Source: a virus (Duplodnaviria; Caudoviricetes). From it: 57,863 nucleotides of DNA. The position numbers and the translations under genes were made by a program. The stretch spans positions 1-57,863 of the IMG/VR virus record IMGVR_UViG_3300037191_001144, one strand, 5' to 3'. This document shows positions 1 through 57,863 of the stretch, one piece after another; within the stretch, counting starts at the first letter, position 1, and the number at the start of each line of letters is the position of its first letter. A model generated the notes under the pieces. That model made no database searches. It was not told the DNA's origin and was given only the letters and a program-made list of their open reading frames with translations.

Positions 1-1434
1 GAAGAAGTTGTTTGCACCTAAAGTACATACACATCTCTCACTCAAGAAATTCACCTCCATAGCATCTAGTCCAGATGTACGAGCCCCGCCAGCAGATCCT
101 GTGATCCAGGTCTTGTAGCGACGATCCTCTGTCTCAGAAGCACGGTAACGAACGTGTAAGAATGGACGCTTTGCGTTCTTTCCTAAAACCTGGTCGTATA
201 CACTAGTAGAACCAGCAGGGACTAAGAGTCCGTTGATTGCTCCAGAAGAGATACCTCCACGCATAGTTGGATCGTTTAAGTATTTCCAGTCTGTCTTGTA
301 GAAGTCGTAACCTCTACGGAAGCCTGTAAAACCTAAGTTTAGAGCCATCTCTTTGTCGTTATCAAATAAACCAAATGAGCTACCGCCTGTCCCGTAGGAG
401 TTTTGTGCAGCTAACATATCGTCTATACCGAAAGACATTTCACGGTTTACAAAAAGAGCGTTCTCTTCGATTGCTCCTTGCTTGTCTAAGCGTTGAATAA
501 CCGTATCGAACTGCTCTAGGTCTACTGGGAACCCACCGCCGAATACATTTCCGCGAGTAGATACTGAGTGGAATACTCCCTCAGAACCAGCTTTTCCAGC
601 TGCTCCTGCGCCACCAGCAAGGTGAACTGCCGCTCCAGAAGCTGCAACCGCAGGCACCGCCTCGATCATTGCAGTCTCCAAGTAGTCGTCAAAACGTAGA
701 CGAGTATCGTGCTCAGACTTTAAGTACCATAGGTACCCTGAAGCCCCGTTCTCGCTAGTTACTTCTACCCATCCAATCTGAGCCATATCCGATCCGCTAA
801 CAGCGTACTTATCCTTAAGGATAATTGGCTTGTTCTCGAAGATGTAGTCATCAGACTCTAGAGAACCTTCCATACCTTCCGATCCTTTCTTGAACTCAGA
901 ACCGTAGATAAAGATAGTACATGCTGTAGCTGGCACTTTTTGTACGTCCTCGTAGTAAGCTACAGCTATAGTTCCTGCAGTGCCCGCTACAATAGGAGTG
1001 CTAACCGCCGTAATGACAGCCTTGTTAGTTAGTCCAGTGCCAGCATTGTCAGTAATCATAACCGTCTGACCTTTTCTTAAAGCCGCAGCCCCACTTCCTC
1101 CTGTAGTAGTAGTTCCTGCTGTAGTAAGCTGGTCATTGATTGTATACGTTGCAGTAGTAGAGGTGTTTTGAGTACCATCATTTGTACAGTCAACATACTT
1201 GATATGTAGTCTTCCTTGCTCTGCCCATTTAATCATGTCAGAGTTTGAAGGCATCTCTGCCCCTACCATTCTAAGGAATGATGATAGTGTTCGGTTTCCA
1301 TAACGCTCGAACTCTTTCTCGTAAGTATCAGGAAGATACTGATTCAAGAAATTGAAGTCGGTTATGTAATTCGTTGATACTGCAACCCGTTCTGCTGAAG
1401 GGATGAGATCAAATCCTGGTGTATTTAAAGCCAT
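1..1434 (-). CDS. Major capsid protein (3' end runs off the window; absent from ORF track)
   Basis: ATG at 1434 reads MALNTPGFDLIPSAERVAVSTNYITDFNFLNQYLPDTYEKEFERYGNRT..., and the same frame reads ...MEVNFLSERCVCTLGANNFF at the window edge. It follows terminase-portal-scaffold order. Confidence 0.85.
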   Translation of the reverse strand, partial: MALNTPGFDLIPSAERVAVSTNYITDFNFLNQYLPDTYEKEFERYGNRTLSSFLRMVGAEMPSNSDMIKWAEQGRLHIKYVDCTNDGTQNTSTTATYTINDQLTTAGTTTTGGSGAAALRKGQTVMITDNAGTGLTNKAVITAVSTPIVAGTAGTIAVAYYEDVQKVPATACTIFIYGSEFKKGSEGMEGSLESDDYIFENKPIILKDKYAVSGSDMAQIGWVEVTSENGASGYLWYLKSEHDTRLRFDDYLETAMIEAVPAVAASGAAVHLAGGAGAAGKAGSEGVFHSVSTRGNVFGGGFPVDLEQFDTVIQRLDKQGAIEENALFVNREMSFGIDDMLAAQNSYGTGGSSFGLFDNDKEMALNLGFTGFRRGYDFYKTDWKYLNDPTMRGGISSGAINGLLVPAGSTSVYDQVLGKNAKRPFLHVRYRASETEDRRYKTWITGSAGGARTSGLDAMEVNFLSERCVCTLGANNFF

Positions 1435-1473
1435 TGTTTCTTTTTACCTCCTACTTTGCTCGGAGGATTTTCT

Positions 1474-2568
1474 TTAATTATTTTTAATACTTCTAATCTT
1501 GAGTCCCTTTCCGCTGCTCGTATCTCCTACCGCTCGGATGGTGTTACCACCCTTGCTAGTCACTTGCGGAGTCTGGCGAATATCCATATTGATGTTCTTT
1601 GATTTTCTAGTAACATCGTCTACAGCATTTACCCTACCCTGCTCATAAAAATACTTGGCAAATTTCTCTGGCTGCATAGCCAACGCTAAAGCGCGATGGT
1701 ATCCCGAAGCATCTGACATCATCCCGTCCTTGTCTGTAAATTTCTTAACGAAATTATTGACATCAGACTGGACATTTTTCAGCTCTTCGCTTGTTCCAGG
1801 TTTGTAAGTAATATCGCGGTCTCCAACATTGAACTCAAAACCTTTGAACTCGTCAGAAAAAACCTCGTTAGTCTTTTGTAAAAACCAATCATACTTCTTT
1901 TGATTTGCCTCTCCTATGGAAGCGGACTCTTTTATATAACCTTTATATGCCTCGAGTGATTCTTGATCTTGCGATGACAACCCACCCCCACTTGACTCAA
2001 GGGGAGTTTTATATTGTTCGCGTTGTTCTTCGAAAAACTTTTTAGCTTTTGTAAGTTCACGTTTTTTTGCTATTTTTATTTTCTTTACTTCTTTCTCATC
2101 ATCAAAGTCTTCGTCAAAGGAAAACTTAGACTCTATTATATCGTCGATATCTTCTGCGTCTAGTCCCTCCTCGGTAGCGGTATAGTACCCCTTAAGCAGC
2201 TCATCACTATCCATAGTGTCAAAGTCCTGCTGAAGCTTCATAAAGTCCTGCATACCCCTCCCTGTGTCCTTCTTATATTTAAAGTACGCGGACACGTCTT
2301 CAGGTAGCTCTTCGTTATTTCCTCTTGCAGCTAATACTTCTTCTACAGAAGAAAAGTCTTTATCATATCTTTCCTTAATATAAGATAGTACCGAAGAGTC
2401 ATCTATCCCTGAACCTTCACTAGGAGTCTCCTCCTGTACATCCGAAGGCGTTTCTTCGCCTTGTGTTTCTGCTTGGAGTTTCTCTTCATGTTTTTCTAGG
2501 AGTGTTTCCTCTACCTGTGCTGCGGACTTCTCTTGCCCATCTTCTAAAGCTCTTACTTTAATTTCCAT
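1474..2568 (-). CDS. Capsid scaffolding protein
   Basis: Very acidic, helical 364-aa protein between portal and capsid. Confidence 0.7.
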   Translation of the reverse strand: MEIKVRALEDGQEKSAAQVEETLLEKHEEKLQAETQGEETPSDVQEETPSEGSGIDDSSVLSYIKERYDKDFSSVEEVLAARGNNEELPEDVSAYFKYKKDTGRGMQDFMKLQQDFDTMDSDELLKGYYTATEEGLDAEDIDDIIESKFSFDEDFDDEKEVKKIKIAKKRELTKAKKFFEEQREQYKTPLESSGGGLSSQDQESLEAYKGYIKESASIGEANQKKYDWFLQKTNEVFSDEFKGFEFNVGDRDITYKPGTSEELKNVQSDVNNFVKKFTDKDGMMSDASGYHRALALAMQPEKFAKYFYEQGRVNAVDDVTRKSKNINMDIRQTPQVTSKGGNTIRAVGDTSSGKGLKIRSIKNN

Positions 2569-2579
2569 ATTATTTAATT

Positions 2580-5021
2580 TTATCGTGGACTAAATTCTGC
2601 GAAGTCAAACCCGTCTAGGCTGTCTTCATTTGATTCGAAATTTATTGGAGGAAGATCGTTTTTCTTTTGCTGGATCATCTTAGACTGTTGCGTATTCATC
2701 TGACTAATACGCCCCGCCTTAGCCTCTTCTCTTTGGGTCTCTCTACTTTTAAGACCCTCTACCTCTGCGCCCTTAAGCTGCATCTGTAGATTAAACTCTA
2801 CCTGCATAAGCTCCTGCTTAAGCATCGCCTCGTTCTTCATCCTCTCTATATCGAAAGAAACCTCTGCCTGTTTGATCTGCATCTTAGACTGGGTCTCTGC
2901 CTGTATCTTCTGCTGTGCGGCTTGAGATGCGGCCTGTTGCGACTGCATATTCACCTGGGCCTGCATCTGCTGCTGTTGAGCTGCGGCCTGCTGCTCCTGA
3001 GCCTGCTTCTGCTTCCTCTTTAATTTTAATAGCTGATTAGCCATCTTAAGGTTCCTGACCTCTCTTATATCTAGAGCGTCCTCTAAGCTAATATCCTGAC
3101 GAGATAATGCCATCTGTATATTCTGCTCTAGAACAGCTTTATCCTCCTCATCGGGGGATATCTCTATAAATATTCCAAAGTCATATATGTACAGGTTCTT
3201 TATCTCTTCTAAAATATTCACACTGTACTTACCTATCTGCATAGCAAACTCATCCTTAAAGTTTGAGTACTCTAAGATGTCCGCGATACGTAATGACAGA
3301 GCCTCAGCTAATGTTCTTGTAAGGAACAGGCTACCGTCTAATATATGTCGTGTAGCAGTGTTCGAGTTTAGTGCCGCTAACTTCTGAACCCCAACCAAGG
3401 AGTTAGCGTCAGGAGTACTACCGTCTCTCGCTTCATTTAAGCCCGTTACAGACCTTATCATGTCTAAGTAATGGTTGTATGTGCTAACGAGCATTTGAAG
3501 CTTACTAGCGCCCGAGCTAGACGTTAACTGCTGAATAGGAACCCGAGCGTTATTGTATTCGCCCTCCTGAGTAAAGCTTCGCCCAACCACACTACCCGTC
3601 TGGAAGTACAAACGTAAAGCGTCAGCAGGGTCGTAAGAGTTGCCCGTCCCTAAATCTACCTCGTTAAGTCCATCCGCGTCAATAAAGACGCCGTCTGGTA
3701 CTACCCGAGAAATAACTTGTTGCATTTTTAAATGCGTGATCTGAATCAAATCAGCAAAAGGAATCATACGTCTAACTAAAGACTCTATATTCCCCTTATA
3801 CATACGAGGAGCTACAGCAACATAGTTAGCCATAGCAAACTGATTGGCAGAGTTAGGTCGCACCATGTTCTCCATCATGTCCCACTTAAGCAAGAAGTTT
3901 GTTCCCATAACCATTACCCCCTCATACCATACATCAATACGTTTCTCCACCCTCTCGAAATCGTTTTCATCCATCATGTCTTGAGGAGGATTAAACTCAT
4001 CATCCTTCTCTACAACCTTATAAGACCCATCGTCCACCTTCTTCTTCTTATACACAAAGCTATTGGTAGTCTTGTAATTAAAATATAAGAGAGTACACGT
4101 ATCCCGAGAGAACATACTGTTCTCATAAAACACCGCGCCATTATAATAGTTGTACCACGCCTGGCTATACTTAGCGATCTCTGACAGATCGTCCTGAGTA
4201 AGGTCAGGGTTTATCTTTAGCACCTCTGTTATTCCTACGTTCTTTATCTCTCCCCAATAAAAACAGTCTTTAAAATGAGGGTCTTCCGTATAGCTGTGTA
4301 TTACATTCGCAGGGTCTACGTAGTCTATCTTAACTCCGTCACCCGCCTGGAAAGTATGCTTGCATATTCCTATGCCTAAAGTAGCTATATCTAAATCACA
4401 CCTTCTACGAGTATCATCATAATGATTCTCTGCAAACATAGTGTTGATCGCCGTCTCCTCCGCTATCTCTATAGACGGCTTGTAATTCATTTGCATATAC
4501 AGCTCTAGCTCCTGATCATTTGCAGGGACACTCTCCTCCGCAATCTGGAAGGTCTGAATATCAAAGTCTTTCTGTATTTGTTTTAATAAGTCTTTTGAGA
4601 CCATAGTCTTCTCGACCATGTTCTGGAATTTATTCCTTTTCTCTGCTGACATACCATCCTCGGCATATGCCTTAACAGTAAACAATCTGTCTGACATACC
4701 GTTCACTACAATGTCCACAAACTTTGGGATAATAGGGACAGGAGTCCAATCTAAGTTTAAATAAGATAGGTCCCCATCAACTGCCAACTCGTTCTTATAC
4801 TTAGCTACAGACTGCTCTCCCCTCGCATATAGACGTAGCCTATTGTAGTCATTCCCCTGATCAAAAAACCTACCATTACCACTGCCCGAAGTCTTTCTAA
4901 ACCATTCGTACTGAATAGCTTGACCCACCTGAAGCCCAAACTCTTGAGTCTTTTTCTGGGCGTCAGGAGCAAACTGATCAGGGAACACAGCAGACTTGAG
5001 GTTTACCTTAACTTCTTTCAT
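2580..5021 (-). CDS. Portal protein
   Basis: 813 aa directly after terminase; Q/A-rich C-terminal coiled coil as in podovirus portal barrels. Confidence 0.8.
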   Translation of the reverse strand: MKEVKVNLKSAVFPDQFAPDAQKKTQEFGLQVGQAIQYEWFRKTSGSGNGRFFDQGNDYNRLRLYARGEQSVAKYKNELAVDGDLSYLNLDWTPVPIIPKFVDIVVNGMSDRLFTVKAYAEDGMSAEKRNKFQNMVEKTMVSKDLLKQIQKDFDIQTFQIAEESVPANDQELELYMQMNYKPSIEIAEETAINTMFAENHYDDTRRRCDLDIATLGIGICKHTFQAGDGVKIDYVDPANVIHSYTEDPHFKDCFYWGEIKNVGITEVLKINPDLTQDDLSEIAKYSQAWYNYYNGAVFYENSMFSRDTCTLLYFNYKTTNSFVYKKKKVDDGSYKVVEKDDEFNPPQDMMDENDFERVEKRIDVWYEGVMVMGTNFLLKWDMMENMVRPNSANQFAMANYVAVAPRMYKGNIESLVRRMIPFADLIQITHLKMQQVISRVVPDGVFIDADGLNEVDLGTGNSYDPADALRLYFQTGSVVGRSFTQEGEYNNARVPIQQLTSSSGASKLQMLVSTYNHYLDMIRSVTGLNEARDGSTPDANSLVGVQKLAALNSNTATRHILDGSLFLTRTLAEALSLRIADILEYSNFKDEFAMQIGKYSVNILEEIKNLYIYDFGIFIEISPDEEDKAVLEQNIQMALSRQDISLEDALDIREVRNLKMANQLLKLKRKQKQAQEQQAAAQQQQMQAQVNMQSQQAASQAAQQKIQAETQSKMQIKQAEVSFDIERMKNEAMLKQELMQVEFNLQMQLKGAEVEGLKSRETQREEAKAGRISQMNTQQSKMIQQKKNDLPPINFESNEDSLDGFDFAEFSPR

Positions 5022-7267
5022 TTAGTAATTAATTCGCTATAACGAGACTTGTTATTATACATTGCAAAGTTAACACTTATTTTTGTTTGCGTTTGAACGG
5101 GTAAATATACGTGCTTTTGGTTTGCCATTATAGCTAATCCCGAACTTATTGAGGCGTCATATTTAGTTCTATTGTTTATCTCAAACTTTGCCCAGTCCTC
5201 TAATGTCCTTATAAACGGCATCGTACCCATATCGTCTTTATCTCGGTAGTCCCCCATAAGATCTAGACCAATGTTTTTTTCTATGTAAGACTCTATCGCC
5301 GAAGCATGAGCCTGCTTAATATCTTCCGAGCTATTAGGTATACCCCCTAACTCTTTCTCTGTCTTAGATAACTTATTGAAGCGCTTATCGGGTCTATTCA
5401 TACAGAACCCTCGGTACCCCCTATTCTTAAAGTGATACAATAAACGTGGCTTATTGTTCTCGCATAGGATAGGCATGCCATAAAATACACAGGCCATAAG
5501 GACCTCCTCAAAAAATATCTCCGCCGTCTGTGGCCTAGCTATATACTCTAAGAAGAAAGCATTTGAAGGAGCGTCATCCATACTAAACTTTGTTAGACCA
5601 TGTAAGGACCCGTTGGACCCCTTACCTACAACCACTCCAGATATGTCATACGAGTCACACCCAAAAGATCCTATATGCTCATTGCCAGGATAGAATTTCC
5701 CGTTCTTATTTATTTTACAGTTTTGCAGTTCTTTTTTTGGTATCCAAGAAATACGGAAGCGACCCCTCTTATCTGGGGACCAAACAACCTTAGTGTCCTT
5801 CTGCCCGTTTAGCCAATGGAAAGATCCCTGAGTAACATGATGCGCCTCTATTAAAGAGTCGTTGTAATCTATTTGCTGATAAATTTTCGTAAGATTAAAC
5901 AAGGCCTGCTTACTCTCGTCCCTAAAAGCATGTGACTCAGTACGCGGAAACTGACGATAGAACTCATTAAGCGCGTCTGGGTCAGAGGACAAAGACTCTA
6001 CCTCATTCTTCCAGTAGTCTATAGCCCCAGTATATATCTTCTCCCCATCAATACCCTCTACTGGAAAGGCTTGAGTATGGAAGACGGGCATCCCGTGCTT
6101 ATCTATATAGCCCTCAAAGTTCCACTCCATCGGGACAAATAAGCTATACAACCCGCTCTTGGTCTGACCGTTTGCATTCCTCTTCCCTGGACTAGAGTCC
6201 TCAAAGAGAGACTTAAAGTTTCTTCCACCTTTATCTAAAGCGTTTGAGGTAGACCCCATCATACACTTCCCAATAATTTTACTTCCTAATCGTAGACAAG
6301 TCTTTGTAACGCGCCAGTTGTTCAATATATTCTCAGGCTTCTCCCACTTACCACTCTCATCATGAAGGAGCAGCTTTAGCTTCTCCCCGTCATAGCTATT
6401 GTCAGAAGTATTCTTCCAGTCTATAGTCGTATCCAACCCTTCTAGCCCTGAGTCTTCAAGGGTGTACATATTCTTTTTTGTTATCTTAGATGCAGGGACC
6501 CTGTACGCCAACTCCGTCTTAGGCTTATCCATACCATCTTGTATAGGCTTAAAGAAGAAGGGATAGTTATTAGAGATAGGCACAACCTTATCCGTAAACA
6601 TCTTCTTTGCGTCACTACCCGTCTTAGATAGTATCCCTACCCTTGCGTCACGGCTGATAGTAGCCTGGTTAACGCCCTCGCAAGAACTCATAAAAGAAAA
6701 CCCTGAACGACGTATCTTAAGATAGCACATACCAAAACTTCTTTTATCAACCTTACACGCTTCCCAAAAAATATAGAAGATTCGGTTAGCCTCCCTAAAG
6801 TCTGGACGACCCACATCAATCTTTGTCCACTGAAGGTACATATAGTGTGTACCAGTTAGGTACACGGGAGTCCCGTTGTTCATAAACCAGTCCCCGTGCT
6901 CTCTCTTATCAAACTCCTCTTCGATATAATCTACCCACTCAGCCTTAAAAGCAGCGGGGGCGTCATGCCATTGGAAAATAGAAGACAGTCGAGACAAGGC
7001 CTTAGGTAGGTCTGTTGCTTCCCAGTACTGATTCTCTCTTTTTTTATCACGAGTCTTTATTTTACTAGGTGCCTTAGGCAGCCCTACAAAAAGACCGTTG
7101 ATGTTATACACCTCCCCTAAGGTGCCATCGCGTGAGATAATAACCAAGTCATACTTCTCGTTATACCCATACGCCCAAGTGTGCGCCCTGTTTTTATTGG
7201 ACACTATATTCTTAGGGACGTAGTCTTCAACTACAGTATATAAACTATTTAGATCTTGACTCTGCAA
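5018..7267 (-). CDS. Terminase large subunit
   Basis: Walker A-like LKIRRSGFS, Walker B LLLHDESGK, coupling motif MGST, nuclease motif FGCDSYD; exact start uncertain. Confidence 0.88.
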   Translation of the reverse strand: MQSQDLNSLYTVVEDYVPKNIVSNKNRAHTWAYGYNEKYDLVIISRDGTLGEVYNINGLFVGLPKAPSKIKTRDKKRENQYWEATDLPKALSRLSSIFQWHDAPAAFKAEWVDYIEEEFDKREHGDWFMNNGTPVYLTGTHYMYLQWTKIDVGRPDFREANRIFYIFWEACKVDKRSFGMCYLKIRRSGFSFMSSCEGVNQATISRDARVGILSKTGSDAKKMFTDKVVPISNNYPFFFKPIQDGMDKPKTELAYRVPASKITKKNMYTLEDSGLEGLDTTIDWKNTSDNSYDGEKLKLLLHDESGKWEKPENILNNWRVTKTCLRLGSKIIGKCMMGSTSNALDKGGRNFKSLFEDSSPGKRNANGQTKSGLYSLFVPMEWNFEGYIDKHGMPVFHTQAFPVEGIDGEKIYTGAIDYWKNEVESLSSDPDALNEFYRQFPRTESHAFRDESKQALFNLTKIYQQIDYNDSLIEAHHVTQGSFHWLNGQKDTKVVWSPDKRGRFRISWIPKKELQNCKINKNGKFYPGNEHIGSFGCDSYDISGVVVGKGSNGSLHGLTKFSMDDAPSNAFFLEYIARPQTAEIFFEEVLMACVFYGMPILCENNKPRLLYHFKNRGYRGFCMNRPDKRFNKLSKTEKELGGIPNSSEDIKQAHASAIESYIEKNIGLDLMGDYRDKDDMGTMPFIRTLEDWAKFEINNRTKYDASISSGLAIMANQKHVYLPVQTQTKISVNFAMYNNKSRYSELITK

Positions 7268-7523
7268 ATCCCTTTGGGGTGTTTGTTTTCTTTTCTAATA
7301 CGTTTCCTTCTAACAGCTCCTTCTCCTCCTCTATTCTTTTTAATATCTCGAAAGCATCAAAGATAGCTAGCTTCTTAGTTGCCGCCGCGTTCTTTAATTT
7401 ATCCGCAGCCAAAGGGTCTTCTGCCTCGAGCTTTATAATTTCTTCTTTAGCAACCTTTACTAATTGCTTTACGGCCTTTTCCCCCGCCTCTATAATACTT
7501 AGCTTAAGCTCCCTGACGTTCAT
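7245..7523 (-). CDS. Putative terminase small subunit
   Basis: Small helical protein overlapping the TerL start; positional inference only. Confidence 0.45.
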   Translation of the reverse strand: MNVRELKLSIIEAGEKAVKQLVKVAKEEIIKLEAEDPLAADKLKNAAATKKLAIFDAFEILKRIEEEKELLEGNVLEKKTNTPKGFAESRSK

Positions 7524-7710
7524 CTTTTTCTTTAGATCTTTCTTCTAGCTTTTCTATTGCCTCGCTATATCCTGGCATAAGTTTTAAAACCTCTAAGCTC
7601 CCTATCGCAAGCTCTCTTGTTTTTTGCTCCTCCAGTATTAACTTCTTTAGGTTATCTGTTACCGCATCATTTTTCATCTTTAGCAGCGCAATATTTTTCT
7701 GTACTCCCAT
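7504..7710 (-). CDS. Hypothetical protein
   Basis: 68-aa ORF with AT-rich leader in late operon. Confidence 0.6.
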   Translation of the reverse strand: MGVQKNIALLKMKNDAVTDNLKKLILEEQKTRELAIGSLEVLKLMPGYSEAIEKLEERSKEKDERQGA

Positions 7711-7733
7711 AATTTAATTTTTAATTTTATATA

Positions 7734-8297
7734 TCATAAGATAAGGGTTATGTTTTTAGTAAACATTCGGTAAAGCTTCTCCCCCTCTACCTCAAAAGGA
7801 TACTCGCTTTCAGGCTGAAAAGAAACTCTATCGCCCTCCTTTACCCCTAAATCTAATAGCTCCTGGTTTATATATCTCACCACGCCCACTAGCGGCTCCT
7901 CCTCTAGAGGCTTTAAAATCACGGACTCTTCTGGGGAAACTGGCTTAATAAAACAGTACTTCCCATGAGAGCGCCACTTGTCTCCTCTTTTATATAAGAA
8001 GAACTGATCGTCATCTATAAAAAACAAGTCATCTTTAAAGAAGCTTTGACCACTCTTCTCTCTCCCCCTCATATCATAATAGAACTTAAAGACATTGTGA
8101 TGCACGAGTAAGGTGTCACCCACCTTAACCGCCCCCGCATACGCAAGAGGCAGGGCGGCGACTATACCAAACCTATTTGACACGGTATGGTCCTCCGTAG
8201 AAGAGCTTGTTATAAAATCCACGTCTCCTATAGTCTTTACGTTGTCGTATCGCCTAGAGTTCTTGGGTCTAACTAAGAAAAAATATGGTGATCTCAT
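7734..8297 (-). CDS. Tandem GroES-like (co-chaperonin fold) protein
   Basis: Two Cpn10-like segments: GIVAALP...VKVGDTLLV and GVVRY...GVKEGDRVSF...FEVEGEKLYRM. Confidence 0.55.
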   Translation of the reverse strand: MRSPYFFLVRPKNSRRYDNVKTIGDVDFITSSSTEDHTVSNRFGIVAALPLAYAGAVKVGDTLLVHHNVFKFYYDMRGREKSGQSFFKDDLFFIDDDQFFLYKRGDKWRSHGKYCFIKPVSPEESVILKPLEEEPLVGVVRYINQELLDLGVKEGDRVSFQPESEYPFEVEGEKLYRMFTKNITLIL

Positions 8298-8521
8298 TAG
8301 AAGTTTATATTATACTCTAAAGATATAGGCATTGAAGACTTAAACTCTTTCCATAACAGGACCTCATCTTCTCTTTCAACCCACACCTTAAATGAATCTG
8401 ACTCTAAATCCTGCTGAATAAGATGTATGTTATAGGACCCGCCTAGCACCTCCTGCCCTATTAAATAGTGCATAGCATTAGACTTGTAATCGCCCCCGAT
8501 AGAGATCTTACGGATAAGCAT
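8297..8521 (-). CDS. Hypothetical protein
   Basis: 74 aa, TAATG-coupled on both sides. Confidence 0.65.
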   Translation of the reverse strand: MLIRKISIGGDYKSNAMHYLIGQEVLGGSYNIHLIQQDLESDSFKVWVEREDEVLLWKEFKSSMPISLEYNINF

Positions 8522-8748
8522 TACTTCTCCTTTACTTCTCCCGTCTGTATATCTATTACGGAATCTTCACCATACTTTTTTATAAAACCCCCCTCTAATC
8601 CAGTAAAGGCGTCTTTGATAGTATCAACCTTTAGACACAAAGCATGCTTCTGTATCTCCAGTTCTCCGATCTTACCTTTTAGTTCGTGAAACTCTGCGTT
8701 TAGTTTCTGAAGAGTCTCTAACTCTTCTTTATTTAATTGCTTAGACAT
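8521..8748 (-). CDS. Hypothetical coiled-coil protein
   Basis: 75 aa; preceded by TATATTTG promoter box. Confidence 0.65.
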   Translation of the reverse strand: MSKQLNKEELETLQKLNAEFHELKGKIGELEIQKHALCLKVDTIKDAFTGLEGGFIKKYGEDSVIDIQTGEVKEK

Positions 8749-8769
8749 AGTAGATAAATTTAATTTCTA

Positions 8770-8777
8770 CAAATATA
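8770..8777 (-). promoter_or_regulatory. Bacteroidota sigma70 -7 element (TATATTTG)
   Basis: Matches TAnnTTTG, intergenic, upstream of head-gene operon. Confidence 0.6.
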
Positions 8778-8783
8778 AACCAT

Positions 8784-9014
8784 TTACTTTACCTCACGTA
8801 CCTCAAACATAGATAAGCACAATGGCAATATACCTAAGGCACATAAAACCACCCCCTCCCATGTGATGTCCCCATCCATTGCAGTTAAGGCATACGTGAC
8901 AATGACGCCCCCTACCGTCCGCTTTACCGACCAACGCCTACCGTCACCAAATTTTTTATCTTTGAACATCGCTGTAAAGTCCAAACTCTGAAGAAGAGAC
9001 ATAACCTTATTCAC
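8784..9014 (-). CDS. Putative holin
   Basis: Small protein with two hydrophobic segments adjacent to the endolysin. Confidence 0.5.
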   Translation of the reverse strand: MNKVMSLLQSLDFTAMFKDKKFGDGRRWSVKRTVGGVIVTYALTAMDGDITWEGVVLCALGILPLCLSMFEVREVK

Positions 9015-9478
9015 AGTACTGGGTTAGGGGCTACGTAAGTATAGGCTGTATCCCCCTCCGAGTCCTTATACGCCTCTAAAACATTTTTTCTATTACCTTC
9101 TTTTTTTAGGGAGATATGTATCCAAGAAAAATCAAACTCATTTATCATCTGATCAAACTCAACCCCCTGTGTCAGCACATAGTCGTACATACGGCTGTTG
9201 TTCATTACCCCTCCTTTATATATCTGTATGTCTGCGGCCTGTCCTTTGCAGTGCTGAGACTTAGTACTTCCGCCTATTGCCCTATTTAACGCAGGAGACC
9301 GATACCCCGAGGTTATACGTATTGGCCCTAAAGCATTACGCATAGGCTGTAAAATTTTAGAGACTAAGTACTGCAAGTTAACTATATCCTTATCGGAAGG
9401 AGTGTTATCTATCCCCTTGCGAGACGCGGTCGCACTCCTCGTGAACTCGCTTAGGGTAAAGTTTTTGCTTAGGCGCAT
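9011..9478 (-). CDS. Endolysin, peptidase M15A family
   Basis: LSKNFTLSEF start, ITSGYRS..LN.AIGG, SQHCKGQAAD, WIHIS Zn-binding motifs. Confidence 0.88.
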   Translation of the reverse strand: MRLSKNFTLSEFTRSATASRKGIDNTPSDKDIVNLQYLVSKILQPMRNALGPIRITSGYRSPALNRAIGGSTKSQHCKGQAADIQIYKGGVMNNSRMYDYVLTQGVEFDQMINEFDFSWIHISLKKEGNRKNVLEAYKDSEGDTAYTYVAPNPVL

Positions 9479-9696
9479 TAATCTTTTATTTTATTAGCTG
9501 CTAAAAGAATTTCTATATGATGCAATCGAGTAGAGATATCGGCTAAGATAACTTTAAGCTCCGCATCCGAATCCTCGAGATGATACATGCGAGCCTTTAT
9601 TTTAGTAACATCATTATTAAGGTTAACCCAAAACCCCAATATCGTAGCTAACAAAACGGCCACCGTTAAAACCAACTCCACTAATCCAATATTCAT
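9478..9696 (-). CDS. Membrane protein (holin/spanin-like candidate)
   Basis: N-terminal TM helix plus coiled coil, coupled to the endolysin. Confidence 0.5.
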   Translation of the reverse strand: MNIGLVELVLTVAVLLATILGFWVNLNNDVTKIKARMYHLEDSDAELKVILADISTRLHHIEILLAANKIKD

Positions 9697-9756
9697 CTTA
9701 CATATATATATTCAAAGTACAACTCTGGGTCTGAACAATTACAATTCCACATAGTA

Positions 9757-9764
9757 CAAAGATA
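9757..9764 (-). promoter_or_regulatory. -7 promoter element (TATCTTTG) for the lysis cassette
   Basis: TAnnTTTG 4 nt upstream of the ATG at 9752. Confidence 0.6.
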
Positions 9765-9863
9765 AGGAAAGGTTATGTAAAAAAAACTTAGACAAATTAT
9801 AAAAAATCTACATGTCTACTAGACTATCTATAAGCATATTGAGATAGAGATATCCATTTTGCG

Positions 9864-10352
9864 CTACCAGAGAGCGATTATATCCAAGTACGTAGAACCC
9901 GACCATAAGCGCGTAACCTGAATAGGGAGAAAGGCTCCCGCTGGGACTAGCTTAAATACGCTCTTGCTCCCCCCTGCCATCGTTACCGTAATATTAGCTG
10001 CCGTAGAATGACCTGCATATAACACCGCACCCTTCGTCGCTTCGTTATATATAGCAAAAGTCTGGCCTGTGGTTATTACATCCTTACTTAACACCAAGGT
10101 GTCGTTAGGGTTTGTAGTGGTAGCAAACGCTGTCACGTATGCCGCGTCCTCACTACTCGCCGTTGTGTTATATACAATAGCTCCTGACAAAACCCCTAAA
10201 GCCAGAAAGTCTTTGGTGTCGTCGACTAGGTTATCAGCAAGAGTACCAGAAGTAGTCCCGCTAGTAACAAAAGTAGTAGGGTTAGGGATGTCTACCGTAT
10301 CCGAGGGGATAGGGGCGAAAGAGGAACTTGCTTGTAATTTTTGATATGCCAT
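9864..10352 (-). CDS. Putative virion structural protein, paralog of 10370-11104
   Basis: Start reassigned to MAYQKLQ (10352); shares N- and C-termini (..DIIALW) with its neighbour. Confidence 0.65.
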   Translation of the reverse strand: MAYQKLQASSSFAPIPSDTVDIPNPTTFVTSGTTSGTLADNLVDDTKDFLALGVLSGAIVYNTTASSEDAAYVTAFATTTNPNDTLVLSKDVITTGQTFAIYNEATKGAVLYAGHSTAANITVTMAGGSKSVFKLVPAGAFLPIQVTRLWSGSTYLDIIALW

Positions 10353-10369
10353 ATTATTTATTTTTTTTG

Positions 10370-11104
10370 CTACCAGAGAGCTATTATATCTGTTGGAGCA
10401 GAGCTCGTTCCCCATACACGCTTTACCTGAAGTGGCAAATAAGCTCCTGTAGGAACACCTTTAAATGTATCTACAGTATTTGAGGCCATTGTTAATTTAA
10501 TATTTTGAGCGGCTCCGCCTGAGTATAGCACGGCAGCATCTGTAGCTTCGTTATATATCTGAAAGGCGTCTGTTGCGCCCGCTGCAGTGACGGGAGAGAT
10601 AGCGAGCTCCGTAGCAGAAACTACCGATGTGATAGTGTACGCTACAGAACCTCCAGTATTATATACTATAGCTCCAGGAAGGATTCCCGCAGTAGTAGCT
10701 AAAGAACAGACAGGCAGCGTTAATGTCCCCGCTACAGAAAAGTCTCCTGACGAAACTTTAAGTAGAGTAGGAGAGCATATCTTATAAGGGGCTGACCCTG
10801 GAGAGGTAGGCATTATATCTTTATCTATAAATAATCCATTATAAGGAGCGACAGGAGCTATAGTAACAATAGCAGTTTCCAAAGTCGTTAAGTTTGTAAG
10901 TTTGTCTCCCACCTCTACGTTAATAAAAGGAGTAGTGCTAAAGTCTATGATAACTGAGATACCAAGAAGACTAGTTCCCGCCGCCCCCTCGGCAGTCTTA
11001 GTCTCCTGCATTATAGTTAGCGCAGAAGTAGGGTTTGGTATATCCACAGTATTCGAAGGGATAACGTCTAAAGCGCTGCTGACCTGTAGTTTTTGATATG
11101 CCAT
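10370..11104 (-). CDS. Putative virion structural protein
   Basis: T/A/S/G-rich beta-type composition; paralog of 9864-10352. Confidence 0.65.
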   Translation of the reverse strand: MAYQKLQVSSALDVIPSNTVDIPNPTSALTIMQETKTAEGAAGTSLLGISVIIDFSTTPFINVEVGDKLTNLTTLETAIVTIAPVAPYNGLFIDKDIMPTSPGSAPYKICSPTLLKVSSGDFSVAGTLTLPVCSLATTAGILPGAIVYNTGGSVAYTITSVVSATELAISPVTAAGATDAFQIYNEATDAAVLYSGGAAQNIKLTMASNTVDTFKGVPTGAYLPLQVKRVWGTSSAPTDIIALW

Positions 11105-11106
11105 TT

Positions 11107-11310
11107 TTATTTATTATAGGGGACAGCCTTGTTTAAGGCCTCACGTCTTTTACCACAATTACACGGCTTCTTAGTTACCTCAGAGATTTTTTCCACCACA
11201 GCCTTAATACCTGTAGCAGTAGTTATCTTTTCGATAGTATCTCCGAGTCCCTGAGAAATCATTTCTTTCTGCGGTCTGTGATTATTGCATTGATTAGAAC
11301 ATCTATCCAT
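11107..11310 (-). CDS. Small phage protein (GLGDTIEK...CxC motif)
   Basis: Motif GLGDTIEKITTATGIK...PCNCGKRREALN; start may be the internal Met (MISQG). Confidence 0.6.
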   Translation of the reverse strand: MDRCSNQCNNHRPQKEMISQGLGDTIEKITTATGIKAVVEKISEVTKKPCNCGKRREALNKAVPYNK

Positions 11311-11416
11311 CCAAATACTTTATTGTCAGCCTCCGAAGGCGTTAAGTTTACAATTACCTTTGCTAGCGCCATTACAGCAACGAGGAGAGCTCCCCAGTTA
11401 TTTAATATAAAATCTA

Positions 11417-11656
11417 TCATAGTTCTTTATTTACTGATTTCATCATTTTCTTTCCTAACCTATTCTCTTTTCTTTCCGTTCTATTTTCCTGCCTGATCTC
11501 TTTCTTTACTTCCCTCTTTATTTGCCTCCCTTGTTTATTAAACGCTCTCTTTTCCTGACGGGCTTTTTTATTGGACGCTCTATCCTTTTGTCTCTCTTTC
11601 TTTTTTACAGGGTCCCCATATGTAGGGGCTAATGGTGTTGCTAAATTTCTTTTCAT
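11417..11656 (-). CDS. Highly basic small protein
   Basis: K/R-rich; -7 box TATATTTG (11661-11668) 4 nt before ATG. Confidence 0.6.
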   Translation of the reverse strand: MKRNLATPLAPTYGDPVKKKERQKDRASNKKARQEKRAFNKQGRQIKREVKKEIRQENRTERKENRLGKKMMKSVNKEL

Positions 11657-11672
11657 TTTACAAATATAAGTA

Positions 11673-12032
11673 TTATTTACAAGAAGGATCTCGACGTCTT
11701 TGACGCTGGTTGTTTCTTTTCTTGGTGAAATTACAACTCGCCTTCTCTGCCTTGGTTTTCTTATTCCTATTCTTCGGCGGCTTCTTGCGCTTATTAGGAT
11801 CCCAAACCTTCGGCTTTTTAACCTTAGGAGTCTTGGGCTTTAAATTTGATATCTTTTTAAGGATCTTTTTCTCCCTCTTATACACAGGCACCGTAGAAAC
11901 CCCCCCCCCTAAGTCACGAGGGTTAGAGTAGTTGAGAACTCTTCGAGTCCCTACTTGGGTATCCCCACGCTTAAGCGCTCTAGCATGAGCCCTTGCCGCC
12001 CGATTTGCGAGTCTTGTTTTTTTGTTTGGCAT
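11673..12032 (-). CDS. Highly basic protein
   Basis: Start reassigned to MPNKK (12032), 4 nt after -7 box TACATTTG (12037-12044). Confidence 0.6.
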   Translation of the reverse strand: MPNKKTRLANRAARAHARALKRGDTQVGTRRVLNYSNPRDLGGGVSTVPVYKREKKILKKISNLKPKTPKVKKPKVWDPNKRKKPPKNRNKKTKAEKASCNFTKKRNNQRQRRRDPSCK

Positions 12033-12076
12033 ATTACAAATGTACAACTATATTTTTTTGGACAAAAACAGGGAAA

Positions 12077-12331
12077 TTACCTTTTAGATTTTTTCCCAAC
12101 ACACTTCCACCTCTTGCGAGATAAATTGTTTGGGCTGTTAGGATTGTTTCTCTTACCTATAGGCAACCCCATTTTTATCCCATAGCTTCTTGCACAATAA
12201 GCATCCCCCTTTGACGTACCAGGCTTTACTCTTGGACCACCACCTTTAGCTTTGCCCGCTTGACCATAGCTAACCTTCTTGCCGCTTGCGGTAATTTTTA
12301 CTTTAGCTTTTCCTTTCCTGGGAGTTGCCAT
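12077..12331 (-). CDS. Basic phage protein (YCARS...RKRWKC motif)
   Basis: K/G-rich with a motif recurrent in aquatic phage proteins (recollection). Confidence 0.65.
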   Translation of the reverse strand: MATPRKGKAKVKITASGKKVSYGQAGKAKGGGPRVKPGTSKGDAYCARSYGIKMGLPIGKRNNPNSPNNLSRKRWKCVGKKSKR

Positions 12332-12450
12332 TACTTCTTGTGAGTATACCCTTTCTTTTTTAAAGACAAGTGCTGCTTAAGGGTAGAGGCGACTTTTTTA
12401 ATTCCCGCCTTACTATACATGTTATGTATTTTAAATTTCTTGATAGCCAT
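12331..12450 (-). CDS. 39-aa basic protein (not in ORF track)
   Basis: MAIKKFKIHNMYSKAG...GYTHKK; -7 box TATTTTTG 4 nt upstream; TAATG coupling to next gene. Confidence 0.55.
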   Translation of the reverse strand: MAIKKFKIHNMYSKAGIKKVASTLKQHLSLKKKGYTHKK

Positions 12451-12468
12451 AAGACAAAAATAGCAAAA

Positions 12469-13704
12469 TTAATATAACACAGTAATTGTTCCATTGAACT
12501 CGAACACGCCTGCGTTCATAGAGCTGTGAGCTGTTATAGTATATACGTACACTCCTGCCGCAACGTTTGCGTCCCACTCGTCTAAGTTAGAGGCACTAAT
12601 CCAAACAACCTCCCCCCATCTATTGTATATACGGGTTTCCCATTGATCCCAACAAGCGCCGTCCGCAAACACACCCCATGTATCATTCCACCCATCATCG
12701 TTTGGGGTTACAACATTTGGGGCAAAGATGGAAGTCTCACTACAAGGGAAGTCTTGGTTGCAAGTTTCCCCCGTTTCACAATCTATATATATAGACTCAG
12801 CAACAAACTCGGTTATCGTGTCTGTATTGTAGACGTATATATTCTCATACACTACCGTCTCGACGTACATAGTATCGGTTAAATAAATGTACTGAAGCTC
12901 TATTACCTGTACAGTATCTGGCGGTAATTGGACATATTCTATTAACGTGTCCACTTCATACATATACTCTACTATCTCGACAGTGTCTAACAGAACAACG
13001 GTGTCCCCAGGTAGATATATATAATCCGTTAACCAAAGAGTGTCCGTAGTTACCCACTCAACATCTACGTATTCTATTATAGTATCAGTAAGATATTCAA
13101 CAACATCTACATACACGGTGTCACACGCAGGAAGAGCACAGTTGAGGGCTAAATTGTTGGAAAGATCTACGTCAGGATAGTTCTGAGTCTGAGCCGCAAC
13201 GTTAGGGTTTACGGCCCAACCTCCTATAGATGTGGTAGAGGTTTGTGATAAGTTAATCTGCCATACAACGACCTCAGTGCATAGCGTATCGTTGGATAGC
13301 ATATCAGCCCAACAGTCGTTAGTAGAGCTATTATAATCATACACATTAGCACTCCACGTGTCACCACTTTCTAGTACCTGATTCCCAAATAGGGTAAACA
13401 CCTTAAACGTCCAGCCTGGGTGATTGACTCCAGTTAAGCAATCCATCCAATTGTAATCTAAGCCAGGAGAGTGCAGCCCTAAAACTATATGTGATACTGT
13501 TGTGTTGTTCGCAACATGAGGGCTCCCGCTAGCCTCACAAGAGCTCCCTTCAACGGTAAACTCATTACACCCACAGTTCTCACTGTTGAGAGCCTCGATA
13601 ACTATATCCCCAGTAATAGCATCCCAACTGCTTATACCCACATCGCACTGAGAGAAAAGTGCGCTAGAAAAAAGAGAAAAGAAAAGAAAGAGTTTTATCC
13701 TCAT
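12469..13704 (-). CDS. Secreted protein with T9SS type-B (gliding motility-associated, CHU_C) C-terminal sorting domain
   Basis: Sec signal peptide; DT(V/I/L)-rich repeats; C-terminal IFAPNVVTPNDDGWNDTW...IYNRWGEVV...WD...GVYVYTI...GTITVLY. Confidence 0.8.
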   Translation of the reverse strand: MRIKLFLFFSLFSSALFSQCDVGISSWDAITGDIVIEALNSENCGCNEFTVEGSSCEASGSPHVANNTTVSHIVLGLHSPGLDYNWMDCLTGVNHPGWTFKVFTLFGNQVLESGDTWSANVYDYNSSTNDCWADMLSNDTLCTEVVVWQINLSQTSTTSIGGWAVNPNVAAQTQNYPDVDLSNNLALNCALPACDTVYVDVVEYLTDTIIEYVDVEWVTTDTLWLTDYIYLPGDTVVLLDTVEIVEYMYEVDTLIEYVQLPPDTVQVIELQYIYLTDTMYVETVVYENIYVYNTDTITEFVAESIYIDCETGETCNQDFPCSETSIFAPNVVTPNDDGWNDTWGVFADGACWDQWETRIYNRWGEVVWISASNLDEWDANVAAGVYVYTITAHSSMNAGVFEFNGTITVLY

Positions 13705-16190
13705 GGCGTATCATCTGTTATAATCCACCCCCTACTTATCATAGCGTTCCTTGAGGTGAGGCCTCCTTTTGCAGCTATCGCCAAAGCAAAGTCCGCAGAC
13801 ATATTAGAGGTGTTAGCCGCGTTCCACGTTGCAAGAATCTGATTGTACTCCCCTCCAGTAAGGGTGTTTACCGTGCTAGTTAAAATTCCACTTAGAGCTC
13901 CTGTTCCCGTAGCCTGAGTAATATCCCAGTACCTCATACTAGCATATACAGAAGATGGTAAAACCGTAGTGGATAAGAAAAAATCGCTCAAGTCTGTTGC
14001 ACTAGAAGTATCTAACGACCCAGAAGCAGGCCACGTTACACTCGTTAGATAATAGCACTCACCGAAAAACCACTTCATATCCGTAACGTTGGAGGTATTC
14101 CAATTAGACAAGTCAATAGAGGTGATCTCTGATCTATAGAACATAGATTGCATATCTGTAACATCATCAACGTCCCAGTTGGTAACATCTATAGTAGCTA
14201 TTTTTAATCCGATAAACGTAGATCTGCACAGTAATAAAGAAGAGGTGTTCCAATTCGAAACATCTAAGACGCTTAACGTACCAACATTACCTACATACTG
14301 AAACGTTTGTCGCATATCCGTTACATTTGAAACATTCCAACTTGAGACATCTAACAGGGAGAGATCATAACAATTTTGAAAGGTTCTAAGCAGACTAGTA
14401 ACGAGACCCGTATTCCAATTAGATACATTCAAGGAGATAAGGTCTCCACAGGAAGCAAACGAATCTATCATGCTCGTTACGCTCGACACGTCCCATCCCG
14501 AGACATCTATAGTAGTTAACACACTACAGGATTGAAAGACGTAATCCATACCTACTAAAGAGGAGGTGTTCCAGTTTGTAGCCCCCGTAGCTCCGAGAGA
14601 GGTAAGGGAGGTGCAGTTTCTAAACATACGGGTGATATCGGTTACATTAGTCATAACCCAAGAAGAAACATCTATAGTAGTAAGAGAATTGCAATCATTA
14701 AACGCGGCTGACGTGTCAAGCATACTCGTGGAGACACCCCAAGTAGATACGTCTAATACAGTCAAGTCATAACACTGAGAAAACATAGAATCTATAGTAG
14801 TACAGCTAGACATATCCCAACCCGAGACGTCTAACGTAGTAAGAGAATTACAACCATTAAACATTAGATCTGCCAACCCTAAAAGAGGAGTACTCCAAAG
14901 GGCCGTGTCTATAGTAGTAAGAGAAGTACAATTATAAAACATTGAACCAACATCAGTTACTGTAGACATATCCCATCCCGCAACATCGGCACTCACCAAG
15001 TTTGCACAACTTGAAAAAGCTTCATGAGCATCTTCTAGGCTGTCTGTTTGCCACAGAGAACAAGGGGCCGTAGTTATAGTAGTACACGATCTGACAAAAC
15101 CATCTAAAGAAATTACCTCACGCACGTCCCATGCCTCCACCTTTAGGCTTGTCAAAACGGTACAGTACCCAAACATATTACCAACATCAATTACTGTAGA
15201 CATATCCCAAAGGGCCGTATCTATTTCTGTTAACTGTTCACAACTCTGGAATAGAGACCTCATTCTTTTTACCCCACTAACATCCCAGTCAGATACGTCT
15301 AGAGTTGTAAAGGAAGAACAGTTCTTAAAGAGACTGCTTAAATTTTTATTAACAACAGGATTTGTAAAGCGCCACCCACTCACATCTATATTCCCTAAAC
15401 TTACGCAGCCGTTAAAGCAGGACTCCATATTAATCATGCTGCTCAGAGTCCAGTTAGACACATCTATAGACGTGAGGCCAGAGTTACTGAACATAAATCC
15501 TGCAGCACTCAAATTAGAGACGTCCCAAGCAGAGGCGTCCACGGTAGTGAGGCTAGAGCAGGTACGGAAAGCGCTGACCATGGTGGTTACTATACTCATA
15601 TCCCAGTCGGAGGTATCTATAGTAGACAAAGAAGTACAACTGGAGAAGGTAGAGTTCATGGTGGTTACTATACTCATATCCCAGTCGGAGGTATTTATAG
15701 TAGACAAAGAAGTACAATTGTAGAAGGCAGAGTTCATATTTGTCGATTCCTGAGTTAACGTATCTGTAGCGGTACAATCTAAGTTTGTACACCCCTGGAA
15801 CCAACCCGAAGCAAACCCTGTAGTAAAGGTCCCCCAGTTAGAGACGTTGAGTATCTTTAGCTTATCCCCTGTATTACTAAAGGCCCAGACCTTAATAACT
15901 CCAAATATTGTTATATCGTACTGACCCGCCGCATCATACGTATGCTTCGCCTGAGAAGCAGACGTAATAGTTTCTGAAGTACCATCCCCCCAAGTGACAA
16001 CAAAGTCGTATGTACCATAAGATTTTAGAGGAAGGGTAATATTATCCGCAGCCGAGCTGCCAGTAGAAACATTAGAAGTCTCCCAAGTAGAGCGGAATCC
16101 CTGAGGTCCGTCTCCGCCGCCTCCAGGGTCGCCCCCGCCGCCACTAGTTGTCCCTGAATCTATCGCTATACGTGTTGCTATTCCGAGCAT
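13701..16190 (-). CDS. BspA-like/DUF285 26-residue repeat surface or receptor-binding protein
   Basis: Many W(D/N)(V/T/M)SxVTxMxxMFxxCxxLxxxD repeats after a PKD-like VTWGDG domain. Confidence 0.82.
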   Translation of the reverse strand: MLGIATRIAIDSGTTSGGGGDPGGGGDGPQGFRSTWETSNVSTGSSAADNITLPLKSYGTYDFVVTWGDGTSETITSASQAKHTYDAAGQYDITIFGVIKVWAFSNTGDKLKILNVSNWGTFTTGFASGWFQGCTNLDCTATDTLTQESTNMNSAFYNCTSLSTINTSDWDMSIVTTMNSTFSSCTSLSTIDTSDWDMSIVTTMVSAFRTCSSLTTVDASAWDVSNLSAAGFMFSNSGLTSIDVSNWTLSSMINMESCFNGCVSLGNIDVSGWRFTNPVVNKNLSSLFKNCSSFTTLDVSDWDVSGVKRMRSLFQSCEQLTEIDTALWDMSTVIDVGNMFGYCTVLTSLKVEAWDVREVISLDGFVRSCTTITTAPCSLWQTDSLEDAHEAFSSCANLVSADVAGWDMSTVTDVGSMFYNCTSLTTIDTALWSTPLLGLADLMFNGCNSLTTLDVSGWDMSSCTTIDSMFSQCYDLTVLDVSTWGVSTSMLDTSAAFNDCNSLTTIDVSSWVMTNVTDITRMFRNCTSLTSLGATGATNWNTSSLVGMDYVFQSCSVLTTIDVSGWDVSSVTSMIDSFASCGDLISLNVSNWNTGLVTSLLRTFQNCYDLSLLDVSSWNVSNVTDMRQTFQYVGNVGTLSVLDVSNWNTSSLLLCRSTFIGLKIATIDVTNWDVDDVTDMQSMFYRSEITSIDLSNWNTSNVTDMKWFFGECYYLTSVTWPASGSLDTSSATDLSDFFLSTTVLPSSVYASMRYWDITQATGTGALSGILTSTVNTLTGGEYNQILATWNAANTSNMSADFALAIAAKGGLTSRNAMISRGWIITDDTP
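15579..15737. repeat. Near-perfect 78-bp tandem duplication (one 26-aa repeat)
   Basis: CATGGTGGTTACTATACTCATATCCCAGTCGGAGGTAT... starts at 15579 and at 15657. Confidence 0.9.
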
Positions 16191-16543
16191 GTCCCGTAGT
16201 TAGATAAAAAAGTTAATAAATCGTTTACATCCACAAAACCGTCCTCATTGAAGTCCCCTACACAAGACGGGAGAAGACAAGACGGATAAGATGGGTGTTC
16301 TGTAAGTAAAGGGTATACAAACCCATCCCCGTTCAGAACAAAAGTAGTACCTATGTCAGCACAAAGTATAATACTATAACCCCCAGTAGGTAACCCAAAG
16401 TAATGAGCGCCTCCATCACAGTCTTGATATTGAAAGCTTGTCCACTTTTCCGCTCCAACAGAAGTAAAGACATGTTGGTTGCACTGAGATAAGAGCGAGA
16501 CAGATAACAGAAGATATAGTATAAGTAAGAATATAGATCGCAT
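16178..16543 (-). CDS. Secreted protein with C-terminal dockerin/EF-hand-like motif
   Basis: Signal peptide; CVGDFNEDGFVDVNDLLTFLSNYG. Confidence 0.65.
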   Translation of the reverse strand: MRSIFLLILYLLLSVSLLSQCNQHVFTSVGAEKWTSFQYQDCDGGAHYFGLPTGGYSIILCADIGTTFVLNGDGFVYPLLTEHPSYPSCLLPSCVGDFNEDGFVDVNDLLTFLSNYGTCSE

Positions 16544-16549
16544 TTGGGA

Positions 16550-16567
16550 TATCTTTGTACAAAGATA
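16550..16567. promoter_or_regulatory. Perfect 18-bp palindrome made of two opposed -7 boxes
   Basis: TATCTTTG-TA-CAAAGATA between divergent genes. Confidence 0.7.
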
Positions 16568-16578
16568 AACTATTATTT

Positions 16579-17061
16579 ATGAGAAAAGAAAGAGAAGGGA
16601 TAGTCCGCCAGAACTATAATCGAATAGAACCTAATAACGACTACCTAAAATATTACCGAGTAGTGAGGGGGTGGGCCAAGGCACAGTACGGACTCGGGAC
16701 CGCAGACCTAGAGATGTTATACTTCCTACACAGCGAGCAGGTATTTAAAAAGGAAAACTTTAAAGAGTACGAGCAGATGATGAGCTGGGATAAGAATAGG
16801 TTTCAGAGGCTACTACGGGAGGGGTGGATACAGACGTGGAGAGAAGGAAGAAGGGGACAGGCCGCACTGTACGATATCTCTCACAAGGGGAGGGCCGTAG
16901 TAAATACTATATACAGAAAACTTAACGGACAAGAGATAGCGGAAACCCAGATAGGGAATCCGCTATTCAAAACAGACGTGACCTATATGAGAAAAATATA
17001 TAGGAACGCAGTACGGGAGATGAATAAATTTATAAGACAACGACGACGTCGCGCTCTGTAA
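16579..17061 (+). CDS. Putative winged-helix DNA-binding protein
   Basis: Start reassigned to ATG 16579; MarR-like pattern RLLREGWIQ...ALYDISHKGR. Confidence 0.5.
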   Translation: MRKEREGIVRQNYNRIEPNNDYLKYYRVVRGWAKAQYGLGTADLEMLYFLHSEQVFKKENFKEYEQMMSWDKNRFQRLLREGWIQTWREGRRGQAALYDISHKGRAVVNTIYRKLNGQEIAETQIGNPLFKTDVTYMRKIYRNAVREMNKFIRQRRRRAL

Positions 17062-17287
17062 TTATAGTATATGACTCGTTATGAATAAGCATAGAGTGTC
17101 CCGCATGTCTGTCGTAGTATATGCTGTCCTTGGACTTTATTTCCTGGACCCCATCGCCTGTCTGGACTACCTCTCCTTTTTTATACCTAAAAGAATTGGC
17201 GTCCTCGTTAGAAAGGATAAGTCCTGACTTAGTCTTTATCTCCTCCTCGATAGCTTTAATTAAAATATATTTTCCTACTGGCTTCAT
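17030..17287 (-). CDS. groES: Co-chaperonin GroES
   Basis: MKPVGKYILI...TKSGLIL...GEVVQTG...ITERDVVVVL; coupled to groEL. Confidence 0.88.
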   Translation of the reverse strand: MKPVGKYILIKAIEEEIKTKSGLILSNEDANSFRYKKGEVVQTGDGVQEIKSKDSIYYDRHAGHSMLIHNESYTIITERDVVVVL

Positions 17288-18870
17288 GCTCGTGCGTGTG
17301 TTACAATTGCGTTAGTACTTAAGATAGTAGTCGCTACACTCACCGCGTTGCGGAGGGCGTGCTTAGTTACTTTCAATGGATCTATAATCCCCATCTCGTA
17401 CATATCCCCAGCACACTCGTTCTTGACGTCGTACCCCCAGCTATCGTTCTTCGCGTTATGGAGAAGGGACGAAGGCTTGCCCGCGTTCTCTAAGATCTGT
17501 ACCGCAGGAGCCGAGAGAGTATGTTGTAGGATAGCGGTAGCCGCATCCTTATTCTTCCCACTGATAGGTGAATCCCCTAAGGCCATGCCCTCGTTATATA
17601 ACGCGAGGCCCCCACCTGGAAGGATACCCTCCTGAAGGGCCGAGCGCACCGCGCAGACCGCATCGTCCACCCTGTCGAACTTCTCCTTCTGCTCTATGTC
17701 CGAGACTCCCCCAACATATATACACCCTATACCGCCAGCTAAACTCGCTATACGGGAGTTGATAAAGTCACGCTCCCCCTTGTTCTTAGTACTAGACTGC
17801 TGCTCCTTGAGCTGCTCGATCCGAGTAGAGATCTCATCCGTGACCTGGTTGCTCTTGATAAGTACCGCACTCTCCTTCCCCACTATAGCCTTGTCCGCGT
17901 GACCGAGGTCCCCAAGGTTTATAAGGGAGAGATCGTCTCCCGTCTTCTCACTGAAATATTTTGCACCTACCGCAAGGGCGATGTCTTGCATGAGCTCATG
18001 CTGGCGGAACCCAAAACTCGGCGGGGGGACAGCACACAGCTGTAACCCATTACGCGCAACGTTGGCCGCTAAAGTGTTCACTACGTTCCCACTACACGGA
18101 GCAATAAGCAGAAGCTTCAGCCCTCCCTTGATAATAGGCTCGAGCACCGTCTGGATCTGGAGTACGTTGTTAACCTCGTGGTCACACACCAGAACACGCA
18201 CATCCTCTAAGACACACTCATCCTTCTTGTGGTTGTTGATGAAAAGATTGGACGAGTACCCACGGTCCATGCGGATACCCGTCGTGACCTCAGCATACGT
18301 CTTGTCCGTTTGGGAACGCTCGACAGTAACAATACCGTCTGACCCGACCTCGTTATATGCAGAGGCTATAATCTTCCCTAGCTCCTTGTCATTATTGGCA
18401 GAGATAGTAGCAACGTCTAAAAGACGAGACTTAGTAATCTTCTTGGACTTCTTCTCTAGACGAGCAATCACCTGCTCACTAAGGTCCTGGATAAATCGAA
18501 TCACCTCCGTCTTGTTATGATCAGGAGAGATGTACTTCATCCCAGCCTTGACTAACGCCTCCGTTAATACGATCGCCGTAGTAGTCCCGTCCCCCGCTAC
18601 ACTAGCAGTCTTCTCCGAGGCCTGCTTCATCATGCGAACCGCTAAGTTCTCTACCGCGTCGTTGAGGTCTATACTCCGAGCTACAGTGACGCCGTCCTTT
18701 GTGACAGTCATACCCTGTAAATGGTCCGTAGACTCTATAAGAACAGTCTGGCCACGAGGACCTAACGTACTCTTCACTGCCTTGGATAGCGTAGTGATAC
18801 CGTTAATAAGTTTTGTGCGGGCCTCGTCGTCGAAGCACAGTTCCTTTGGGATGTATCCTAACTCACTCAT
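17284..18870 (-). CDS. groEL: Chaperonin GroEL
   Basis: AVKSTLGPRG, VTKDGVTVA, AGDGTTTA, GILPGGG, GIIDPLKV. Confidence 0.97.
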   Translation of the reverse strand: MSELGYIPKELCFDDEARTKLINGITTLSKAVKSTLGPRGQTVLIESTDHLQGMTVTKDGVTVARSIDLNDAVENLAVRMMKQASEKTASVAGDGTTTAIVLTEALVKAGMKYISPDHNKTEVIRFIQDLSEQVIARLEKKSKKITKSRLLDVATISANNDKELGKIIASAYNEVGSDGIVTVERSQTDKTYAEVTTGIRMDRGYSSNLFINNHKKDECVLEDVRVLVCDHEVNNVLQIQTVLEPIIKGGLKLLLIAPCSGNVVNTLAANVARNGLQLCAVPPPSFGFRQHELMQDIALAVGAKYFSEKTGDDLSLINLGDLGHADKAIVGKESAVLIKSNQVTDEISTRIEQLKEQQSSTKNKGERDFINSRIASLAGGIGCIYVGGVSDIEQKEKFDRVDDAVCAVRSALQEGILPGGGLALYNEGMALGDSPISGKNKDAATAILQHTLSAPAVQILENAGKPSSLLHNAKNDSWGYDVKNECAGDMYEMGIIDPLKVTKHALRNAVSVATTILSTNAIVTHARA

Positions 18871-18892
18871 GTAGATTTAATTTAATTTCACC

Positions 18893-18900
18893 CAAAGGTA
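18893..18900 (-). promoter_or_regulatory. -7 promoter element (TACCTTTG) for groEL-groES
   Basis: TAnnTTTG upstream of the AT-rich groEL leader. Confidence 0.6.
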
Positions 18901-18920
18901 CAACACTAAACCTAAATACT

Positions 18921-19116
18921 ACTATGACAGAATGTCGAAAATAACTCCCCCTATATATATATATATAAAACTATTGTGGAGAGTGTAAAAAAAATCCTAC
19001 AAAAGTGGGAACAAATCGACATTTCGACATAATTTCCCTTAACTATCTTATTACTATATCTTTAGACTAAATAAAATCGACATAAAAACGACATAGAAAT
19101 GACAGTTATCGACATA
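18921..19116. repeat. Iteron-like element copy 1 (CGACAT repeats plus (AT)n tract), putative origin
   Basis: Five CGACAT plus one inverted copy and an (AT)n run; same layout as 30041-30226. Confidence 0.6.
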
Positions 19117-19121
19117 ATAAA

Positions 19122-19409
19122 CTAATATCCAGCCCTTCTTCCCCTTCTTGTTACCCTTAACTTAGTCTTAGTCTTGCCACTTCTTCTTACTTTGTCCTTC
19201 TGTTTGACTAATAAGTTTCCGTTAGAATCAAAAACCTTGAATACATTCTTAGTCTTAGACTTACCACCACGGTCAGTTTGAGAAGACTCGTTAACAGTAG
19301 TCTCCCCAGTAGATGTGTTCGTAACCTTATTAGTTTGGGTAACCTTCTTCCTCTTGCCCTTAATCGTGCTAGAAGAATTAGAGCTTACATCGTAGGACTT
19401 ACCGCTCAT
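19122..19409 (-). CDS. Basic S/T/K-rich hypothetical protein
   Basis: Start reassigned to MSGKS (ATGA overlap with upstream stop). Confidence 0.55.
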   Translation of the reverse strand: MSGKSYDVSSNSSSTIKGKRKKVTQTNKVTNTSTGETTVNESSQTDRGGKSKTKNVFKVFDSNGNLLVKQKDKVRRSGKTKTKLRVTRRGRRAGY

Positions 19410-19537
19410 CCCGAACAAGACTCACAGTCCTCAGGAGACTCAGTGCTACATACAGTCTCCCCAGATAAGATCTTGTCGTCCTGCTCCTTTAACTTCTTCT
19501 GATCTAAGAACAGAGGAGCGTCCAGGTCCTTGATCAT
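19406..19537 (-). CDS. 43-aa peptide ending in a CxxC tail (not in ORF track)
   Basis: MIKDLDAPLFLDQKKLKEQDDKILSGETVCSTESPEDCESCSG; ATGA-coupled on both sides. Confidence 0.65.
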   Translation of the reverse strand: MIKDLDAPLFLDQKKLKEQDDKILSGETVCSTESPEDCESCSG

Positions 19538-19716
19538 AAAGGCTTACGCATCTCAGCTAACTGGATGCCCTCAGCAATGCACTCAACCTTGTACTGGTGC
19601 TTGCGGTTCTTACGGACACGAGCAGCCATAGCAATGCCCGTCTCTCCATCAGGTCTGTTGTTTATGAGGCGACCGTCTTGGACAGTCAAGCCTGGTGTGT
19701 AGTTCTTATGTATCAT
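19534..19716 (-). CDS. Hypothetical protein
   Basis: 60 aa; -7 box TATCTTTG (19721-19728) 4 nt before ATG. Confidence 0.65.
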   Translation of the reverse strand: MIHKNYTPGLTVQDGRLINNRPDGETGIAMAARVRKNRKHQYKVECIAEGIQLAEMRKPL

Positions 19717-20181
19717 GTAGCAAAGATAGTGAAAATTTTTTTACGAGATATCTGGAAGTTGAGGGTTCTAGGTGATGTGACAGGCTGTGTGCCTCATATG
19801 AAAGTCGATGTTGATTCCGATGGGGGTCTTCGGTTTCAGAATTTCTTGTGGATTGTTTCAGGATTCCGCATAGCCTCGCGCCCTCTGTCTATGGTCTCTG
19901 TCTGTGCGCCCTATGTACGCTACGTCTCACGCATCCCCGAGCATTAAGTGCAGTAGTAATGGTATAGGTCTCACGCCCCGTATCCCGCCCCCTGAAGGGG
20001 GTAAACAAGGGAGGAAGGTGTACACAACCTCTCCTTAACACCTCCCCGACCCCTCACCTCACAAAATACTTTCAGGTAAGACATCTCTCTGTATCCCCTA
20101 TCTATGCTCATTCTACGCACATTGAATAAACTATTTTCGAAAGTTTCTTGCACTCATAGCATCAATACCCATTCTGTGAAC

Positions 20182-20189
20182 TATATTTG
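20182..20189 (+). promoter_or_regulatory. Putative early promoter -7 element (TATATTTG)
   Basis: TAnnTTTG immediately upstream of the first + strand early gene; -33 element unclear. Confidence 0.55.
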
Positions 20190-20217
20190 CACAAACGTTA
20201 AACAAATCATATACACC

Positions 20218-20289
20218 ATGCCTATACTACTACTCATCACTACCATCTTCACAATAATCGCATTCATTATTTCATTCATCACAGATTAA
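20218..20289 (+). CDS. 23-aa membrane peptide
   Basis: MPILLLITTIFTIIAFIISFITD after an A/C-rich leader. Confidence 0.4.
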   Translation: MPILLLITTIFTIIAFIISFITD

Positions 20290-20300
20290 TACACAACACA

Positions 20301-20552
20301 ATGACTATAACTGCCCACAACAAGATGCACCAGAGCAATGTCAACAAGGCTACGCAATGGTTAGAGAAGCACAACACATTCAATGCAGAGCGAGACCTAA
20401 TCGAGGATAGCTTAGAAGGTTATCCTGACGAGGATACTGCTTGGAGACGCATCAACAAGAAGTGCGAGGATTCATACGACAAGTACTTGTGCTATATGGA
20501 TGAGCTACCAAAGCGTGAGCAAGACCAAATAACCAAATCAGAATTATACTGA
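20301..20552 (+). CDS. Early hypothetical protein
   Basis: 83 aa, AATACACAACACA-ATG leader. Confidence 0.7.
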   Translation: MTITAHNKMHQSNVNKATQWLEKHNTFNAERDLIEDSLEGYPDEDTAWRRINKKCEDSYDKYLCYMDELPKREQDQITKSELY

Positions 20553-20602
20553 GTAACACTGACGAGTCCTTACTGGACGAAACGTCGAGAGACGTCTGTT
20601 AC
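20553..20602 (+). ncRNA. Type I hammerhead ribozyme HH1 (cleaves after GUC, C20596)
   Basis: GUAACA-CUGACGA-GUCC(UUACU)GGAC-GAAA-CGUC(GAGA)GACG-UC-UGUUAC: full catalytic core and three stems. Confidence 0.93.
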
Positions 20603-20626
20603 ATTTATTCATCAATACACAACACC

Positions 20627-20875
20627 ATGAACAAATCCGAAGAACTAAACTACAAACTGCATCTAGACCGAATTGACGTGTGCTACAAGGTAGACGCAAA
20701 AGGAAGACCATATTACCAAGAACTTTTCCACGAGATGATATCTTGCATTATTGATGCGGAGCTATCAACTACTGAGGAGAACAGAGAGCTAAGGAAAGCG
20801 CTTAAGGTTGCTACTATTCAGATGAAAATTCAAGACCTTGAGAACGAACTTGACACCTTAACAATCACTGAGTAA
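20627..20875 (+). CDS. Early hypothetical protein flanked by HH1 and HH2
   Basis: 82 aa; stop TAA lies inside HH2 stem I. Confidence 0.7.
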   Translation: MNKSEELNYKLHLDRIDVCYKVDAKGRPYYQELFHEMISCIIDAELSTTEENRELRKALKVATIQMKIQDLENELDTLTITE

Positions 20876-20921
20876 CACTGACGAGACTTCAATAGTCGAA
20901 ACGCTGAGAAGCGTCTGTTAC
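20872..20921 (+). ncRNA. Type I hammerhead ribozyme HH2 (cleaves after GUC, C20915)
   Basis: GUAACA-CUGACGA-GACU(UCAAU)AGUC-GAAA-CGCU(GAGA)AGCG-UC-UGUUAC; stems II and III covary with HH1. Confidence 0.93.
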
Positions 20922-20948
20922 AAATTTTATTCACTAATACACAATACA

Positions 20949-21173
20949 ATGAACAATTTTAGAGTAGTAAGAACGAGAATGATTGACATCGATAATGTAC
21001 ACATAGACATACACTTTGGAAGTGATGACAAAATAGTCGCATCAGGTCAGTACAACATCCGTACCAATTGGGCACACGTTACTCGTGAGGAGGAGTATGA
21101 ACGTATGCTTGGCGATGATTGGGAGGACCAGATGCAAGAGGCCATCGAAGAGAGGACGATAGAGATAGGTTAA
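20949..21173 (+). CDS. Early hypothetical protein
   Basis: 74 aa after the conserved leader. Confidence 0.7.
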   Translation: MNNFRVVRTRMIDIDNVHIDIHFGSDDKIVASGQYNIRTNWAHVTREEEYERMLGDDWEDQMQEAIEERTIEIG

Positions 21174-21179
21174 CCAACA

Positions 21180-21226
21180 AGCGGAGTCAGTGCGTGACTC
21201 GAACGGATTCGCTCCCGTTCTCCGCT
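21180..21226 (+). ncRNA. 47-nt three-way-junction, tRNA-elbow-like RNA, copy B1
   Basis: AGCGGA-GUCA(GUGCG)UGAC-UC-GAACGG(AUUCGCUC)CCGUUC-UCCGCU; covaries with B2 and B3. Confidence 0.8.
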
Positions 21227-21255
21227 CTAATTATTATTCACTAATACCCAATACA

Positions 21256-21438
21256 ATGAACGATTTAATTACAATTCAAGGCTTACAAGATGCTCTCAAC
21301 CTTTCAATGAGAGAAGTGAAAGACCTAAGAGATAAGTTAGAGATTACGGAAAAGTATCTCCATAACTATGTTATCCAAGCAGAAAGGACCATAGACACCC
21401 TGATGAAGCCTTATAGCGAGGCAGTACAAACCAAGTAA
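21256..21438 (+). CDS. Early hypothetical coiled-coil protein
   Basis: Start reassigned to ATG 21256 after the conserved leader; stop inside HH3 stem I. Confidence 0.7.
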   Translation: MNDLITIQGLQDALNLSMREVKDLRDKLEITEKYLHNYVIQAERTIDTLMKPYSEAVQTK

Positions 21439-21484
21439 CACTGATGAGACCTGAATGGTCGAAACGTCGTGAGACGTATGTTAC
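21435..21484 (+). ncRNA. Type I hammerhead ribozyme HH3 (cleaves after GUA, A21478)
   Basis: GUAACA-CUGAUGA-GACC(UGAAU)GGUC-GAAA-CGUC(GUGA)GACG-UA-UGUUAC. Confidence 0.93.
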
Positions 21485-21510
21485 AAATTTTATTCACTAA
21501 TCTAATACCT

Positions 21511-21750
21511 ATGACATTACAAGACAAGATTGAACACACAACCGCGATAGCTGATGCTATCCAGCGCAGAGAGGACTACTACACCCTTGAGATTTTAATG
21601 GGTGAAAGCCACCCTTTAGGTTATAGTCCTCAGACATCAGAACTGAGACAAATCGAACTACCTGCACCACAGATTGCAGGTACGATGGTCCAGCGCAGAA
21701 GCTACGCGATGGGCAAAGCTATGGACATCCTTAACACCCTATCACTATGA
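21511..21750 (+). CDS. Early hypothetical protein
   Basis: Start reassigned to MTLQDK after the conserved leader. Confidence 0.65.
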   Translation: MTLQDKIEHTTAIADAIQRREDYYTLEILMGESHPLGYSPQTSELRQIELPAPQIAGTMVQRRSYAMGKAMDILNTLSL

Positions 21751-22022
21751 AAAAACTTTATAGTATACATAGAAAGTGTCACGCCATCTACGAAGAGTTT
21801 GGAGGATACGACTACAACGATAAGATGATTTATCAGCTACGCGGACTCGACGCTGACATCGAAGAGTGTAGCGAGTGTATGGAAGAGTTGTCCAGCCAAA
21901 GAGAAAGAGAGGTACTATACAAAGGGGCTCTTGCTAACGCAGACGCTACTCTCCTATGGTTTGAATGGGTGAAGAAGATGATGGTCCTTAAATCAAAAGA
22001 GCCATCTGCCATCTTTGGTTAG
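21747..22022 (+). CDS. Early hypothetical protein
   Basis: 91 aa, ATGA-coupled. Confidence 0.65.
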   Translation: MKKLYSIHRKCHAIYEEFGGYDYNDKMIYQLRGLDADIEECSECMEELSSQREREVLYKGALANADATLLWFEWVKKMMVLKSKEPSAIFG

Positions 22023-22029
22023 ACCTACA

Positions 22030-22076
22030 AGCGGAGGTAGTGCGTACCTCGAGATGATTCGCCTCGTCTCTCCGCT
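22030..22076 (+). ncRNA. 47-nt three-way-junction RNA, copy B2
   Basis: AGCGGA-GGUA(GUGCG)UACC-UC-GAGAUG(AUUCGCCU)CGUCUC-UCCGCU. Confidence 0.8.
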
Positions 22077-22105
22077 CTAATTATTATTCACTAATCTAAT
22101 ACAAT

Positions 22106-22261
22106 ATGAATTTAGGATACATAGAACACAGAAAGGGCAAGTACTCTGTCCTCGTAGACATTATAGATTTAGGGCCTTTCGGAATGTCGCCTTGCTTCAG
22201 CAAAGGCTTTGACACACGAACAGAGGCAGAAGAACACTCGAACAAATTAAATTTAAAATGA
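22106..22261 (+). CDS. 51-aa early protein (not in ORF track)
   Basis: MNLGYIEHRKGKYSV... directly after the conserved leader. Confidence 0.6.
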   Translation: MNLGYIEHRKGKYSVLVDIIDLGPFGMSPCFSKGFDTRTEAEEHSNKLNLK

Positions 22262-22410
22262 TGACTACACAAGAGAAATTCGAATACACAAGAGGTTTGG
22301 AGAAGCAAATCGAAAAGCAAGAAGCATTAATCGAACACCTTAGAAAGACCATACTTGCTTACTCAGAAAGAATGGAAACTATAACTAAAATCAAAAACCT
22401 ATTAAAATGA
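22258..22410 (+). CDS. 50-aa early protein (not in ORF track)
   Basis: MMTTQEKFEYTRG...; ATGA-coupled on both sides. Confidence 0.55.
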   Translation: MMTTQEKFEYTRGLEKQIEKQEALIEHLRKTILAYSERMETITKIKNLLK

Positions 22411-22646
22411 AATACAAATCAGTATACGCAGTACACCACCTAAGCCATCTACTTGGCGATTGTGAGACCGATCTATTTTTCTCAGAGGCTGACGCGAGAG
22501 CGTTCTTTCTTAAGCTAATGATGGAGGTCGAAGACTCTTCAGACGAGGTTGAGATACTAACCGACGAAGCAGATGAATTGTACTACTGCAATGAGTCTTC
22601 AGGAGAGTACATCAGAATCGTAATAGAACAAATTAAAATCAAATAA
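22407..22646 (+). CDS. Early acidic hypothetical protein
   Basis: 79 aa, ATGA-coupled. Confidence 0.65.
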   Translation: MKYKSVYAVHHLSHLLGDCETDLFFSEADARAFFLKLMMEVEDSSDEVEILTDEADELYYCNESSGEYIRIVIEQIKIK

Positions 22647-22652
22647 AACACA

Positions 22653-22740
22653 TACACGTAATCTGTGGTGGTTCGCAGATGGATTGTTACTCTTTACGCA
22701 TAGAGAATAGCAATGGGGTTCGACTCCCCTACGTGTACCA
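22653..22740 (+). ncRNA. 8/4 tRNA-like RNA C1, ending in CCA
   Basis: Acceptor UACACGUA/UACGUGUA, T arm GGGG(UUCGACU)CCCC, 7-bp D-like arm with GG loop, elongated anticodon-like arm. Confidence 0.7.
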
Positions 22741-22766
22741 ATTAATATTCACTAATACATAATACA

Positions 22767-23054
22767 ATGACAGATAATTTAGGACAATACACGCTCCGCG
22801 AAGTGGAGAAGTTATTTAAGAAGTTAGACCGAATGAATATCGCAGTCCAGAAGAACTACGGGTACGACTTCGAGCACGGAGACAGACCCGCTTTGTGGAT
22901 TTGGACCGAGGGCATTACGGAGGAGACAGAGATGCATATAGACTACTATGCCAATCACGGATGCCCGAGTGAGAAACTTGCTCAGGTCTTATATGACGCT
23001 GAGTCTTATGCTGAGTGGGATAACTCTGCGGTATGTTGTATTTACAAAGTTTAA
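22767..23054 (+). CDS. Early hypothetical protein
   Basis: 95 aa after the conserved leader. Confidence 0.7.
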   Translation: MTDNLGQYTLREVEKLFKKLDRMNIAVQKNYGYDFEHGDRPALWIWTEGITEETEMHIDYYANHGCPSEKLAQVLYDAESYAEWDNSAVCCIYKV

Positions 23055-23059
23055 TCAGT

Positions 23060-23275
23060 ATGGAAGAGAAATTTAGCGACTGCTGTGGAGTCTCCTCTAG
23101 CGAGGAGGATATCCTACGCGATACTTGTCCTGACTGCAAGGAACATTGCGAGTTTAATAACGTAGCACACACGTGCGTCAATTGTGGAGACACAGAAGTA
23201 GAGGTTGAGGGTCAACCTTGCTCAATAGAATGCCACCGAGAGTATTGGGGCGAAATGAACAGAGATGAAAGATAA
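23060..23275 (+). CDS. Small Cys-rich, zinc-finger-like protein
   Basis: SDCC, CPDCKEHC, CVNC, CSIEC; start reassigned to MEEKF. Confidence 0.65.
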   Translation: MEEKFSDCCGVSSSEEDILRDTCPDCKEHCEFNNVAHTCVNCGDTEVEVEGQPCSIECHREYWGEMNRDER

Positions 23276-23483
23276 CAATATGGAATTAATGGACAGAATA
23301 ATAGCCTATGAAGAGGGCAACATCGACGAAGCTGGTATCCTTCAGCTATTTGCGGAGTTAATCAAGTCAGGAATGGCTTGGTCTCTTCAGGGTCACTACG
23401 GCAGAACTGCGAAAGCCTTAATAGACGCAGAATACATAAGTGAGGATGGACAAACCATCTTCTACCAAGACATAGTACAATGA
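23265..23483 (+). CDS. Small phage protein (LIKSGMAWSLQGHYGRTA motif)
   Basis: 72 aa with a distinctive motif seen in many phages (recollection). Confidence 0.7.
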   Translation: MKDNNMELMDRIIAYEEGNIDEAGILQLFAELIKSGMAWSLQGHYGRTAKALIDAEYISEDGQTIFYQDIVQ

Positions 23484-23638
23484 ATCAAAATACAAGATCT
23501 TTCAGGTACTGCATAACGACCCTCGCAATATGGGCAGTAGCATTCTACCTTATCCTTTGCCTAGTCTCTTGCTCGGCAACCAAGTCAGCCAACGTATACG
23601 GCAATCCAAATACTGATAGGTGCGAGGCATATTACTAA
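23480..23638 (+). CDS. 52-aa putative lipoprotein (not in ORF track)
   Basis: Hydrophobic stretch followed by lipobox LVSC; ATGA-coupled. Confidence 0.55.
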   Translation: MNQNTRSFRYCITTLAIWAVAFYLILCLVSCSATKSANVYGNPNTDRCEAYY

Positions 23639-23645
23639 CCCAACA

Positions 23646-23692
23646 AGCAGTGGTAGTGCGTACCGAGAAGAGATTCGCCCCTCTTCACTGCT
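23646..23692 (+). ncRNA. 47-nt three-way-junction RNA, copy B3
   Basis: AGCAGU-GGUA(GUGCG)UACC-GA-GAAGAG(AUUCGCCC)CUCUUC-ACUGCU; compensatory changes in P1 and P3. Confidence 0.8.
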
Positions 23693-23782
23693 CAATTGTT
23701 AATAACTTTGATAATATAATTAGGAATTAGACAAAGTACGAACTATCTTTACACTATCTATAAACATTTAATCTAATACATT

Positions 23783-24007
23783 ATGATACAAGTAACAAGT
23801 AAACTATTCGGTAGCCTTGAGTTACCACTTACCTTAGCTGAGTTTAGCAAAGACCAAGACTCTTGGGGGGCATTGAGTAAGCACATAGTATACCACATAT
23901 ATACTGACGAAGCTATTCGAGTACTACTCTACGCAGTAAAAGATGGCGAGACAGACACAAGCCAAGAGTTAGAGATTATAACCGAAAGAAATATGATATT
24001 CAGATGA
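23783..24007 (+). CDS. Hypothetical protein
   Basis: 74 aa with AATCTAATACATT-ATG leader. Confidence 0.65.
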   Translation: MIQVTSKLFGSLELPLTLAEFSKDQDSWGALSKHIVYHIYTDEAIRVLLYAVKDGETDTSQELEIITERNMIFR

Positions 24008-24138
24008 AGGTTACAATACACACAGACAAGCCTGAGTATGCGGTAGCTAAGAAGGTATGGGATGACATATTCAACAACGACACATTGATATACGACAAGT
24101 TCGACGAGTACTTCTACCACGAATTTTATAAAAACTAA
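24004..24138 (+). CDS. 44-aa hypothetical protein (not in ORF track)
   Basis: MKVTIHTDKPEYAV...; ATGA-coupled. Confidence 0.5.
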   Translation: MKVTIHTDKPEYAVAKKVWDDIFNNDTLIYDKFDEYFYHEFYKN

Positions 24139-24142
24139 TCAG

Positions 24143-24391
24143 ATGAACTACAACAAAAGATACACGATGGAGGAGAACGGGGTCACATACGACTGCGAGG
24201 TAAACGTAAACACCGAAGAAAGCTACGGAAGTTTTGAAATCTACGACGTAGACGATTCAGATGGGTACTACGAGGCGGGTGGCTTATGGTTTGAGGGAAA
24301 CGTACTCAGAGACTACGATGGAGTATACGAACTACCTGAGTGCGTAAAGGCTACGCTCACACAATGGAACTTTAATTTAGAAGAGATATAA
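24143..24391 (+). CDS. Acidic hypothetical protein (GGLWF...DYDGVYELP)
   Basis: 82-aa ORF. Confidence 0.7.
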   Translation: MNYNKRYTMEENGVTYDCEVNVNTEESYGSFEIYDVDDSDGYYEAGGLWFEGNVLRDYDGVYELPECVKATLTQWNFNLEEI

Positions 24392-24396
24392 CAACA

Positions 24397-24506
24397 TACA
24401 CGTAGCATTGTAGGTTTGCAAAAACTTCAGGATACAATGTAGGCGTTCCCTCAATAGGTTTTCTGAATTTCCTATACGGGTGCGAGGTTCGACTCCTCTA
24501 CGTGTA
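24397..24506 (+). ncRNA. 8/4 tRNA-like RNA C2 with enlarged interior
   Basis: Same acceptor as C1 (UACACGUA/UACGUGUA); T arm GAGG(UUCGACU)CCUC; internal stems GCAUUGUA/UACAAUGU and a GCAA tetraloop hairpin. Confidence 0.68.
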
Positions 24507-24529
24507 CTCATTAATTAAACTCAAATAAA

Positions 24530-24817
24530 ATGAAAGACACAAACCAAGTACAAGAAGCCCTTGAAAGCAAGGCAAAGAAAGAACTGCAAAAGATTGTAGA
24601 CGAGTTTACGGAGGCGCTTACCAAACTAGATAGTACATACCGTTCAGCGACGTCGTATGTTATGAAAGAAAGTCGTAGCACAGAAGCCAAAGTGTTTACT
24701 TATGTCACACCTTCTAACTTAGACCATATGCTTCACGAGATGCTCGTAGACGCTTACCTAAAACCTATGGTACACAAAAAAACACAAGAGTTATTAAACA
24801 AACTTGAATTAATATAA
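24530..24817 (+). CDS. Hypothetical protein
   Basis: 95-aa ORF with AT-rich leader. Confidence 0.65.
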   Translation: MKDTNQVQEALESKAKKELQKIVDEFTEALTKLDSTYRSATSYVMKESRSTEAKVFTYVTPSNLDHMLHEMLVDAYLKPMVHKKTQELLNKLELI

Positions 24818-24821
24818 CATC

Positions 24822-25016
24822 ATGAAGAAGAAAGAAGAATTTACTTTTGAAGTCGTCCTCAAGGACGCAATGGAAAACACTAAGTACTACCAAGATCGAT
24901 TGATACAGAACGAAGACGAAAAGATGGAGAGATACTATCAGTCTAAGTATATGGAGGCTCTGTATTATCAGAAAGGATTAGTCGTAGGCCAGAAACTACT
25001 AAGCAAAGAGTCATGA
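24822..25016 (+). CDS. Hypothetical protein
   Basis: 64-aa ORF in operon. Confidence 0.6.
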   Translation: MKKKEEFTFEVVLKDAMENTKYYQDRLIQNEDEKMERYYQSKYMEALYYQKGLVVGQKLLSKES

Positions 25017-25303
25017 ATGATAAAGACAACAAAATAATTGCCCTATTCATGGGGTTGAAACCCCACCATCAGGATGCGGGTTACCTAATAGACGAGAGCA
25101 AAGATGAAGGCTACGAAGCCATACACGAATCGTGTTTCTTATACGACTCGTCATGGGATTGGTTAGTCCCCGTAGTACAGAAGATTGAGGAAGAGTGCGG
25201 GGGTGTACCTAAGCAATTGCTTGACGTCAGTTTCTATGATGAGATAGGAGATGTATACCAAGCAGTAGTAGAATTTATTAAAACATACAACGATGAAAAA
25301 TAA
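25013..25303 (+). CDS. SWDWLxPV-family paralog 1
   Basis: NKIIALFMG...YDSSWDWLVPVVQKI...AVVEFIK. Confidence 0.75.
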   Translation: MNDKDNKIIALFMGLKPHHQDAGYLIDESKDEGYEAIHESCFLYDSSWDWLVPVVQKIEEECGGVPKQLLDVSFYDEIGDVYQAVVEFIKTYNDEK

Positions 25304-25502
25304 TAAACTAATAGGAGACTTTATGGACATCCGAAGTACGGGGTTGTCTGTATATAAAGAGAGCGCATACAAATACCACGAGTCATGGGATTGGTTGATG
25401 CCCGTAGTTGAGAGGATAGGTGATGAGAATCTTTTATCTATTGACATAGACGTAGCATACGATAGAGTAGTAGAATTTATTAAAGAATATAACAATGAAT
25501 AG
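25293..25502 (+). CDS. SWDWLxPV-family paralog 2
   Basis: NKLIGDFM...YHESWDWLMPVVERI...VVEFIK. Confidence 0.75.
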   Translation: MKNNKLIGDFMDIRSTGLSVYKESAYKYHESWDWLMPVVERIGDENLLSIDIDVAYDRVVEFIKEYNNE

Positions 25503-25788
25503 AGAAATATATAACATCATTTTAATACACACCGCACGGACGTGGGAAAGGATACGTATAACACGACCTCATCAGGAGATGCCATTCGATAACATAGGTT
25601 CAGCGGAGCAGATAGAAAACATCGCGTCTACCATATACAACGGCGACATCATACAAGGTTTTCTTAACGCGCCTGATGATCTATCTAAGGATAGATGGTG
25701 GATAGACAAAACAATAGATGGGATGTCCGATGTGTACATAGAGAATGAGGCAGAACGAATTATTAACAACGTATACCTACGACTATGA
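25495..25788 (+). CDS. Hypothetical protein
   Basis: 97 aa, overlapping operon organisation. Confidence 0.6.
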   Translation: MNREIYNIILIHTARTWERIRITRPHQEMPFDNIGSAEQIENIASTIYNGDIIQGFLNAPDDLSKDRWWIDKTIDGMSDVYIENEAERIINNVYLRL

Positions 25789-26009
25789 AAGATAAAATAT
25801 ACATAGACAACTCACGATTCATGGAGTTAATAGATGAGATTGTAACGCAGATAACTGAGGCTGAATTTAAGGAGCAAACAAGTAAGTTAGCTGAAAATGG
25901 AGACTGGGTGTTACAAGGAGAAGCACAAGACTTCTATAACGAGAAGTACAAGGAGTACGAAAACCTATTTAATAACATAGCAAATATACTTAGCGATGCA
26001 AGACAATAA
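25785..26009 (+). CDS. Hypothetical protein
   Basis: 74 aa, ATGA-coupled. Confidence 0.6.
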   Translation: MKDKIYIDNSRFMELIDEIVTQITEAEFKEQTSKLAENGDWVLQGEAQDFYNEKYKEYENLFNNIANILSDARQ

Positions 26010-26096
26010 TTTAAGATACTGCCACGTGTTTACGGCAAAACCTACATCCGTTAACCAGCGAGGTTTGGTGGTGGTATCTTTCAAACCAATAACATC

Positions 26097-26369
26097 ATGA
26101 AAGATAACAAACTAATAGCAGAATTTATGGGAGGCGAAAAACCTGAACGAACATCAGACCTTCGCCACTTTATAGAAGAACATCATAACTACCACGACTC
26201 TTGGGATTGGTTGATGCCCGTAATAGAGAAGATCGAAAATAACGGACTCGATCCACACGGAATGATTGACAACTCTTTAAGGAAGAACAATCAAAAGAGA
26301 TGGCGTTCAATCGAGGACACATATAACGTAGCAGTATACTTAATAAACATATACAACAATGAAAGATAA
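26097..26369 (+). CDS. SWDWLxPV-family paralog 3
   Basis: MKDNKLIAEFMG...YHDSWDWLMPVIEKI. Confidence 0.75.
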   Translation: MKDNKLIAEFMGGEKPERTSDLRHFIEEHHNYHDSWDWLMPVIEKIENNGLDPHGMIDNSLRKNNQKRWRSIEDTYNVAVYLINIYNNER

Positions 26370-26670
26370 CAAACTAATAGCAGAATTTATGGGGTACAAC
26401 TACGACAAGTGTATAGCGTCAACAGACAAGTCTACACCCCTCGATATGCAAGGCGAATACCTTACGCCTGATGGAGACTCGGTATCCGAGAGTGAATTAG
26501 AATTTCACGAGTCGTGGGACTGGCTCATGCCAGTACTTAAAAAGATTAAACTTCAGATACACCCCAACAACATGGGTATGTGGCGAAAGGTAACTCAACC
26601 TATAGGGTACGACATCCACGAGGTACACCAAGAAGCAGTAGAGTTTATCAAAAGATATAGCAATGAGTAG
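26359..26670 (+). CDS. SWDWLxPV-family paralog 4
   Basis: MKDNKLIAEFMG...FHESWDWLMPVLKKI; first 34 nt identical to paralog 3. Confidence 0.75.
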   Translation: MKDNKLIAEFMGYNYDKCIASTDKSTPLDMQGEYLTPDGDSVSESELEFHESWDWLMPVLKKIKLQIHPNNMGMWRKVTQPIGYDIHEVHQEAVEFIKRYSNE

Positions 26671-26778
26671 TAAACGTGTACCAATTTGGTACACAAAGAA
26701 TACATGAGCAGTATAATGAAAACGATTGAGCAGTAAGTGAATGAACTCACCAAATAGCATAACGAAAAGAGAATTAAA

Positions 26779-27522
26779 ATGGAAATTACAAATTTTAAAA
26801 CACACGAAACTAAAAACTATGAGATGTTTGAGTTTCTTGATACAAACAGAGAGCCTAGTCAAAGAATTATTAACAACTTACTTAAAAGCATTAAGCAAAT
26901 CGGTGTGCAAATACCTATAATCGTTAATGAAGATAAATACATTGTCGATGGACAGCATAGGTTTTGGGCTTTAAGGCAACTTGGATATGTAGTGCCATAT
27001 ATTGTAAGCAAAGCTTGGAAAAATGACCAGCATACGATAGCTATAAACAACACTAGTTGTAAGTGGACGGCTATGGATTTCGCAAATTATGCATCTGAAA
27101 ACGGAAATCTTGACGTTCAAGAAGCAATAAAGATTGCTAAAGGTTGGAGAAAAGACTCTAAGAATAGATTAAGTTTAATAAGTGGGTTAGAAATACTAAT
27201 GAAGGGTAGATCACGCAATGGGTTATTATCAAAACTAAAAAACATGACATACAGAATAGACTGTAAGTCGGGGGCGGAAGTTTTTGATACGCTTGTTGTT
27301 ATGAACGAACACCAAATGAAAGCAAGTCCTTTTTCTCAGAAAATAACTAGGTCGATTAAAATATTGCACCACGACAAGGGTGGGTTAAACAATGATGCAA
27401 TTAATCTCATGTGTCAAAAGAACTATATACAAAATTATAGTAAAGAAAATGATCAGTTAGAATATTTTATAGACATATATAACGAGGCTTTAAGTAAGGG
27501 GACACTAGGAGTGAAAGGATAA
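26779..27522 (+). CDS. ParB/Srx N-terminal domain protein
   Basis: SIKQIGVQIPIIV...IVDGQHRFWAL motif. Confidence 0.75.
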   Translation: MEITNFKTHETKNYEMFEFLDTNREPSQRIINNLLKSIKQIGVQIPIIVNEDKYIVDGQHRFWALRQLGYVVPYIVSKAWKNDQHTIAINNTSCKWTAMDFANYASENGNLDVQEAIKIAKGWRKDSKNRLSLISGLEILMKGRSRNGLLSKLKNMTYRIDCKSGAEVFDTLVVMNEHQMKASPFSQKITRSIKILHHDKGGLNNDAINLMCQKNYIQNYSKENDQLEYFIDIYNEALSKGTLGVKG

Positions 27523-27532
27523 ATAAACGACC

Positions 27533-27617
27533 ATAGTAAGGCACGACTTGGAGGATGCTGGGTGTAGCGATTGTTGGTTCAGGAGTTACACACATGGGTT
27601 CGATTCCCACTTACTAT
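27533..27617 (+). ncRNA. 8/4 tRNA-like RNA C3
   Basis: Acceptor AUAGUAAG/CUUACUAU, T arm UGGG(UUCGAUU)CCCA, internal stem GUGUAGC/GUUACAC. Confidence 0.65.
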
Positions 27618-27636
27618 CTAAAAATAAATTAAACAT

Positions 27637-27670
27637 TTTGTCGAAACTTATTAAAGGTTTTGTACCTTTG
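27637..27670 (+). promoter_or_regulatory. Bacteroidota sigma70 promoter (-33 TTTG, -7 TACCTTTG)
   Basis: Both elements present (22-nt spacer) upstream of the recombination operon. Confidence 0.6.
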
Positions 27671-27687
27671 TTTTAAAATTAAATTAA

Positions 27688-27993
27688 ATGAAAAAGAAAA
27701 TATTTATGCAGTACGCAGACGCAGTAGCCGAGCAGTTCCATCTAAGTCTAGATCAAATGTTTGAGAAGTCTAAGCGGAGAGAGTGTGTTGATGCTAGACA
27801 GATGCTATACTACCTATGTATGGAGAGACCTATACGGGTCAGCTACATACAAAGATTTATGGAGGAAGAGGGTCATACTATATGTCACTCAACTATTATC
27901 CATGGGTACAAACGAGCAAAGAAAATTATAGAAAGTGATAAAGACTTCTGTAATGTAGCAAACAATATACAAGAAGGAATATGTACACCTTAG
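27688..27993 (+). CDS. DnaA C-terminal (domain IV)-like HTH protein
   Basis: VAEQF.LS.DQM...SKRRECVDARQMLYYLC...HSTIIHGYKR. Confidence 0.7.
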   Translation: MKKKIFMQYADAVAEQFHLSLDQMFEKSKRRECVDARQMLYYLCMERPIRVSYIQRFMEEEGHTICHSTIIHGYKRAKKIIESDKDFCNVANNIQEGICTP

Positions 27994-28376
27994 AGGATGT
28001 GTTTGAACAAGCAGAAAATGATAACTACTCCACCTCCTTACCTCTACAAAACGGGAAGTCTTACATACGACCCTCTGTTATAATAAAAAAATTCCCCACA
28101 CACATAGACATACTCAACGTCGGAAAGGGGGGAGCATACTACAAGGCTATAACAGAGTCAGAGTTAGAGTACTTCCTCCAGCATGGGTGGGTAAAGGGAT
28201 CGGTTAACGTTAGCCTAAACAACTGCACACACAAGCTACGACTAGTAGAACTTGGGATTAAGAAGGAGGTTAACACTAGGAAGAATGATAAATACATTAA
28301 AGGATTAAAGAATAAGAGAGATAACATACTAAAAAAGTACGCAGTTTTAAAAATTAAATTAAATAAAATTATATGA
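27981..28376 (+). CDS. Hypothetical protein
   Basis: 131-aa ORF in operon. Confidence 0.65.
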   Translation: MYTLEDVFEQAENDNYSTSLPLQNGKSYIRPSVIIKKFPTHIDILNVGKGGAYYKAITESELEYFLQHGWVKGSVNVSLNNCTHKLRLVELGIKKEVNTRKNDKYIKGLKNKRDNILKKYAVLKIKLNKII

Positions 28377-28948
28377 AAGATATTTTCAAGGACTTGTCAT
28401 CCATTAACATCAACGACAAAGTAGAGAAGAAAGGTCAGCACAAGTACCTATCATGGGCACACGCATGGACACTAGCCAAGCAGAAGTTCCCTGAGATTCA
28501 GCGAGTAGTATACGAGTCTGAGCATACGGGACTGAACTACTTTACCGATGGTAACTCAGCCTATGTAAAGGTGGGCATTACGATCGAAGGGTTAGAGCAT
28601 ATAGACTACCTACCCGTAATGGACTTTCGAAACAACGCTCTAGCGTTAGATAAGGTCACGTCTATGGAGGTAAACAAAACTATTCAGAGGTCTACAACGA
28701 AAGCTATTGCTATGCATGGCCTAGGACTAAGCCTATGGAGTGGGGAGGATATAGTACAGACAACCACAGAGGAAGCCCCTAAGAAGGAGGAGAAGATAGA
28801 GCTTATTATTAACACAGATAACTGGGCTAATGTCTTAAAGTATATCGCCTCTAACAAGGAGCTAGGTCTACCTAAAATTATTAAGAACCTAGAGACTAAG
28901 TACAATCTAAAGGCTACTATTAAGAAGGAACTCTCTAAGCATGTTTGA
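28373..28948 (+). CDS. Single-strand annealing protein, DUF1071/Sak3-like
   Basis: EKKGQHKYLSWAHAW...LPVMDFRN...NKTIQRSTTKAIAMHGLGLSLWSGED. Confidence 0.78.
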   Translation: MKDIFKDLSSININDKVEKKGQHKYLSWAHAWTLAKQKFPEIQRVVYESEHTGLNYFTDGNSAYVKVGITIEGLEHIDYLPVMDFRNNALALDKVTSMEVNKTIQRSTTKAIAMHGLGLSLWSGEDIVQTTTEEAPKKEEKIELIINTDNWANVLKYIASNKELGLPKIIKNLETKYNLKATIKKELSKHV

Positions 28949-29669
28949 TGTAGAGAAACTAAAGGACGATGCCCACTACTACGGAGCATACGGGAGGAAG
29001 TACCTCTCCAACTCAGACATAGGCGCACTCCTTACACGACCTACTGAGTATGGAAAACCTAGTGAGCAGACTAAACCTATGCTTATAGGTAGCTACTTAC
29101 ATACCCACATCCTAGAGCCTGATAAGGTAAAGAACTTTGAGGTCATAGACGTAGCTAGTCGTAACACTAAGGTATATAAGGAGGCTCTCGCCAACAGCAC
29201 AGAGAAGATGATCTTACTTAACAACGAGGCAGAGGAGGTTAAGTCCTTAGTAAAAGTTATCAAGGGAAACCTACCTTTCTATGAGGCTATATACAATGAG
29301 TCCAATCAGTTTGAGGTTCCAGCCGTACAGAATATACATGGCGAACTTTGGAAGGGTAAGGCGGACGTAGTGTGTAAGGATATGCTCATAGATTTAAAGA
29401 CTACCTCTAACATGAAAGACTTTAAGTGGTCAGCCAAGAAGTACAACTACGATAGTCAGTGCTATATATACCAGTCCCTATTTGGGAAACCTTTAGTGTT
29501 CTATGTAATAGATAAGGTAAGCCATCAGCTAGGGATCTTCCACGCCTCGCAAGACTTCCTCATGAGGGGGAAGGCTAAGGTAGAGGAGGCGGTAGAGGTA
29601 TACCAAAAGTTTTTCAAGGAGGGTAGCCCAGAAGATATAGAAACATATCTCCACACAGAAATTTTATAG
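28941..29669 (+). CDS. PD-(D/E)XK exonuclease (RecE/ExoVIII, DUF3799-like)
   Basis: LSNSDI...GSYLHTHILEP...KGKAD...IDLKTT...YNYDSQCYIY. Confidence 0.8.
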   Translation: MFDVEKLKDDAHYYGAYGRKYLSNSDIGALLTRPTEYGKPSEQTKPMLIGSYLHTHILEPDKVKNFEVIDVASRNTKVYKEALANSTEKMILLNNEAEEVKSLVKVIKGNLPFYEAIYNESNQFEVPAVQNIHGELWKGKADVVCKDMLIDLKTTSNMKDFKWSAKKYNYDSQCYIYQSLFGKPLVFYVIDKVSHQLGIFHASQDFLMRGKAKVEEAVEVYQKFFKEGSPEDIETYLHTEIL

Positions 29670-29721
29670 GATAGTGTATGGTCCAAACACTATTTATTTT
29701 TAACGGACAAAATAATTAATC

Positions 29722-29985
29722 ATGTCAAACGACACAAAAGAAAAAGTATTCCTCGATGGATTACTATTTAAACCACCTAATAACGAGGCTCCAGAGTGGG
29801 TACTAAGCAAGGTATCTATGAAAGTAGACGAGATGATCACGTCATTAAAGAACCATGAGTCTAATGGTTGGGTAAACCTCGAGCTAAAAAAAGGGCAGAA
29901 GGGAAACTACTACATGGAGGTAGACACATGGAAGCCTGACCCATCTAAGAGGTCACAACCTAAAGAAGAGAAGGCAGACTTCTAA
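29722..29985 (+). CDS. Putative ssDNA-binding protein
   Basis: Follows SSAP and exonuclease; aromatic beta core, short acidic/aromatic C-terminus (..EEKADF). Confidence 0.45.
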   Translation: MSNDTKEKVFLDGLLFKPPNNEAPEWVLSKVSMKVDEMITSLKNHESNGWVNLELKKGQKGNYYMEVDTWKPDPSKRSQPKEEKADF

Positions 29986-30001
29986 GAACCAGTCCTAGAG
30001 T

Positions 30002-30034
30002 AAGGGGGTGGGGGAAACCCTACCCCTTTATTAT
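30002..30034 (+). terminator. Intrinsic terminator
   Basis: AAGGGGGTGGGG-GAAA-CCCTACCCCTTT hairpin followed by an AT tract. Confidence 0.6.
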
Positions 30035-30040
30035 GCTCTA

Positions 30041-30226
30041 GACTATGTCGAATGACAGAAATACCTCCTCATATATATATATATAGAAAATATATTTACA
30101 GAGAGAGAAGTTTTTTACTAGAAACATGACTACTTTTCGACATATCGACATAAAAGAATACAAAGAATAGAGTATCAGCTCTTTAACTAAAATAAAATCG
30201 ACATAAAATCGACATAACCCTGACAT
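30041..30226. repeat. Iteron-like element copy 2, directly upstream of the primase-helicase
   Basis: Four TCGACAT, one TGACAT, one inverted copy and an (AT)n run; same layout as 18921-19116. Confidence 0.62.
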
Positions 30227-30230
30227 ATAA

Positions 30231-32630
30231 ATGCAAATAACTATATTTAAAGACATTAAGTCTACATCCCAGCCCTTCTACCGAGAGGTAGATCTTATTT
30301 TAAACAGAATAAAAGATGGTGCGTCGAAGGATTTAGTAAAGATGATACGCACCGAGAAGGATAAGACTAAAAGAAATTTACTCAAGCAATCTCTTCCAGC
30401 AGTATGCTTTAGTGGTACGTTTTCTAAACGTAACGATGCCTCTGTCTCTGAGCATAGCGGGTTGATATGTTTAGACTTCGATGACTACTCCAACAACAAG
30501 GAGCTACTCCAGGAGAAGGAGAGAATATGTAAGGATAAGCACGTCTACTCAGTCTTCATCTCCCCTAGCGGGAAAGGTTTAAAGGTTCTCGTTAAGATAC
30601 CTAAGGACGTGGACCAGCACAAAAATTATTTCAACTCGTTAGAGAAACATTTCAATAGCCCTCACTTTGATAAGACATGTAAGAACCTGTCTCGTGTATG
30701 CTATGAGTCATTCGACCCGCTTATATATGTCAATGAGCAGTCCAGCCTATGGGATAAGATCGCGGAGCAAGAGTACACTGAGGTAACTAAGTACCGAGAC
30801 GCGCCTACCTTCCCTATCACAGACGAGAAGAAAATTATAGACTACCTCATGAGGTGGTGGGTAAAGAAGTACGGGATGATAGATGGGGAGAGGAACAACA
30901 ACGTATACGTTCTTGCCTCTGCCTTCAACGACTTCGGGGTGAACCAGAACATCGCTGAGTTTGTGATGCAAGAGTTTGCAACCAAAGACTTCCCCTTGTC
31001 TGAGATAAATAGAACCATTAAGTCTGCTTATTCTAACAAGCAAAACTTCGGGACGAAGTACTACGAGGATGAGGACAGAGTCAACCAAGTAAGACAGAAG
31101 ATAAGGAGAGGTATATCAAAAAAAGAAATCCGTTCGCAATTAGAGGAGTCGAATATTGAGGACGGAGTAATACAGAATGTAATAACTCGACTAGAGGATG
31201 AGCAGTCTTCAAATAAATTTTGGAGCAAGAGTGATAAGGGCGTCATAAAGATCATACATATCCTATTCAAAAACTTTCTAGAGGACAATGGGTTCTATAA
31301 GTTTTGTCCAGAGGGTGGTAAGAACTATGTGTTTGTAAAGGTGACGAACAATCTAATAGACCACACGTCAGAGAAAGAGATCAAGGACTTTATCTTAGAC
31401 CACCTCCTAGAGTTGGATGATGTGAGTATATACAACTACTTCGCAGAGCACACGAGATACTTTAAGGAAGAGTTCCTTACGCTTCTCGCCTCTATAGACG
31501 TGTACTTTATTGAGGATAGCAAGGAGGTAGCGTACCTATACTACCTAAACGCGGCGGTTAAAATAACTAAGAACACTGTCACACCTATAGACTACCTCGA
31601 TCTAGGTGGGTACGTATGGAAGGACCATGTGATAAATAGAAACTATATTACATGTGACATTAAGGAGTGTGACTACGGGGTGTTTATAAACAACATAAGC
31701 GGAAACTCTGCCACGAGGATACAATCGATGCGGTCTACGATAGGGTACATGCTACACGCATGGAAGAACCTCTCCTACTGCCCCGCTATCATCCTTAACG
31801 ATGAGGTAATCTCCGACAACCCTGAGGGTGGTACGGGTAAAGGGCTGTTCATGAACGGGATATCCTGCATGAAGAAGCTGGTCGTAATAGACGGGAAGTC
31901 TTTTAACTTTGAGAAGTCCTTCGCCTACCAGCTCGTGTCCGCAGACACACAGATACTATGCTTCGATGATGTGCGTAGGCACTTTGATTTCGAGAGGTTG
32001 TTTAGTGTGGTAACAGAGGGTCTTACCCTAGAGAAGAAGAACAAGGACGCTATTAAAATTCCTTTTTCTAAGTCCCCTAAGGTAGCCATCACTACGAACT
32101 ACGCTATAAAAGGAAAGGGCTCCTCGTTTGAGAGACGCAAGTGGGAACTTGAGTTAACTCAGCACTACAACAAGGAGTTCACTCCGCTCATAGAGTTCGG
32201 CAAGCTTATGTTTGGGGAGTGGGATGACGATGAGTGGTGTCTCTTTGATAACTACATGATCTCTAACCTTCAGCTATACCTTGAGAACGGACTTATGAAG
32301 AGCACGTTTGTGAATCTAAAAATAAGGAAGCTATCCGCAGACACATGCCATGAGTTTATAGAATGGTGTGGGTTAATCGCGGGTCATCAAGAGCACGTAG
32401 ACCTCGAGCCTAACCATAGGATATACAAGCAGAAGTTGTACTTAGACTTCGTAGATGAGTACCCAGACTACGGACCAAAAGCTAAGATGACAATCTCTCG
32501 AACTAAATTTTACAAGTGGCTTACCTCATACGGAGAGTTTAAATATAGGAGTACGCCCGAGGAGGGGAGGGATATGTCAGGGAGATGGATGATGTTTCAT
32601 CAGGAGTTACCACCAGAAGATATAAAATAG
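30231..32630 (+). CDS. Primase-helicase (BT4734/VirE N-terminal primase, PriCT-like domain, P-loop helicase)
   Basis: LKQSLPAVCFSG, HSGLICLDFD, FISPSGKGLK, GERNN, Walker A GGTGKG, Walker B LCFDD. Confidence 0.85.
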   Translation: MQITIFKDIKSTSQPFYREVDLILNRIKDGASKDLVKMIRTEKDKTKRNLLKQSLPAVCFSGTFSKRNDASVSEHSGLICLDFDDYSNNKELLQEKERICKDKHVYSVFISPSGKGLKVLVKIPKDVDQHKNYFNSLEKHFNSPHFDKTCKNLSRVCYESFDPLIYVNEQSSLWDKIAEQEYTEVTKYRDAPTFPITDEKKIIDYLMRWWVKKYGMIDGERNNNVYVLASAFNDFGVNQNIAEFVMQEFATKDFPLSEINRTIKSAYSNKQNFGTKYYEDEDRVNQVRQKIRRGISKKEIRSQLEESNIEDGVIQNVITRLEDEQSSNKFWSKSDKGVIKIIHILFKNFLEDNGFYKFCPEGGKNYVFVKVTNNLIDHTSEKEIKDFILDHLLELDDVSIYNYFAEHTRYFKEEFLTLLASIDVYFIEDSKEVAYLYYLNAAVKITKNTVTPIDYLDLGGYVWKDHVINRNYITCDIKECDYGVFINNISGNSATRIQSMRSTIGYMLHAWKNLSYCPAIILNDEVISDNPEGGTGKGLFMNGISCMKKLVVIDGKSFNFEKSFAYQLVSADTQILCFDDVRRHFDFERLFSVVTEGLTLEKKNKDAIKIPFSKSPKVAITTNYAIKGKGSSFERRKWELELTQHYNKEFTPLIEFGKLMFGEWDDDEWCLFDNYMISNLQLYLENGLMKSTFVNLKIRKLSADTCHEFIEWCGLIAGHQEHVDLEPNHRIYKQKLYLDFVDEYPDYGPKAKMTISRTKFYKWLTSYGEFKYRSTPEEGRDMSGRWMMFHQELPPEDIK

Positions 32631-32631
32631 C

Positions 32632-33858
32632 ATGGAATTTAGAGACTATCAAGTAGATATTATAGACCGAGGTCTTAAGATCTTAACTAAAACAGGATTG
32701 CTGTACCTATCTATGGAGGTAAGGACGGGCAAGACCCTGACTAGCCTAGGCATAGCAGAGAAGCTAGGGTTAAAGAACGTTCTCTTTATCACCAAGAAGA
32801 AGGCTATGTCCTCTATAGGGGATGACTACAACTTGCTTTGCCCGAGCTTCTTTATGTACGTGATAAACTACGAGAGCCTACACAAAATACCTGATGAGAA
32901 GTGGGATCTAATTGTATGTGATGAGGCCCATAGTATGGGTGCATTCCCTAAGCCTAGTAAGAGGGCGAAGCAGGTAAGGGGGTTGCTAAGTAAGCTATCC
33001 CCTTATGTTATCCTTATGTCAGGCACCCCTACGCCTGAGTCTTATAGCCAGATGTACCATCAGGTATATGGGGTAGAGAACAATCCGTTCAGTAGATATA
33101 AAAACTTCTATAGTTTCTGTAAGGACTACGTAAACGTTACTCAAAAAAAAATCAACGGGTTCTCTATAAACGACTACTCAGGTGGGCGTGAGAATATCCT
33201 CGAGATGATGAGGCCCTATAGCATTAGCTATACTCAGAAGCTAGCTGGGTTTAAGACTGAGATAAATGAAAACATTTTAGAGGTAGAGATAGAGGATAAG
33301 ACCTTAGATCTAATCGCTAAACTAAAAAAGGATTTAGTTGTTGAGGGTAGGGAGGAGACTATCCTTGCGGACACTGCCGTAAAGCTAATGACTAAGGTGC
33401 ATCAGTTATGCTCTGGTACTGTAAAGTTTGAGAGCGGGAACTCTATGGTCCTGGACTATAGCAAGGCTAACTTTATACGGGATAAATTTTTAGGCAAGAA
33501 GATAGGGATCTTCTATAAGTTTAAGGAGGAACTTAACGCACTCAAGGTAGTGTATGGGGACAACCTTGTGACAGAGCTAGAAGATTTTAATGGTAGTGAT
33601 AAGACTATCGCCCTTCAGATTGTAAGTGGGCGAGAGGGGATCTCTCTGAGGGAGGCTGAGTGCTTGGTGTACTACAACATAGACTTTAGTGCTACCTCTT
33701 ACTGGCAGAGCCGAGACAGGATGACCACAAAGGACAGGCTTAAGAACTCTATATACTGGGTGTTCTCTAAGGGTGGTATAGAGAAGGATATATACAAGGC
33801 TGTCATAAAGAAAAAGGACTATACCTTAACACACTTCCGTAAGGATTTTATATCTTAG
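32632..33858 (+). CDS. SF2 (SNF2-like) helicase
   Basis: RDYQ, RTGKT, INYESL, CDEAH, MSGTP, GREGISL, QSRDR. Confidence 0.85.
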   Translation: MEFRDYQVDIIDRGLKILTKTGLLYLSMEVRTGKTLTSLGIAEKLGLKNVLFITKKKAMSSIGDDYNLLCPSFFMYVINYESLHKIPDEKWDLIVCDEAHSMGAFPKPSKRAKQVRGLLSKLSPYVILMSGTPTPESYSQMYHQVYGVENNPFSRYKNFYSFCKDYVNVTQKKINGFSINDYSGGRENILEMMRPYSISYTQKLAGFKTEINENILEVEIEDKTLDLIAKLKKDLVVEGREETILADTAVKLMTKVHQLCSGTVKFESGNSMVLDYSKANFIRDKFLGKKIGIFYKFKEELNALKVVYGDNLVTELEDFNGSDKTIALQIVSGREGISLREAECLVYYNIDFSATSYWQSRDRMTTKDRLKNSIYWVFSKGGIEKDIYKAVIKKKDYTLTHFRKDFIS

Positions 33859-33862
33859 TATA

Positions 33863-34102
33863 ATGACAGAGCAGCAGATACAATCTAAGCGGATAAAACA
33901 ATTAGAAGATGAGGGGTACTACGTGCTTAAGTTAATCAAGACTAATAAGAATGGTATCCCAGACCTGATAGCTATCCCGCCTGACTCAGGCGTGTTGTTC
34001 TCTGAGATTAAAACCCCTAAGGGTCGGCTCTCTCGCCTACAAGAATATAGATTAAAAGAACTCTCCCAACATGGAATTAGAACAGAAGTTTATAAAGGAT
34101 AG
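33863..34102 (+). CDS. VRR-NUC nuclease / Holliday junction resolvase
   Basis: EQQIQ...GIPDLI...SEIKTPKGRLSRLQ. Confidence 0.8.
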   Translation: MTEQQIQSKRIKQLEDEGYYVLKLIKTNKNGIPDLIAIPPDSGVLFSEIKTPKGRLSRLQEYRLKELSQHGIRTEVYKG

Positions 34103-34400
34103 AGGCTTTGAGATAGAGCCCCAGGTATTTGAATCTCTTCAGGAGATAAATATTTTAGAGGCGATAGCTATATCCAACTTCTTAATGGAGGTGGACTATG
34201 ACGCTGTCTCTATTAACAGCTTTGTATCCACGGTGTTAGGTGGAGTAACATATGATAAACATAAGAACCCAATCACCTTCGCAGTGGAGATGGTTGTAAC
34301 AGAAGATGATAAGATTGCTCTGTCCGATGTCTCTCTTATTTCCATGGACGAATACTTAGACTTAATAAATTTAAAATTAAATATAAATGAATTACGATAA
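34071..34400 (+). CDS. Hypothetical protein
   Basis: 109-aa ORF. Confidence 0.6.
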   Translation: MELEQKFIKDRGFEIEPQVFESLQEINILEAIAISNFLMEVDYDAVSINSFVSTVLGGVTYDKHKNPITFAVEMVVTEDDKIALSDVSLISMDEYLDLINLKLNINELR

Positions 34401-34893
34401 CATTGAATCAATAATAAATATAGTGCGCGTAGTACGTGGCGTTAACGTTATGGCTAAGTGTAGGTCTCTTGATCACATCCAGTCTAGAGCTATGTGCTAT
34501 AAGATATTAAGGGAGGATGTCGGTATGACATACACGGCTATAGCAAAGGTGTTCGGAAAGAACCACGCTACTATAAGACATGGTATAATTGAGTTCCCTT
34601 ACATGATGAAGATCGATCCTAGAATGCAAAGGGATTACTACGTTGTGCAAAACACGTGGAAAACTAAGGGCTCTGAACACCAAGGTCTAAGCATAATAGA
34701 GCTAAAAGATAGTAATAACCACTTGCTTAAGCAGATGAATGAATTATCTTTGGAGCTATTCGATATGAAAGATCGATATAAAAAGTTTGAACCTATCATT
34801 ACAATGCTGAAGGACAGAGTTCCACATAATAGACTAGAGGAGGTGGAGCTAAGAGTGTCAACATTAATAAATAAGATGAGCCTATCTAAATAA
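34387..34893 (+). CDS. Second DnaA C-terminal-like HTH protein with coiled coil
   Basis: SRAMCYKILRE..GMTYTAIAKVFGKNHATIRHG. Confidence 0.65.
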   Translation: MNYDNIESIINIVRVVRGVNVMAKCRSLDHIQSRAMCYKILREDVGMTYTAIAKVFGKNHATIRHGIIEFPYMMKIDPRMQRDYYVVQNTWKTKGSEHQGLSIIELKDSNNHLLKQMNELSLELFDMKDRYKKFEPIITMLKDRVPHNRLEEVELRVSTLINKMSLSK

Positions 34894-34897
34894 TTTT

Positions 34898-35086
34898 ATG
34901 AAAATTTCTAAAGACGACATAGAGTCTATCACTAATATAAACTTTACGTGTAACAACCTACACGATTTAAGTAACGATATCTACGAGTCTTTAATGGACG
35001 GAGACTATCCTGAGGTTAGGATGTACTCCCAGACATTAATACAATCACTTGCTGAACTAATCCAATCCTTAGACGACGAACTATAG
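34898..35086 (+). CDS. Hypothetical protein
   Basis: 62-aa acidic ORF. Confidence 0.6.
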   Translation: MKISKDDIESITNINFTCNNLHDLSNDIYESLMDGDYPEVRMYSQTLIQSLAELIQSLDDEL

Positions 35087-35087
35087 A

Positions 35088-36221
35088 ATGACGAAATCCG
35101 AAATAAAAGAATTTTTAAAAGACAATACGGGCTACCTAAAAAAGGGGGCGGAGTTTCTTTCAGAGAAGTTTAACTGCAGTGTTGAGACCTGTAAGCTTGC
35201 GCTTAGGGAGTCTAAGACAGAGGTAAAGGGGGAGGAGTTTGATATAGATAACGTAAGTAGCAATGAGATCAGTGAGTTTACCACGTTCCTAAAAAGAAAC
35301 GAGATAGACAAGGCAGACATAAAGTCTGTAAAGTTTTGGCAGAACATGACGGGGGACCATAGGTTCTCGGTGGTAGTCAAGGGGGAGGAGGATGCTATGA
35401 TCTCTGCCAAGCAGGAGCTTATCGATCTGTTAGAAAAAAATAGTGAGGTGGTTGAGGGGGTGTATGAGCCTGAGTTTACCCAGCCTATAGCATATGAGGT
35501 TTCCCTGCCAGATATCCATTACGGAAAGGAAGTGGGAGATACCTTAGAGGTGCTGGAGGATGAGTACATGTACCGCATCAAGTCTTTAATGGCGAAGGCG
35601 GATGGCTTAGATGTCGAAAGAATAATACTACCTATAGGTAACGACGGTATGAACTCGGAAGGGTACTCACGTGCCACTACTAAGGGGACCCCGCAACAAG
35701 ACCACGGAGAATGGCAACAAACATTTGTTGGCTACTGTGCCCTAATAGTTAGGGCCATTAAGTACCTGTCCACTATAGCCCCAGTAGATGTGATAGTTAT
35801 CCAAGGTAACCACGACTTCGAGAGGATGTTCTACGCGGGAGAGTTCCTTCGTGCATACTTTCTAAATAACAAAACTGTAAGTGTAGATAATGGGTTTGAT
35901 ACCCGCAAGTACTATGAGTATGGGGTTAACATGATCATGTATACTCACGGAGATAAGGAGAAGCCAGCCGAGATGCCACTTATAATGGCGACTGAGAGAC
36001 CCATGATGTTTGCTAAGTCTAAGTTCAGGGAGGTGCACTGTGGCCACCTACACAAGGAGATGGTGAACGAGTACCGAGGGGTGAAGGTTAGGTTCTTGCC
36101 TTCGATATGTAAGAACGATGCTTGGCATAAGTCTATGGGGTACGAGGCAAAACGTGTAGCCCAGGCCCATATATGGAATAAGAGTACAGGATACGAAGGA
36201 TACTTACAAACGAACCTATGA
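35088..36221 (+). CDS. Calcineurin-like metallophosphoesterase
   Basis: PDIHYG, GND, GNHD, HGD, GHLH motifs. Confidence 0.82.
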   Translation: MTKSEIKEFLKDNTGYLKKGAEFLSEKFNCSVETCKLALRESKTEVKGEEFDIDNVSSNEISEFTTFLKRNEIDKADIKSVKFWQNMTGDHRFSVVVKGEEDAMISAKQELIDLLEKNSEVVEGVYEPEFTQPIAYEVSLPDIHYGKEVGDTLEVLEDEYMYRIKSLMAKADGLDVERIILPIGNDGMNSEGYSRATTKGTPQQDHGEWQQTFVGYCALIVRAIKYLSTIAPVDVIVIQGNHDFERMFYAGEFLRAYFLNNKTVSVDNGFDTRKYYEYGVNMIMYTHGDKEKPAEMPLIMATERPMMFAKSKFREVHCGHLHKEMVNEYRGVKVRFLPSICKNDAWHKSMGYEAKRVAQAHIWNKSTGYEGYLQTNL

Positions 36222-36418
36222 GCTACAAAACAAACAAGAAGACTAAGGCTAAGATAGATAACCTATTGGATCGCAACGCTGCGTACCAGGCCTCTCAGAT
36301 GTGCAAGACGAACAGTAAGACTAGGCGTGAAGAGATTAATAGGCACTGCAGGGTGCAGTTTATAAATCCTATTAAGGAGTACGACTTAGAGTTCTTCCGA
36401 ACGATTCAACTAGGGTAG
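36218..36418 (+). CDS. Hypothetical basic protein
   Basis: 66 aa, ATGA-coupled; last + strand gene. Confidence 0.6.
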   Translation: MSYKTNKKTKAKIDNLLDRNAAYQASQMCKTNSKTRREEINRHCRVQFINPIKEYDLEFFRTIQLG

Positions 36419-36673
36419 TATCTCAGAACGATCCACTAGGCTCAAGACTTTTTTGATACCCTGTAGCTCTCTGCATTTTTCATACTCTTCCCTCTCCTCG
36501 AAGTACTCTGTGAGTATATCGTATATGTCCCCGTCCATTATCTTTAATTCTAAAAAGGGATTGTACTCTAAGATTATAGGGTCATAAAATTTAGCTAACT
36601 CTTCTACTGTGCTCTTCCCCGTAAGGACCATATAGCTTAAGCTTATTGCTAGATCTTTATCGTAGTCTTCCAT
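36410..36673 (-). CDS. Hypothetical protein (EEYEKC motif)
   Basis: 87 aa; YFEEREEYEKC resembles a UVR-like helix. Confidence 0.6.
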   Translation of the reverse strand: MEDYDKDLAISLSYMVLTGKSTVEELAKFYDPIILEYNPFLELKIMDGDIYDILTEYFEEREEYEKCRELQGIKKVLSLVDRSEILP

Positions 36674-36674
36674 C

Positions 36675-39600
36675 TCATTCTCTTATAGATTCTAAGTACT
36701 CTTCCCTTTGCTCGTCTTGATACGCCTTCTCCTCGGCTTCGTACTCCTCCTGTTCGGGGTCGTAGTATAGCTCCTCAAGGTATGCCTCTAACTCCTGCTC
36801 CTCTTTGTACTGTTCAGGGAAATACTCTTTCATCTCTTTCTTTGTGGTTTTCTTCTTCTTCTTTTTCTTCTTCTTTTCTTCAGGTCCATCTATAACGTAG
36901 TCGCTATACTGAAGGACTCGTAGCATAGCCTCCTTGGGTTCCATCCCCCCCTCGGTAAGCTTAGTGAAGTTGTTAAAGATCTTCTCTATATTTGAGGCTG
37001 GGATTCCAAACATAGCAAGGCCCTCGTTTATTGCTTTGCGTGTCCACTTCTCCTTAGTCTCAGGGGTCTTGGCCTTCGCTGCGTTATTCATATATAGGGC
37101 TACGTTCTTTGGCATATCCAGGGCAGGGATAGCTGGCATGTTAAATGCCCACGGCTTTCCTTGTATAGCGTCAGCTACCATACCTATAACATCCCCTGCT
37201 ATAAATAGGGAGTTGAAGTTACCAATTATCGCGGCTCTCATCATATCCTCCTCGTCCTCCTCGTCCCAGTCAGATCCAAGAGGGAACCCTAGGGATACCC
37301 ACTGGAAGAACATAGGCATAACAAAGTGGTAGGTGAGTATGGTTCTCGCATTACTAATCAACGTCCCCTTCCCCTCCTTACCGCCTGATCTAATAATTCT
37401 AGAAAGGTTTCTAAGAGACCTAAAGACTTTACGGTTGTATTGTTTTGGCGTAGTCATGAACATGTTAAGAACCCTCATGTACCCGTCACCCGTTTGATAA
37501 AGGTCTTTGTTCTGAATGTCTGATGACTGCTGTGTGTTCTTAGTGTCCTTCTCAAACCTGCGTATAGCATAGTCGATAGCCTGCTGCTCCGTAGCTCCAG
37601 GGTTATTCTTTTTAAACTGTGCCTTATGGTAAGAGTAGTTCGGCATACCCCCAATATATATCGCGGCCTTGTCCCCGAACTTAGTGGTCCACATAGCCAT
37701 ATTTATAAGAGCATTTTGAATGGGTTGAGGCATGAATTTCTGAACCCTCTCTGGAGCGTATGTCTCTATGGCCTTCATGATACTCTGGTAGTTACGGTCG
37801 TCCATGTATACTGAGTTAGCCTTGATCTCTTTAAAGATCTGTCTCATCTGTACTATATTAACAGCTGCGTACTTTACCCAGTTTGCGTATCCTATATCAC
37901 TTGCGTAGGTGAAGAACGAGGTAAGCTGCTTTATCATAACGACAGGGTTAAGTCCTAGGCGAGAGGTAATGAATGCGCTATTCATAAAGTTCACAAACCT
38001 TGCCCCCTTGTTTACCTTACCCTTGTTTGCTACACGCTCTATGCTAAGTCGAACCCCCTCTAGCACATCCGATCCGTATATTGCTTTAATAGTGGCGGCC
38101 ATCTTAGGGTTTAGGAGAAGCTTATTGATATAGTTAATAGGCTCTGCCATGCCCGCGAGGTGGTTCATCTCCTCTATGTAGAACATTAGGTTTGCCGTTC
38201 CGTCTACCCCTTCCTTGATAGGGTCTTTGGTCTGCACTCGATACTTCGAGGACCCTGCTGTTACTACAGTGTTGGACCCTTTGTTTGCCAGCAGGTCGAG
38301 GTCTTGTATTACCTGGCCATCATGCATCAAGGGTCCTGCATAGAACTCGTTCCATGGCATGTCTGTTTTGTATACCTTTAGGTACGCCTCATTAAAGATA
38401 GGGTATACCATAGGGAAGAACTCGTCCACCTGCCAGTCTGCAAATGCCTTTGTCTCTGGGTCTAGTGTGGATGTAAGTTCCCCCATGATACGTTCGTAAT
38501 CTTTCCCAAACCTAGACTCGAAAGAGGGGTGGTTAGATGGGTCCTTAAATTGATTGTATAGATAGTACGCCTCGCCCTGAGACATCGATATCTCCTGGTT
38601 TCTCTTAGCCTCTCTTAGGTCTACCTTATTCTCAGACGTAGGGTTGTCATCGTAGGTTTTCTGAGCCTTATCAACGGCAGCCTGGTCTATATATATTCCC
38701 GTCTTGTTAACGTTAGCTAATGCCCCTACCTTAAACTTCCACAACTTCCCCCACAACTCCTTCATCTTGCCCTCTACTGAGCGCTTCATCATAAGGTTAT
38801 TGGCCTTCTCTACTCGTGTCCCCTCGTCGATCCTGTCCACCACCTGCTGATCTGTGATGCCACCGAATATCTCTCCTGGGAGTTTAGATATTTTATTTAT
38901 CATCCCTCCCAGATCCTGCTGCTTAAAGAAGTAGTTCTTTACCATGTCGGTAAAGCTCCTTAGCACTCTTACTAATCTGTTTTGTGTTTCTTTTGCTCGG
39001 GCTCTGTTCTTCTTCGCTAATACTTTCAGGTCCACCGCATCGAAATTTATGTCCCCTTTCTCGTGGATAACTTTGCCATCGTCGTCTAGTACGTCCTCCT
39101 CGTATAGAGGGAGGTCCTCCCCTGTAATGTCCTTATGTATCTCCTTATAGCTCTCGTCAAACTCTGCCTTCTCCTTAGCTAAGGTCTCCTTAAGGTTGCT
39201 TCGTCCCCCGTCTACTAGTCCTTTTATAGCTGCGTATGCGCGGTCTAAAGCAATCGCCTTATTAGGGTCATTGTCCTCCATCAACATAGCATTATTGAGA
39301 TTAATAGCTGCGATCAATCCCTCCATCTGCTGCCTCTCTTCTGGGGTGGTCTCCATCTTGTTGGCTAATTCGTTGAACTCTTCCAGGAGCTGAACGTTTC
39401 TATCATTAACCTCCTTTGCGAGAACTGTCTTAGCAAACTTAATATTAGAGATCAAGTTCTTCACAACTCTTCGCGTTGTATTATCTATGCTTGTCCCCTT
39501 TAGTCTTCCGCTCTGCTTACTCTCATATGGCTTAAGGATTTTGCTTATAGCGCGAGAGAGTATCCCTACATTTTTCTTTGTAGAAAGCTGTATCACCTCA

Positions 39601-42600
39601 TGCATTAGGCCGTTCATATCCTTACTTGTTGCTTGGGCTATCCTACGTGCTAGGCTCAGGGCCTCCTGCTTAGAGTACACTGTCTTCGGTAGCGTCTGAC
39701 GCATGAATCGTAGTAGCTCTCTCTTCGCCTCCTGTAGTTGGCGGGCCCCTTGGTTACGGAAACGTACCATCTGGCGTAGCTTAGTTAAAGCCTGACGCAT
39801 GTTCTTCGTTGGTCGTACACCTAAAGTTTTTTGTAGCTCGTTCACCATCTCTGCCTGGAGTGTGGCGGCGTCTTTCATTGCTACGTCCTTGCCCTTTACC
39901 TTGCGGGTATCTGCTAGTTTTTTATATGCAGGGTGTTCCATTAGGCGCTCGATAGCTAGGTCCATTATCTCCTGGTCAGAAAGCTTCGCCTTCTTCGTCG
40001 CGTTAGACTTCTCTAGCTTTGTCTCAAAGGCTCCTACCGCCTTGTCTACTTCTACCTTCGCGGATATATTCTCTAGTCTTTTTATTTCGTATAGCTCCTT
40101 AACCTTCGCGTCAACCTCGCTCTTTGAGCGGGGGTTTACCCTCATCTTGTTTGTCTTCTCTACTCGCTCTCGGATCTTACGTTTTATCTCACGCATCTCG
40201 TCACCCGTCTTAACCTTAGCCTTCGTTAGCTCCTTCCTCTTCTCTCTTACCTTAGTCTTTAGTTGAGCCGCGGTCTCCTTCGTCCTCTTGACGTTAGCCT
40301 TTGTCTCCTTTGCTATAAAGTCTTGTATGTTTTTAAACAAACGCAATCCTTCTAGCAGGCCTCCCTCTACCTCAGCAAAACTCTTTGGCAGTTTGGAGAA
40401 TAAATCTACATCAAACTCTAGAAGTTTTTTAACTACATTCTTTGGGATCTTCTTAATCCTGTTAAGGTAACTACCTATAGCTGAGTCCTTTAGTCCCGCT
40501 CCTCTTCCCTCTGTTATCACCTCTTGTATAGAGGCGTCAGCTCCGTCAACATCTAGCTGGAACTTTACTGGGCTACCCTCCTTGTCTAGGACAGGGTCAG
40601 TAAACGTCTCACCCGTAGACCTGTCAGCGGCTACAACTTTAGCCTTACCCTTCTTGTCTGTGACAACCTTCCCCTTTACAGTGAAGCTTGAGTCATCCAT
40701 AGATAAGTACTCTGGGTTCTTAGCGTATACTAATCCTCCTATCTGTATAATTTCTTCTGCCGATCCTAAAGGTTGCCCCGTGCTACGGTCCCAGAAAGAT
40801 GAGTGTCTGAATGGATTCATTCCCACCTGCACCCAGTCAGAATTATTTGCAACCTCCTCAATCATGGACTGAGCATTAGTTCCTACCTCCTCTACCGTGT
40901 TGCCTTCTATAGCTACGGGCTCCCCAAACATCTTAGCGAAGGTCGTCTTGCCCTGTGCCCCTGAAGCTATGTTCGCAGCTATACGTGCGTCTGTTTCAAA
41001 GGTTACGTTCTTAAGTCTTACGGCTGGACCATATGATATAGGCTTCCCCTTAGAGCTAGGCTCATGTACTGTCACGATCCATGCGTTGGATCTAAGGTAT
41101 GCGGGGATGTCTAGTCTAGCCCCTACTCTTTTTAATTTCTTACCTGTATCTGGGTCTACTAATGGAGCTAGGATCTTCTCCGATTGGTTACGGGTCAGGG
41201 CCTTATCCATTCTCTCCCTAGACACGGGTGCAAAGAACTCCTCTATGGGTCCTATAGGGCTGTTCTTAGCCACTATCTTTCTGTAGTCAGCGTTGGTTAT
41301 CTCTCCTCGTAGAAGACGGCTTACAGCCTCCTCTACCTTAGAGGTTCTCTTCGCTATCTTAGACTCCTTCATGTTCATCTCAGGGGTCTCCTTCCATGCG
41401 AGCTGGTACTTTGCTCTACCTGATGGCCCTACTCTAGGAGTTTTATATGCGCCCCCATATGCTGAGTGTGATCTACTCTGCTTAAGTCTTTGAGGGTTAG
41501 ATACTTTAGATTTAAAGTTCCATCCCTTAAGTTTCTCTATGTCAATAGGCTGAGTCGTAGACCTTATCTCATCTATCTTCTTCCATGAGTCGTCCTGTCT
41601 CTGAGTCTTACGTGTGATAGTCTCGCTATCCGTGTGCGCCGTAAAGTTAGAGAGGTAGTCCCACTCCCCGTCATTAGTTGCTTTCCTCCAGAAGTTTACA
41701 AAGTGTTGCCCGTTATTAAACTTCCGCTCTCTAGTTACACGGTCTCCCCATGTGCTCTCCTCCTCCCACGTTACAGTAAATTCTTTCTTAGGAAGCTTCG
41801 CTGGGTTTAGTGGGTCGGTTATATTATTGTTACTTATGTAAGCGTCAGGTAGGATGTCTCCCTTCTTGTATTTAGTGTCCTCCTCTAGCTTAGACAGGTC
41901 ATTACCCTGGTCGTCTAGTTGGAACTTTACTTTAGCTCCCTTAACCTGTATGTCTTTAGGAACCTTTGCTACGTACTGTCCTCCCATAGCAGAACGTGCC
42001 GCCAGAGGTTTAGTTCTTTCTCCTAACGGAGTTTGGTTTGCTTCAAGTGAGGCAGGCTTTGCATTTGGGTATATTTTTCTTACGTCAACAGCCTTGTCAA
42101 ATACCATCAATGGTTTCCCTGGGATCGCCCAAGGGTAAGCTGGGTGGTACCCTGGGTCTCCTTCCTTTAACTTAAAAGGCTTCGCCCCTTTCTCAAACTC
42201 TATCGCTGAGACAACGTCTCCATACCCCACACCTTTTAGAGATGGGTCATTAACTACCTCAGATATATTTGTTGGTACACTTTTTAAAGGAGTAAAAGGA
42301 GAGATGTTAAACTTTTCATACGACTCTTTGCTTAAAAATGTTTTGGCAAAACTCCCTCGTTGCTCAAAATTGAGAGGAGACAATAAGGTTTGAAGTTCTT
42401 CTATACTACTTATCTGACTCGGTAGCCCTTTCTTTTTCAGGCCCTTTGCTACCGTCGTTAGCTTTAACTTTCTGTTGATATAGTTAATCATCTCTTTTGG
42501 AGACGCACCATTCTCAATAGCATATGCCACCTCAGCGTTTAGGTAGTCATAGAACTGCATGTTCCCCGTGATTCCGTCAGGGGCCTGGGACATTACAAGG

Positions 42601-45600
42601 CCTACCCCATCGCTGTTGTTTGCTTTGTTAATAATTTTATTTGCAGAGTCTTCTGTTGAGAATACCCATGCCGCATTACTCCCTTGAGACTGAGCTCCGT
42701 AAGGGTATAAGAACCCTCCATTAAACATATATTTAAGTCCCGAAGGGCTCTGTGACATACCGTATGTGGCTTGGTCAGCCGCAAAAACAAAAGCATTTAT
42801 TCCTTCTAACTTATTGACAGATCCTCTCTTGATGCTACTCATATCAATCCCACCCCTATCTAAGTTGAATTTAGTTTTCGTTTTTAAATCTATAGATGGC
42901 CCATCAGAGTCTGGGATGTTTGTAGGGATAGGTCCTTCGGCATCCTCAACAGCCTCTCCTGGTACTACTTCCCCTCCTCCTAATTGATTCTTAGTTCGTC
43001 CCTTCTCTAAGGCATTTAGTTTATTAGTCACATCAACCTCCTTCATCCCTGAGGTGTCACCTAACGCATCTATCTTAGCCTTAAGGTCAGCCTTTACTTC
43101 TTGCTGCACCTCTACTAAGTATGCGTCTCTCTGCTCCTCACTCATCCCATCCATAGCAGACTGGTCTACTACGACGGTTGAGTATATAGACGAGGTGCCT
43201 CTGCTCCCTGGCAGTACGTTGCCTGCACTATCCGTAGTGGCTCTAGCTTGAACTATAGTCTCGCCTTCTACTGCAGGAGAAACTTCAGTGGTTTTTCTGC
43301 CTAGCAATCCTGACTTCTTAGTCACAGCTTCCTTACCCTTAGTCTCAGTAACTACTAGAGACTTACCTGGAGAGTACTCGCCACCCTTATCATGTCTATT
43401 CTCTAGGCCGCTGCGGTATAAACTCTTTCCCGCAGGCTTATCGCCTTGATACTTATACCCGTCACCTAGGTTGGTACTACCTATAACCTTGCTCTTAGGT
43501 GCAGCAGGAGCTGCCTCCTTAGTCTTTTTAGTCCCGTCCTCTTTAAGCTCTTGACGCTTAGTAGTGTCATTGATATCGAACTCCTCTTTCGCGGATGTCT
43601 CCTTTGGCTTAGGGGCTACCTTCTTTTTTGGAGCAGCCTCTTTAGCTCTCGCTTTAGGAGCCACCTTCTTATCAACTGGTTTAGCATATTGTTCTAAAGT
43701 TTCTAAGTCAGAATCTGTAATCTCTTCTCCCGATATAGTCTTGCGGGCTATAGTATTTAATAGGTCTATGACGGCCTGGTTCTTAGACGCGGCATCCCCT
43801 TTGTTGCTGAAGACTCTGTCTAAAACAGTTGGGCTTAACCCTAAAGTTTTAGAGATCTTCTTGAGCCATGTAACGATCGCACTCTTAGTCTCAGAGTTTG
43901 CCTCAGAGTAATGCTCTGCTAGTATAGCAGTAACCTCCGCTAACTGCTCCTCGTTTAACACCTCTATAAAACCCTCTGACTCATTGTTCGCTTCCTCTAT
44001 CTGCTCAAGAAGAGAGTCTAGTTTAGCTTGACCCTCAGGCGTTGAGTTAACTTCTTGTGCTTCAGCCAGTTGGTTGTACTCGCTTTGTAAAGAAGCCGAT
44101 CTCTCACCCGCCTGCTGAGAAGCCGTCTCATATAAGAGTCTAAATTTCTCAAGTCTTTTAAGGATATCTTTATCTGTAATGCTATTCATCACAGTCTCTA
44201 GCATGTCCTTAGTTGCCAGTTGAATACGTGAATCCGTACCTAGCTTTTCGCTTAGGACGGCATGGAATATCTCGTGTGATATAGTCCCTAGGGTAGCGGT
44301 TGAAAGGTTTATATGTATGGTATTACCTTTATACATTCCCTTACCTCTTCCCCCTAGTTTCTTATAGCTTTCAGGAGAGCTATGTAAGACTATCTTAGTA
44401 TCAGGAAGGATCTTAGCTAAAGCTTTAGCGGATGTGTTAGCGATCTTAACTACAGCCCTCTCCAGTAGAGACCTCTTCTTCTTAACGGTAGGGTCTGAGA
44501 CTATACCAACGTTAGCCTCTAGCTTCTCTACCTCCAACTCCGTACCGTCAGGAGTCTCTATCTTAGTCTTCTCCCCTACCTCTATAGTCTCATCTGTTTC
44601 CCCCTCTGCCTTTCTCTTCCCTGTATCACCACCAAAGAGGCTCTCAAGTATAGCTACCTCCTCTTGCTCCGAGGTATCCTCACCCGTGACGTCCGTAGTT
44701 TGTTCGGTGCCGTCCTGGGTAGCGTCCCCGTCGGTGTCTCCGCCTCCCACTGCTTCGCCATCTCTGGTTTGTTCTGGTGCATCCACCTTCTCTGTGCTTG
44801 ACTCTTGAACGGCATCTTGTTTTTGTTTTAATAATTTTTTACTTAATTTTTTTCCTTTCCCGTCTTGAGTGTCTTCAAACTGATCAATAAACTTAATGTC
44901 TTTTACAACTGTAACATCTTGAGGAACGGAAGGTCCGTCTTTAATATTTTTTAACACCACGGCATCAAATCCTTCTGCAAAAGCCTCTTGAATAATAGCG
45001 TTTTTATCCATAGCAGAGCTGGAACTTTCTCCATTAAACTCTACCTCTTTAATATTTTCCGTGTTTAATACAGCGGAATATATAGTGGGTTCAATACCTT
45101 TAAGTTTACCTAAGCCTAACATATTAAGTAACTGGCCCATCCCGTCACCATTAACTTCGTTAGCATAAAACCCAGCAACACCAGGATCATTGCTGAAAAA
45201 TATACCTTTGGGAGATCCCCCGTCAGCATTAGAGCCCACCTTGCTCATGTCAAACGTATTAAACTTACGAGGAGAGCCCGTGAAAAGAAGTTTTTTCCCT
45301 CCCTTTTTATATACAGGGGCTTTATCTTTTCTGGGGCTAGCCTCTGCTTCTACAGTAATAACGTCCGCGTCTGCCTCTACGTCTGCCTCTACATCTGCTT
45401 CTACACCTACCTCTTCGCCTACTTCTTTTAGGCTCTCGTTGATAGCGTCTATCTCCGTCTGCTGTTTAGTTACAAGCTGTTTATCTGAAGCGTCTACCTG
45501 CTTCTGTAGTTTTGCCCTACGTAGTAGAAGGCCTAACGCTTTTTTCTTTTGATCCCCCGTATAGTCGCTAGGGATCTGAGACGTCATACCAGCAATACTC

Positions 45601-47798
45601 TCTGCCTCCTGTAAGGCTCTCTTACCCTGAAGGGAGGTCAATTCCCCTGATACTATCTTCTGCTTTATGCTCTCTATGTATGCCTCTTTCAAAGGCCCCT
45701 CCTGCATGACCGCCTCGAAGGCCGCGAAGGTCTCGTCAGATATCTCTGTTAAGTTGTTCCCCACAACCCCAGATACTACAGCTCCAGGCGTACCCATAGC
45801 AAAACCTCCTATAGCCTCTGCCGCACCCGCCTCTAGTACCTGAATGAAGGCGTCCCCTAAGGTCTCAGGGGTCTGGAATAGGTCCTGATCCTTCATCGTA
45901 TTGTAGATCTTCTTCATAGTTATGTCACTCACCTCCTGTAGGGCTCCTGTCTCAGCCTCCGCCAAACCAGAAGACGCCATCTTTAATAGGAACCTCGAGC
46001 CTCCTCGCTCTACCTCGTGCTCTACAAACTCAGCAAAGGTTCTTGTAGTAGAGGATACCCCAAACTTTTTTAACATACTAAGGGTCATCCCTGACATTGC
46101 TGATGTTCCTCCGATAGCTTTTGTTAGACCCACCTTCTCTAGTATACCAGCAACAATACCTATAGGTGCTGCGATAGCTAGCTTCTCAAACTCACTGACA
46201 CCCTCAAAGAGGGGGTTGTTCTCCGTCTCTGCGCTTACCATGTCTACACCCTGTAATATAAGGCCAGGGATCCCTGTAACCATAGCAGGGATAGAAGAGG
46301 CTACTCCGTACAACGCGCTCTGCACAAACCCTGCTGAGTCCGTATACTCTTTCGAGGTGCCTGATCCCATACCCTGGGCCACAGCAGTTCCCCGCTCACG
46401 TATTAATCTTTGTGTACCTTTACGGTCCTGCGACATAAAACCGCTAGCCGCCTGAGAAAACTCATTAACTTCTCCCCCTCCTCTATCTAGTCCCTTAGCG
46501 TGTTTAGCCCACTTATCTCCTACTGTTGTTGACCCTAATTTTGAGCTCATAATACCCGCCACTACGTCTACTGATGCGCCATATACACCAGAAAATAAAG
46601 ACCCAAAACCCTCCTGAACACTATTCACGACGCCTCCCATAAAGCTCCCCTCCTCTGACCTCATCGATACGTACTCTCCTACCATGCGGTCTAGTTTCTT
46701 TCCTTGAAACTTCATGTCTTCTATCGCCCCCTCAAGCTCCCCGCCTTCTGCTTTTATGTTTGCTGATTCAACTAACCACTGGTCGTATGCTACCTGGTTC
46801 CTTGCTAGCTCTGCCTGTCCCATCCTAGAAAACTCCTTACCCAGTCTATCCGAAGCTACTTTCCTCTCAGTAAAGTCTTTTATATTTTTCTTTAGGTCTC
46901 TCGTTCCTGTCTGCATGGAGAGCATTCTCTCCTCATAGTCTTTCTTCCCAAGGATCTTTTTCTCATTACCTAAAGCCTCTGACTCTATTCTATCTAGTCC
47001 TGTCTTCTCAATAGGCTTGTTCTGCTGCATAAACTTCTTTAACTTCTTAGACTCTGACGCGTCTTTAGCGTCCGTCCAGTTATCTAAAGAAATCTCTATA
47101 GTGTCTACCCCATTTGGAGATGTTACTTTCATAAAGTCTCCTGTTCCTCCCGTCTCCTCAAACTTAAAACCATACTCCTTAAAGTGGTAATTCATTTCCC
47201 CTACTACCTCCTCCTCCTCTAGGTCAGCGATGCTTCCCCCTACTACATAGTCTCTATCTCTAAAGTTTAGTCCTAGCTTACTCTCTTGCTCGTGCGCTCT
47301 ATTATCTATTATATCTAAGGACCTATCGAACTCGCTTCTCTGATCTTTAGCATCGTCCTCTGCGGCTAGCGCTACAGCTACTCTTTCGTCTGCGTCAAAC
47401 TGTGTCTCGCCCTCCTGAAGGGCAACAAGGTTAGGGTCCGCTACTGCGACCCCCTCCTGTGGCGCCGTTACAGGCGTGTTCTGGTATGCATCTAACTCAG
47501 CCTCAGCTTCTTGCGGAGCGGAAGCATCCGATGAGCCAGACTCTGGCTGAGGTTGCGATACTGATTCCGTACCTTCCTCCACCACAGTGGACTCGGAAGT
47601 TCCATCTTTTTTTTTTACTCCCATTAACTCTTCATACTCCTCAATACTCTTGGCGTACCCTCCCGTTTTAAATATAGTATATGAGTCCTCAAGGGCTTGA
47701 GGGTTAGAGTTGATAAGCTCTACAAACTCCTCATAAGACCTAGAGTACCCCCCCGTCTTAAACAGTTCATACGAATCTTTAATTGCTTGCTCGTTCAT
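36675..47798 (-). CDS. Giant 3707-aa polyvalent virion/ejection protein with ADP-ribosyltransferase-like and zincin-like domains
   Basis: Last gene of the ejection-protein block; ART-like LFTGS...GIFFS...A..Y...GFDAVV; HEIFH at 44262-44276. Confidence 0.75.
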   Translation of the reverse strand: MNEQAIKDSYELFKTGGYSRSYEEFVELINSNPQALEDSYTIFKTGGYAKSIEEYEELMGVKKKDGTSESTVVEEGTESVSQPQPESGSSDASAPQEAEAELDAYQNTPVTAPQEGVAVADPNLVALQEGETQFDADERVAVALAAEDDAKDQRSEFDRSLDIIDNRAHEQESKLGLNFRDRDYVVGGSIADLEEEEVVGEMNYHFKEYGFKFEETGGTGDFMKVTSPNGVDTIEISLDNWTDAKDASESKKLKKFMQQNKPIEKTGLDRIESEALGNEKKILGKKDYEERMLSMQTGTRDLKKNIKDFTERKVASDRLGKEFSRMGQAELARNQVAYDQWLVESANIKAEGGELEGAIEDMKFQGKKLDRMVGEYVSMRSEEGSFMGGVVNSVQEGFGSLFSGVYGASVDVVAGIMSSKLGSTTVGDKWAKHAKGLDRGGGEVNEFSQAASGFMSQDRKGTQRLIRERGTAVAQGMGSGTSKEYTDSAGFVQSALYGVASSIPAMVTGIPGLILQGVDMVSAETENNPLFEGVSEFEKLAIAAPIGIVAGILEKVGLTKAIGGTSAMSGMTLSMLKKFGVSSTTRTFAEFVEHEVERGGSRFLLKMASSGLAEAETGALQEVSDITMKKIYNTMKDQDLFQTPETLGDAFIQVLEAGAAEAIGGFAMGTPGAVVSGVVGNNLTEISDETFAAFEAVMQEGPLKEAYIESIKQKIVSGELTSLQGKRALQEAESIAGMTSQIPSDYTGDQKKKALGLLLRRAKLQKQVDASDKQLVTKQQTEIDAINESLKEVGEEVGVEADVEADVEADADVITVEAEASPRKDKAPVYKKGGKKLLFTGSPRKFNTFDMSKVGSNADGGSPKGIFFSNDPGVAGFYANEVNGDGMGQLLNMLGLGKLKGIEPTIYSAVLNTENIKEVEFNGESSSSAMDKNAIIQEAFAEGFDAVVLKNIKDGPSVPQDVTVVKDIKFIDQFEDTQDGKGKKLSKKLLKQKQDAVQESSTEKVDAPEQTRDGEAVGGGDTDGDATQDGTEQTTDVTGEDTSEQEEVAILESLFGGDTGKRKAEGETDETIEVGEKTKIETPDGTELEVEKLEANVGIVSDPTVKKKRSLLERAVVKIANTSAKALAKILPDTKIVLHSSPESYKKLGGRGKGMYKGNTIHINLSTATLGTISHEIFHAVLSEKLGTDSRIQLATKDMLETVMNSITDKDILKRLEKFRLLYETASQQAGERSASLQSEYNQLAEAQEVNSTPEGQAKLDSLLEQIEEANNESEGFIEVLNEEQLAEVTAILAEHYSEANSETKSAIVTWLKKISKTLGLSPTVLDRVFSNKGDAASKNQAVIDLLNTIARKTISGEEITDSDLETLEQYAKPVDKKVAPKARAKEAAPKKKVAPKPKETSAKEEFDINDTTKRQELKEDGTKKTKEAAPAAPKSKVIGSTNLGDGYKYQGDKPAGKSLYRSGLENRHDKGGEYSPGKSLVVTETKGKEAVTKKSGLLGRKTTEVSPAVEGETIVQARATTDSAGNVLPGSRGTSSIYSTVVVDQSAMDGMSEEQRDAYLVEVQQEVKADLKAKIDALGDTSGMKEVDVTNKLNALEKGRTKNQLGGGEVVPGEAVEDAEGPIPTNIPDSDGPSIDLKTKTKFNLDRGGIDMSSIKRGSVNKLEGINAFVFAADQATYGMSQSPSGLKYMFNGGFLYPYGAQSQGSNAAWVFSTEDSANKIINKANNSDGVGLVMSQAPDGITGNMQFYDYLNAEVAYAIENGASPKEMINYINRKLKLTTVAKGLKKKGLPSQISSIEELQTLLSPLNFEQRGSFAKTFLSKESYEKFNISPFTPLKSVPTNISEVVNDPSLKGVGYGDVVSAIEFEKGAKPFKLKEGDPGYHPAYPWAIPGKPLMVFDKAVDVRKIYPNAKPASLEANQTPLGERTKPLAARSAMGGQYVAKVPKDIQVKGAKVKFQLDDQGNDLSKLEEDTKYKKGDILPDAYISNNNITDPLNPAKLPKKEFTVTWEEESTWGDRVTRERKFNNGQHFVNFWRKATNDGEWDYLSNFTAHTDSETITRKTQRQDDSWKKIDEIRSTTQPIDIEKLKGWNFKSKVSNPQRLKQSRSHSAYGGAYKTPRVGPSGRAKYQLAWKETPEMNMKESKIAKRTSKVEEAVSRLLRGEITNADYRKIVAKNSPIGPIEEFFAPVSRERMDKALTRNQSEKILAPLVDPDTGKKLKRVGARLDIPAYLRSNAWIVTVHEPSSKGKPISYGPAVRLKNVTFETDARIAANIASGAQGKTTFAKMFGEPVAIEGNTVEEVGTNAQSMIEEVANNSDWVQVGMNPFRHSSFWDRSTGQPLGSAEEIIQIGGLVYAKNPEYLSMDDSSFTVKGKVVTDKKGKAKVVAADRSTGETFTDPVLDKEGSPVKFQLDVDGADASIQEVITEGRGAGLKDSAIGSYLNRIKKIPKNVVKKLLEFDVDLFSKLPKSFAEVEGGLLEGLRLFKNIQDFIAKETKANVKRTKETAAQLKTKVREKRKELTKAKVKTGDEMREIKRKIRERVEKTNKMRVNPRSKSEVDAKVKELYEIKRLENISAKVEVDKAVGAFETKLEKSNATKKAKLSDQEIMDLAIERLMEHPAYKKLADTRKVKGKDVAMKDAATLQAEMVNELQKTLGVRPTKNMRQALTKLRQMVRFRNQGARQLQEAKRELLRFMRQTLPKTVYSKQEALSLARRIAQATSKDMNGLMHEVIQLSTKKNVGILSRAISKILKPYESKQSGRLKGTSIDNTTRRVVKNLISNIKFAKTVLAKEVNDRNVQLLEEFNELANKMETTPEERQQMEGLIAAINLNNAMLMEDNDPNKAIALDRAYAAIKGLVDGGRSNLKETLAKEKAEFDESYKEIHKDITGEDLPLYEEDVLDDDGKVIHEKGDINFDAVDLKVLAKKNRARAKETQNRLVRVLRSFTDMVKNYFFKQQDLGGMINKISKLPGEIFGGITDQQVVDRIDEGTRVEKANNLMMKRSVEGKMKELWGKLWKFKVGALANVNKTGIYIDQAAVDKAQKTYDDNPTSENKVDLREAKRNQEISMSQGEAYYLYNQFKDPSNHPSFESRFGKDYERIMGELTSTLDPETKAFADWQVDEFFPMVYPIFNEAYLKVYKTDMPWNEFYAGPLMHDGQVIQDLDLLANKGSNTVVTAGSSKYRVQTKDPIKEGVDGTANLMFYIEEMNHLAGMAEPINYINKLLLNPKMAATIKAIYGSDVLEGVRLSIERVANKGKVNKGARFVNFMNSAFITSRLGLNPVVMIKQLTSFFTYASDIGYANWVKYAAVNIVQMRQIFKEIKANSVYMDDRNYQSIMKAIETYAPERVQKFMPQPIQNALINMAMWTTKFGDKAAIYIGGMPNYSYHKAQFKKNNPGATEQQAIDYAIRRFEKDTKNTQQSSDIQNKDLYQTGDGYMRVLNMFMTTPKQYNRKVFRSLRNLSRIIRSGGKEGKGTLISNARTILTYHFVMPMFFQWVSLGFPLGSDWDEEDEEDMMRAAIIGNFNSLFIAGDVIGMVADAIQGKPWAFNMPAIPALDMPKNVALYMNNAAKAKTPETKEKWTRKAINEGLAMFGIPASNIEKIFNNFTKLTEGGMEPKEAMLRVLQYSDYVIDGPEEKKKKKKKKKTTKKEMKEYFPEQYKEEQELEAYLEELYYDPEQEEYEAEEKAYQDEQREEYLESIRE

Positions 47799-47803
47799 TT
47801 ACT

Positions 47804-49687
47804 TTAGTATTGCGAAGTATCTGTTCCTGAAGTATCACCTGTCCCTGGGGACCCTCCCGATCTTTTTTTATCCTGAGCCTTCCTGGCTTTTGCCTCAATG
47901 TTTTTTAACTTAGACCATATCTCTCCTGGGGTGTCTGTCCCTACTATCGTTATAGGGTCTTGAGCCTCTCCGTCAATCGTGACCGTCATGACTCGGTCAT
48001 TAACCTCTAGATCTACACCTCCCAACTCTCCTGCGTCCCAGTACGAGTCTATAAGTTGTTGATAGGCGTCTGTTATCTCTCCGTCTGTCTTCTTCGCCCC
48101 CCAAAATCCTCCATCAATAGTAGCAGTCAACTTGTCTTTAAGGAAGGTTGCAGCGTCTGGACTCTCGTCGTCACCACGGACCATCCCACGGTTGTACCTT
48201 GGTGCTCGCAATGTTCCCTCACTCTTTTGTACTGCAAAGGCTTCTGTGTTAAACGTTCCAAGCTTTACACCTTGATCTTTAAACCTCTGACGTATGTCTT
48301 TTTCGGATAGTCCCAAGGCGGTTGCAAACTTCTGCGCGATAATATCATCAGCAAGCTGAACCTTCTCTCCGTCAATCGTTTCAAATACATTAACGTCTGC
48401 TGTTGTACCATCCTCAAGGGTGAATATAAATCCATCCTCCGTTCTCTGCATGCCTCCTGGAGCAATCTTCGACTTATCCTCGGACATAGTGTCGTTGAAC
48501 ATGCTAACTAAGGCTCCACCAACAGACTCCCCTACTTTTACTGTTCCGCTAAACGCATCTCTAAGATTGTTTGCGTCAAACATTTTAGGAGCATCGTCTT
48601 GTATATCCTTTTTAGCCCTCGCTAATTCTATCTGTTCATCTTTGTTCAAAGCTTTGCTAGCCTCCGATCGGCTACCTGTCTTTGTTTCTTTAGCGTCTAC
48701 CTGTCCCTCTATAGTGGTTCTGATATACTCTTTCGCTATGTTTTCTTGCTCCTCCGTAAGGACGGGCTGCATAAGTCCACGCTTATCTGGCTCCATTAAG
48801 ATCATATTCCCCCCCTGCTCATCAGGGTTTCGAGTATAGTCATACCCCCCTACGTTATCCGCTAGGATACTTAGTGTCTGGCGGGGGTTGGCTGTGTACT
48901 TATCTACAATACCTGTGAGATATTTCTGATATCCAGGAGCGTTCCTTGCGTCCTCGATCTGCTCTACTCTGCTACCATACGCTCCAGGAGCCCACTTAGA
49001 GTCTATAAACCCTGCCATAAGATCCACGTCAGGCGCGATATCTAGGTTCAAATCAATCTTATTTATCTGGTCGTTTATACGAACGTTCATAGAGTTGACG
49101 TTTACATACTTAGATCTATCAGGCTCTCCGTTAGGGAGCAAAGGGATCTGGCCGTTTTCATCTAGCTCTATAACGCTCATGTCCCCTGTCTGTGGGTCTA
49201 TAAAAGTAGATACATTTTCTAGGTTTCCAAAGGCCTCGTTCTGTTCGTTTATCCACCACTCCGCAGCGCTGGAGTCCCCAGCCTCTAGTCTCTCTCTCGC
49301 CTTAAGGTCCGCCGCGTTCCAGTTCTTTACTGCTCCACTAAAATTAGACCACTGATCCTTTTGGTTCTGTAGCCCTACCATATAGTCTGTTGGATTAATT
49401 TCTCCAGATTTTAACAGGTCGTTCTGCATCATAAGGTATGACGCACTTTGGTCAGACCCCCTTAGAGCCAACTCCCCGAGCTGTTGGTTATCTACGGGGT
49501 CAAGAGTCCTTAGTTCTTTAAGAGTCTTCTGAGTATCTGTCTCTATTTGTGACCTTGTGTTTGCCCGATCCTCACGGATTTCCTTTAGGTCAGTCGTTAT
49601 AGTTTTTGCCGCATCCGCCCAGTTTACCTGTGACTTATCGACGTCCCTCTCCGCGTATACTTTATATTTATTTGGATCTACAGCCAT
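47804..49687 (-). CDS. Internal virion (ejection) protein
   Basis: 627 aa, helical N-terminal part, podovirus core-protein position. Confidence 0.55.
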   Translation of the reverse strand: MAVDPNKYKVYAERDVDKSQVNWADAAKTITTDLKEIREDRANTRSQIETDTQKTLKELRTLDPVDNQQLGELALRGSDQSASYLMMQNDLLKSGEINPTDYMVGLQNQKDQWSNFSGAVKNWNAADLKARERLEAGDSSAAEWWINEQNEAFGNLENVSTFIDPQTGDMSVIELDENGQIPLLPNGEPDRSKYVNVNSMNVRINDQINKIDLNLDIAPDVDLMAGFIDSKWAPGAYGSRVEQIEDARNAPGYQKYLTGIVDKYTANPRQTLSILADNVGGYDYTRNPDEQGGNMILMEPDKRGLMQPVLTEEQENIAKEYIRTTIEGQVDAKETKTGSRSEASKALNKDEQIELARAKKDIQDDAPKMFDANNLRDAFSGTVKVGESVGGALVSMFNDTMSEDKSKIAPGGMQRTEDGFIFTLEDGTTADVNVFETIDGEKVQLADDIIAQKFATALGLSEKDIRQRFKDQGVKLGTFNTEAFAVQKSEGTLRAPRYNRGMVRGDDESPDAATFLKDKLTATIDGGFWGAKKTDGEITDAYQQLIDSYWDAGELGGVDLEVNDRVMTVTIDGEAQDPITIVGTDTPGEIWSKLKNIEAKARKAQDKKRSGGSPGTGDTSGTDTSQY

Positions 49688-49696
49688 GATGCTTTT

Positions 49697-50428
49697 TTAG
49701 TTACGACGGTGTAAGCCTCTGTTTTCTAAGCTTAACGCCCCCACTCCGTAATATGGGTTTTCAATATTGGTATGTAATCCCCTGTTTTGAAGATCTCCAT
49801 ACCCTCGGTTTTCAATTGTAGCTGGAGGCTGTACCCCCTGAAGAGGGTCCACAACCCCCCCATACGGGTTTTCTACCGTAGTCTTCTTATAAAGATCCTG
49901 ACCCTCCGCGTATGCGTTAGCGCCCTGACCCAAAGCACTCACCGCGTTAGTCATAGCTGCCGTTCTAGCCTCTTGAGCGTCACGGGCTCTAAGGTTGGCG
50001 TCTGCTGCCCCAGCCACATCCATTGAGACTATCTCGTCCCGTATATTTTCCTTCGACTGTATCTTTAGTTTCTGTAAGTCACTAAGCTCCTGACCCATAG
50101 CGATACGTCTCTGCTCTGCGGCGTCCTGACCCACCTGAGTTACTGCCCCAGACTGGAGGCCTCTCTGGTCCCCCTCTCTTATAGCCTGTATAGACTGGTT
50201 CTGTAGAGCGACATTCTCTTTAGAGGCTGCCTCGAAAGCGTCAAGAGGAACGGTGAGCTCCTCCATATAGTCTTTTTCAATGTTCTTCTTTGCCTCGTCC
50301 ATAAGGTTCTTCGCGTCTGTTTCTGCGGTCTGTGCAGCTGTCTTCGCCTCTGCCGCCTGTTTGAAAGACATGCCCGCCCCTATTGCGGATGTAGTAAGGC
50401 CTATTATTGTTGCTGTTGCTAATGCCAT
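49697..50428 (-). CDS. Internal virion/pilot protein
   Basis: Hydrophobic G/A-rich N-terminus, A/Q-rich coiled coil. Confidence 0.55.
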   Translation of the reverse strand: MALATATIIGLTTSAIGAGMSFKQAAEAKTAAQTAETDAKNLMDEAKKNIEKDYMEELTVPLDAFEAASKENVALQNQSIQAIREGDQRGLQSGAVTQVGQDAAEQRRIAMGQELSDLQKLKIQSKENIRDEIVSMDVAGAADANLRARDAQEARTAAMTNAVSALGQGANAYAEGQDLYKKTTVENPYGGVVDPLQGVQPPATIENRGYGDLQNRGLHTNIENPYYGVGALSLENRGLHRRN

Positions 50429-50430
50429 TA

Positions 50431-50841
50431 TTAAAATACTTTTATCATTTCAGATGAGTATGTTGCGCCCTCCTGGAACCCTATATTTTTATATATATTT
50501 ATCAAAGGTTTATTTTTTATAAGAGCGTACACATATTTTTTACCTAAAGACTGAGCCTCATCAGTGATCGTCTTAACTAATAGGTTAAGTGCGTTACGTC
50601 TATTCTCTCTATCCTTATACTTTAAATCAGAAATAATCCAGTCACACCAAACAGCTTTAGAGTTGGTAAGATACATAAAACCAGCACATATAGGGGTGTC
50701 CCCATCATATACCATATACCCTCCCGTCCCGTCCTCAGGTAAAAAGTCTTTAGACGGGGGCTCCCATCTCCAGTCTCTCCACCACTGACACAGAATTTCT
50801 TCGTAGTCAGAGGGCTTAAGTGGAACTATAATTAATTTCAT
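50431..50841 (-). CDS. GNAT-fold protein in tail/ejection module
   Basis: PICAGF...WIISD...LINIYKNIGF; -7 box TATCTTTG at 50847-50854. Confidence 0.6.
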   Translation of the reverse strand: MKLIIVPLKPSDYEEILCQWWRDWRWEPPSKDFLPEDGTGGYMVYDGDTPICAGFMYLTNSKAVWCDWIISDLKYKDRENRRNALNLLVKTITDEAQSLGKKYVYALIKNKPLINIYKNIGFQEGATYSSEMIKVF

Positions 50842-50862
50842 TCCCCCAAAGATACAAAAGTT

Positions 50863-51666
50863 TTACGGATAACTTTGCATAACATCTGCCCCAACAGCAA
50901 ATAATTCCATAGGGATGGTGTCGTCGTTTTTCAAAGTGAAGGATAAATAGAATCCTCTTGCTCCGTGAGACTCTGAGACAGCGTTCTTATAGAAGAATAT
51001 AAAGTCTGTTACACTAGGGAGCGTCCCCACAGGGCCTGGAGGATTATCCGAGGGTTCGGTTACGGTCATATCTACTTGAATAAACCCACTTACTTTGTCT
51101 ACAGCAACCACCTGACCCACATACAAAGAAGTTCCAGTAGCTACACCAGAGCCATCGATCGCCGTAGAGTACGCGTAGTCCCCTACGCTTAGTATATCAC
51201 CCAAAGGGACAGTAAAGAATAACTGCAAAGAAGTGCCAGAGCCAATTACTTGAGTACACTGCCCTATACCGTTTGTCGATCGAAGCTTAAAGTCTTTGGT
51301 CCCGATGTTAGAGCGGATAAAAGTAAACCACTCGCCCTCCTTCTCCTCAAAGTAAGTGTCAAGCATAGAGCCTACACTTAAATTAGTGGAGAGAGCCGTG
51401 CACTCCCAGGACCGATCCCCCTCTAAAGACATAGTCTTGAATAGTTTAATATTCTGGGGAGTGTCGTTTATTACGCTCTGCATAGTAGAAGAGTACTGTA
51501 CGCCGTAGTAGTTATTCCGTATAGCGTTAGTATTATGACGGTACATGTCCCCGTCCTTCCAGGTATAGAAGAAGCTGTTCATGCCCCTCATGTACTCAGG
51601 TTCAAAACTATAGAACGAGGGCCACCCCTGGGCATTATTGCTATATGATAATGTATAATCTGCCAT
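50863..51666 (-). CDS. Tail protein (resembles the C-terminal part of a nozzle/stabilisation protein)
   Basis: TLSYS...GWPSFYSFEPEYM...KLFKTMSLEG...EKEGEWF...GARGFY. Confidence 0.55.
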   Translation of the reverse strand: MADYTLSYSNNAQGWPSFYSFEPEYMRGMNSFFYTWKDGDMYRHNTNAIRNNYYGVQYSSTMQSVINDTPQNIKLFKTMSLEGDRSWECTALSTNLSVGSMLDTYFEEKEGEWFTFIRSNIGTKDFKLRSTNGIGQCTQVIGSGTSLQLFFTVPLGDILSVGDYAYSTAIDGSGVATGTSLYVGQVVAVDKVSGFIQVDMTVTEPSDNPPGPVGTLPSVTDFIFFYKNAVSESHGARGFYLSFTLKNDDTIPMELFAVGADVMQSYP

Positions 51667-51677
51667 TGTTATTTATT

Positions 51678-52616
51678 TTATGGTCCACAAGGGGATGAGA
51701 CAGAAAGAACAACTCCATTGGATACCTCTACTGCCACATGTCCTGTGGCAACTGTTACTCCGTAATACCCGTCGTCTAGCTTAGTGCTTCCCTTATTATC
51801 TGAAAAAACCCAGTCGTCAACACCTATCTCAACCGCTGTACTAACCTGGCCCCTATATATAGTGGTAGTGATTGAAGCGGCACAAGCATTAGGCTCATTC
51901 GCTTGTACTGCCGTTGAGGGGAGAGCAGGAGTTATTAACCTAGGACAGGGGATGTCTACCGTCCACTCAGGAGTGGTTAAACAGTTCTCTATAGTTATAG
52001 TTACTATGGAGTTTGCTACTGTAATAGGTATTGGAAGATAGCACTCTTTCATGTTATTCGTCGAAGGCACAAGCGTACACCCTCCCGCAGGAAAAGGGGG
52101 GATAGTATAAGCCGTGCTCTGCTCCCAAGAGAGAGACGTGCTGTTCCAGTTGTAATCAAACCCAGGGAAATCAACTCCCCCACTGCCCGCTATATTTGTT
52201 ATCCCTCCTGCTTCAGAGCCTACAAACCCTGTAACAAACCCTTCTACTTGAGAAGAGTAAAGGCCTACCGAGTCTGACGCCCCACCCTCGATACTCCATG
52301 TAAGTTTTGTGGGTTTTAAGCCAGGGCTAAACTCAATCATCATAAGGCCGATGGTTGACCCAGAGTCTACTTTTAACTCCATCCTTCCTACGTCACTTCC
52401 TAAGCTAACCACAGCGTTCCCTTGCGGGTTACCGCATGTGATGAAACACCCAGGACATGTGACGGCTGTTAATAATAGCCCGCTAACCTGGCGCCTTACT
52501 ATACCCCCTCCTGAGTAGTACCCGTCAGGAGCAACCACGCTCATTAGAGCGTCTGTATATAAGGTGGTCGCAACAGCGAAATCTAACCCTTCAAAATAGT
52601 ATGTTGTTAAAGGCAT
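51678..52616 (-). CDS. Tail appendage/structural protein
   Basis: Beta-rich, Cys-bounded modules with DGYY motifs. Confidence 0.55.
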   Translation of the reverse strand: MPLTTYYFEGLDFAVATTLYTDALMSVVAPDGYYSGGGIVRRQVSGLLLTAVTCPGCFITCGNPQGNAVVSLGSDVGRMELKVDSGSTIGLMMIEFSPGLKPTKLTWSIEGGASDSVGLYSSQVEGFVTGFVGSEAGGITNIAGSGGVDFPGFDYNWNSTSLSWEQSTAYTIPPFPAGGCTLVPSTNNMKECYLPIPITVANSIVTITIENCLTTPEWTVDIPCPRLITPALPSTAVQANEPNACAASITTTIYRGQVSTAVEIGVDDWVFSDNKGSTKLDDGYYGVTVATGHVAVEVSNGVVLSVSSPCGP

Positions 52617-52626
52617 ATTTTAAATT

Positions 52627-55600
52627 TTATCTGCAAACATCAATTGCTGTTATAATTCCATTGTTCCCTACAAAAATAGGGTAATCATCCGTAGCCCCAA
52701 TACCTAATACCTTATACCACCCTGAAGGTAGCCAGTATGCAGAGGCGCAGGCCGTAGTATATACTCGGTCCCCTACCTCTAGGTCGTCTGGTTGAGCTCT
52801 GTTAGTTTTAAAGGTAAGGTTTACGCTCGTGTCGTTACATGCAGCAGCACTGCTAGAGTGTTGCTTTGTAGCTGTAAACGTATCGCAGTCCTCTGTGCAG
52901 TCACAGCAGGCGTCGGTTAAAGACGCTGCACTGTAGCAAAGATCAGCATTGAAATAGTCCCGTAAATCCCAGACCAAATACAGGTACTGGTTTACAATAG
53001 GTATGCTTGCGAAACTCTCTGTTGCCTGACTGACTCCAGTAGATGGGCTGCTAACACCCGTGATGCTAGCCATAGCGTTAATTAACGAAGATATATCCGT
53101 AGATGAATTAGTGTATAAAGTATTGGAAGATAGCCAGTTAAGGGTGTTTGTTCCTATAACAAAATCAAACGTGTCTGTCCCAGTTTTCTCTGTATTTAAA
53201 ACTAGATTCACTCCATCATAAGGGAAGATTCCAGAACCTCTCGGCCCAGACTGGGCATTGTAATATGCGGGAGAGGTAGCCTGGAAGTTTACAAGGAAGT
53301 TGTCTACAGGACTCGTAGTAGTCCCGTCGTTCCAGTAAAAGTTGCTATGTATAGAAGCGCCCTGATCGCCTGCAGATGTAAGAACTACAGACACAACTGT
53401 TATAAGAGTCTCCTCTACGCACGGCACGGTTATGTCAAAGTCTGAGGCTTCAGTAGGGGTGATTACAATATCTACTGTTGTAGGTTGAGGCGTTGTTTTG
53501 CTAATAGTAATAGACCCAGGGCTAGCAGCCGCAGTAACTGTTAATGGAATAGCTACTCCGTTCCAAGTTGCAGTAACAGCAATTTCTCCTACCGATACAT
53601 TAATGGGTATAACCACGTCCCCTACTGCCTCTCCAACATCTACCGTATATGATAGCACAGTGTTCTTGCCCGTGTATGCTAGAGTTACCCCACAAGGTAT
53701 TGGAGGGGCAACTAGAGGAAGCTGTATGCTGTTGGCCGTAAGAACGTACTCGTTCATGTACGGGTCGTATGCGCCTAGCTTCTGCGTAGTAAGCTTATCA
53801 TAAAACAGATCACGAAACCACGACTCCATACCTAAACTAGATATCTCTTCTAGCTGCTGTCCGCGACCGTCTCCTATAAGCTTTATTACTGCCCCACGTT
53901 TAGCGTCAGTAAAGAACATATTCTGTCCCCACTCAGAAAAGCTTTCTGGATTAAAGCTAATGCCAAAGTCTTCTACTCTAGCTATCTGCTGTCCCAAAAC
54001 GTATGGCACAGAGGTTAGTGCGCCTCCACCACCCGCGTCAGACAGAAGGTCTTTTCCCACCATGACGTAAGAAATTTTATCCTCCTGTAAAACAAGCACG
54101 TCCGTAGACATACCGTGTAATACCTGAATAGGTCCAAAGCTTTCGTCGCAGGTTTTATAGTTAGCCTGTCCAAGGTTAAAAACATTTAGGTTGTTTACAT
54201 TAGAGTTGTCGTTAAACACCCCGCTATATGTAATATCATTAACACGATCCGCTTCTACGAAGTCCTGCCCTAAAACAGACGTTGTCCTTTCCCCTAAATA
54301 GAAAGGGCGCCCAGACATACTATCCAGTATACGGTAGCTTTCTACCCCGTTCCCAAAACTGTAACAATTAGAAAAAGCCGTTGTAATAAGAGCGGGATCT
54401 GAAGACGTTTGGTCCTGGTTCCCCGCAGCTATCTGCTCTGCGGTACCTCCCATATGCAGATCGTTTTCAATCTTATACATCTGAGAAGACTCAAAGAATA
54501 CGTCTGCCCCTATCGCCTCAGGCTGAGTCTCCCACACAATTAAGCTGTTTGCCCTCTGAACGATAATCTCAACACTTAAATTAGACCTCTTGCCTCTACA
54601 CTTATCTAGTTGAGACTGGATGGTAAGAAAAATAGGGCAGTCAGCCCCAGAGCCTGTATACTTCTCAAAATAAATATCTGTGCTGCTGCATGATCGAGCA
54701 GGCGCAGCGGCTGTAGCGCAAGCGCTGTCACTACCTCTTATCCCTGTGTCGGTGCCAGAAACAGTACCGTTAAGACTGATATTATTAAAGTTTAAAACAA
54801 ACGTGCCAAAGTTATTCTCACTACCTACCGTAATATCTATAAGGTTTGCTCGGTACCAGTCATAGAAAGAATCGTAGTCCGCATCCGCGACGAAAGTCTT
54901 ACTGAATTGATAATCTACTCCTGGGCAATCGTAGCTTTTATGATCCCTATCTATAGACCAGTCTATCTGTATAACAGATCCGCTAGGGACAGTATAGTTA
55001 GTACCACTATCAGTTATTGGATACCTTACCTTAGGGTTGTCGTCACAACTAGTACTATTACTAGTTGAGCTCCTAGTTCCAGATGTAATTGTGGCGTTTT
55101 CATCTTCACTTACAATCCATCCCCTAGGAAGCATCTCCATATATAGTCCCGCTAATTCACCACCGCCCAGGAAATCGCTCGACTGTGCCGCTATGTCCAA
55201 CACCGTTGCTGTCACATAAGAGTTTACCGCACCGTTGGTGTCTCTCTTAACGATAAGGGTATCTCCCGTCTGAACTTTTGTTTGGTTCTCTCCCTCAAGT
55301 CTAAAAAAGACATGGCTATCCGAATCTCTTTTATATGAGATATTAGAGTACACCGTATTATAGTTTCCCGCGCTAGGCTGGCATACAAACTTATAGTTAG
55401 TCGCCCAAGATGGTGGGATCTGTACTGTAGGAATAGTTACCTTTATCTGATTCTTATCGCTAGAAGTGTTTGGGTCAAAAAACACGGTGTTGCTACGAGA
55501 AACAAGGGCCGTAGTAGACCTCCCGTAAGTATCCATATAAACAATCCCTATCTCATAGTCTCTATTGCTGTGTAAGCTTCTAATAGAGGCTGTGCTTCTT

Positions 55601-57405
55601 AAGTCAACACTACCTGAGTTAAACTGGAACTTCTCCGCGAACACATTGTTATCACTTCCCACTGGATTATACGTATACCGCATAGCTGGGAGATCCAGAG
55701 ATAAGACATCTCCTGTAACAGAGATCCCAAAGCCCTGATTGTAAGAGCAGTTAGTCCGCCCATAAAAATCTTTTTCCCAAACGCCAGTGGGCGAAGCGCA
55801 AGTATATGCGGCCCCAGGTGGCTGAAGGTATGTGTTAAATCTATCCGTTAAAGAAGTGCCCTGGTCTGACGTAGTAAGGGGGTTCATATTAACATCTAGC
55901 ACAGTCCCTATAGCGTTTTGAAACTCGACACTATTTGCAAAAGCACTTACGTCATCTACAAAATCTTGCTGTAAAGTTACAGATACCGTAAAGGTTTCAA
56001 GAGGGTTACCTGGCCATAGGTCAGGATCGAACCACCCATCACATGTCCAGGGGGTACTTGAAGTAGAATAAAAACCTTGGTGGGCGATTTCTAAACTAAA
56101 AAACACAGTAGTCCCTGATTTAAGCTCTGCTTTAGAATCTTCAAAATCAAAAGATATTTTGTTGTTTACGCCAGTGCTGTTATACTGGCTACATACCACC
56201 AGATATGCAGTGCCATTTGTTATAGTAGGTTCGTCATCGACGACTTGAGTGGTGATAGAAGAGCTGATCCCCTCTGTTGTATATGCTAGATTTAAAGCGT
56301 TTCCTAAGCTGTCAGTTAAATTATATCCATCAACATAGTTTCCGTACATAAGGCGATTACCCATAATAGTCTGGGCCTGCGCTGTGCGAGGAACATTGTC
56401 ATACAGCCTAAGAAGCTCGGACGTAAGTAGCGTAGTAAAAATTTTACTGTTATTAAAGCGTATAGTACGTAGGCTGTTATCACCCCACCCCTGGTCCTCT
56501 TTATTAAAGTTTTCTATAACAAAAAGAGTAGAGTCACCTGCTAACTTAAAGATTAGCTCTACCTCTGTAACGTGTTTTGACCCTGTATTAAAAGATACGT
56601 CTGCTCCGTTATATCGGTTCTCCATCCCCGAGTTATTAAAGTCAGAAGTGCTAAATGCAAAAACTCCTGGAGAAAATGCGGATAAAGAATATAGTGAAGT
56701 TGCGCTATACTCACCGTTGAGGTATCTGTATCTATAGGCAAAAGAAATAAACCTATCTAACATAAAGTTCTCCTCCCCCTCTAAGACTAGAGAGACCGTT
56801 GGAGAAGCGACCTCTGAACCCTGAAATCCTGGGGGCCTCTGTATAACGCTTATATCTTCTTCTTTAAGCTTATCTACGTGAGCCGCAGAAGGAGTAGGGT
56901 ATGAGGAGTTAACGTTTATTTTGCGGGGAGGGTTTAAGTTGTCTGTAAAGAAAAGCAGGTCCCCAACTAAATTAACTCCTGTAATAAGATATGCAGGATT
57001 AAAGTTTAAAGTGCTCGCTGTTCCTGAGCCTAATCCCCCATTGGTGCTAATGACATGGTACCGAAGAGTCTGGCTTGTCGTGTTGTATGAGACGATCATA
57101 TCTAACGGGGCCTTACTGGTAGCGTTTTTTCTCTGGTGTACAAACCAGTACATAGTCTCCGTCATCCCGTCCTCAAAAGCCCCAATACACTGAGGCGTAG
57201 ATACTTGAGACGATAAGGCAAGGCCGTTATATGACAGCGTAGTAAGCTGAGTATTCCCCTTAGAGTTCTCTACAGCCCCCACCTCGGAGAGCTCCGTAGA
57301 GCCTAGGCGTACATTTAACGCATCGACATACTCTCCAGGGGGGATAAGGCGCTCATCGAACGACTTATTCATTCGCCCTTTAATAAAGTTTCTTAATAGC
57401 TTCAT
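52627..57405 (-). CDS. Tail nozzle/stabilisation protein (tail tubular B / P22 gp10-like)
   Basis: FIKGRMNKSFDERLIPPGEYVDALNVR, LFFTDNLNPPRKIN, GNRLMYGNYVDGY, FGISFNPESF, FFTDAKRGAV. Confidence 0.72.
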   Translation of the reverse strand: MKLLRNFIKGRMNKSFDERLIPPGEYVDALNVRLGSTELSEVGAVENSKGNTQLTTLSYNGLALSSQVSTPQCIGAFEDGMTETMYWFVHQRKNATSKAPLDMIVSYNTTSQTLRYHVISTNGGLGSGTASTLNFNPAYLITGVNLVGDLLFFTDNLNPPRKINVNSSYPTPSAAHVDKLKEEDISVIQRPPGFQGSEVASPTVSLVLEGEENFMLDRFISFAYRYRYLNGEYSATSLYSLSAFSPGVFAFSTSDFNNSGMENRYNGADVSFNTGSKHVTEVELIFKLAGDSTLFVIENFNKEDQGWGDNSLRTIRFNNSKIFTTLLTSELLRLYDNVPRTAQAQTIMGNRLMYGNYVDGYNLTDSLGNALNLAYTTEGISSSITTQVVDDEPTITNGTAYLVVCSQYNSTGVNNKISFDFEDSKAELKSGTTVFFSLEIAHQGFYSTSSTPWTCDGWFDPDLWPGNPLETFTVSVTLQQDFVDDVSAFANSVEFQNAIGTVLDVNMNPLTTSDQGTSLTDRFNTYLQPPGAAYTCASPTGVWEKDFYGRTNCSYNQGFGISVTGDVLSLDLPAMRYTYNPVGSDNNVFAEKFQFNSGSVDLRSTASIRSLHSNRDYEIGIVYMDTYGRSTTALVSRSNTVFFDPNTSSDKNQIKVTIPTVQIPPSWATNYKFVCQPSAGNYNTVYSNISYKRDSDSHVFFRLEGENQTKVQTGDTLIVKRDTNGAVNSYVTATVLDIAAQSSDFLGGGELAGLYMEMLPRGWIVSEDENATITSGTRSSTSNSTSCDDNPKVRYPITDSGTNYTVPSGSVIQIDWSIDRDHKSYDCPGVDYQFSKTFVADADYDSFYDWYRANLIDITVGSENNFGTFVLNFNNISLNGTVSGTDTGIRGSDSACATAAAPARSCSSTDIYFEKYTGSGADCPIFLTIQSQLDKCRGKRSNLSVEIIVQRANSLIVWETQPEAIGADVFFESSQMYKIENDLHMGGTAEQIAAGNQDQTSSDPALITTAFSNCYSFGNGVESYRILDSMSGRPFYLGERTTSVLGQDFVEADRVNDITYSGVFNDNSNVNNLNVFNLGQANYKTCDESFGPIQVLHGMSTDVLVLQEDKISYVMVGKDLLSDAGGGGALTSVPYVLGQQIARVEDFGISFNPESFSEWGQNMFFTDAKRGAVIKLIGDGRGQQLEEISSLGMESWFRDLFYDKLTTQKLGAYDPYMNEYVLTANSIQLPLVAPPIPCGVTLAYTGKNTVLSYTVDVGEAVGDVVIPINVSVGEIAVTATWNGVAIPLTVTAAASPGSITISKTTPQPTTVDIVITPTEASDFDITVPCVEETLITVVSVVLTSAGDQGASIHSNFYWNDGTTTSPVDNFLVNFQATSPAYYNAQSGPRGSGIFPYDGVNLVLNTEKTGTDTFDFVIGTNTLNWLSSNTLYTNSSTDISSLINAMASITGVSSPSTGVSQATESFASIPIVNQYLYLVWDLRDYFNADLCYSAASLTDACCDCTEDCDTFTATKQHSSSAAACNDTSVNLTFKTNRAQPDDLEVGDRVYTTACASAYWLPSGWYKVLGIGATDDYPIFVGNNGIITAIDVCR

Positions 57406-57406
57406 A

Positions 57407-57862
57407 CTACTTTAACCATTTATCTTGCCCGCGCAAATTCATTAGGAGACGACCTGGGTGGATATTACTTAATCTAATCTTCGCGTTACGAAGGAGAGAG
57501 GACTTGTCTTTCCGTGCTCTATTGACAATATATTCCTGTACCCCTATCTGACTATTCAAGATAGAAAACTTTATGTAAGCATATATAAACTCTTCGAAAA
57601 GTTTATTTACCTGTATAGGAGTTTTTGATCCTGTTCTCATCCCATCGGATACATACTCTAAAAGTATATCCGCTCCCGAAACCCCCGAGCTAAAGTTTAT
57701 TACTCCGTTAGCTTTATCTATACGGAACGTAGGGTTTATATTTGCCGTCTCGGTGTTCAACCCAAAGCGCGTAGGGGGGGAGTCGAAGTACCATATGCCG
57801 TCACAGCAGAACCCAAGCGTGTTATTGTAGGGGCCTCCGTTAAGGTAGATACTTCTTTTGGT
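57407..57862 (-). CDS. Tail adaptor/ring structural protein (5' end outside window)
   Basis: Frame is open to the window edge (TKRSIYLNGG...FGLNTETAN...LEYVSDG...RNAKIRLSNI). Confidence 0.6.
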   Translation of the reverse strand, partial: TKRSIYLNGGPYNNTLGFCCDGIWYFDSPPTRFGLNTETANINPTFRIDKANGVINFSSGVSGADILLEYVSDGMRTGSKTPIQVNKLFEEFIYAYIKFSILNSQIGVQEYIVNRARKDKSSLLRNAKIRLSNIHPGRLLMNLRGQDKWLK

Positions 57863-57863
57863 A

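Follow-up and report, generated by a model that had tools for sequence, protein, structure and literature searches.

The three type I hammerheads at the start of the rightward gene block of this phage probably act as self-cleaving punctuation of a polycistronic early RNA, releasing linear mRNAs with defined ends. That the motifs cut, that the early RNA is polycistronic and that circles are absent in this phage is inferred; the features on which these rest, and the points at which other readings of the same features were weighed, are given below.

Genomic context of the hammerhead cluster

The window, meaning the whole stretch of DNA that was analysed, covers an IMG/VR virus record in full (57,863 bp, with an estimated completeness of 94%). 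The record encodes a portal protein, a large terminase, GroEL/GroES, a Sak annealing protein, an exonuclease and a primase-helicase, together with one protein of 3,707 amino acids and a virion protein of 1,592 amino acids. The best match of the terminase was an uncultured podovirus record with 70% identity, followed by phages of Flavobacterium (Elemovirus), Cellulophaga and Tenacibaculum, and the record contains a CHU_C type IX secretion domain that agrees with the Flavobacteriia direction of these matches. The virus is a tailed phage, with relatives that infect Flavobacteriia.

The genes of the record point leftward to approximately 19.7 kb, rightward from 20.1 to 36.2 kb and leftward beyond, and the rightward block contains small ORFs first and then the replication genes. 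The hammerhead cluster lies at the very start of this rightward block, which is presumably early. A blastn search of positions 20200–21900 against the phage collection gave no match. The homologues of the hammerhead-flanked ORFs were unnamed phage proteins only (2 and 14 matches), and searches of these ORFs against Pfam and PHROGs returned nothing.

Three type I hammerheads in the window

The hammerheads identified in the window were as follows.

20553–20602, plus strand: HH1, type I hammerhead, predicted cut after C20596 (C17), RF00163 score 31.0 bits
20872–20921, plus strand: HH2, type I hammerhead, predicted cut after C20915 (C17), RF00163 score 27.6 bits
21435–21484, plus strand: HH3, type I hammerhead, predicted cut after A21478 (A17, GUA site)

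The catalytic core CUGAYGA...GAA (Y = C/U) is complete in HH1, HH2 and HH3. Each copy has an open-ended stem I of 6 bp, a stem II of 4 bp and a stem III of 5 bp; stems II and III are closed by loops, that of stem III being GNGA in all three. The A15.1-U16.1 pair closes stem III in every copy, and position 17 is C, C and A, respectively, and not G. Stem I is GUAACA/UGUUAC in each hammerhead, as an earlier note on this DNA had pointed out, and is thus invariant, whereas stems II and III vary among the three copies by compensatory changes.

A motif search of the window gave 3 matches, all of them HH1–HH3, against 0.02 expected, and 3 matches were not reached in any of 100 shuffles. With a covariance model derived from HH1–HH3 and five relatives, run with filters off, no additional copy was found in the window. 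No Rfam family reached its gathering score across the window; with Hammerhead_1 (RF00163) both HH1 and HH2 scored below the gathering score of 34, and HH3 was unlisted. The longer stem III gives an 8-nt insertion relative to the Rfam model. The intact core, the three helices and the covariation place the three motifs among the predicted type I hammerheads, at Rfam scores below the gathering threshold. Hammerhead cleavage leaves a 5'-OH and a 2',3'-cyclic phosphate, and these are the ends predicted for the products described here.

The hammerheads are placed closely with respect to the surrounding ORFs. The stop codon of ORF 20301–20552 ends 1 nt before HH1 stem I, the UAA stop of ORF 20627–20875 lies inside the 5' strand of HH2 stem I, and the UAA stop of ORF 21256–21438 lies inside HH3 stem I. 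The interval from HH1 to HH2 is 319 nt and contains one ORF, and that from HH2 to HH3 is 563 nt and contains two. From the 3' strand of stem I to the next AUG there are 24–27 nt in the window, and these leaders contain no G.

Predicted cleavage products

Cleavage at the predicted sites would release two internal fragments from the window, the second of which contains a further structured element.

20597–20915, plus strand: predicted HH1-HH2 product of 319 nt, defined from the sequence and its ORFs
20916–21478, plus strand: predicted HH2-HH3 product of 563 nt, defined from the sequence and its ORFs
20605–20616, plus strand: leader motif TTATTCAYYAAT, a conserved motif
21180–21226, plus strand: B1, a conserved three-way-junction RNA element, inside the 563-nt fragment

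The 319-nt fragment consists of the 3' strand of stem I, a G-less leader of 24 nt, ORF 20627–20875 (82 aa) and the enzyme part of HH2. The 563-nt fragment contains, in order, a leader, ORF 20949–21173 (74 aa), B1, a second leader, ORF 21256–21438 (60 aa) and the enzyme part of HH3. The coordinates and contents given earlier for the two fragments (319 nt with one ORF; 563 nt with two ORFs and B1) were therefore correct by sequence.

The two ends of each fragment would be able to rebuild a hammerhead because the 6-bp stem I is common to all copies. This had been claimed before, and folding with RNAfold is in line with it: the ends are complementary, and stem I closes the ends in the predicted minimum free energy fold of both fragments, with pair probabilities of 0.73 (319 nt) and 0.98 (563 nt). 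The closure was compared with mononucleotide shuffles of the fragment interiors, 12 per fragment, for 15 fragments, drawn from 10 genomes and none longer than 700 nt; this set did not include the 1054-nt fragment of L022 or those of L052 and L006. Closure probability was at least 0.7 in 9 of the 15 fragments and low in 4 fragments from relatives (0.19, 0.008, 0.001 and 0.0). The native closure value was reached by 53 of the 180 shuffles, a mild native excess that does not discriminate between the readings considered below.

Folding of the two fragments as circles gave a stem I probability of approximately 0.8 in both. Stems II and III were predicted at 0.9–0.99 in the 563-nt circle and at 0.31–0.43 in the 319-nt circle. 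Neither predicted circle has a modelled fold that disfavours the hammerhead, and since the hammerhead fold would be retained both circles should re-cleave.

Hammerheads in related phages

A set of 78 related loci was fetched via a conserved neighbour gene of the DUF7417 family, located at 23265–23483 in the window. Model searches of these loci revealed 41 hammerheads in 21 loci, 14 of which had two to four copies. All 41 matches were on the gene strand, and an independent pattern scan in which stem I was left free gave 40 matches, every one of them on the plus strand. Among 26 distinct relatives 99.7% of cells were paired, 12 of the 15 pairs had changes on both sides, and the covariation score was reached by none of 500 shuffles. 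The strand consistency, together with the pairing and covariation across relatives, indicates that the hammerheads are real, selected ribozymes.

Whole records were also scanned, with the following results.

G001 (complete): 1 hammerhead
G006 (complete): 1 hammerhead
G003: 2 hammerheads
G009: 3 hammerheads
G008: 4 hammerheads
MW202828: 0 hammerheads
Flavobacterium phage vB_FspP_elemoA_13-1A: 1 strong and 1 weak hammerhead
Cellulophaga phage phi18:3: 1 hammerhead

The number of hammerheads in related phages thus ranged from 0 to 4 per record, and none of the five records scanned for cultured phages had two or more strong hammerheads.

The position relative to the upstream gene was also conserved. 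In 36 of the 43 hammerheads for which an upstream ORF was found, its stop codon was at -12 to +7 nt relative to the first nucleotide of stem I, either just before stem I, within stem I or as the UGA of the core itself.

Stem I is constant within genomes and different between clades

The variation of the three stems was examined in a dereplicated set of 12 genomes with at least two hammerheads each, giving 27 within-genome pairs, of which 19 were adjacent. The set comprised the window, L020, L022, L040 (= L041, L043, L050), L042 (= L044), L046, L047, L049, L051, L052, L089 and L006. The comparison gave the following values.

Identical within-genome pairs, of 27: stem I, 21; stem II, 5; stem III, 6
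Mean within-genome differences: stem I, 0.26 of 6; stem II, 1.30 of 4; stem III, 1.85 of 5
Mean differences between the three stem I groups: stem I, 3.36 of 6; stem II, 1.66; stem III, 2.17

Stem I is nearly constant within each genome and different between clades, the 5' strand being GUAACA in the window group, GGCACA in L022 and L024, and GGUUAA in the L040–L052 clade. For stems II and III the divergence within genomes is about equal to that between clades. Independent observations are few, since a single clade accounts for seven of these 12 genomes.

Adjacent hammerheads were fully cross-compatible in 17 of the 19 pairs. The two incompatible pairs were in L089 (5 of 6 positions pairing) and L006 (4 of 6), and in both cases both hammerheads were kept. 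In L022 only the last hammerhead has a variant stem I, and a G-U pair still allows it to pair with the neighbour upstream. The complete single-hammerhead genomes G001 and G006 keep the stem I of their clade, so the constancy of stem I needs no partner in cis.

A uniform stem I is unnecessary for processing alone, and the pattern is also exactly as predicted by end-to-end compatibility of excised RNAs. Two other causes of uniformity were considered and rejected. The fixed stem I does not arise from a stop-codon constraint, as the stops may lie anywhere from -12 to +7, and gene conversion of whole hammerheads does not account for stems II and III differing while both ends agree.

Cassette exchange at hammerhead junctions

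In the GGUUAA clade the anchor gene families f7 and f20 enclose varying sets of cassettes delimited by hammerheads: f21 and f19, f19 alone, f21 alone, or f24 and f25. Through a hammerhead, the upstream family f7 is joined to three different downstream families and the downstream family f20 to three different upstream families. The combination of hammerhead and leader therefore behaves as a cassette boundary. Two types of stem II and two types of stem III occur in this material in all four combinations, which argues for crossovers inside the hammerhead, and the Sak annealing protein and exonuclease encoded by the phage were counted as supporting cassette exchange.

A metagenome scan was carried out with a native 27-nt stretch matching either the genomic context or the back-junction from HH2 to the first leader. 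The sole contig obtained, L102, is collinear DNA that is 100% identical to the window over positions 19934–22644 (2.7 kb) and carries an extra cassette of 259 nt before the tRNA-like element; no circle back-junction was present in it.

The copies of stem I are identical and not merely pairable, pointing to homogenisation at the DNA level. As read from the mosaic patterns, identity beyond pairability appears to fit a DNA-level account somewhat better.

B1, tRNA-like structures and the common leader

The intergenic structures of the early block are the hammerheads, three copies of B1 and three tRNA-like structures. Two copies of B1 are present in addition to that in the 563-nt fragment, and the first ORF after HH3 provides a junction that can be compared between phages.

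22030–22076: B1, copy 2, as the element at 21180–21226
23646–23692: B1, copy 3, as the element at 21180–21226
21511–21750, plus strand: first ORF after HH3, family F5

The junction upstream of F5 contains a hammerhead in the window and in L020, and B1 in L004, L007 and L023. The leader motif TTATTCAYYAAT occurs six times on the plus strand of the early block, at 20605, 20927, 21234, 21490, 22084 and 22745, where it comes after the three hammerheads, two copies of B1 and one tRNA-like structure. The window contains nine matches to this motif in total, against 1.72 expected, and these six are among them. Hammerheads, B1 and tRNA-like structures are thus interchangeable as intergenic structures of the early block. 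The slots between genes that B1 fills are of the same type as those of the hammerheads, and B1 itself may be a site of processing.

When loosely defined, the B1 pattern was matched by at least 119 stretches in viral contigs, mostly by chance; the B1 model was matched by one of the 80 loci listed, L170, with two copies. The tRNA-like elements have acceptor-like stems and canonical T arms that are visible on reading the folds. ARAGORN found no tRNA genes, and the Rfam tRNA-Sec model gave 31.8 bits at 22652–22738 against a threshold of 47, so that the elements are not recognisable as tRNA by standard detectors.

A model for punctuation of the early transcript

The arrangement described above is consistent with the following scheme. 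A polycistronic early RNA would be made from the rightward unit, and each hammerhead would fold locally and cut just beyond the upstream stop codon, 21–33 nt before the next AUG. The products would be linear mRNAs of one or two genes, starting with a 5'-OH and a short, G-less standard leader and ending in hammerhead hairpins that, together with a cyclic phosphate, cap the 3' terminus. B1 and the tRNA-like structures would punctuate equivalent sites, presumably via host RNases. The uniform stem I would arise at the DNA level, with hammerhead and leader forming a boundary for the gain, loss and exchange of cassettes: a chimeric hammerhead created by recombination would work only if all copies have one stem I, and crossovers in the conserved ends would make these ends alike while the middles stay diverse. 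The products may also be joined into circles, by self-ligation or by RtcB, in a side reaction that is minor and reversible and would not be the selected function.

The earlier note had instead read the ribozyme-flanked genes as a source of circular mRNAs. Selection would then have kept stem I uniform because it lets every excised early mRNA pair its two ends, rebuild a hammerhead and close into a translatable circle via self-ligation or a host RtcB-type ligase; we regard this reading as unlikely. The structural part of the proposal held, in that both window fragments have complementary ends with predicted closure of 0.73 and 0.98 and the adjacent hammerheads of the 12 genomes are compatible in 17 of 19 pairs; circularisation itself, although chemically possible, gained no direct support. 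The uniformity of stem I within genomes and its difference between clades, the G-U pairing of the L022 variant with its upstream neighbour and the more frequent closure of native interiors (with 53 of 180 shuffles reaching the native value) would also fit circles. A further point in their favour is that type I retrozyme RNAs with the same end geometry and of similar size are circularised by RtcB, which reportedly closes 30 to over 80% of the molecules, compared with 1–3% for self-ligation in vitro (PMC7229834). Against this, the pairs in L089 (5/6) and L006 (4/6) are incompatible yet kept, G001 and G006 retain stem I with no second hammerhead, and closure is low in four of the 15 fragments from relatives. 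The predicted circles keep the active hammerhead fold and should re-cleave; a version in which ribosomes stopping inside stem I protect translatable early-mRNA circles from re-cleavage seems improbable to us. B1 lies inside the 563-nt fragment and replaces the hammerhead at an orthologous junction, the same leader follows hammerheads, B1 and a tRNA-like structure, and cassettes are swapped exactly at the hammerheads. The identity of the stem I copies goes beyond what pairing requires and points to the DNA level. No back-junction was found in the sole metagenome contig, which is collinear DNA, and a scan that covered 63 of the 71 phage ORFs detected no family of RNA ligases, RtcB or kinases. 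The idea of circles is also not new, as Perreault et al. (2011) had already considered circular or spliced products of clustered phage hammerheads and reported that neither was detected (data not shown; PMC3088659).

Punctuation into linear mRNAs was also compared with two readings that concern the ribozyme sequence itself. The 3' strand of stem I might be an obligatory 5' hexamer of the mRNA, recognised by a phage- or host-specific factor acting on the 5' end, stability or translation start, or might be part of a phage-specific promoter, the 5' strand following by complementarity. Genome-specific conserved leaders do adjoin the 3' strand of stem I, with UGUUAC-AAAUUUUAUUCACUAAU in the window, UUAACC-AAAAAACAAUUG in the L040 clade and UGUGUC-AAACUUCAAA in L022, and the leaders between stem I and AUG are free of G. 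The reading is nevertheless unlikely: the leader is also present after B1 and after a tRNA-like structure, where UGUUAC is missing, which places the hexamer outside the general leader, and the block has no excess of sigma-70-like promoter matches (23, where 29.8 were expected). That the hammerheads are inactive relics or chance motifs without a role is very improbable. The subthreshold Rfam scores (31.0 and 27.6 against 34) and the unlisted HH3 would be in keeping with decay or chance, but the motif occurs three times against 0.02 expected per window, all core positions are intact, covariation is very strong in the 26 distinct relatives, and strand and position relative to the ORFs are strictly conserved.

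Significance and comparison with known systems

Clustered phage hammerheads have been known since 2011 without a settled function, and this locus with its relatives offers a cleaner system, in which type I ribozymes fit with nucleotide precision into the space from a stop codon to a standard leader and are interchangeable with two other structured RNAs. The genome-constant stem I would mean either that the excised RNAs must fit each other, as circles or through joining at the RNA level, or that the DNA copies stay compatible for recombination during cassette shuffling. If the excised RNAs must fit, viruses that infect bacteria would make circular mRNAs with ribozymes, and circular, protein-coding mRNAs made by a natural ribozyme would then have their first example in a bacterial system. 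If recombination-compatibility is the cause, the ribozyme would double as a cassette boundary in phage genome evolution. Under either reading the elements are ready-made natural insulator parts.

In synthetic ribozyme insulators of the RiboJ type and in mitochondrial tRNA punctuation, elements that are self-cleaving or are cleaved by RNase P/Z uncouple cistrons and define the 5' ends of mRNAs. The present locus differs from these in being a natural phage system in which three kinds of punctuation are mixed, with a predicted function.

With several copies on the coding strand flanking single genes or short blocks, the locus belongs with the clustered phage hammerheads. According to Perreault et al. 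(2011), such clusters in phages and prophages flank single genes or short blocks with unknown function, cleave polycistronic RNAs in vitro, and were proposed to cut long phage transcripts to gene-length mRNAs (PMC3088659). The close-set hammerheads described here on the gene strand, likewise flanking single genes or short blocks, resemble those clusters (PMC3088659); they differ from them in being all of type I, in abutting or overlapping the upstream stop codon and preceding a standard leader, and in being interspersed with B1 and tRNA-like elements. One clade-specific stem I per genome is a further feature of the present phages. A search of the published literature, supplements aside, found no report of phage hammerhead circles or of a genome-wide uniform stem I.

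Retrozymes and viroid-like circular RNAs are reported to have tandem hammerheads, 5'-OH and 2',3'-cyclic phosphate ends (predicted here) and re-pairable halves, as this locus does (PMC7229834, PMC7761336, PMC5680766). The type I topology is common to the phage hammerheads studied here and to the metazoan retrozymes. The retrozyme units are repeated non-coding monomers, whereas the units here are unrelated protein-coding cassettes (f2, f3 and f4) in the presumably early block of a dsDNA phage, with no retroelement or rolling-circle features. Unlike in retrozyme circular RNAs, the predicted circle here does not hide the hammerhead in an alternative modelled fold.

A different parallel is provided by the PeSL cassettes of T4-type phages, in which short, conserved motifs between genes reportedly flank small early ORFs of a hyperplastic region and mark points of gene insertion, deletion and replacement between close relatives, as the hammerheads do here (PMC2839356, PMC4122927). 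The PeSL motifs are described as promoter-terminator motifs, whereas the boundary in the present phages consists of a ribozyme and a leader (PMC2839356, PMC4122927). In contrast to PeSL, a constraint at the RNA level, the pairing of stem I, would here force the copies to be uniform.

Sequence variation of the hammerheads

In nearly all copies of the hammerhead, the type I self-cleaving ribozyme that lies between small early genes, the outer helix (stem I) was exactly 6 bp long and was flanked by an A opposite an A, one on each side, both in the window and in its relatives. Loop II followed a U-N-R-N-U-like pattern over the same set, and the flanking A/A and this loop together form a candidate tertiary contact that may make these ribozymes fast. 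The core itself varied in several predicted hammerheads that were otherwise well formed. One had the core CCGACGA, in which U4 was replaced by C, while several contained an additional U behind A9 (CUGAAGAU, CUGAGGAU).

Core-variant hammerheads in related loci
L040, 5017-5066: identical in L041, L043 and L050
L040, 4571
L047, 4333
L049, 4790
L052, 4985

Hammerheads were also identified in two cultured phages.

Hammerheads in cultured phages
KC821620.1, 21904-21958, (-): Cellulophaga phi18:3
MT497065.1, 16696-16753, (-): Flavobacterium vB_FspP_elemoA_13-1A

Stem I of the phi18:3 hammerhead was formed by GAUUAA/UUAAUC and was followed by an A-rich leader and then by AUG. Hammerhead annotation was absent from the stretches of both records that were examined, and the two phages are possible experimental systems for such hammerheads.

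tRNA-like structures and cassette turnover

Intergenic spacers of the early block contained three tRNA-like structures.

tRNA-like structures in the window
about 22652-22741, (+): structure 1, with ACCA at its end
about 24397-24506, (+): structure 2
about 27533-27617, (+): structure 3, matching a tmRNA T-arm fragment

Each combined an acceptor-like stem of 7-9 bp with a T arm of canonical form, of which GGGG-UUCGACU-CCCC is one example. None of the three was called by ARAGORN, and the Rfam tRNA-Sec model scored structure 1 at 31.8 bits, below the threshold of 47. The three look like tRNA-type transcript punctuation rather than decoding tRNAs.

The metagenome contig L102 was 100% identical to window positions 19934-22644 and then carried, at its own positions 2712-2970, an insertion of 259 nt opposite window positions 22644-22648, shortly 5' of structure 1. 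The insertion contained one additional small ORF and shows that near-identical phages gain or lose cassettes, the exchangeable early-gene units.

Other regions of the window

The divergent gene blocks are separated by approximately 700 bp (19410-20100) with no convincing ORF, containing hairpins and C-rich and G-rich runs, for example around 19970-20060; this is probably an early promoter or regulatory region. An ORF of 3,707 aa occupies 36675-47798 (-). Its sole Pfam match was weak, to ART-PolyVal, an ADP-ribosyltransferase of polyvalent proteins (residues 832-966, 29.1 bits, cut-off 31.2), and a C-terminal domain of the crAss muzzle-protein type is present in the adjoining ORF.

A conserved three-way junction

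The element B1 is a conserved RNA whose copies in the window and its relatives share a three-way-junction fold, with a stop codon upstream and the standard leader, a short conserved motif, downstream. At an orthologous junction B1 stood in place of a hammerhead.

Copies of B1
Window: 21180-21226, 22030-22076, 23646-23692
L020: 5132-5189
L023: 3076-3133, 2489-2558
L004: 4636-4693, (-)
L007: 6677-6734, (-)
L170: 9707-9764, 10201-10259

The outer stem of the fold is 6 bp long. It encloses two hairpins, one of 4 bp closed by the loop GUGCG and one of 6 bp whose 8-nt loop contains UUCGC; the two loops could pair through GCG and CGC. Across 7 distinct sequences 99.1% of cells were paired, and both sides had changed in 8 of the 16 pairs. 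No Rfam family matched B1, which may be cleaved by RNase P/Z as a substrate or may itself be a ribozyme of an undescribed kind. The outer stem and the 6-bp hairpin give a total of 12 bp, a sum that resembles the acceptor/T minihelix of tRNA.

Follow-up and report, generated by a model that had tools for sequence, protein, structure and literature searches.

Three elements in a run of small phage genes were confirmed by sequence comparison as genuine type I hammerheads under selection, and we consider it fairly likely that they are selected self-cleaving ribozymes that punctuate the mRNA of an early-gene operon on its sense strand. The window, which is the whole stretch of 57,863 bases that was analyzed, holds the three within 932 bp, on the strand of the genes that they bound (20627-20875 and 20949-21438). 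Hammerhead 1 occupies 20553..20602 (+ strand; predicted cut after C20596), hammerhead 2 occupies 20872..20921 (+ strand; predicted cut after C20915) and hammerhead 3, which has a GUA site, occupies 21435..21484 (+ strand; predicted cut after A21478). Our reading of the sequence matched the coordinates and cut sites of the original prediction, which had also called all three copies intact: core, stems and H17 are present in each, and 76 distinct relatives were found. A structure-aware finder and a covariance model (filters off, both strands) returned these three each and no further hammerheads in the 57,863 bases.

Each copy is a 50-nt unit of type I topology, with stem I open and stems II and III capped. 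Stem I has only 6 bp and reads GUAACA/UGUUAC in all three. The core C3 U4 G5 A6 N7 G8 A9 is intact throughout (CUGACGA, CUGACGA and CUGAUGA in copies 1 to 3), stem II (GUCC/GGAC, GACU/AGUC and GACC/GGUC) is closed in each case by G10.1-C11.1, and G12 A13 A14 (GAA) stands between stems II and III. Stem III opens with A15.1-U16.1 and reads ACGUC/GACGU, ACGCU/AGCGU and ACGUC/GACGU; its caps, GAGA, GAGA and GUGA, are the GNRA loops that had been predicted. Position H17 is C, C and A, and never G. Every difference among the stems of the three copies is compensatory. The pattern CTGANGA..GAAA..TGTTAC was matched three times where 0.02 matches were expected, and none of 100 shuffles had as many. In single-sequence folding, copies 1 and 3 had the hammerhead as their minimum-free-energy structure, whereas copy 2 did not. 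The folding z-scores were only -1.4, -1.3 and -2.6, so that thermodynamics alone is weak evidence for the hammerheads; the case for the fold is carried by covariation among aligned copies. By eye, no consistent tertiary contact or pseudoknot of stem I with loop II was seen in the window copies and their nearest relatives. By inspection alone, UGAAU, the loop II of copy 3, has its complement AUUCA in the leader of that copy, loop II of copy 2 has four complementary bases, and copy 1 and the nearest relatives have no such complementarity. When stem I and loop II make no contact, hammerheads cleave slowly at physiological Mg2+.

Rfam searches had been put forward earlier as a check on the fold. 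At the gathering score nothing in the whole window was matched. In E-value mode, RF00163 Hammerhead_1 aligned with copy 1 at 31.0 bits (E 2.2e-5), with copy 2 at 27.6 bits (E 2.9e-4) and with copy 3 at 13.9 bits, all below its gathering cut-off of 34 bits; with the covariance model built here, copy 1 scored 78.7 bits. Since none of 33 related phage copies from 15 loci reaches the RF00163 cut-off either, the sub-threshold score is a trait of the curated model and not of the fold. The window copies share one topology with RF00163 and align at full length to all 45 model positions. Unlike the very short stem III that the model expects, theirs has 5 bp and a tetraloop.

A DNA search of positions 19000-24000 against 50,697 phage records yielded no match, and the nearest relatives were therefore sought by pattern and by protein. 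A covariance model built from these hammerheads (R1) found 129 copies, 76 of them distinct, in 70 sources (viral contigs). In the R1 alignment, which is fitted to the model and so favours structure, 99.5% of 1064 cells are paired among the 76 distinct relatives; slid-partner controls paired at only 25-45%, which argues that the covariation signal is real. Changes on both sides were found for 13 of 15 base pairs, and the other two, G10.1-C11.1 and A15.1-U16.1, do not vary in any of the 76. The covariation score was 0.478 versus 0.128 in shuffles, and 0 of 500 shuffles reached 0.478. The claim of selection for the fold is upheld by these numbers. This locus is one member of a large and coherent set of type I hammerheads in phages, a set overlooked by standard Rfam annotation. 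Among cultured phages, at least two have an unannotated copy: Flavobacterium phage vB_FspP_elemoA_7-9A, at 17290-17347 of NC_055852.1 (minus strand; host Flavobacterium sp. BAL314), and Cellulophaga phage phi18:3, at 21904-21958 of NC_021794.1 (minus strand; host C. baltica #18), where it lies about 900 bp from an ardA gene.

The elements are set among five small + strand ORFs (20301-20552, 20627-20875, 20949-21173, 21256-21438 and 21511-21750), for which no Pfam or PHROG family was found. The stop codon of the ORF upstream is 0-3 nt from the start of each hammerhead, all three being on the gene strand: the TGA at 20550-20552 abuts stem I of hammerhead 1, and the TAA codons at 20873-20875 and 21436-21438 sit within stem I of hammerheads 2 and 3, respectively. 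The proximity of a stop triplet, seen for 71 of 71 hammerheads, was dropped as a statistic because CUGA itself contains TGA. The predicted cuts fall 30-33 nt before the next ATG in all three, as against the roughly 30 nt originally stated, and the median distance to the first ATG is 32.5 nt among 71 distinct relatives. The leaders after cuts 1, 2 and 3 are 20597..20626 (30 nt, before ATG 20627), 20916..20948 (33 nt, before ATG 20949) and 21479..21510 (32 nt, before the likely start ATG 21511, MTLQDKIEH...), all on the + strand. The first of them has the common motif TTATTCA(C/T)(T/C)AATA and an A-rich stretch ahead of the ATG. One conserved leader is common to the hammerheads and to two other kinds of element, a junction RNA and a tRNA-like element, all of which lie 5' of it. 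Genes overlap or abut inside blocks, and each border between blocks has a hammerhead, a junction RNA or a tRNA-like element, with the shared leader behind it.

A scan for sites resembling intrinsic terminators called none at the elements or in the operon, and sigma-70-like sites were not enriched (17 versus 22 expected). From the divergent intergenic region to the first hammerhead there is a sole TAnnTTTG box, TATATTTG (20182..20189, + strand). We take TAnnTTTG to be the Bacteroidota-type -7 consensus, and hence TATATTTG to be a candidate -7 element of the operon promoter. A phage-specific promoter could also be hidden in the conserved leader. Contigs from two RNA libraries that cover the region (about one tenth of the sampled words) belong to relatives and break at the repeated elements; these breaks match those of DNA contigs, and the RNA-library contigs therefore show no starts, ends or cleavage.

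The junction RNA is a 47-nt three-way-junction element with three covarying helices, of which the window has three copies on the + strand. Copy A (21180..21226) is followed by the shared leader and ATG 21256, copy B (22030..22076) precedes ATG 22106, and copy C is at 23646..23692. P1 covaries, being AGCGGA/UCCGCU in copy A and AGCAGU/ACUGCU in copy C. In copy A the loop of P2 is GUGCG, that of P3 is AUUCGCUC, and P3 abuts the 3' strand of P1. The loops (A)GUGCG and GAUUCGC are invariant among metagenome contigs picked by fixed-loop patterns. One lineage has both loops altered together, GUGCG to GCGCA with AUUCGC to AUUUGC, a joint change that is as expected if the two loops were to pair with each other. 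Loose patterns gave mostly chance matches in GC-rich DNA among the matches listed, and only those that close P1 were kept; a tighter pattern gave 136 matches in metagenome loci, 82 of which close P1; these comprise 44 distinct sequences, including one false match that is GC-rich. None of the three copies matched an Rfam family, even at E up to 10 or 5 with lax filters, and the twister, twister-sister, pistol, hatchet, HDV-like and hairpin models gave no match. Assignments as HDV-like, twister-like or tRNA-like were rejected, as the required strands or any Rfam match were absent, and the terminator scan did not call the element as an intrinsic terminator. It is conceivable, if rather doubtful, that the junction RNA represents an undescribed class of small self-cleaving ribozyme, or a dedicated RNase substrate, that is interchangeable with the hammerhead. 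It is in any event a candidate for a new class of functional RNA.

Three tRNA-like elements, all on the + strand, occupy slots of the same kind. Element 1 (22653..22740) combines an acceptor-like stem of 8 bp with a GGUUCGACUCC T-arm and a 3' ACCA, and is followed by the leader and ATG 22767. In element 2 (24397..24506), which precedes ATG 24530, the acceptor-like stem and T-arm of element 1 recur and the inner arms are long. Element 3 (27533..27617) has an 8-bp closing stem and a UGGGUUCGAUUCCCA T-arm. ARAGORN called 0 tRNA genes and none of these elements, and their best Rfam match was tRNA-Sec for element 1 only, at 31.8 bits versus a cut-off of 47; we rejected them as canonical tRNAs on these grounds.

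The intergenic slot before the shared leader is filled by a hammerhead, a junction RNA or a tRNA-like element, and its occupant changes among related phages. Across 14 phage loci with an orthologue of gene 21511, a hammerhead precedes the gene in two, a junction RNA in four and neither in eight. With eight of 14 loci lacking any such element, the elements are dispensable for this gene. One of the four junction-RNA loci keeps an 11-nt remnant of the hammerhead 5' end. Gene 20949 follows a hammerhead in the window, as does its orthologue in genome G001, and the orthologue in G005 has a junction RNA. Counts of hammerheads and junction RNAs per genome are 3 and 3 in the window, 1 and 1 in G001, 2 and 1 in G003, 0 and 2 in G004, and 0 and 5 in G005. 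The presence of either a hammerhead or another folded RNA at orthologous genes argues that RNA processing at that spot matters, and not the hammerhead itself. The swapping supports a role in mRNA punctuation, as judged from these comparisons, and suggests that the hammerheads and the junction RNA all mark cut sites in a long message. If the junction RNA were indeed a ribozyme or an RNase substrate, this phage group would constitute a natural swap experiment, and the role of the phage hammerhead would be simply to cut RNA at that point.

We propose the following course of events. The small + strand genes from about position 20200 would be transcribed as long RNAs, a polycistronic precursor being assumed. 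Each hammerhead would fold immediately behind the upstream gene's stop codon and cut itself after C17 or A17. The upstream mRNA would retain the entire ribozyme as a structured 3' end with a 2',3'-cyclic phosphate, and the downstream mRNA would begin with a 5'-OH and UGUUAC, followed by the fixed A/U-rich leader of about 30 nt before the ATG. The polycistronic transcript would be divided in this manner into mRNAs the size of a gene or a block, all with standard 5' ends, and their stability and translation would then be independent of their neighbours. At other gene boundaries the same job is probably done by the junction RNA and the tRNA-like elements. We infer cleavage in vivo, the polycistronic precursor and an effect on mRNA decay or translation. 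The protection of the downstream mRNA by its 5'-OH from 5'-monophosphate-dependent decay, as had been proposed, would depend on the host: in Bacillus subtilis, RNase J1 specifically degrades the fragment with a 5'-OH that the glmS ribozyme yields.

Other readings of the locus need to be weighed against mRNA punctuation. The ribozymes might mainly form 3' ends, as terminator substitutes or insulators between cassettes with their own leader promoters; cutting would then remove read-through, the upstream mRNA would keep a cyclic phosphate and the ribozyme as a protective fold, and the downstream 5'-OH would be incidental. The one conserved leader behind all three element types would suit this arrangement, as would their compact and stable folds, which would remain on the upstream fragment, and the lack of called canonical terminators in the operon. 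We nevertheless judge it unlikely. The 3' half of the leader (AATACACAAYACAATG) is also present before gene 20301, which has no element, so that the leader is a better fit to a translation-initiation region than to a promoter; merely some 10 nt separate the leader motif from the ATG, and other phage lineages have a plain CA-rich spacer with a Shine-Dalgarno-like AAGGA or GGAG after the hammerhead. That the hammerheads are chance look-alikes or inactive relics, as scores under the Rfam threshold and weak folding z-scores might intimate, is highly improbable given the excess of pattern matches over expectation and a core that is invariant, with nearly complete pairing, in the 76 distinct relatives.

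A further account holds that hammerhead and leader are chiefly recombination modules that shuffle cassettes, with the conserved ends TAAC... on the 5' side and TTATTCAC... on the 3' side, and that the uniform stem I is a product of gene conversion. Contigs of relatives from DNA and RNA libraries join 20603 directly to 20926, 21234 or 21489, whole cassettes being absent exactly at the boundary of element and leader; the junction RNA carries fused hammerhead remnants in one phage locus (L309) and in two metagenome copies, and element counts vary among close relatives. As a main function this has a slim chance of being right, for it leaves unexplained the perfect catalytic core and the exclusively compensatory changes in stems II and III. 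The two ideas are compatible, since a processing site can double as a recombination hotspot. A similarly slim chance attaches to cleavage that is regulated, in which a terminating ribosome would block folding and cutting would report upstream translation or the timing of infection. The stop codons that abut or enter stem I would favour such coupling, and a stem I that is short and shows no tertiary contact points to slow cleavage, which could be subject to modulation. The argument is purely positional, however, and the proximity is partly built in, because CUGA and GUAACA hold stop triplets by composition.

Punctuation of messages by folded RNA has precedents. In tRNA punctuation of mitochondrial transcripts, and in the action of RNase P on phage and operon RNAs, structured intergenic RNAs serve as marks for cutting; the three tRNA-like elements described here are in the same kind of slot, and are non-canonical as tRNAs. 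RiboJ is an engineered hammerhead-type insulator placed before a leader, by which the mRNA 5' end is kept constant whatever lies upstream. The layout of ribozyme before leader is alike in the window, where the elements are natural. Clusters of phage hammerheads that flank single genes were reported in 2011, together with the proposal that long transcripts are processed by them; the sections of that paper on prophages give examples from Clostridium scindens, Azorhizobium caulinodans and the Agrobacterium tumefaciens ardA locus, and describe cleavage of three tandem arrangements while they are transcribed in vitro (Perreault et al. 2011, PMC3088659). As set out in those sections, the prophage clusters resemble ours in having several hammerheads within 1-2 kb, on the sense strand and with a canonical core, that border either single genes or small phage genes in short blocks. 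Unlike the clusters described there, the three in the window are all of type I, share one 6-bp stem I and have a GNRA-capped stem III, and they reside in a lytic-type podophage of marine Flavobacteriia, where their slots are also filled by two other RNA folds. The same source, in its part on the haloviruses HF1 and HF2, places a transcript 5' end within 3 nt of the hammerhead cut site; that ribozyme, HHphage, belongs to an archaeal virus and is described as a single copy with a variant core, at a distance of 13 nt from the ATG (PMC3088659). Unlike HHphage, the window copies have canonical cores and leaders of 30-33 nt, and are used in tandem. Some of the metagenomic hammerheads collected here may already be in the alignment set of PMC3088659. 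The clustered arrangement itself has been known since 2011, and the less ordinary part is the interchange with the junction RNA and the use of the same slot by tRNA-like elements. Our literature search found no publication that links hammerheads with crAss-like phages, and none, among the papers listed, on hammerheads in Cellulophaga or Flavobacterium phages. The role of bacterial and phage hammerheads is still called open in passages of a 2019 review and of a 2026 paper, and the cultured phages with unannotated copies open this role to bench work in marine systems that are harmless.

The genome that hosts these elements is that of a phage, with a portal, a primase and a virion protein, and the portal places it near Elemovirus and the Cellulophaga podophages. 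The source is a lytic-type podophage of about 58 kb, of marine Flavobacteria type. An ORF of 3707 aa together with a BT4734-type primase domain had prompted an N4-like or crAss-like label as a candidate.

Three 50-nt hammerheads lie on the plus strand of the window at 20553-20602, 20872-20921 and 21435-21484 (copies 1, 2 and 3). Our reading of the sequence at 20400-21700 placed the predicted cuts after 20596, 20915 and 21478, the same positions as in the original prediction. All three copies have GUAACA as the 5' strand of stem I and UGUUAC as its 3' strand. The 5' strand leads into the core CUGA(C/U)GA and then into stem II, which has 4 bp, a closing G-C pair and a loop of 5 nt and is followed by GAA. 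Stem III has 5 bp, the first being A-U, and is capped by GAGA, GAGA and GUGA in copies 1 to 3; position 17 is C, C and A, and UGUUAC follows. The units carry every defining hammerhead residue in the type I arrangement. The motif pattern matched three times in the window, against 0.02 matches expected. Across all 57,863 bases, a structure-aware finder returned exactly these copies and no others, as did a covariance model applied unfiltered to both strands. A search with the Rfam hammerhead models had been proposed as a check, and at the curated threshold it returned no match in the whole window. In E-value mode, Hammerhead_1 (cut-off 34 bits) aligned at full length to copy 1 with 31.0 bits and to copy 2 with 27.6 bits, and gave 13.9 bits for copy 3. 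The alignments reveal that these scores fall short because the Rfam model expects a very short stem III. The failure is not peculiar to the window copies, as none of the 33 hammerheads found with our own model in 15 related loci reached the cut-off. Single-sequence folding was only weakly informative: the minimum-free-energy structure was the hammerhead in copies 1 and 3 but not in copy 2, with z-scores of -1.4, -1.3 and -2.6. We identified no consistent tertiary contact between stem I and loop II, and activity at cellular Mg2+ is for this reason not assured.

The hammerhead observation is confirmed, and comparison with relatives shows that the fold is under selection, as had been claimed from the three copies. 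A scan of IMG/VR with the stem I and core pattern gave 67 loci, 65 of which hold complete type I hammerheads by the structure-aware finder (124 in all, 1 to 4 each). The covariance model had the three copies of the window plus two close relatives as its seed, and its 129 matches (76 distinct) came from 70 sources. Standard pairs fill 99.5% of the 1064 cells of this alignment, and in 13 of the 15 pairs both sides have changed; the only invariant pairs are G10.1-C11.1 and A15.1-U16.1. Stem I covaries as well, with GCAACA/UGUUGC, GUGACA/UGUCAC, GCUGGA/UUCAGC and others among the relatives. The alignment was fitted to its own model and is biased toward the structure, but the margin is large: the covariation score was 0.478 against 0.128 for shuffles, none of 500 shuffles reached it, and sliding the partners by 1-3 columns lowered the pairing to 25-45%.

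The window spans an entire IMG/VR virus record, whose completeness is estimated at 94%. Its genes include those for a P22-like portal, a 1592-aa virion protein and a primase whose N-terminal domain is of the BT4734 type. The portal shares 67% identity with that of an uncultured podovirus record and 47% with those of Flavobacterium phages in the genus Elemovirus, with remoter matches in Maribacter, Cellulophaga and Tenacibaculum phages. Judged by these portal relatives, the host most likely belongs to the marine Flavobacteriia; the leaders of the window lack Shine-Dalgarno sequences, which fits such a host. On the minus strand, a chaperonin of the Cpn60/GroEL type (17284-18870) has two proteins next to it (12469-16190): one of 829 aa with DUF285/BspA leucine-rich repeats, and one of 411 aa that carries a CHU_C type IX secretion signal. 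These features resemble those of host surface proteins. A 3707-aa open reading frame (36675-47798, minus strand) has as its only match a weak one to a PHROG of unknown function; its size is reminiscent of the giant proteins or RNA polymerases that N4-like and crAss-like phages package in their virions.

Small plus-strand ORFs, none with a Pfam or PHROG match, follow one another from about 20200 on, and the hammerheads are encoded in their sense strand. The upstream stop codon abuts stem I of copy 1 (TGA, 20550-20552) and lies inside stem I of copy 2 (TAA, 20873-20875) and copy 3 (TAA, 21436-21438). From the predicted cuts, leaders of 30, 33 and 32 nt extend to the ATG codons at 20627, 20949 and 21511; the median distance from cut to first ATG is 32.5 nt among the 71 distinct relatives with enough flank. 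Each hammerhead is followed by the 13-nt motif TTATTCACTAATA, which occurs six times between 20605 and 22757, three of these after structures other than hammerheads. Within blocks the ORFs overlap or abut, and between blocks there is one element and the common leader. From the divergent upstream region to the first hammerhead there is a single TAnnTTTG box, at 20182-20189; this sequence is the -7 consensus of Bacteroidota. No terminator-like site was called at the hammerheads or at the two other kinds of element.

One of these is a three-way-junction RNA of 47 nt, the part of the locus most deserving of further work. Its copies at 21180-21226 and 22030-22076 (plus strand) both precede the TTATTCACTAATA motif, and the outer helix covaries in a third (23646-23692, plus strand). 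Helix P1 (AGCGGA/UCCGCU) encloses P2 with the loop GUGCG, a 2-nt linker, and P3 with the loop AUUCGCYY, which runs directly into the 3' strand of P1. Six distinct copies have 97.9% of cells paired and both-sided changes in 8 of 16 pairs. No Rfam family matched at E values up to 10 (up to 5 for 23646-23692). A tight-pattern scan of metagenome contigs, followed by the model, yielded 92 copies (57 distinct) in 100 loci, with 98.0% of cells paired and both-sided changes in 11 of 16 pairs of the distinct set; the RNA is common in marine metagenome contigs. The loops (A)GUGCG and GAUUCGC are near-invariant in this set, but the search pattern fixed them, so their constancy is not independent evidence. 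Off-pattern model matches included one lineage (two nearly identical rows, one contig) with GCGCA in loop 2 and AUUUGCAC in loop 3, a change that keeps the inter-loop pair, from G-C to A-U, and hints at a kissing interaction. In one metagenome sub-lineage (for example, rows with the 3' flank ctaatc..gagtctccctcgggagactc) a second covarying hairpin, with strands GAGUCUCC..GGAGACUC or GAGUUCAC..GUGAACUC, comes after the junction RNA and replaces the TTATTCAC leader.

The other kind comprises three plus-strand tRNA-like elements (22653-22740, 24397-24506 and 27533-27617), each closed by a stem of 8 bp and bearing a GGUUCGAYUCC T-arm, the first also with a 3' ACCA. All lack a normal anticodon arm, ARAGORN called none of them in the window, and the best Rfam match was tRNA-Sec with 31.8 bits against a cut-off of 47. 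They are kept in the related genomes G001 and G005, and the T-stem shows one or more compensatory changes.

Hammerheads and junction RNAs occupy the same positions in different relatives. Their respective counts are 3 and 3 in the window, 1 and 1 in G001, 2 and 1 in G003, 0 and 2 in G004, and 0 and 5 in G005. Gene 21511 has orthologues (40-60% identity) in 13 other viral loci. The element directly upstream is a hammerhead in 2 of the 14 loci (window and G003) and a junction RNA in 4 (G001, G002, G005 and locus L309); the remaining 8 have neither, with a simple hairpin or an upstream ORF end at most. In L309, an 11-nt remnant of the hammerhead 5' side, GTAACACTGAT, precedes the junction RNA, and similar remnants are found at two metagenome copies. 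Gene 20949 follows a hammerhead in both the window and G001 (proteins 67.6% identical) and a junction RNA in G005, whose protein has 2 differences from that of G001 in the first 22 residues. In the 100 metagenome loci, 25 hammerheads lie beside junction RNAs; in every locus checked, the two share a strand and are separated by a few hundred bases. No junction RNA was found in the 65 hammerhead-bearing loci of other phage lineages.

The simplest account of these patterns is that hammerheads, junction RNAs and tRNA-like elements each mark a processing site on early RNA, which fits the layout of one element and a common leader between blocks. The hammerhead would cut by itself, the tRNA-like elements would probably be cut through host tRNA-processing enzymes, and the junction RNA would be a third kind of mark. 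After a hammerhead cut, the upstream mRNA would carry the folded ribozyme and a cyclic phosphate at its 3' end, and the downstream mRNA would start with a 5'-OH and the uniform leader. Stabilization by this 5'-OH, as originally proposed, is plausible and would depend on the host RNases; in Bacillus, the 5'-OH product of glmS is a preferred substrate of RNase J1. In other lineages (L004-L070), 27 of 71 distinct hammerheads are followed, 4-14 nt downstream, by 5 nt that exactly complement the 3' strand of stem I (22 nt scanned; shuffles gave a mean of 1.6 and a maximum of 5), as in UGUUAC-AUAA-GUAAC, and the released 5' end could there fold into a terminal hairpin. This complement is missing in the three window copies.

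The conserved leader could instead contain a promoter, with the elements as insulators or 3'-end formers, but the 3' half of the leader also precedes gene 20301, which has no element, and the leader motif stops just some 10 nt short of the ATG. The units show the behaviour of recombination modules as well, which is compatible with an RNA function and no substitute for it. Contigs of relatives join 20603 straight to 20926, 21234 or 21489; these relatives are without one to three gene cassettes, and the break is exactly between the hammerhead end and the next shared leader. Since the joins occur in DNA runs as well as in RNA libraries, they reflect genomic gain or loss of cassettes, and splicing is ruled out. 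The RNA-library contigs belong to relatives and break off at the repeats as the DNA contigs do, so they do not bear on cutting.

Known systems offer precedents for the proposed RNA processing. In prophages, according to Perreault et al. (2011, PMC3088659), a single gene or a short block of genes often has multiple hammerheads around it. The authors demonstrated cleavage of three of these arrangements in the course of in vitro transcription, and cleavage in cells of one, around ardA in Agrobacterium. Their conclusion was that long phage transcripts may be cut to gene-length mRNAs. They also point to a halovirus in which an early gene has a hammerhead 13 nt upstream and a mapped 5' end that matches the cut site. 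Because clustered prophage hammerheads are already in that report, the tandem copies in this early region are, by its description, an instance of an arrangement known since 2011 and no new kind. Statements in a 2019 review (PMC6765202) and a 2026 paper (PMC13725137) still call the roles of such ribozymes unresolved.

By our model, two cultured phages carry unannotated hammerheads, whose cores and stems we inspected by eye. That of Flavobacterium phage vB_FspP_elemoA_7-9A (39.2 bits; NC_055852.1, 17290-17347, minus strand) is between small minus-strand genes, and the 35-aa hypothetical CDS gp68 annotated opposite it (17275-17382, plus strand) is probably spurious. That of Cellulophaga phage phi18:3 (25.2 bits; NC_021794.1, 21904-21958, minus strand) is about 900 bp from ardA. 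The model found none at E values up to 0.1 in three further relatives, cultured or deposited: MW202828.1, Maribacter phage Panino and Cellulophaga phage phi38:1. With two cultured phage-host pairs that hold a copy, a direct test is possible.

The divergent intergenic region before the early operon (18940-19120 and 19720-20100) has a (TA)n run and about six CGACAT copies within 110 bp, followed by a GC-richer stretch of about 400 bp with no convincing ORF. Four paralogous small ORFs at 25013-26670 (plus strand; 33-47% identical) share an N-terminal ..NKLI(A/G)(E/D)FMG.. motif, and relatives hold many more copies of them.

What the first reader, a model, noticed from the sequence alone, without database searches (positions are those of the whole stretch)
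20553..27620. RNA-punctuated early region: ribozymes and tRNA mimics at gene boundaries
Seen: nine structured RNAs of three unrelated classes (HH1-3 hammerheads, B1-3 junction RNAs, C1-3 8/4 tRNA-like RNAs). Each begins within about 10 nt of a stop codon, and six are followed by the same ~25-nt leader and the next ATG. The order is HH-HH-B-HH-B-C-B-C-C. Established: hammerheads self-cleave, and RNase P, RNase Z and the CCA enzyme measure a 12-bp acceptor+T stack; mitochondria use tRNA punctuation, and T7 uses RNase III sites to split its early mRNA. Inference: interchangeable processing modules cut one early transcript into gene-sized mRNAs with defined ends, either by self-cleavage or by host tRNA-processing enzymes. 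I do not know of this mixed system being described in a Bacteroidota phage.
Basis: partly seen in the sequence, partly recalled or inferred. Interest (0 to 1): 0.93.

Follow-up and report, generated by a model that had tools for sequence, protein, structure and literature searches.

The report
Ribozymes and tRNA mimics between phage genes
Between the small early genes of this marine phage sit three hammerhead ribozymes and six tRNA-shaped RNAs, one kind previously undescribed, which most likely cut the long early transcript into shorter messages.

Summary
All nine elements are on the + strand, in the stated order, 0-12 nt after a stop codon. Six are followed by a shared 23-30 nt leader and an ATG.

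- **HH1-3:** type I hammerheads with an intact catalytic core. They score below Rfam's cut-off, but 9 of 15 pairs covary across 12 relatives.
- **B1-3:** a 47-nt three-way junction with no Rfam match. 11 of 15 pairs covary in 30 distinct copies from phage and metagenome contigs.
- **C1-3:** cloverleaf-like RNAs with canonical T-loops that ARAGORN does not call tRNAs.

B and C are not unrelated. Both carry a tRNA-like acceptor plus T-arm stack, and one B variant has a hairpin where an anticodon arm would sit.

In relatives, element type follows the upstream gene, and cassettes recombine at the leader.

Gene-flanking hammerheads in phages were described in 2011. tRNA-like "t-elements" cut by RNase P/Z are known from plant mitochondria. 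I found no paper on the mixture in a phage, and the B motif is new.

No cleavage evidence could be obtained. C1 is also a stand-alone small-RNA gene in another phage contig, so punctuation may not be its only role.

The parts
20182..20189 (+). TATATTTG box, candidate -7 element of a Bacteroidota-type early promoter upstream of the first early ORFs
   Evidence: Pattern TANNTTTG. The same box precedes the first early gene in G003, G005 and G006. The promoter consensus is recalled, not tested.
20553..20602 (+). HH1, type I hammerhead; predicted cleavage between 20596 and 20597 (GUC^U)
   Evidence: Rfam Hammerhead_1 at 31.0 bits (GA 34), E 1.5e-4; pattern match; covariation.
20603..20626 (+). leader before the ATG at 20627
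   Evidence: Repeat families D6-D9.
20872..20921 (+). HH2, type I hammerhead; stop codon TAA 20873-20875 lies in stem I; predicted cleavage 20915/20916
   Evidence: Rfam 27.6 bits.
20922..20948 (+). leader with TTCACTAAT box before the ATG at 20949
21180..21226 (+). B1, 47-nt tRNA-like three-way junction
   Evidence: Pattern; model R1 at 88.2 bits; covariation.
21227..21255 (+). leader with TTCACTAAT box before the ATG at 21256
21435..21484 (+). HH3, type I hammerhead with a GUA cleavage triplet; stop TAA 21436-21438 lies in stem I; predicted cleavage 21478/21479
   Evidence: Pattern; covariation. Not listed by Rfam.
21485..21510 (+). leader with TTCACTAAT box before the ATG at 21511
22030..22076 (+). 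B2
   Evidence: R1 at 84.8 bits.
22077..22105 (+). leader with TTCACTAAT box before the ATG at 22106
22653..22737 (+). C1, tRNA-like RNA: 8-bp acceptor, 7-bp D-like arm, one long arm, 4-bp T-stem with loop UUCGACU; followed by CCA
   Evidence: Rfam tRNA-Sec at 31.8 bits (GA 47); fold z -4.0; 7 orthologs with 8 of 25 pairs compensatory.
22738..22766 (+). spacer/leader with TTCACTAAT box before the ATG at 22767
23646..23692 (+). B3, last element of the first unit; followed by TAACTTTG (23703-23710) rather than the leader
   Evidence: R1 at 75.2 bits.
24397..24506 (+). C2, 110-nt tRNA-like RNA: 9-bp acceptor, two inner arms, 4-bp T-stem
   Evidence: orthologs in G002 and G003.
27533..27617 (+). 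C3, tRNA-like RNA: 8-bp acceptor and 4-bp T-stem. The inner arms are weakly supported.
   Evidence: fold z only -0.3; one ortholog (G002).
27637..27670 (+). TTTG-N22-TACCTTTG promoter-like site after C3, before the replication/recombination genes
   Evidence: 2 matches in the window against 1.43 expected, so not significant by itself.

Best explanation
The + strand region from about 20.2 to 27.7 kb is the early region of a marine Bacteroidota phage. It is probably transcribed from host-type promoters into a few long RNAs.

Blocks of small ORFs whose stops and starts overlap or nearly abut are separated by compact RNA modules. Each module sits directly after a stop codon and about 25-30 nt before the next ATG.

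- **Hammerheads (three modules).** These are type I hammerheads that self-cleave after GUC or GUA. The ribozyme stays on the 3' end of the upstream message. The downstream message starts with a 5'-OH followed by the leader.
- **tRNA mimics (six modules).** Three are copies of a new 47-nt three-way junction (B). It has an acceptor-like stem stacked on a T-like arm for 12 bp in all, a small D-like hairpin and no anticodon arm. The other three are larger cloverleaf-like RNAs with canonical T-loops (C).
- **How the mimics are cut.** They are most likely recognised by the host's tRNA-end enzymes: RNase P at the 5' side and RNase Z after the discriminator. Plant mitochondrial t-elements work this way. 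The transcript would therefore be cut at the same kind of place as by a hammerhead.

Shown: the elements, their structures, their positions and their conservation.

Inferred: transcription as long RNAs, and every cleavage step.

At least C1 probably also acts as a released small RNA.
For: Hammerheads:
- The core CUGAYGA...GAAA...GUH is invariant in 12 of 12 distinct family members.
- 9 of 15 stem pairs show compensatory changes and 99.4% of cells are paired.

B elements:
- 30 distinct copies, 11 of 15 pairs compensatory, 98.2% paired, and 0 of 500 shuffles reach this.
- RNAalifold finds the same three helices on its own.
- The stack is 7+5 or 6+6 bp, 12 bp either way.
- One copy (L154:2488-2559) carries an extra 5-bp hairpin exactly at the anticodon-arm position.
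- The base after the acceptor is C in 30 of 30 copies. It is followed by U in 27 of 30.

C elements:
- C1-3 hold GGTTCGAYTCC. This fits the GGTTCRANYCC word used to find mitochondrial t-elements (PMC1920247).
- In C1, 25 of 25 counted pairs are kept in 7 orthologs and 8 are compensatory.

Position:
- 28 of 30 B copies have an ORF stop 7-20 nt upstream. 27 of 30 have an ATG-ORF 26-90 nt downstream.
- 12 of 12 hammerheads abut or overlap a stop.

Other support:
- Upstream of gene family f9 sits a hammerhead in 2 genomes and a B element in 3.
- All elements of a contig lie on the gene strand.
- G-U pairs occur in the stems, so the structure is read on the RNA strand.
- None of the 11 terminator-like sites or 20 sigma-70-like sites coincides with an element.
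- Precedents: phage hammerheads flanking genes cleave in vitro (PMC3088659). t-elements are cut by RNase P/Z (PMC1920247).
Against: - No transcript end, cleavage product or enzyme assay is available. The two RNA libraries that hold related sequence are assembled contigs at 88-95% likeness and show no ends.
- The hammerheads score below Rfam's gathering cut-off, and HH3 was not reported at all.
- B's T-like loop (AUUCGCYY, 8 nt) is not a canonical T-loop. No CCA follows B. The loops and the junction CUCG are nearly invariant. That goes beyond what a mere RNase P/Z handle would need and would also fit a ribozyme or a protein site.
- C1 has an invariant acceptor stem and a conserved apical loop (6 of 7 orthologs). 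In L426 it stands alone with its own terminator-like hairpin. It looks like a gene in its own right.
- C3's inner arms are poorly supported (z -0.3; one G-G mismatch in its only ortholog, by eye).
- All homologs come from one clade of marine phages, so the covariation counts are not independent events.
- The host, and therefore its RNase P/Z, is unknown.
Confidence: 0.5

Rival explanations
1. B is a new class of small self-cleaving ribozyme. On this reading the B sites, like the hammerheads, cut themselves without host enzymes, and the tRNA-like look of B is coincidental or a scaffold.
For: - B is 47 nt, the size of known small ribozymes.
- About 20 unpaired positions are invariant or nearly so across 30 distinct copies, while the stems covary.
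- B occupies the same slot as a hammerhead.
- It has no Rfam match even with lax filters.
- Recalled, not checked here: pistol, hatchet and twister-sister were found as unknown motifs next to hammerhead and twister in phage-like DNA.
Against: - B's plan (a 12-bp stack plus two loops that can pair GCG with CGC) is what a tRNA minihelix with an elbow looks like.
- One variant gains an anticodon-arm-like hairpin.
- Unmistakable T-loop elements sit in the same slots.
- No candidate cleavage site or catalytic motif could be named.
Confidence: 0.15
2. B and C are not cut. They would act as folded insulators at cistron ends. They could block 3' exonucleases and keep upstream structure away from the unstructured leader that Bacteroidota ribosomes need. 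Alternatively they bind a phage or host protein that tunes translation or decay.
For: - They sit strictly between a stop codon and the leader.
- The loops are invariant.
- B3 and C3 sit at the ends of units just before promoter-like boxes.
Against: - The partner class in the same slot is a cleaving ribozyme.
- A canonical T-arm plus acceptor is the known handle of RNase P/Z, and cells cut such structures wherever they are transcribed (PMC1920247).
- No RNA-binding protein was recognised among the proteins scanned: 10, 2 and 10. The small early ORFs were not scanned.
Confidence: 0.15
3. The C elements, and perhaps B, are first of all genes for tRNA-like small RNAs with a function of their own, such as a decoy or ligand for a host tRNA-binding enzyme or defence. 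They lie in the early operon as tRNA genes do in other phages, and cutting of the mRNA is a by-product.
For: - C1's 8-bp acceptor is invariant in 7 of 7 orthologs. Its apical loop UUUACGCAUA is kept in 6 of 7 while the stem below covaries.
- ACCA or A+CCA follows the acceptor in 5 of 7.
- In L426 the C1-like RNA stands alone and is followed by a hairpin plus T-run.
- Relatives carry a true tRNA-Arg(TCT) elsewhere on the same strand.
Against: - B was found only between ORFs: 28 of 30 copies have a stop 7-20 nt upstream.
- Element kinds replace one another in the same slot.
- This reading overlaps with the best explanation and is not exclusive of it.
Confidence: 0.15
4. The modules act at the DNA level. 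On this reading the repeated element-plus-leader units are recombination hot spots that shuffle gene cassettes, like the promoter/stem-loop repeats of T4-type phages, and the RNA folds are incidental.
For: - Contigs of relatives join HH1's 3' end to the leader behind B1 (20603 to 21234) or behind HH3 (20603 to 21511), and join 22253 back to 21171.
- Gene order is mosaic, and each element travels with its upstream gene.
Against: - Compensatory changes keep RNA pairs, including G-U pairs that would be A-C on the other strand.
- The hammerhead core is intact in 12 of 12 copies.
- Recombination needs only the shared leader, not three kinds of fold.
- Shuffling is better seen as a consequence of the repeats.
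Confidence: 0.05

Closest known systems
Clustered hammerhead ribozymes flanking genes in prophages and phages (Perreault et al. 2011, PMC3088659; passages read)
   Same: Several hammerheads sit between single genes or short gene blocks of a phage. The proposed role is cutting long transcripts into gene-length mRNAs. Three such arrays cleaved in vitro in that paper.
   Different: Here the array is mixed with two kinds of tRNA-like RNA in the same slot, and each module is followed by one shared leader. The supplementary alignments of that paper could not be opened, so I cannot say whether this hammerhead subfamily is already listed there.
t-elements of plant mitochondria (Forner et al. 2007, PMC1920247; passages read)
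   Same: These are non-canonical tRNA-like folds inside mRNA precursors. They were found through the GGTTCRANYCC T-arm word, and their borders coincide with mRNA 5' and 3' ends made by RNase P and RNase Z. C1-3 fit that description.
   Different: t-elements belong to an organelle, not a phage, and are not mixed with ribozymes. B lacks the canonical T-loop word and the anticodon arm. No ends have been mapped here.
tRNA punctuation of animal mitochondrial transcripts (recalled)
   Same: Genes on one long transcript are separated by tRNA-shaped RNAs that the tRNA-processing enzymes excise.
   Different: There the marks are working tRNAs. Here none of the six is called a tRNA (0 genes) and none has a 7-nt anticodon loop.
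Theta (HDV-like) ribozymes next to tRNAs of gut phages (Kienbeck et al. 2024, PMC10879173; abstract in search listing only)
   Same: Small self-cleaving ribozymes and tRNA-type RNAs occur together in phages of Bacteroidota-rich habitats.
   Different: Theta ribozymes lie adjacent to phage tRNAs. Here ribozyme and tRNA mimic are alternatives at separate gene junctions, and no HDV-like match was found.
RNase III processing of the T7 early transcript; RiboJ-type ribozyme insulators of synthetic biology (both recalled)
   Same: A long early phage RNA is cut between cistrons, and a ribozyme placed upstream of a standard leader gives each gene the same 5' end.
   Different: No long double-stranded RNase III-type hairpins lie at these junctions. 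RiboJ is engineered.

Membership tests
Hammerhead ribozyme, type I (Rfam RF00163) | Catalytic core CUGANGA ... GAAA ... and a cleavage triplet NUH | tested here: met
   All three copies carry CUGA(C/U)GA, GAAA and GUC (HH1, HH2) or GUA (HH3). Core columns are invariant in 12 of 12 family members.
Hammerhead ribozyme, type I (Rfam RF00163) | Three helices around the core, with stem I open and stems II and III capped, supported by covariation | tested here: met
   9 of 15 pairs have changes on both sides, 99.4% of cells are paired, and 0 of 500 shuffles reach this.
Hammerhead ribozyme, type I (Rfam RF00163) | Score at or above Rfam's gathering cut-off (34 bits) | tested here: not met
   31.0 and 27.6 bits for HH1 and HH2; HH3 is not listed. 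The shortfall lies in the loop lengths of stems II and III, not in the core.
Hammerhead ribozyme, type I (Rfam RF00163) | Self-cleavage | not testable with these tools
   Needs in vitro transcription or end-specific RNA-seq.
Transfer RNA | Cloverleaf with a 7-nt anticodon loop, recognised by tRNA finders | tested here: not met
   ARAGORN finds 0 genes in the window. Rfam finds no tRNA at gathering. C1 reaches only 31.8 bits on tRNA-Sec (GA 47). No 7-nt anticodon loop is seen in the folds.
t-element (tRNA-like mRNA processing signal) | T-arm word GGTTCRANYCC within a non-canonical cloverleaf closed by an acceptor stem | tested here: met
   Met for C1-3. Not met for B, whose loop is AUUCGCYY. 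B still has the acceptor plus T-like stack of 12 bp.
t-element (tRNA-like mRNA processing signal) | mRNA ends coincide with the element's borders; cut by RNase P / RNase Z | not testable with these tools
   Only assembled contigs of RNA libraries were available.
Known small self-cleaving classes other than hammerhead (twister, twister-sister, pistol, hatchet, HDV-like, hairpin, as held in Rfam 15) | Match of B to the family's covariance model | tested here: not met
   No match to B at E up to 10 in a 9-kb stretch, a 1.9-kb stretch and a 1.2-kb stretch.
Intrinsic terminator | G+C-rich hairpin followed by a T-run | tested here: not met
   None of the 11 terminator-like sites in 19000-29000 coincides with an element.

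The most novel reading that the evidence does not exclude
B is a new class of small self-cleaving ribozyme built on a tRNA-like three-way junction. If so, this phage lineage would swap two unrelated ribozymes (and tRNA mimics) as equivalent cis-acting cutters at gene borders. Even if B is not catalytic, it would be the first minimal, anticodon-less t-element-type processing signal described outside organelles.
Probability: 0.15. Interest if true: 0.9.

Novelty: new variant of a known kind. Interest (0 to 1): 0.7.

Why it matters
The biological role of bacterial and phage hammerheads is still open (review PMC6765202). Here a hammerhead and two kinds of tRNA mimic occupy one and the same slot: stop codon, element, standard leader, ATG. 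That argues the job done there is cutting or end-definition of mRNA. It also gives a compact natural system to test this.

The B motif is a well-supported new structured RNA that is cheap to assay. It is either a minimal RNase P/Z substrate or a new ribozyme.

If host tRNA enzymes are used, this would extend tRNA-type punctuation from organelles to phages of Bacteroidota. These hosts lack Shine-Dalgarno-led initiation (recalled), so freeing an unstructured leader may matter more.

The modules are also natural 'insulator' parts of the kind that synthetic biologists build.

Tried and rejected
- **Rfam at gathering threshold:** 0 matches in the window. One true tRNA and nothing else in 8 related loci.
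- **ARAGORN:** 0 genes in the window.
- **Megablast of 20200-27800 against 50,697 phage records:** no match.
- **First viral-contig scan for B:** it used a wrong spacing, 7 N instead of 6. The pattern matched nothing in the window and its 48 loci were not examined. One scan was wasted.
- **Corrected viral-contig scan for B:** 82 loci. By the closing-stem test plus inspection, 11 true copies lie in 9 loci of 7 contigs.
- **Genome-contig scan for B:** 16 had at least 6 of 7 closing pairs, and none looked like B by eye. This is not proof of absence.
- **Sequencing runs:** 2 RNA libraries held about a tenth of the sampled words. Laid as contigs they are relatives at 88-95% likeness and give no information on starts, ends or transcription. 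Parts without cover mean nothing.
- **Loop II pseudoknot idea:** I considered that loop II of the hammerheads pairs with the leader (UGAAU with AUUCA in HH3). I dropped it by eye because the other copies do not keep the complementarity.
- **The leader as a promoter for a phage RNA polymerase:** considered and judged unlikely. The same leader follows the host-type -7 box before the first early gene in G003 and G006, so it lies inside a 5' UTR.
- **The 3707-aa protein:** no PDB match and one PHROG family of unknown function.

Full report
**What the window is.** The window is a whole IMG/VR virus record of 57,863 bases, estimated 94% complete. Structural genes lie on the - strand: P22-like portal, large terminase and a 1592-aa virion protein. 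From about 20.2 to 36.2 kb a block of + strand genes runs the other way. It begins with many small ORFs. It continues with ParB-like, Sak-like annealing, exonuclease, primase, helicase and repair-exonuclease genes. A CHU_C type IX secretion domain and a BT4734-like primase domain point to a Bacteroidota host. The runs that hold the DNA are marine.

**Checking the observation.** Standard annotation sees nothing: Rfam at gathering scores gives 0 matches and ARAGORN gives 0 tRNAs. The elements are nevertheless there.
- A pattern for the hammerhead core plus stem I hits 3 times against 0.00 expected. The B pattern also hits 3 times against 0.00 expected.
- The T-loop word hits 3 times against 1.2 expected and is not significant alone.
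- In E-value mode Rfam lists HH1 (31.0 bits) and HH2 (27.6 bits) under Hammerhead_1 (cut-off 34), and C1 under tRNA-Sec (31.8 bits, cut-off 47). HH3, B1-3, C2 and C3 get nothing meaningful.
- Where no element is present, neighbouring ORFs mostly overlap by a few bases or are at most 6 nt apart. The elements therefore delimit blocks of apparently coupled ORFs.

**Hammerheads.**
- All three have the full core and a GUC or GUA cleavage triplet.
- The stop codon of the upstream ORF abuts stem I or lies inside it.
- In 12 distinct members of this subfamily from the window, related phage contigs and metagenome contigs, the core columns never vary. 9 of 15 stem pairs show compensatory changes and 99.4% of cells are paired. 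No slid or shuffled control comes close.
- I accept them as hammerheads despite the sub-threshold Rfam scores.
- They are type I, so cleavage would leave almost the whole ribozyme on the upstream RNA and a 5'-OH six bases before the leader.

**The B motif.**
- B is a 47-nt three-way junction. It has a closing stem, a 3-bp hairpin with loop AG(U/C)GCG(Y), a junction CUCG and a 5-bp hairpin with loop AUUCGCYY.
- A corrected scan of viral contigs found 11 true copies in 7 contigs among 82 pattern hits.
- A covariance model then found 2, 5, 1, 1, 1, 2 and 1 copies in records G001-G007.
- A metagenome scan added 22 B-like copies in 15 loci. This count excludes two G+C-rich hits of 55 and 67 nt that passed the stem test but are not B.
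- Over 30 distinct sequences, 11 of 15 pairs have changes on both sides and 98.2% of cells pair. 0 of 500 shuffles reach this.
- RNAalifold, run on the plain MAFFT alignment, predicts the same three helices. It differs only in whether an invariant G pairs into the closing stem or into a hairpin. The coaxial stack is 7+5 or 6+6 bp, 12 bp either way.
- No Rfam family matches B, even in short stretches where the filters are lax.
- No true copy was seen among the 120 genome-contig hits listed.

**B and C are both tRNA-like.**
- C1-3 have an 8- or 9-bp acceptor stem that runs straight into a 4-bp stem capped by a canonical T-loop.
- B has the same acceptor-into-T-arm continuity.
- One B copy in G006 carries an extra 5-bp hairpin exactly between the D-like hairpin and the T-like arm, which turns it into a cloverleaf.
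- Relatives hold further intermediates in the same kind of place. One is a 54-nt three-way junction with a canonical T-arm (L273). Another is a 47-nt acceptor/T minihelix in G001 (L164). There is also a 116-121-nt class with acceptor TAGCAGT (L229, L246, L257).
- The system therefore has two kinds of part, a ribozyme and a graded series of tRNA mimics, rather than three unrelated classes.

**Comparative anatomy.**
- Seven related records carry the same kinds of element on the gene strand.
- A gene-order map built from all-against-all BLASTP of called ORFs shows which element follows which gene family. B follows f23 in G000, G002 and G003. B follows f38 in G002 and G006. A hammerhead follows f31 in G003 and G005. 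B follows f3 in G000, G005 and G006 but not in G003.
- As a result the slot upstream of f9 holds a hammerhead in G000 and G005 and a B in G002, G003 and G006.
- G002 has five B copies and no hammerhead. G004 duplicates G003 and was not counted separately.
- The element therefore travels with the upstream gene, and the shared leader is the likely crossover point.
- Contigs from other samples join HH1's end directly to the leader behind B1 or behind HH3.
- Over all copies, 28 of 30 B elements have an ORF stop 7-20 nt upstream and 27 of 30 have an ATG-ORF 26-90 nt downstream. 12 of 12 hammerheads touch a stop codon.
- More distant relatives were found through the exonuclease gene (33-54% identity, 29 loci). 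They carry type III and type I hammerheads, again below Rfam cut-offs, in their early regions. Several are preceded by a palindromic hairpin. These relatives also carry other tRNA-like elements that ARAGORN does not call.

**C1 is more than a mark.**
- A scan for its T-arm plus acceptor found it in five more viral contigs.
- Seven orthologs keep 25 of 25 counted pairs, 8 of them by compensatory change. The 8-bp acceptor never varies.
- The apical loop UUUACGCAUA is kept in 6 of 7. ACCA or A+CCA follows in 5 of 7.
- In L426 the RNA stands alone, followed by a hairpin and a T-run.
- C1 is thus a family of phage tRNA-like small RNAs that, in this lineage, sits inside the early operon.

**Transcription.**
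- No sigma-70-like or terminator-like site coincides with an element.
- Boxes fitting the Bacteroidota -7 consensus TAnnTTTG (recalled, not tested) lie at 20182, at 23703 just after B3, and at 27663 just after C3.
- The same box precedes the first early gene in G003, G005 and G006, where it is followed by the same leader.
- I therefore read the leader as a 5' UTR and translation start region, not as a promoter. I read the region as two or three long units.

**Mechanism.**
- The best reading is that hammerheads cut by themselves and the tRNA mimics are cut by host RNase P and/or RNase Z.
- The near-constant C then U after B's acceptor (30 of 30 and 27 of 30) fits what I recall of RNase Z preferring a U after the discriminator and being blocked by CCA. 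That is recall, not a test.
- Plant mitochondrial t-elements are the closest worked example. Gene-flanking phage hammerheads are the other half.
- None of the cleavages is shown here.
- The main rivals are these: B is itself a new ribozyme; B and C are uncut insulators or protein sites; the tRNA mimics are chiefly small-RNA genes. A purely DNA-level role is unlikely because RNA pairs, including G-U pairs, are conserved.

**Novelty.** Seven literature searches found no description of hammerheads mixed with tRNA-like elements at phage gene junctions. Subscription journals and supplementary files were not searchable. The finding is a new variant of known kinds of system, and it contains one clearly new RNA motif.

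Noticed in passing
window 26010-26096 (+): A conserved structured intergenic element lies between two small genes. Its long closing stem differs from the G002 copy by compensatory changes, and in G002 it is followed by a T-run. It may be an attenuator or terminator. A 34-aa ORF (25996-26100) covers it and may not be a gene.
   Followed up: partly
window 26674-26686 (+): A 13-nt copy (ACGTGTACCAATT) of the 3' end of C1 plus its CCA sits inside a hairpin GTGTACCAATTTGGTACAC in the 108-nt gap before the ParB-like gene. It may be a relic of a lost C element.
   Followed up: no
window 17284-18870 (-): The phage encodes a GroEL/Cpn60-type chaperonin (Pfam Cpn60_TCP1, E 6e-55).
   Followed up: no
window 36675-47798 (-): A 3707-aa ORF has no Pfam-type annotation. 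It has one PHROG family of unknown function and no PDB sequence match. Its size recalls virion-packaged giant proteins of N4-like and crAss-like phages. This was not tested.
   Followed up: partly
window 12469-16190 (-): Two proteins carry a CHU_C type IX secretion signal and DUF285/BspA-type leucine-rich repeats. These are host-like surface-protein features in a phage.
   Followed up: no
window 25013-26670 (+): Tandem paralogous small genes (family f1, four copies in the window) show as direct repeats D1, D3 and D5. Relatives carry two to five copies.
   Followed up: no
L156, L159, L160 (distant relatives), e.g. L159:3550-3604: Type III hammerheads in early regions are each preceded by a near-perfect palindromic hairpin (GTGTCTTCGAAGACAC-like) that follows the upstream stop codon.
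   Followed up: partly
L226, L229, L246, L273, L188, L208 (metagenome contigs): In these relatives a 6-8-bp hairpin with a 3-4-nt loop (for example GAGTTCAC-CGA-GTGAACTC) takes the place of the TTCACTAAT box between a B or hammerhead and the next ATG. It could be a 5' stabiliser or a promoter hairpin.
   Followed up: no
L145, L146, L148, L154 (G002, G003, G005, G006): A true tRNA-Arg(TCT) follows gene family f14 in four relatives. The window has none at that place.
   Followed up: partly
L229, L246, L257: A further class of 116-121-nt tRNA-like RNAs has acceptor TAGCAGT/ACTGCTA and T-loop UUCGAUU. In L246 two copies lie about 40 nt apart.
   Followed up: no
window 20219-20289 (+): A 23-codon, strongly hydrophobic ORF (MPILLLITTIFTIIAFIISFITD) lies between the promoter-like box and the first leader. 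G005 has a similar one.
   Followed up: no

What the first reader, a model, noticed from the sequence alone, without database searches (positions are those of the whole stretch)
20597..21478. Ribozyme-flanked genes could become circular mRNAs
Stem I is identical in all three hammerheads. The excised HH1-HH2 fragment (20597-20915, 319 nt, one complete ORF plus leader) starts with 5'-OH UGUUAC and ends with GUAACA-core-2',3'-cP. Its own ends can therefore rebuild a complete hammerhead, poised for self-ligation or RtcB ligation. The HH2-HH3 fragment (563 nt, two ORFs plus B1) has the same property. This parallels retrozyme and viroid-like circle formation; here it is inference.
Basis: inference. 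Interest (0 to 1): 0.72.

Follow-up and report, generated by a model that had tools for sequence, protein, structure and literature searches.

The report
Hammerhead-punctuated phage operon, circles unproven
Three self-cutting RNA motifs sit between small genes of a marine phage and most likely chop one long transcript into single-gene messages; the pieces could in principle close into rings, but relatives manage the same genes without paired ribozymes, so rings are probably not the point.

Summary
Three type-I hammerheads lie at 20553-20602, 20872-20921 and 21435-21484 (+). They have a full catalytic core, compensatory changes in stems II and III, and an identical stem I (GUAACA/UGUUAC). The cut sites, the fragment lengths (319 and 563 nt) and the ORF content are as stated. 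Folding predicts that each excised fragment re-pairs its ends and rebuilds the hammerhead.

The circular-mRNA reading is chemically possible but not favoured. The hammerheads are one of three interchangeable element types in the same slot, between a stop codon and a conserved roughly 30-nt leader. The others are an undescribed three-helix RNA ('B', with strong covariation and no Rfam match) and tRNA-like elements.

- Related phages carry orthologous genes with 2, 1 or 0 hammerheads, and B stands in their place.
- B1 sits inside the 563-nt fragment.
- Other phage arrays work with unlike stem I.
- A ring would keep an active ribozyme.
- The phage encodes no RNA ligase.
- Perreault et al. 2011 described such arrays, raised the circle idea and detected none.

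Best reading: intercistronic mRNA punctuation that gives linear messages. No raw RNA reads were available, so circles are neither shown nor excluded.

The parts
20553..20602 (+). HH1, type-I hammerhead; cuts between 20596 and 20597
   Evidence: (RF00163 31.0 bits, E 1e-4)
20872..20921 (+). HH2, type-I hammerhead; cuts between 20915 and 20916; the TAA stop of the upstream ORF lies in stem I
   Evidence: (27.6 bits); the hammerhead fold appears in the 319-nt fold but not in the 50-nt MFE
21435..21484 (+). HH3, type-I hammerhead with a GUA site; cuts between 21478 and 21479
   Evidence: z -2.62; 20.6 bits to the hammerhead part of RF03152
20597..20915 (+). Fragment 1 (319 nt): 30-nt leader, ORF 20627-20875 (82 aa), then the HH2 body
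20916..21478 (+). Fragment 2 (563 nt): leader, ORF 20949-21173 (74 aa), B1, leader, ORF 21256-21438 (60 aa), then the HH3 body
21180..21226 (+). B1, three-helix structured RNA inside fragment 2
   Evidence: 86.6 bits; no Rfam match
22030..22076 (+). B2, second copy of the B element
23646..23692 (+). B3, third copy with compensatory changes in all three helices
22652..22738 (+). TLS1, tRNA-like element (8-bp acceptor-like stem, T-arm GGUUCGACUCC) in the same slot
   Evidence: tRNA-Sec model 31.8 bits, cut-off 47; ARAGORN calls none
24397..24507 (+). TLS2, larger tRNA-like element with the same acceptor-stem and T-arm sequence as TLS1
   Evidence: no tRNA call
27533..27618 (+). TLS3, tRNA-like element after the ParB-like gene
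   Evidence: (T-arm only)
20927..20948 (+). Conserved leader (TTATTCACTAAT..AATACAATG). Copies also start at 20605, 21234, 21490, 22084 and 22745, each following an HH, a B or a TLS
20301..20552 (+). ORF A upstream of HH1; its TGA stop abuts stem I
21511..21750 (+). ORF E downstream of HH3; its orthologues in relatives follow an HH or a B

Best explanation
The three hammerheads are intercistronic punctuation marks in a long early-region transcript of a tailed phage of a Bacteroidota host. Each sits directly on or after the stop codon of one small gene, and 30-33 nt ahead of the next start codon. Self-cleavage splits the transcript.

The upstream message ends in the folded ribozyme body with a 2',3'-cyclic phosphate. 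The downstream message starts with a 5'-OH on a conserved, unstructured, A/U-rich leader. The products are linear single- or few-gene mRNAs.

The same job is done at other junctions by B elements and tRNA-like elements. These are probably cut by host tRNA-processing enzymes (RNase P/Z); that step is inferred.

Shown here: the motifs, their placement, covariation, and interchangeability among relatives. Inferred: cleavage in vivo, co-transcription, and what the new ends do for stability or translation. Occasional ring closure by a host RtcB is possible as a by-product.
For: 1. The motifs are genuine.

2. The slot is shared. HH cut site to ATG is 30, 33 and 32 nt. For B1 and TLS1, the base after the closing stem is 29 nt ahead of the ATG. 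The same leader follows all three element types at six sites.

3. The elements are interchangeable in relatives. Hammerheads per record are 3 (window), 1, 1, 2, 0, 0. B per record is 3 (window), 1, 1, 2, 5 for G001, G003, G004, G005. The window reads HH2-C-B1-D-HH3-E. G001 reads HH-C-B-E. G005 reads B-C-B-x-B-E. G003 reads HH-?-HH-E-B. Orthologues are 49-68% identical.

4. The pattern is general. Of 108 distinct type-I hammerheads from an arbitrary sample of viral contigs, 99 have an ORF of at least 40 codons starting 6-60 nt after the cut (median 26 nt). In 87 an upstream open frame ends within -12 to +10 nt of the start of stem I (no shuffled control).

5. In print: Perreault 2011 describes multiple hammerheads flanking single genes or short blocks in prophages, cleavage of about 2-kb constructs in vitro, and processing into single-gene mRNAs as the favoured reading (passages).

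6. No plus-strand terminator-like site falls between the array genes; the 5 of 11 listed sites that are on the plus strand lie inside ORFs or upstream of the array (weak).
Against: - Cleavage was not tested. All Rfam scores are below gathering.
- Co-transcription is not shown, and no convincing promoter was found.
- Plain processing does not by itself explain why stem I stays identical while stems II and III have diverged. Within arrays, identity is 78.5% for stem I against 61.5% and 65.1% for stems II and III.
- In 20 non-redundant arrays, 19 of 36 neighbouring pairs are fully cross-compatible, against 601 of 13678 (4.4%) for pairs from different loci. Of the 11 pairs with identical stem I, 10 differ in both stem II and stem III. 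This fits selection on a shared stem I, which the circle idea would predict.
- The conserved leader does not force stem-I identity. L151 keeps the leader with three different stems I.
Confidence: 0.6

Rival explanations
1. Functional circular mRNAs. After double cleavage, the shared stem I brings the ends of a cassette together. Host RtcB, or the reverse hammerhead reaction, seals a 319-nt or 563-nt ring, which bacterial ribosomes translate from the internal leader.
For: - Stem I is identical in 3 of 3 hammerheads.
- The ends pair in the MFE and centroid folds, with probability about 0.73 and 0.98 for 5 of 6 stem-I pairs.
- Neighbouring hammerheads in other phage arrays are cross-compatible in 19 of 36 pairs against 4.4% for unrelated pairs, and 5 of 20 arrays have one stem I throughout.
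- Type-I hammerhead monomers of about 350 nt are circularised 30-80% by RtcB in vitro, against 1-3% by self-ligation (PMC7229834, passages).
- RtcB is present in 10 of 14 control genomes, including a Bacteroidota species.
Against: - Relatives keep orthologous genes with one hammerhead or none.
- B1 lies inside fragment 2.
- 15 of 20 arrays lack a uniform stem I.
- Neither fragment folds better than shuffles (z -0.72 and -0.89).
- The predicted ring keeps stem I paired at about 0.8, so it should re-cut. Ligated RNAs are cut off again by ribozymes that keep their active fold (PMC8782182, passage).
- Both ORFs end in a stop codon, and the ring lengths are not multiples of 3.
- The phage encodes no RtcB or RNA ligase.
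- Perreault 2011 looked for circular or spliced products and found none (data not shown there).
Confidence: 0.12
2. Translation-coupled switch or decay control. The upstream stop codon lies in or against stem I, so a terminating ribosome unfolds the ribozyme. Cleavage would then report low translation of the upstream gene and tune the ratio or lifetime of neighbouring messages, rather than acting constitutively.
For: - The stop codons are at 20550-20552 (abutting stem I), 20873-20875 and 21436-21438 (inside stem I).
- In the survey, 87 of 108 hammerheads have an upstream frame ending at -12 to +10 of stem I. In 27 the stop is the UGA of the core, and in 10 it sits at stem-I positions 4-6.
- Perreault 2011 raises regulated cleavage for phage hammerheads.
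Against: Tight packing alone would place stops there in a gene-dense phage, and no control was run. B and the TLS elements occupy the same slot without a comparable overlap. There are no kinetic data.
Confidence: 0.13
3. Recombination scaffolds. The repeated HH/B-plus-leader modules matter mainly as short homologies at which small gene cassettes are swapped, lost or gained between co-infecting relatives. Cleavage is secondary or vestigial.
For: - Gene order and element type differ among relatives exactly at these elements.
- Environmental contigs join window pieces in other orders at HH, B or leader boundaries. One carries a hammerhead with HH2-like stem II and another stem III in front of gene D.
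- L014 holds two identical hammerheads.
Against: The catalytic core is intact in every copy, and stems II and III keep pairing through compensatory changes. That shows selection on the RNA fold, not only on DNA homology. This reading can hold alongside the best explanation.
Confidence: 0.08

Closest known systems
Clustered hammerhead ribozymes flanking genes in prophages (Perreault et al. 2011, PMC3088659; passages read)
   Same: Several hammerheads on one strand flank single genes or short blocks in a phage genome. The proposed role is cutting a long transcript into single-gene mRNAs. The circular or spliced-product idea is raised there too.
   Different: All hammerheads here are type I and share one stem I. 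They are mixed with two other element classes (B and tRNA-like) in the same slot, and each is followed by a conserved leader. The examples named in the passages I read (Clostridium, Azorhizobium, Agrobacterium) are other lineages. Their sequences are in supplements I could not open.
Retrozymes and metazoan type-I hammerhead circRNAs (Cervera and de la Pena 2020, PMC7229834; passages)
   Same: Pairs of type-I hammerheads release 300-600-nt monomers with 5'-OH and 2',3'-cyclic phosphate ends that a tRNA ligase (RtcB) can close.
   Different: Those RNAs are non-coding, repeated, and abundant as circles. Here the fragments are single-copy, protein-coding and no more structured than shuffles, and no circle has been seen.
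tRNA punctuation of mitochondrial polycistronic transcripts (recalled, not from a call)
   Same: Structured RNAs between cistrons are cut to release individual messages. The TLS elements, and possibly B, fit this logic.
   Different: Here self-cleaving ribozymes share the task, the elements are not functional tRNAs by ARAGORN, and the system is a phage operon.
Type-I hammerheads in 5'-UTRs of RNA viruses needed for translation initiation (PMC13725137; abstract only)
   Same: A hammerhead just upstream of an ORF whose self-cleavage serves expression of the downstream gene. Tandem pairs enclosing 186-399-nt segments are also reported.
   Different: Those are eukaryotic RNA viruses using cap-independent initiation. 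This is a DNA phage of bacteria.

Membership tests
Hammerhead ribozyme, type I (Rfam RF00163) | Conserved core CUGANGA ... GAAA ... U-H at the cut site, with an A15.1-U16.1 pair | tested here: met
   3 of 3 copies
Hammerhead ribozyme, type I (Rfam RF00163) | Three helices around the core, with stem I open and stems II and III capped | tested here: met
   MFE fold for HH1 and HH3; for HH2 in the 319-nt context but not when the 50 nt are folded alone
Hammerhead ribozyme, type I (Rfam RF00163) | Helices supported by compensatory changes | tested here: met
   5 of 15 pairs change on both sides, all in stems II and III. Stem I is invariant, but the non-window rows were selected on it.
Hammerhead ribozyme, type I (Rfam RF00163) | Score at or above Rfam's gathering threshold (34 bits) | tested here: not met
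   31.0 and 27.6 bits; HH3 not listed
Hammerhead ribozyme, type I (Rfam RF00163) | Self-cleavage | not testable with these tools
   Needs in vitro transcription
Phage hammerhead arrays (Perreault 2011) | Several hammerheads on one strand flanking single genes or short gene blocks in a phage genome | tested here: met
Retrozyme or viroid-like hammerhead circRNA | Flanking hammerheads whose product ends can pair | tested here: met
Retrozyme or viroid-like hammerhead circRNA | Circular RNA detected | not testable with these tools
   Only assembled contigs were available, no raw reads
Retrozyme or viroid-like hammerhead circRNA | Compact, highly paired fold that holds the ribozyme inactive in the circle | tested here: not met
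   z -0.72 and -0.89. Stem I remains paired at about 0.8 in the circular fold.
Retrozyme or viroid-like hammerhead circRNA | Non-coding repeated unit | tested here: not met
   The fragments hold one and two conserved small ORFs; orthologues of C and E are 49-68% identical
tRNA (for TLS1-3) | Called as a tRNA with an anticodon | tested here: not met
   ARAGORN finds 0 genes. The tRNA-Sec model scores 31.8 bits against 47. For TLS3 only the T-arm matches; TLS2 has no match.
Any Rfam family (for B) | Match to a curated covariance model | tested here: not met
   0 matches at E up to 10 in a 91-nt search

The most novel reading that the evidence does not exclude
The one stem I shared by every hammerhead of this phage lineage is kept so that any ribozyme-bounded cassette can close on itself. 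A host RtcB then turns the 319-nt and 563-nt pieces into small translatable circular mRNAs. These would be the first natural protein-coding ribozyme-made RNA rings in a bacterium-phage system.

A linked possibility is that the B element, which replaces hammerheads at orthologous junctions, is an undescribed self-cleaving ribozyme rather than a substrate of tRNA-processing enzymes.
Probability: 0.12. Interest if true: 0.8.

Novelty: new variant of a known kind. Interest (0 to 1): 0.45.

Why it matters
Gene-flanking hammerheads in phages have been known since 2011, but their purpose is still open. This locus puts ribozymes, an undescribed covarying RNA and tRNA-like elements in one slot, and they swap with each other at orthologous junctions in relatives. 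That points to a common task: making defined mRNA ends.

It also gives a clean natural experiment. The same genes occur behind an HH, behind a B, or with no paired ribozyme, which can separate 'processing' from 'circularisation'. B is a concrete candidate for either a minimal RNase P/Z signal or a new ribozyme. If circles did form, they would be a natural model for ribozyme-made translatable circRNA in bacteria.

Tried and rejected
RNA evidence. The look-up of sequencing runs gave three metatranscriptome runs with small shares (0.05-0.06) and four runs of unknown kind (0.21-0.29). All are held as contigs. Read laying (90% likeness, runs X1-X4) laid 9, 6, 9 and 18 records, mostly 90-99% alike. 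These are relatives, not this phage.
- No joint at 20915 to 20597 was listed.
- One joint, '21485 to 20926, goes back 560', appeared in X4 only (kind unknown, letters between not known). I read it as a relative's hammerhead in front of a gene-C homologue that was placed on the paralogous HH3, not as a back-splice.
- Other 'goes back' or 'skips' joints fall at HH, B or leader boundaries and fit cassette re-ordering at the DNA level.
- Contigs cannot show ends, strand or circles, so this gives no verdict either way. Parts without cover mean nothing.

Other dead ends.
- blastn of 20200-22100 against GenBank phages: no match.
- Earlier-findings look-up: not open.
- Sigma-70-type promoter scan: 17 found against 22.2 expected.
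- A Bacteroidota-type pattern (motif recalled) gave 1 match against 0.88 expected, and elsewhere in the window. A lone TATATTTG at about 20183 is only a hint.
- Loop II to leader pseudoknot: complementary in HH3, partly in HH2, not in HH1. Judged by eye and dropped.
- First viral-contig scan for B was too loose: 118 or more stretches, and only 5 hits in 3 viral-contig loci passed the structure filter (8 hits with the window's own three). A second scan had a wrong gap length and was corrected. The model R1 then found B in only two further contigs.
- Pfam and PHROGs on 10 small array proteins: 0 of 10 with a family.
- The GC-rich non-coding stretch 19740-20100 has z +0.48 and is not found in 4 relatives.
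- Literature searches found no paper reporting circular RNAs made from phage hammerhead arrays. One search found nothing on tRNA-like plus ribozyme punctuation in phages. The library lacks most subscription journals.
- The supplements of Perreault 2011 (array figures, alignments) could not be opened and may hold related arrays.

Full report
WHAT IS THERE. The window is a 57,863-bp IMG/VR virus record, estimated 94% complete. It is a tailed phage: large terminase, P22-like portal, virion structural protein and a GroEL-like chaperonin. One protein carries a type IX secretion C-terminal domain (CHU_C, E 6.8e-14) and the primase is BT4734-like. Both point to a Bacteroidota host; this is an inference.

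The plus strand from about 20.2 to 27.6 kb is a run of small ORFs with no Pfam or PHROG family (0 of 10 tested).

THE OBSERVATION. Reading the sequence confirms three type-I hammerheads at 20553-20602, 20872-20921 and 21435-21484.
- Each has the core CUGANGA / GAAA / U-H, capped stems II and III, and an open stem I of GUAACA/UGUUAC in all three.
- The core pattern occurs 3 times against 0.64 expected, and 0 of 100 shuffles reach 3.
- The full pattern gives 3 forward, 0 reverse and 0 in the reversed control.
- Across seven related hammerheads, 5 of 15 pairs change on both sides. All of these are in stems II and III, and 99% of cells are paired.

Rfam support is sub-threshold. Nothing reaches gathering. 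RF00163 scores 31.0 and 27.6 bits against a cut-off of 34. HH3 shows only 20.6 bits to the hammerhead part of RF03152 in a 91-nt search. HH2 folded alone prefers another fold.

The 'ends rebuild a hammerhead' claim holds in silico. The MFE and centroid of both fragments pair the 5' UGUUAC with the 3'-proximal GUAACA. Pair probabilities are about 0.73 and 0.98 for 5 of the 6 stem-I pairs, and 0.53 and 0.71 for the sixth.

THE SURROUNDINGS CHANGE THE PICTURE. The same conserved leader (TTATTCACTAAT ... AATACAATG) follows all three hammerheads. It also follows two further element types.

The first is 'B', with copies at 21180-21226, 22030-22076 and 23646-23692. B is a three-helix junction with invariant loops.
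- On nine copies (seven distinct) from the window and relatives, 8 of 16 pairs show compensatory change and 98.2% of cells are paired.
- 0 of 500 shuffles reach any measure, and slid controls fall to 40-52% paired.
- B has no Rfam match, even at E up to 10 in a 91-nt search.

The second is a set of tRNA-like elements: TLS1 22652-22738, TLS2 24397-24507 and TLS3 27533-27618. They have a canonical T-arm and an 8-9-bp acceptor-like stem. ARAGORN calls none of them and Rfam scores them below threshold.

B1 and TLS1 are in one register: closing stem, then a C, then 28 nt, then the ATG. The hammerhead cut sites lie 30-33 nt before the ATG. B's 6-7-bp closing stem, its loop containing UUCG (T-loop likeness is recalled, not tested) and a possible GCG/CGC loop-loop contact suggest a minimal tRNA mimic. 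That is inference.

RELATIVES. Five related viral records were reached.
- Hammerheads per record: 3 in the window, then 1, 1, 2, 0, 0. This comes from RF00163 at E up to 1, checked with the core pattern and inspection of stem II.
- B per record, by the model R1: 3 in the window, then 1 (G001), 1 (G003), 2 (G004), 5 (G005).

Orthologue mapping gives these orders:
- Window: HH2-C-B1-D-HH3-E.
- G001: HH-C-B-E.
- G005: B-C-B-x-B-E.
- G003: HH-?-HH-E-B.

So gene C (66-68% identical orthologues) and gene E (49-60%) are expressed in relatives behind a B, or with only one hammerhead in the genome. Paired hammerheads are not required for these genes, and HH and B behave as equivalents.

A WIDER SAMPLE.
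- 86 stretches held at least one structurally valid type-I hammerhead, 127 in all, in 24 arrays.
- Of 108 distinct hammerheads with enough flank, 99 have an ORF of at least 40 codons starting 6-60 nt after the cut (median 26 nt).
- In 87 of the 108, an upstream frame ends at -12 to +10 nt of stem I. Often the stop is the UGA of the core (27) or a stop at stem-I positions 4-6 (10) (no shuffled control).

So the stop-ribozyme-leader-start layout is general.

- 11 of 36 neighbouring pairs share an identical stem I.
- 10 of those 11 differ in both stem II and stem III.
- 19 of 36 pairs are fully cross-compatible, against 601 of 13678 (4.4%) for pairs from different loci.
- 5 of 20 arrays have one stem I throughout.
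- Within arrays, identity is 78.5% for stem I against 61.5% and 65.1% for stems II and III (21 arrays including the window).

This is real evidence that stem I is under extra constraint in some arrays, and it fits the circle idea. It also fits three other constraints: a stop codon inside stem I, a leader that begins with the 3' strand of stem I, and family-wide preferred stem-I sequences. GUAACA/UGUUAC recurs in unrelated contigs. In a search that selected on it, 4 of 7 unselected neighbouring hammerheads shared it and 3 did not.

The other 15 of 20 arrays lack a uniform stem I. These include arrays with compensatory changes in stem I (L143, L151, L207, L215).

WHY RINGS ARE NOT FAVOURED.
1. 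The relatives, as described above.
2. B1 lies inside fragment 2. If B is a processing site, that fragment is cut in two.
3. Neither fragment folds better than shuffles (z -0.72 and -0.89). The predicted circular forms keep stem I paired at about 0.8, and fragment 2 keeps the whole hammerhead in its MFE. A ring should therefore cut itself again. The cyPhyRNA-seq paper reports that RNAs ligated by RtcB to ribozyme fragments that keep the active fold are cut off again (PMC8782182, passage).
4. The phage encodes no RtcB, Rnl-type ligase or reverse transcriptase (0 matches each).
5. Both ORFs end in stops, and 319 and 563 are not multiples of three, so nothing points to rolling translation.
6. Perreault et al. 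2011 described such arrays, proposed processing into single-gene mRNAs and named circular or spliced products as an alternative. They wrote that they could detect neither, with data not shown (passages).

WHY RINGS ARE NOT EXCLUDED.
- The end chemistry is right.
- RtcB circularises type-I hammerhead monomers of similar size 30-80% in vitro, against 1-3% for self-ligation (PMC7229834, passages).
- RtcB is common, including in a Bacteroidota control genome.
- The stem-I statistics above stand.
- The only RNA data reachable were assembled contigs of relatives, which give no verdict.
- Those contigs did show something useful. Co-occurring relatives carry the cassettes in other orders, joined at HH, B or leader boundaries. 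One hammerhead has HH2-like stem II and a different stem III in front of gene D, where the window has B1. Such DNA-encoded joints would mimic back-splice junctions in any read search.

VERDICT. The sequence observation is confirmed. The locus is a phage operon punctuated by three interchangeable classes of RNA element, and the hammerheads are the known class. The most likely mechanism is self-cleavage into linear messages with a protected 3' end and a defined 5' leader (confidence 0.6).

Functional circular mRNAs remain a minority reading (0.12). By-product rings are plausible if the host expresses RtcB.

Hammerhead arrays and the circle idea are in print. The mix with B and tRNA-like elements, and their swapping at orthologous junctions, were not found in my searches.

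Noticed in passing
21180-21226, 22030-22076, 23646-23692: The B element is an undescribed 47-nt three-helix RNA with invariant loops (GUGCG and AUUCGC). 8 of 16 pairs show compensatory change, and it has no Rfam match. It replaces hammerheads at orthologous junctions in relatives, with 5 copies and no hammerhead in G005. It is a candidate minimal RNase P/Z signal or a new ribozyme. With these exact loops it was found only in this phage lineage: the window plus seven other viral contigs.
   Followed up: yes
22652-22738, 24397-24507, 27533-27618: Three tRNA-like elements have a canonical T-arm and long acceptor-like stems, but ARAGORN does not call them. TLS1 and TLS2 share the same acceptor-stem sequence. 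Copies are conserved in relatives (L004, L011, L053).
   Followed up: partly
20605, 20927, 21234, 21490, 22084, 22745: A conserved leader (TTATTCACTAAT followed by an A-rich run and the ATG) sits behind every HH, behind B1 and B2, and behind TLS1. Its role is unknown; it could be a translation start region or a factor binding site.
   Followed up: partly
Loci L137-L256 (viral contigs): In an arbitrary sample of phage type-I hammerheads, the upstream stop codon very often lies in stem I or is the UGA of the catalytic core. The next ORF starts a median of 26 nt after the cut. One contig (L215) holds at least six hammerheads in about 5 kb.
   Followed up: yes
20550-23055 against contigs of runs X1-X4: Environmental relatives carry the same small genes in other orders, with junctions at HH, B or leader boundaries. 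One hammerhead is a mosaic of HH2-like stem II and another stem III. This suggests cassette shuffling by recombination within the conserved elements.
   Followed up: partly
20872-20921: HH2 folded alone prefers a non-hammerhead fold (-12.4 kcal/mol). The same alternative appears in the MFE of the circular form of fragment 1.
   Followed up: partly
19717-20190: A G+C-rich non-coding stretch of about 470 nt lies between the divergent gene blocks. It folds no better than shuffles (z +0.48) and was not found in four relatives.
   Followed up: partly
12469-16190 (-) and 17284-18870 (-): The phage encodes a protein with a type IX secretion C-terminal domain, a DUF285/BspA-type leucine-rich-repeat protein of 828 aa, and a GroEL-like chaperonin.
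   Followed up: partly
36675-47798 (-): A single ORF of 3707 aa has only one weak PHROG match of unknown function.
   Followed up: no
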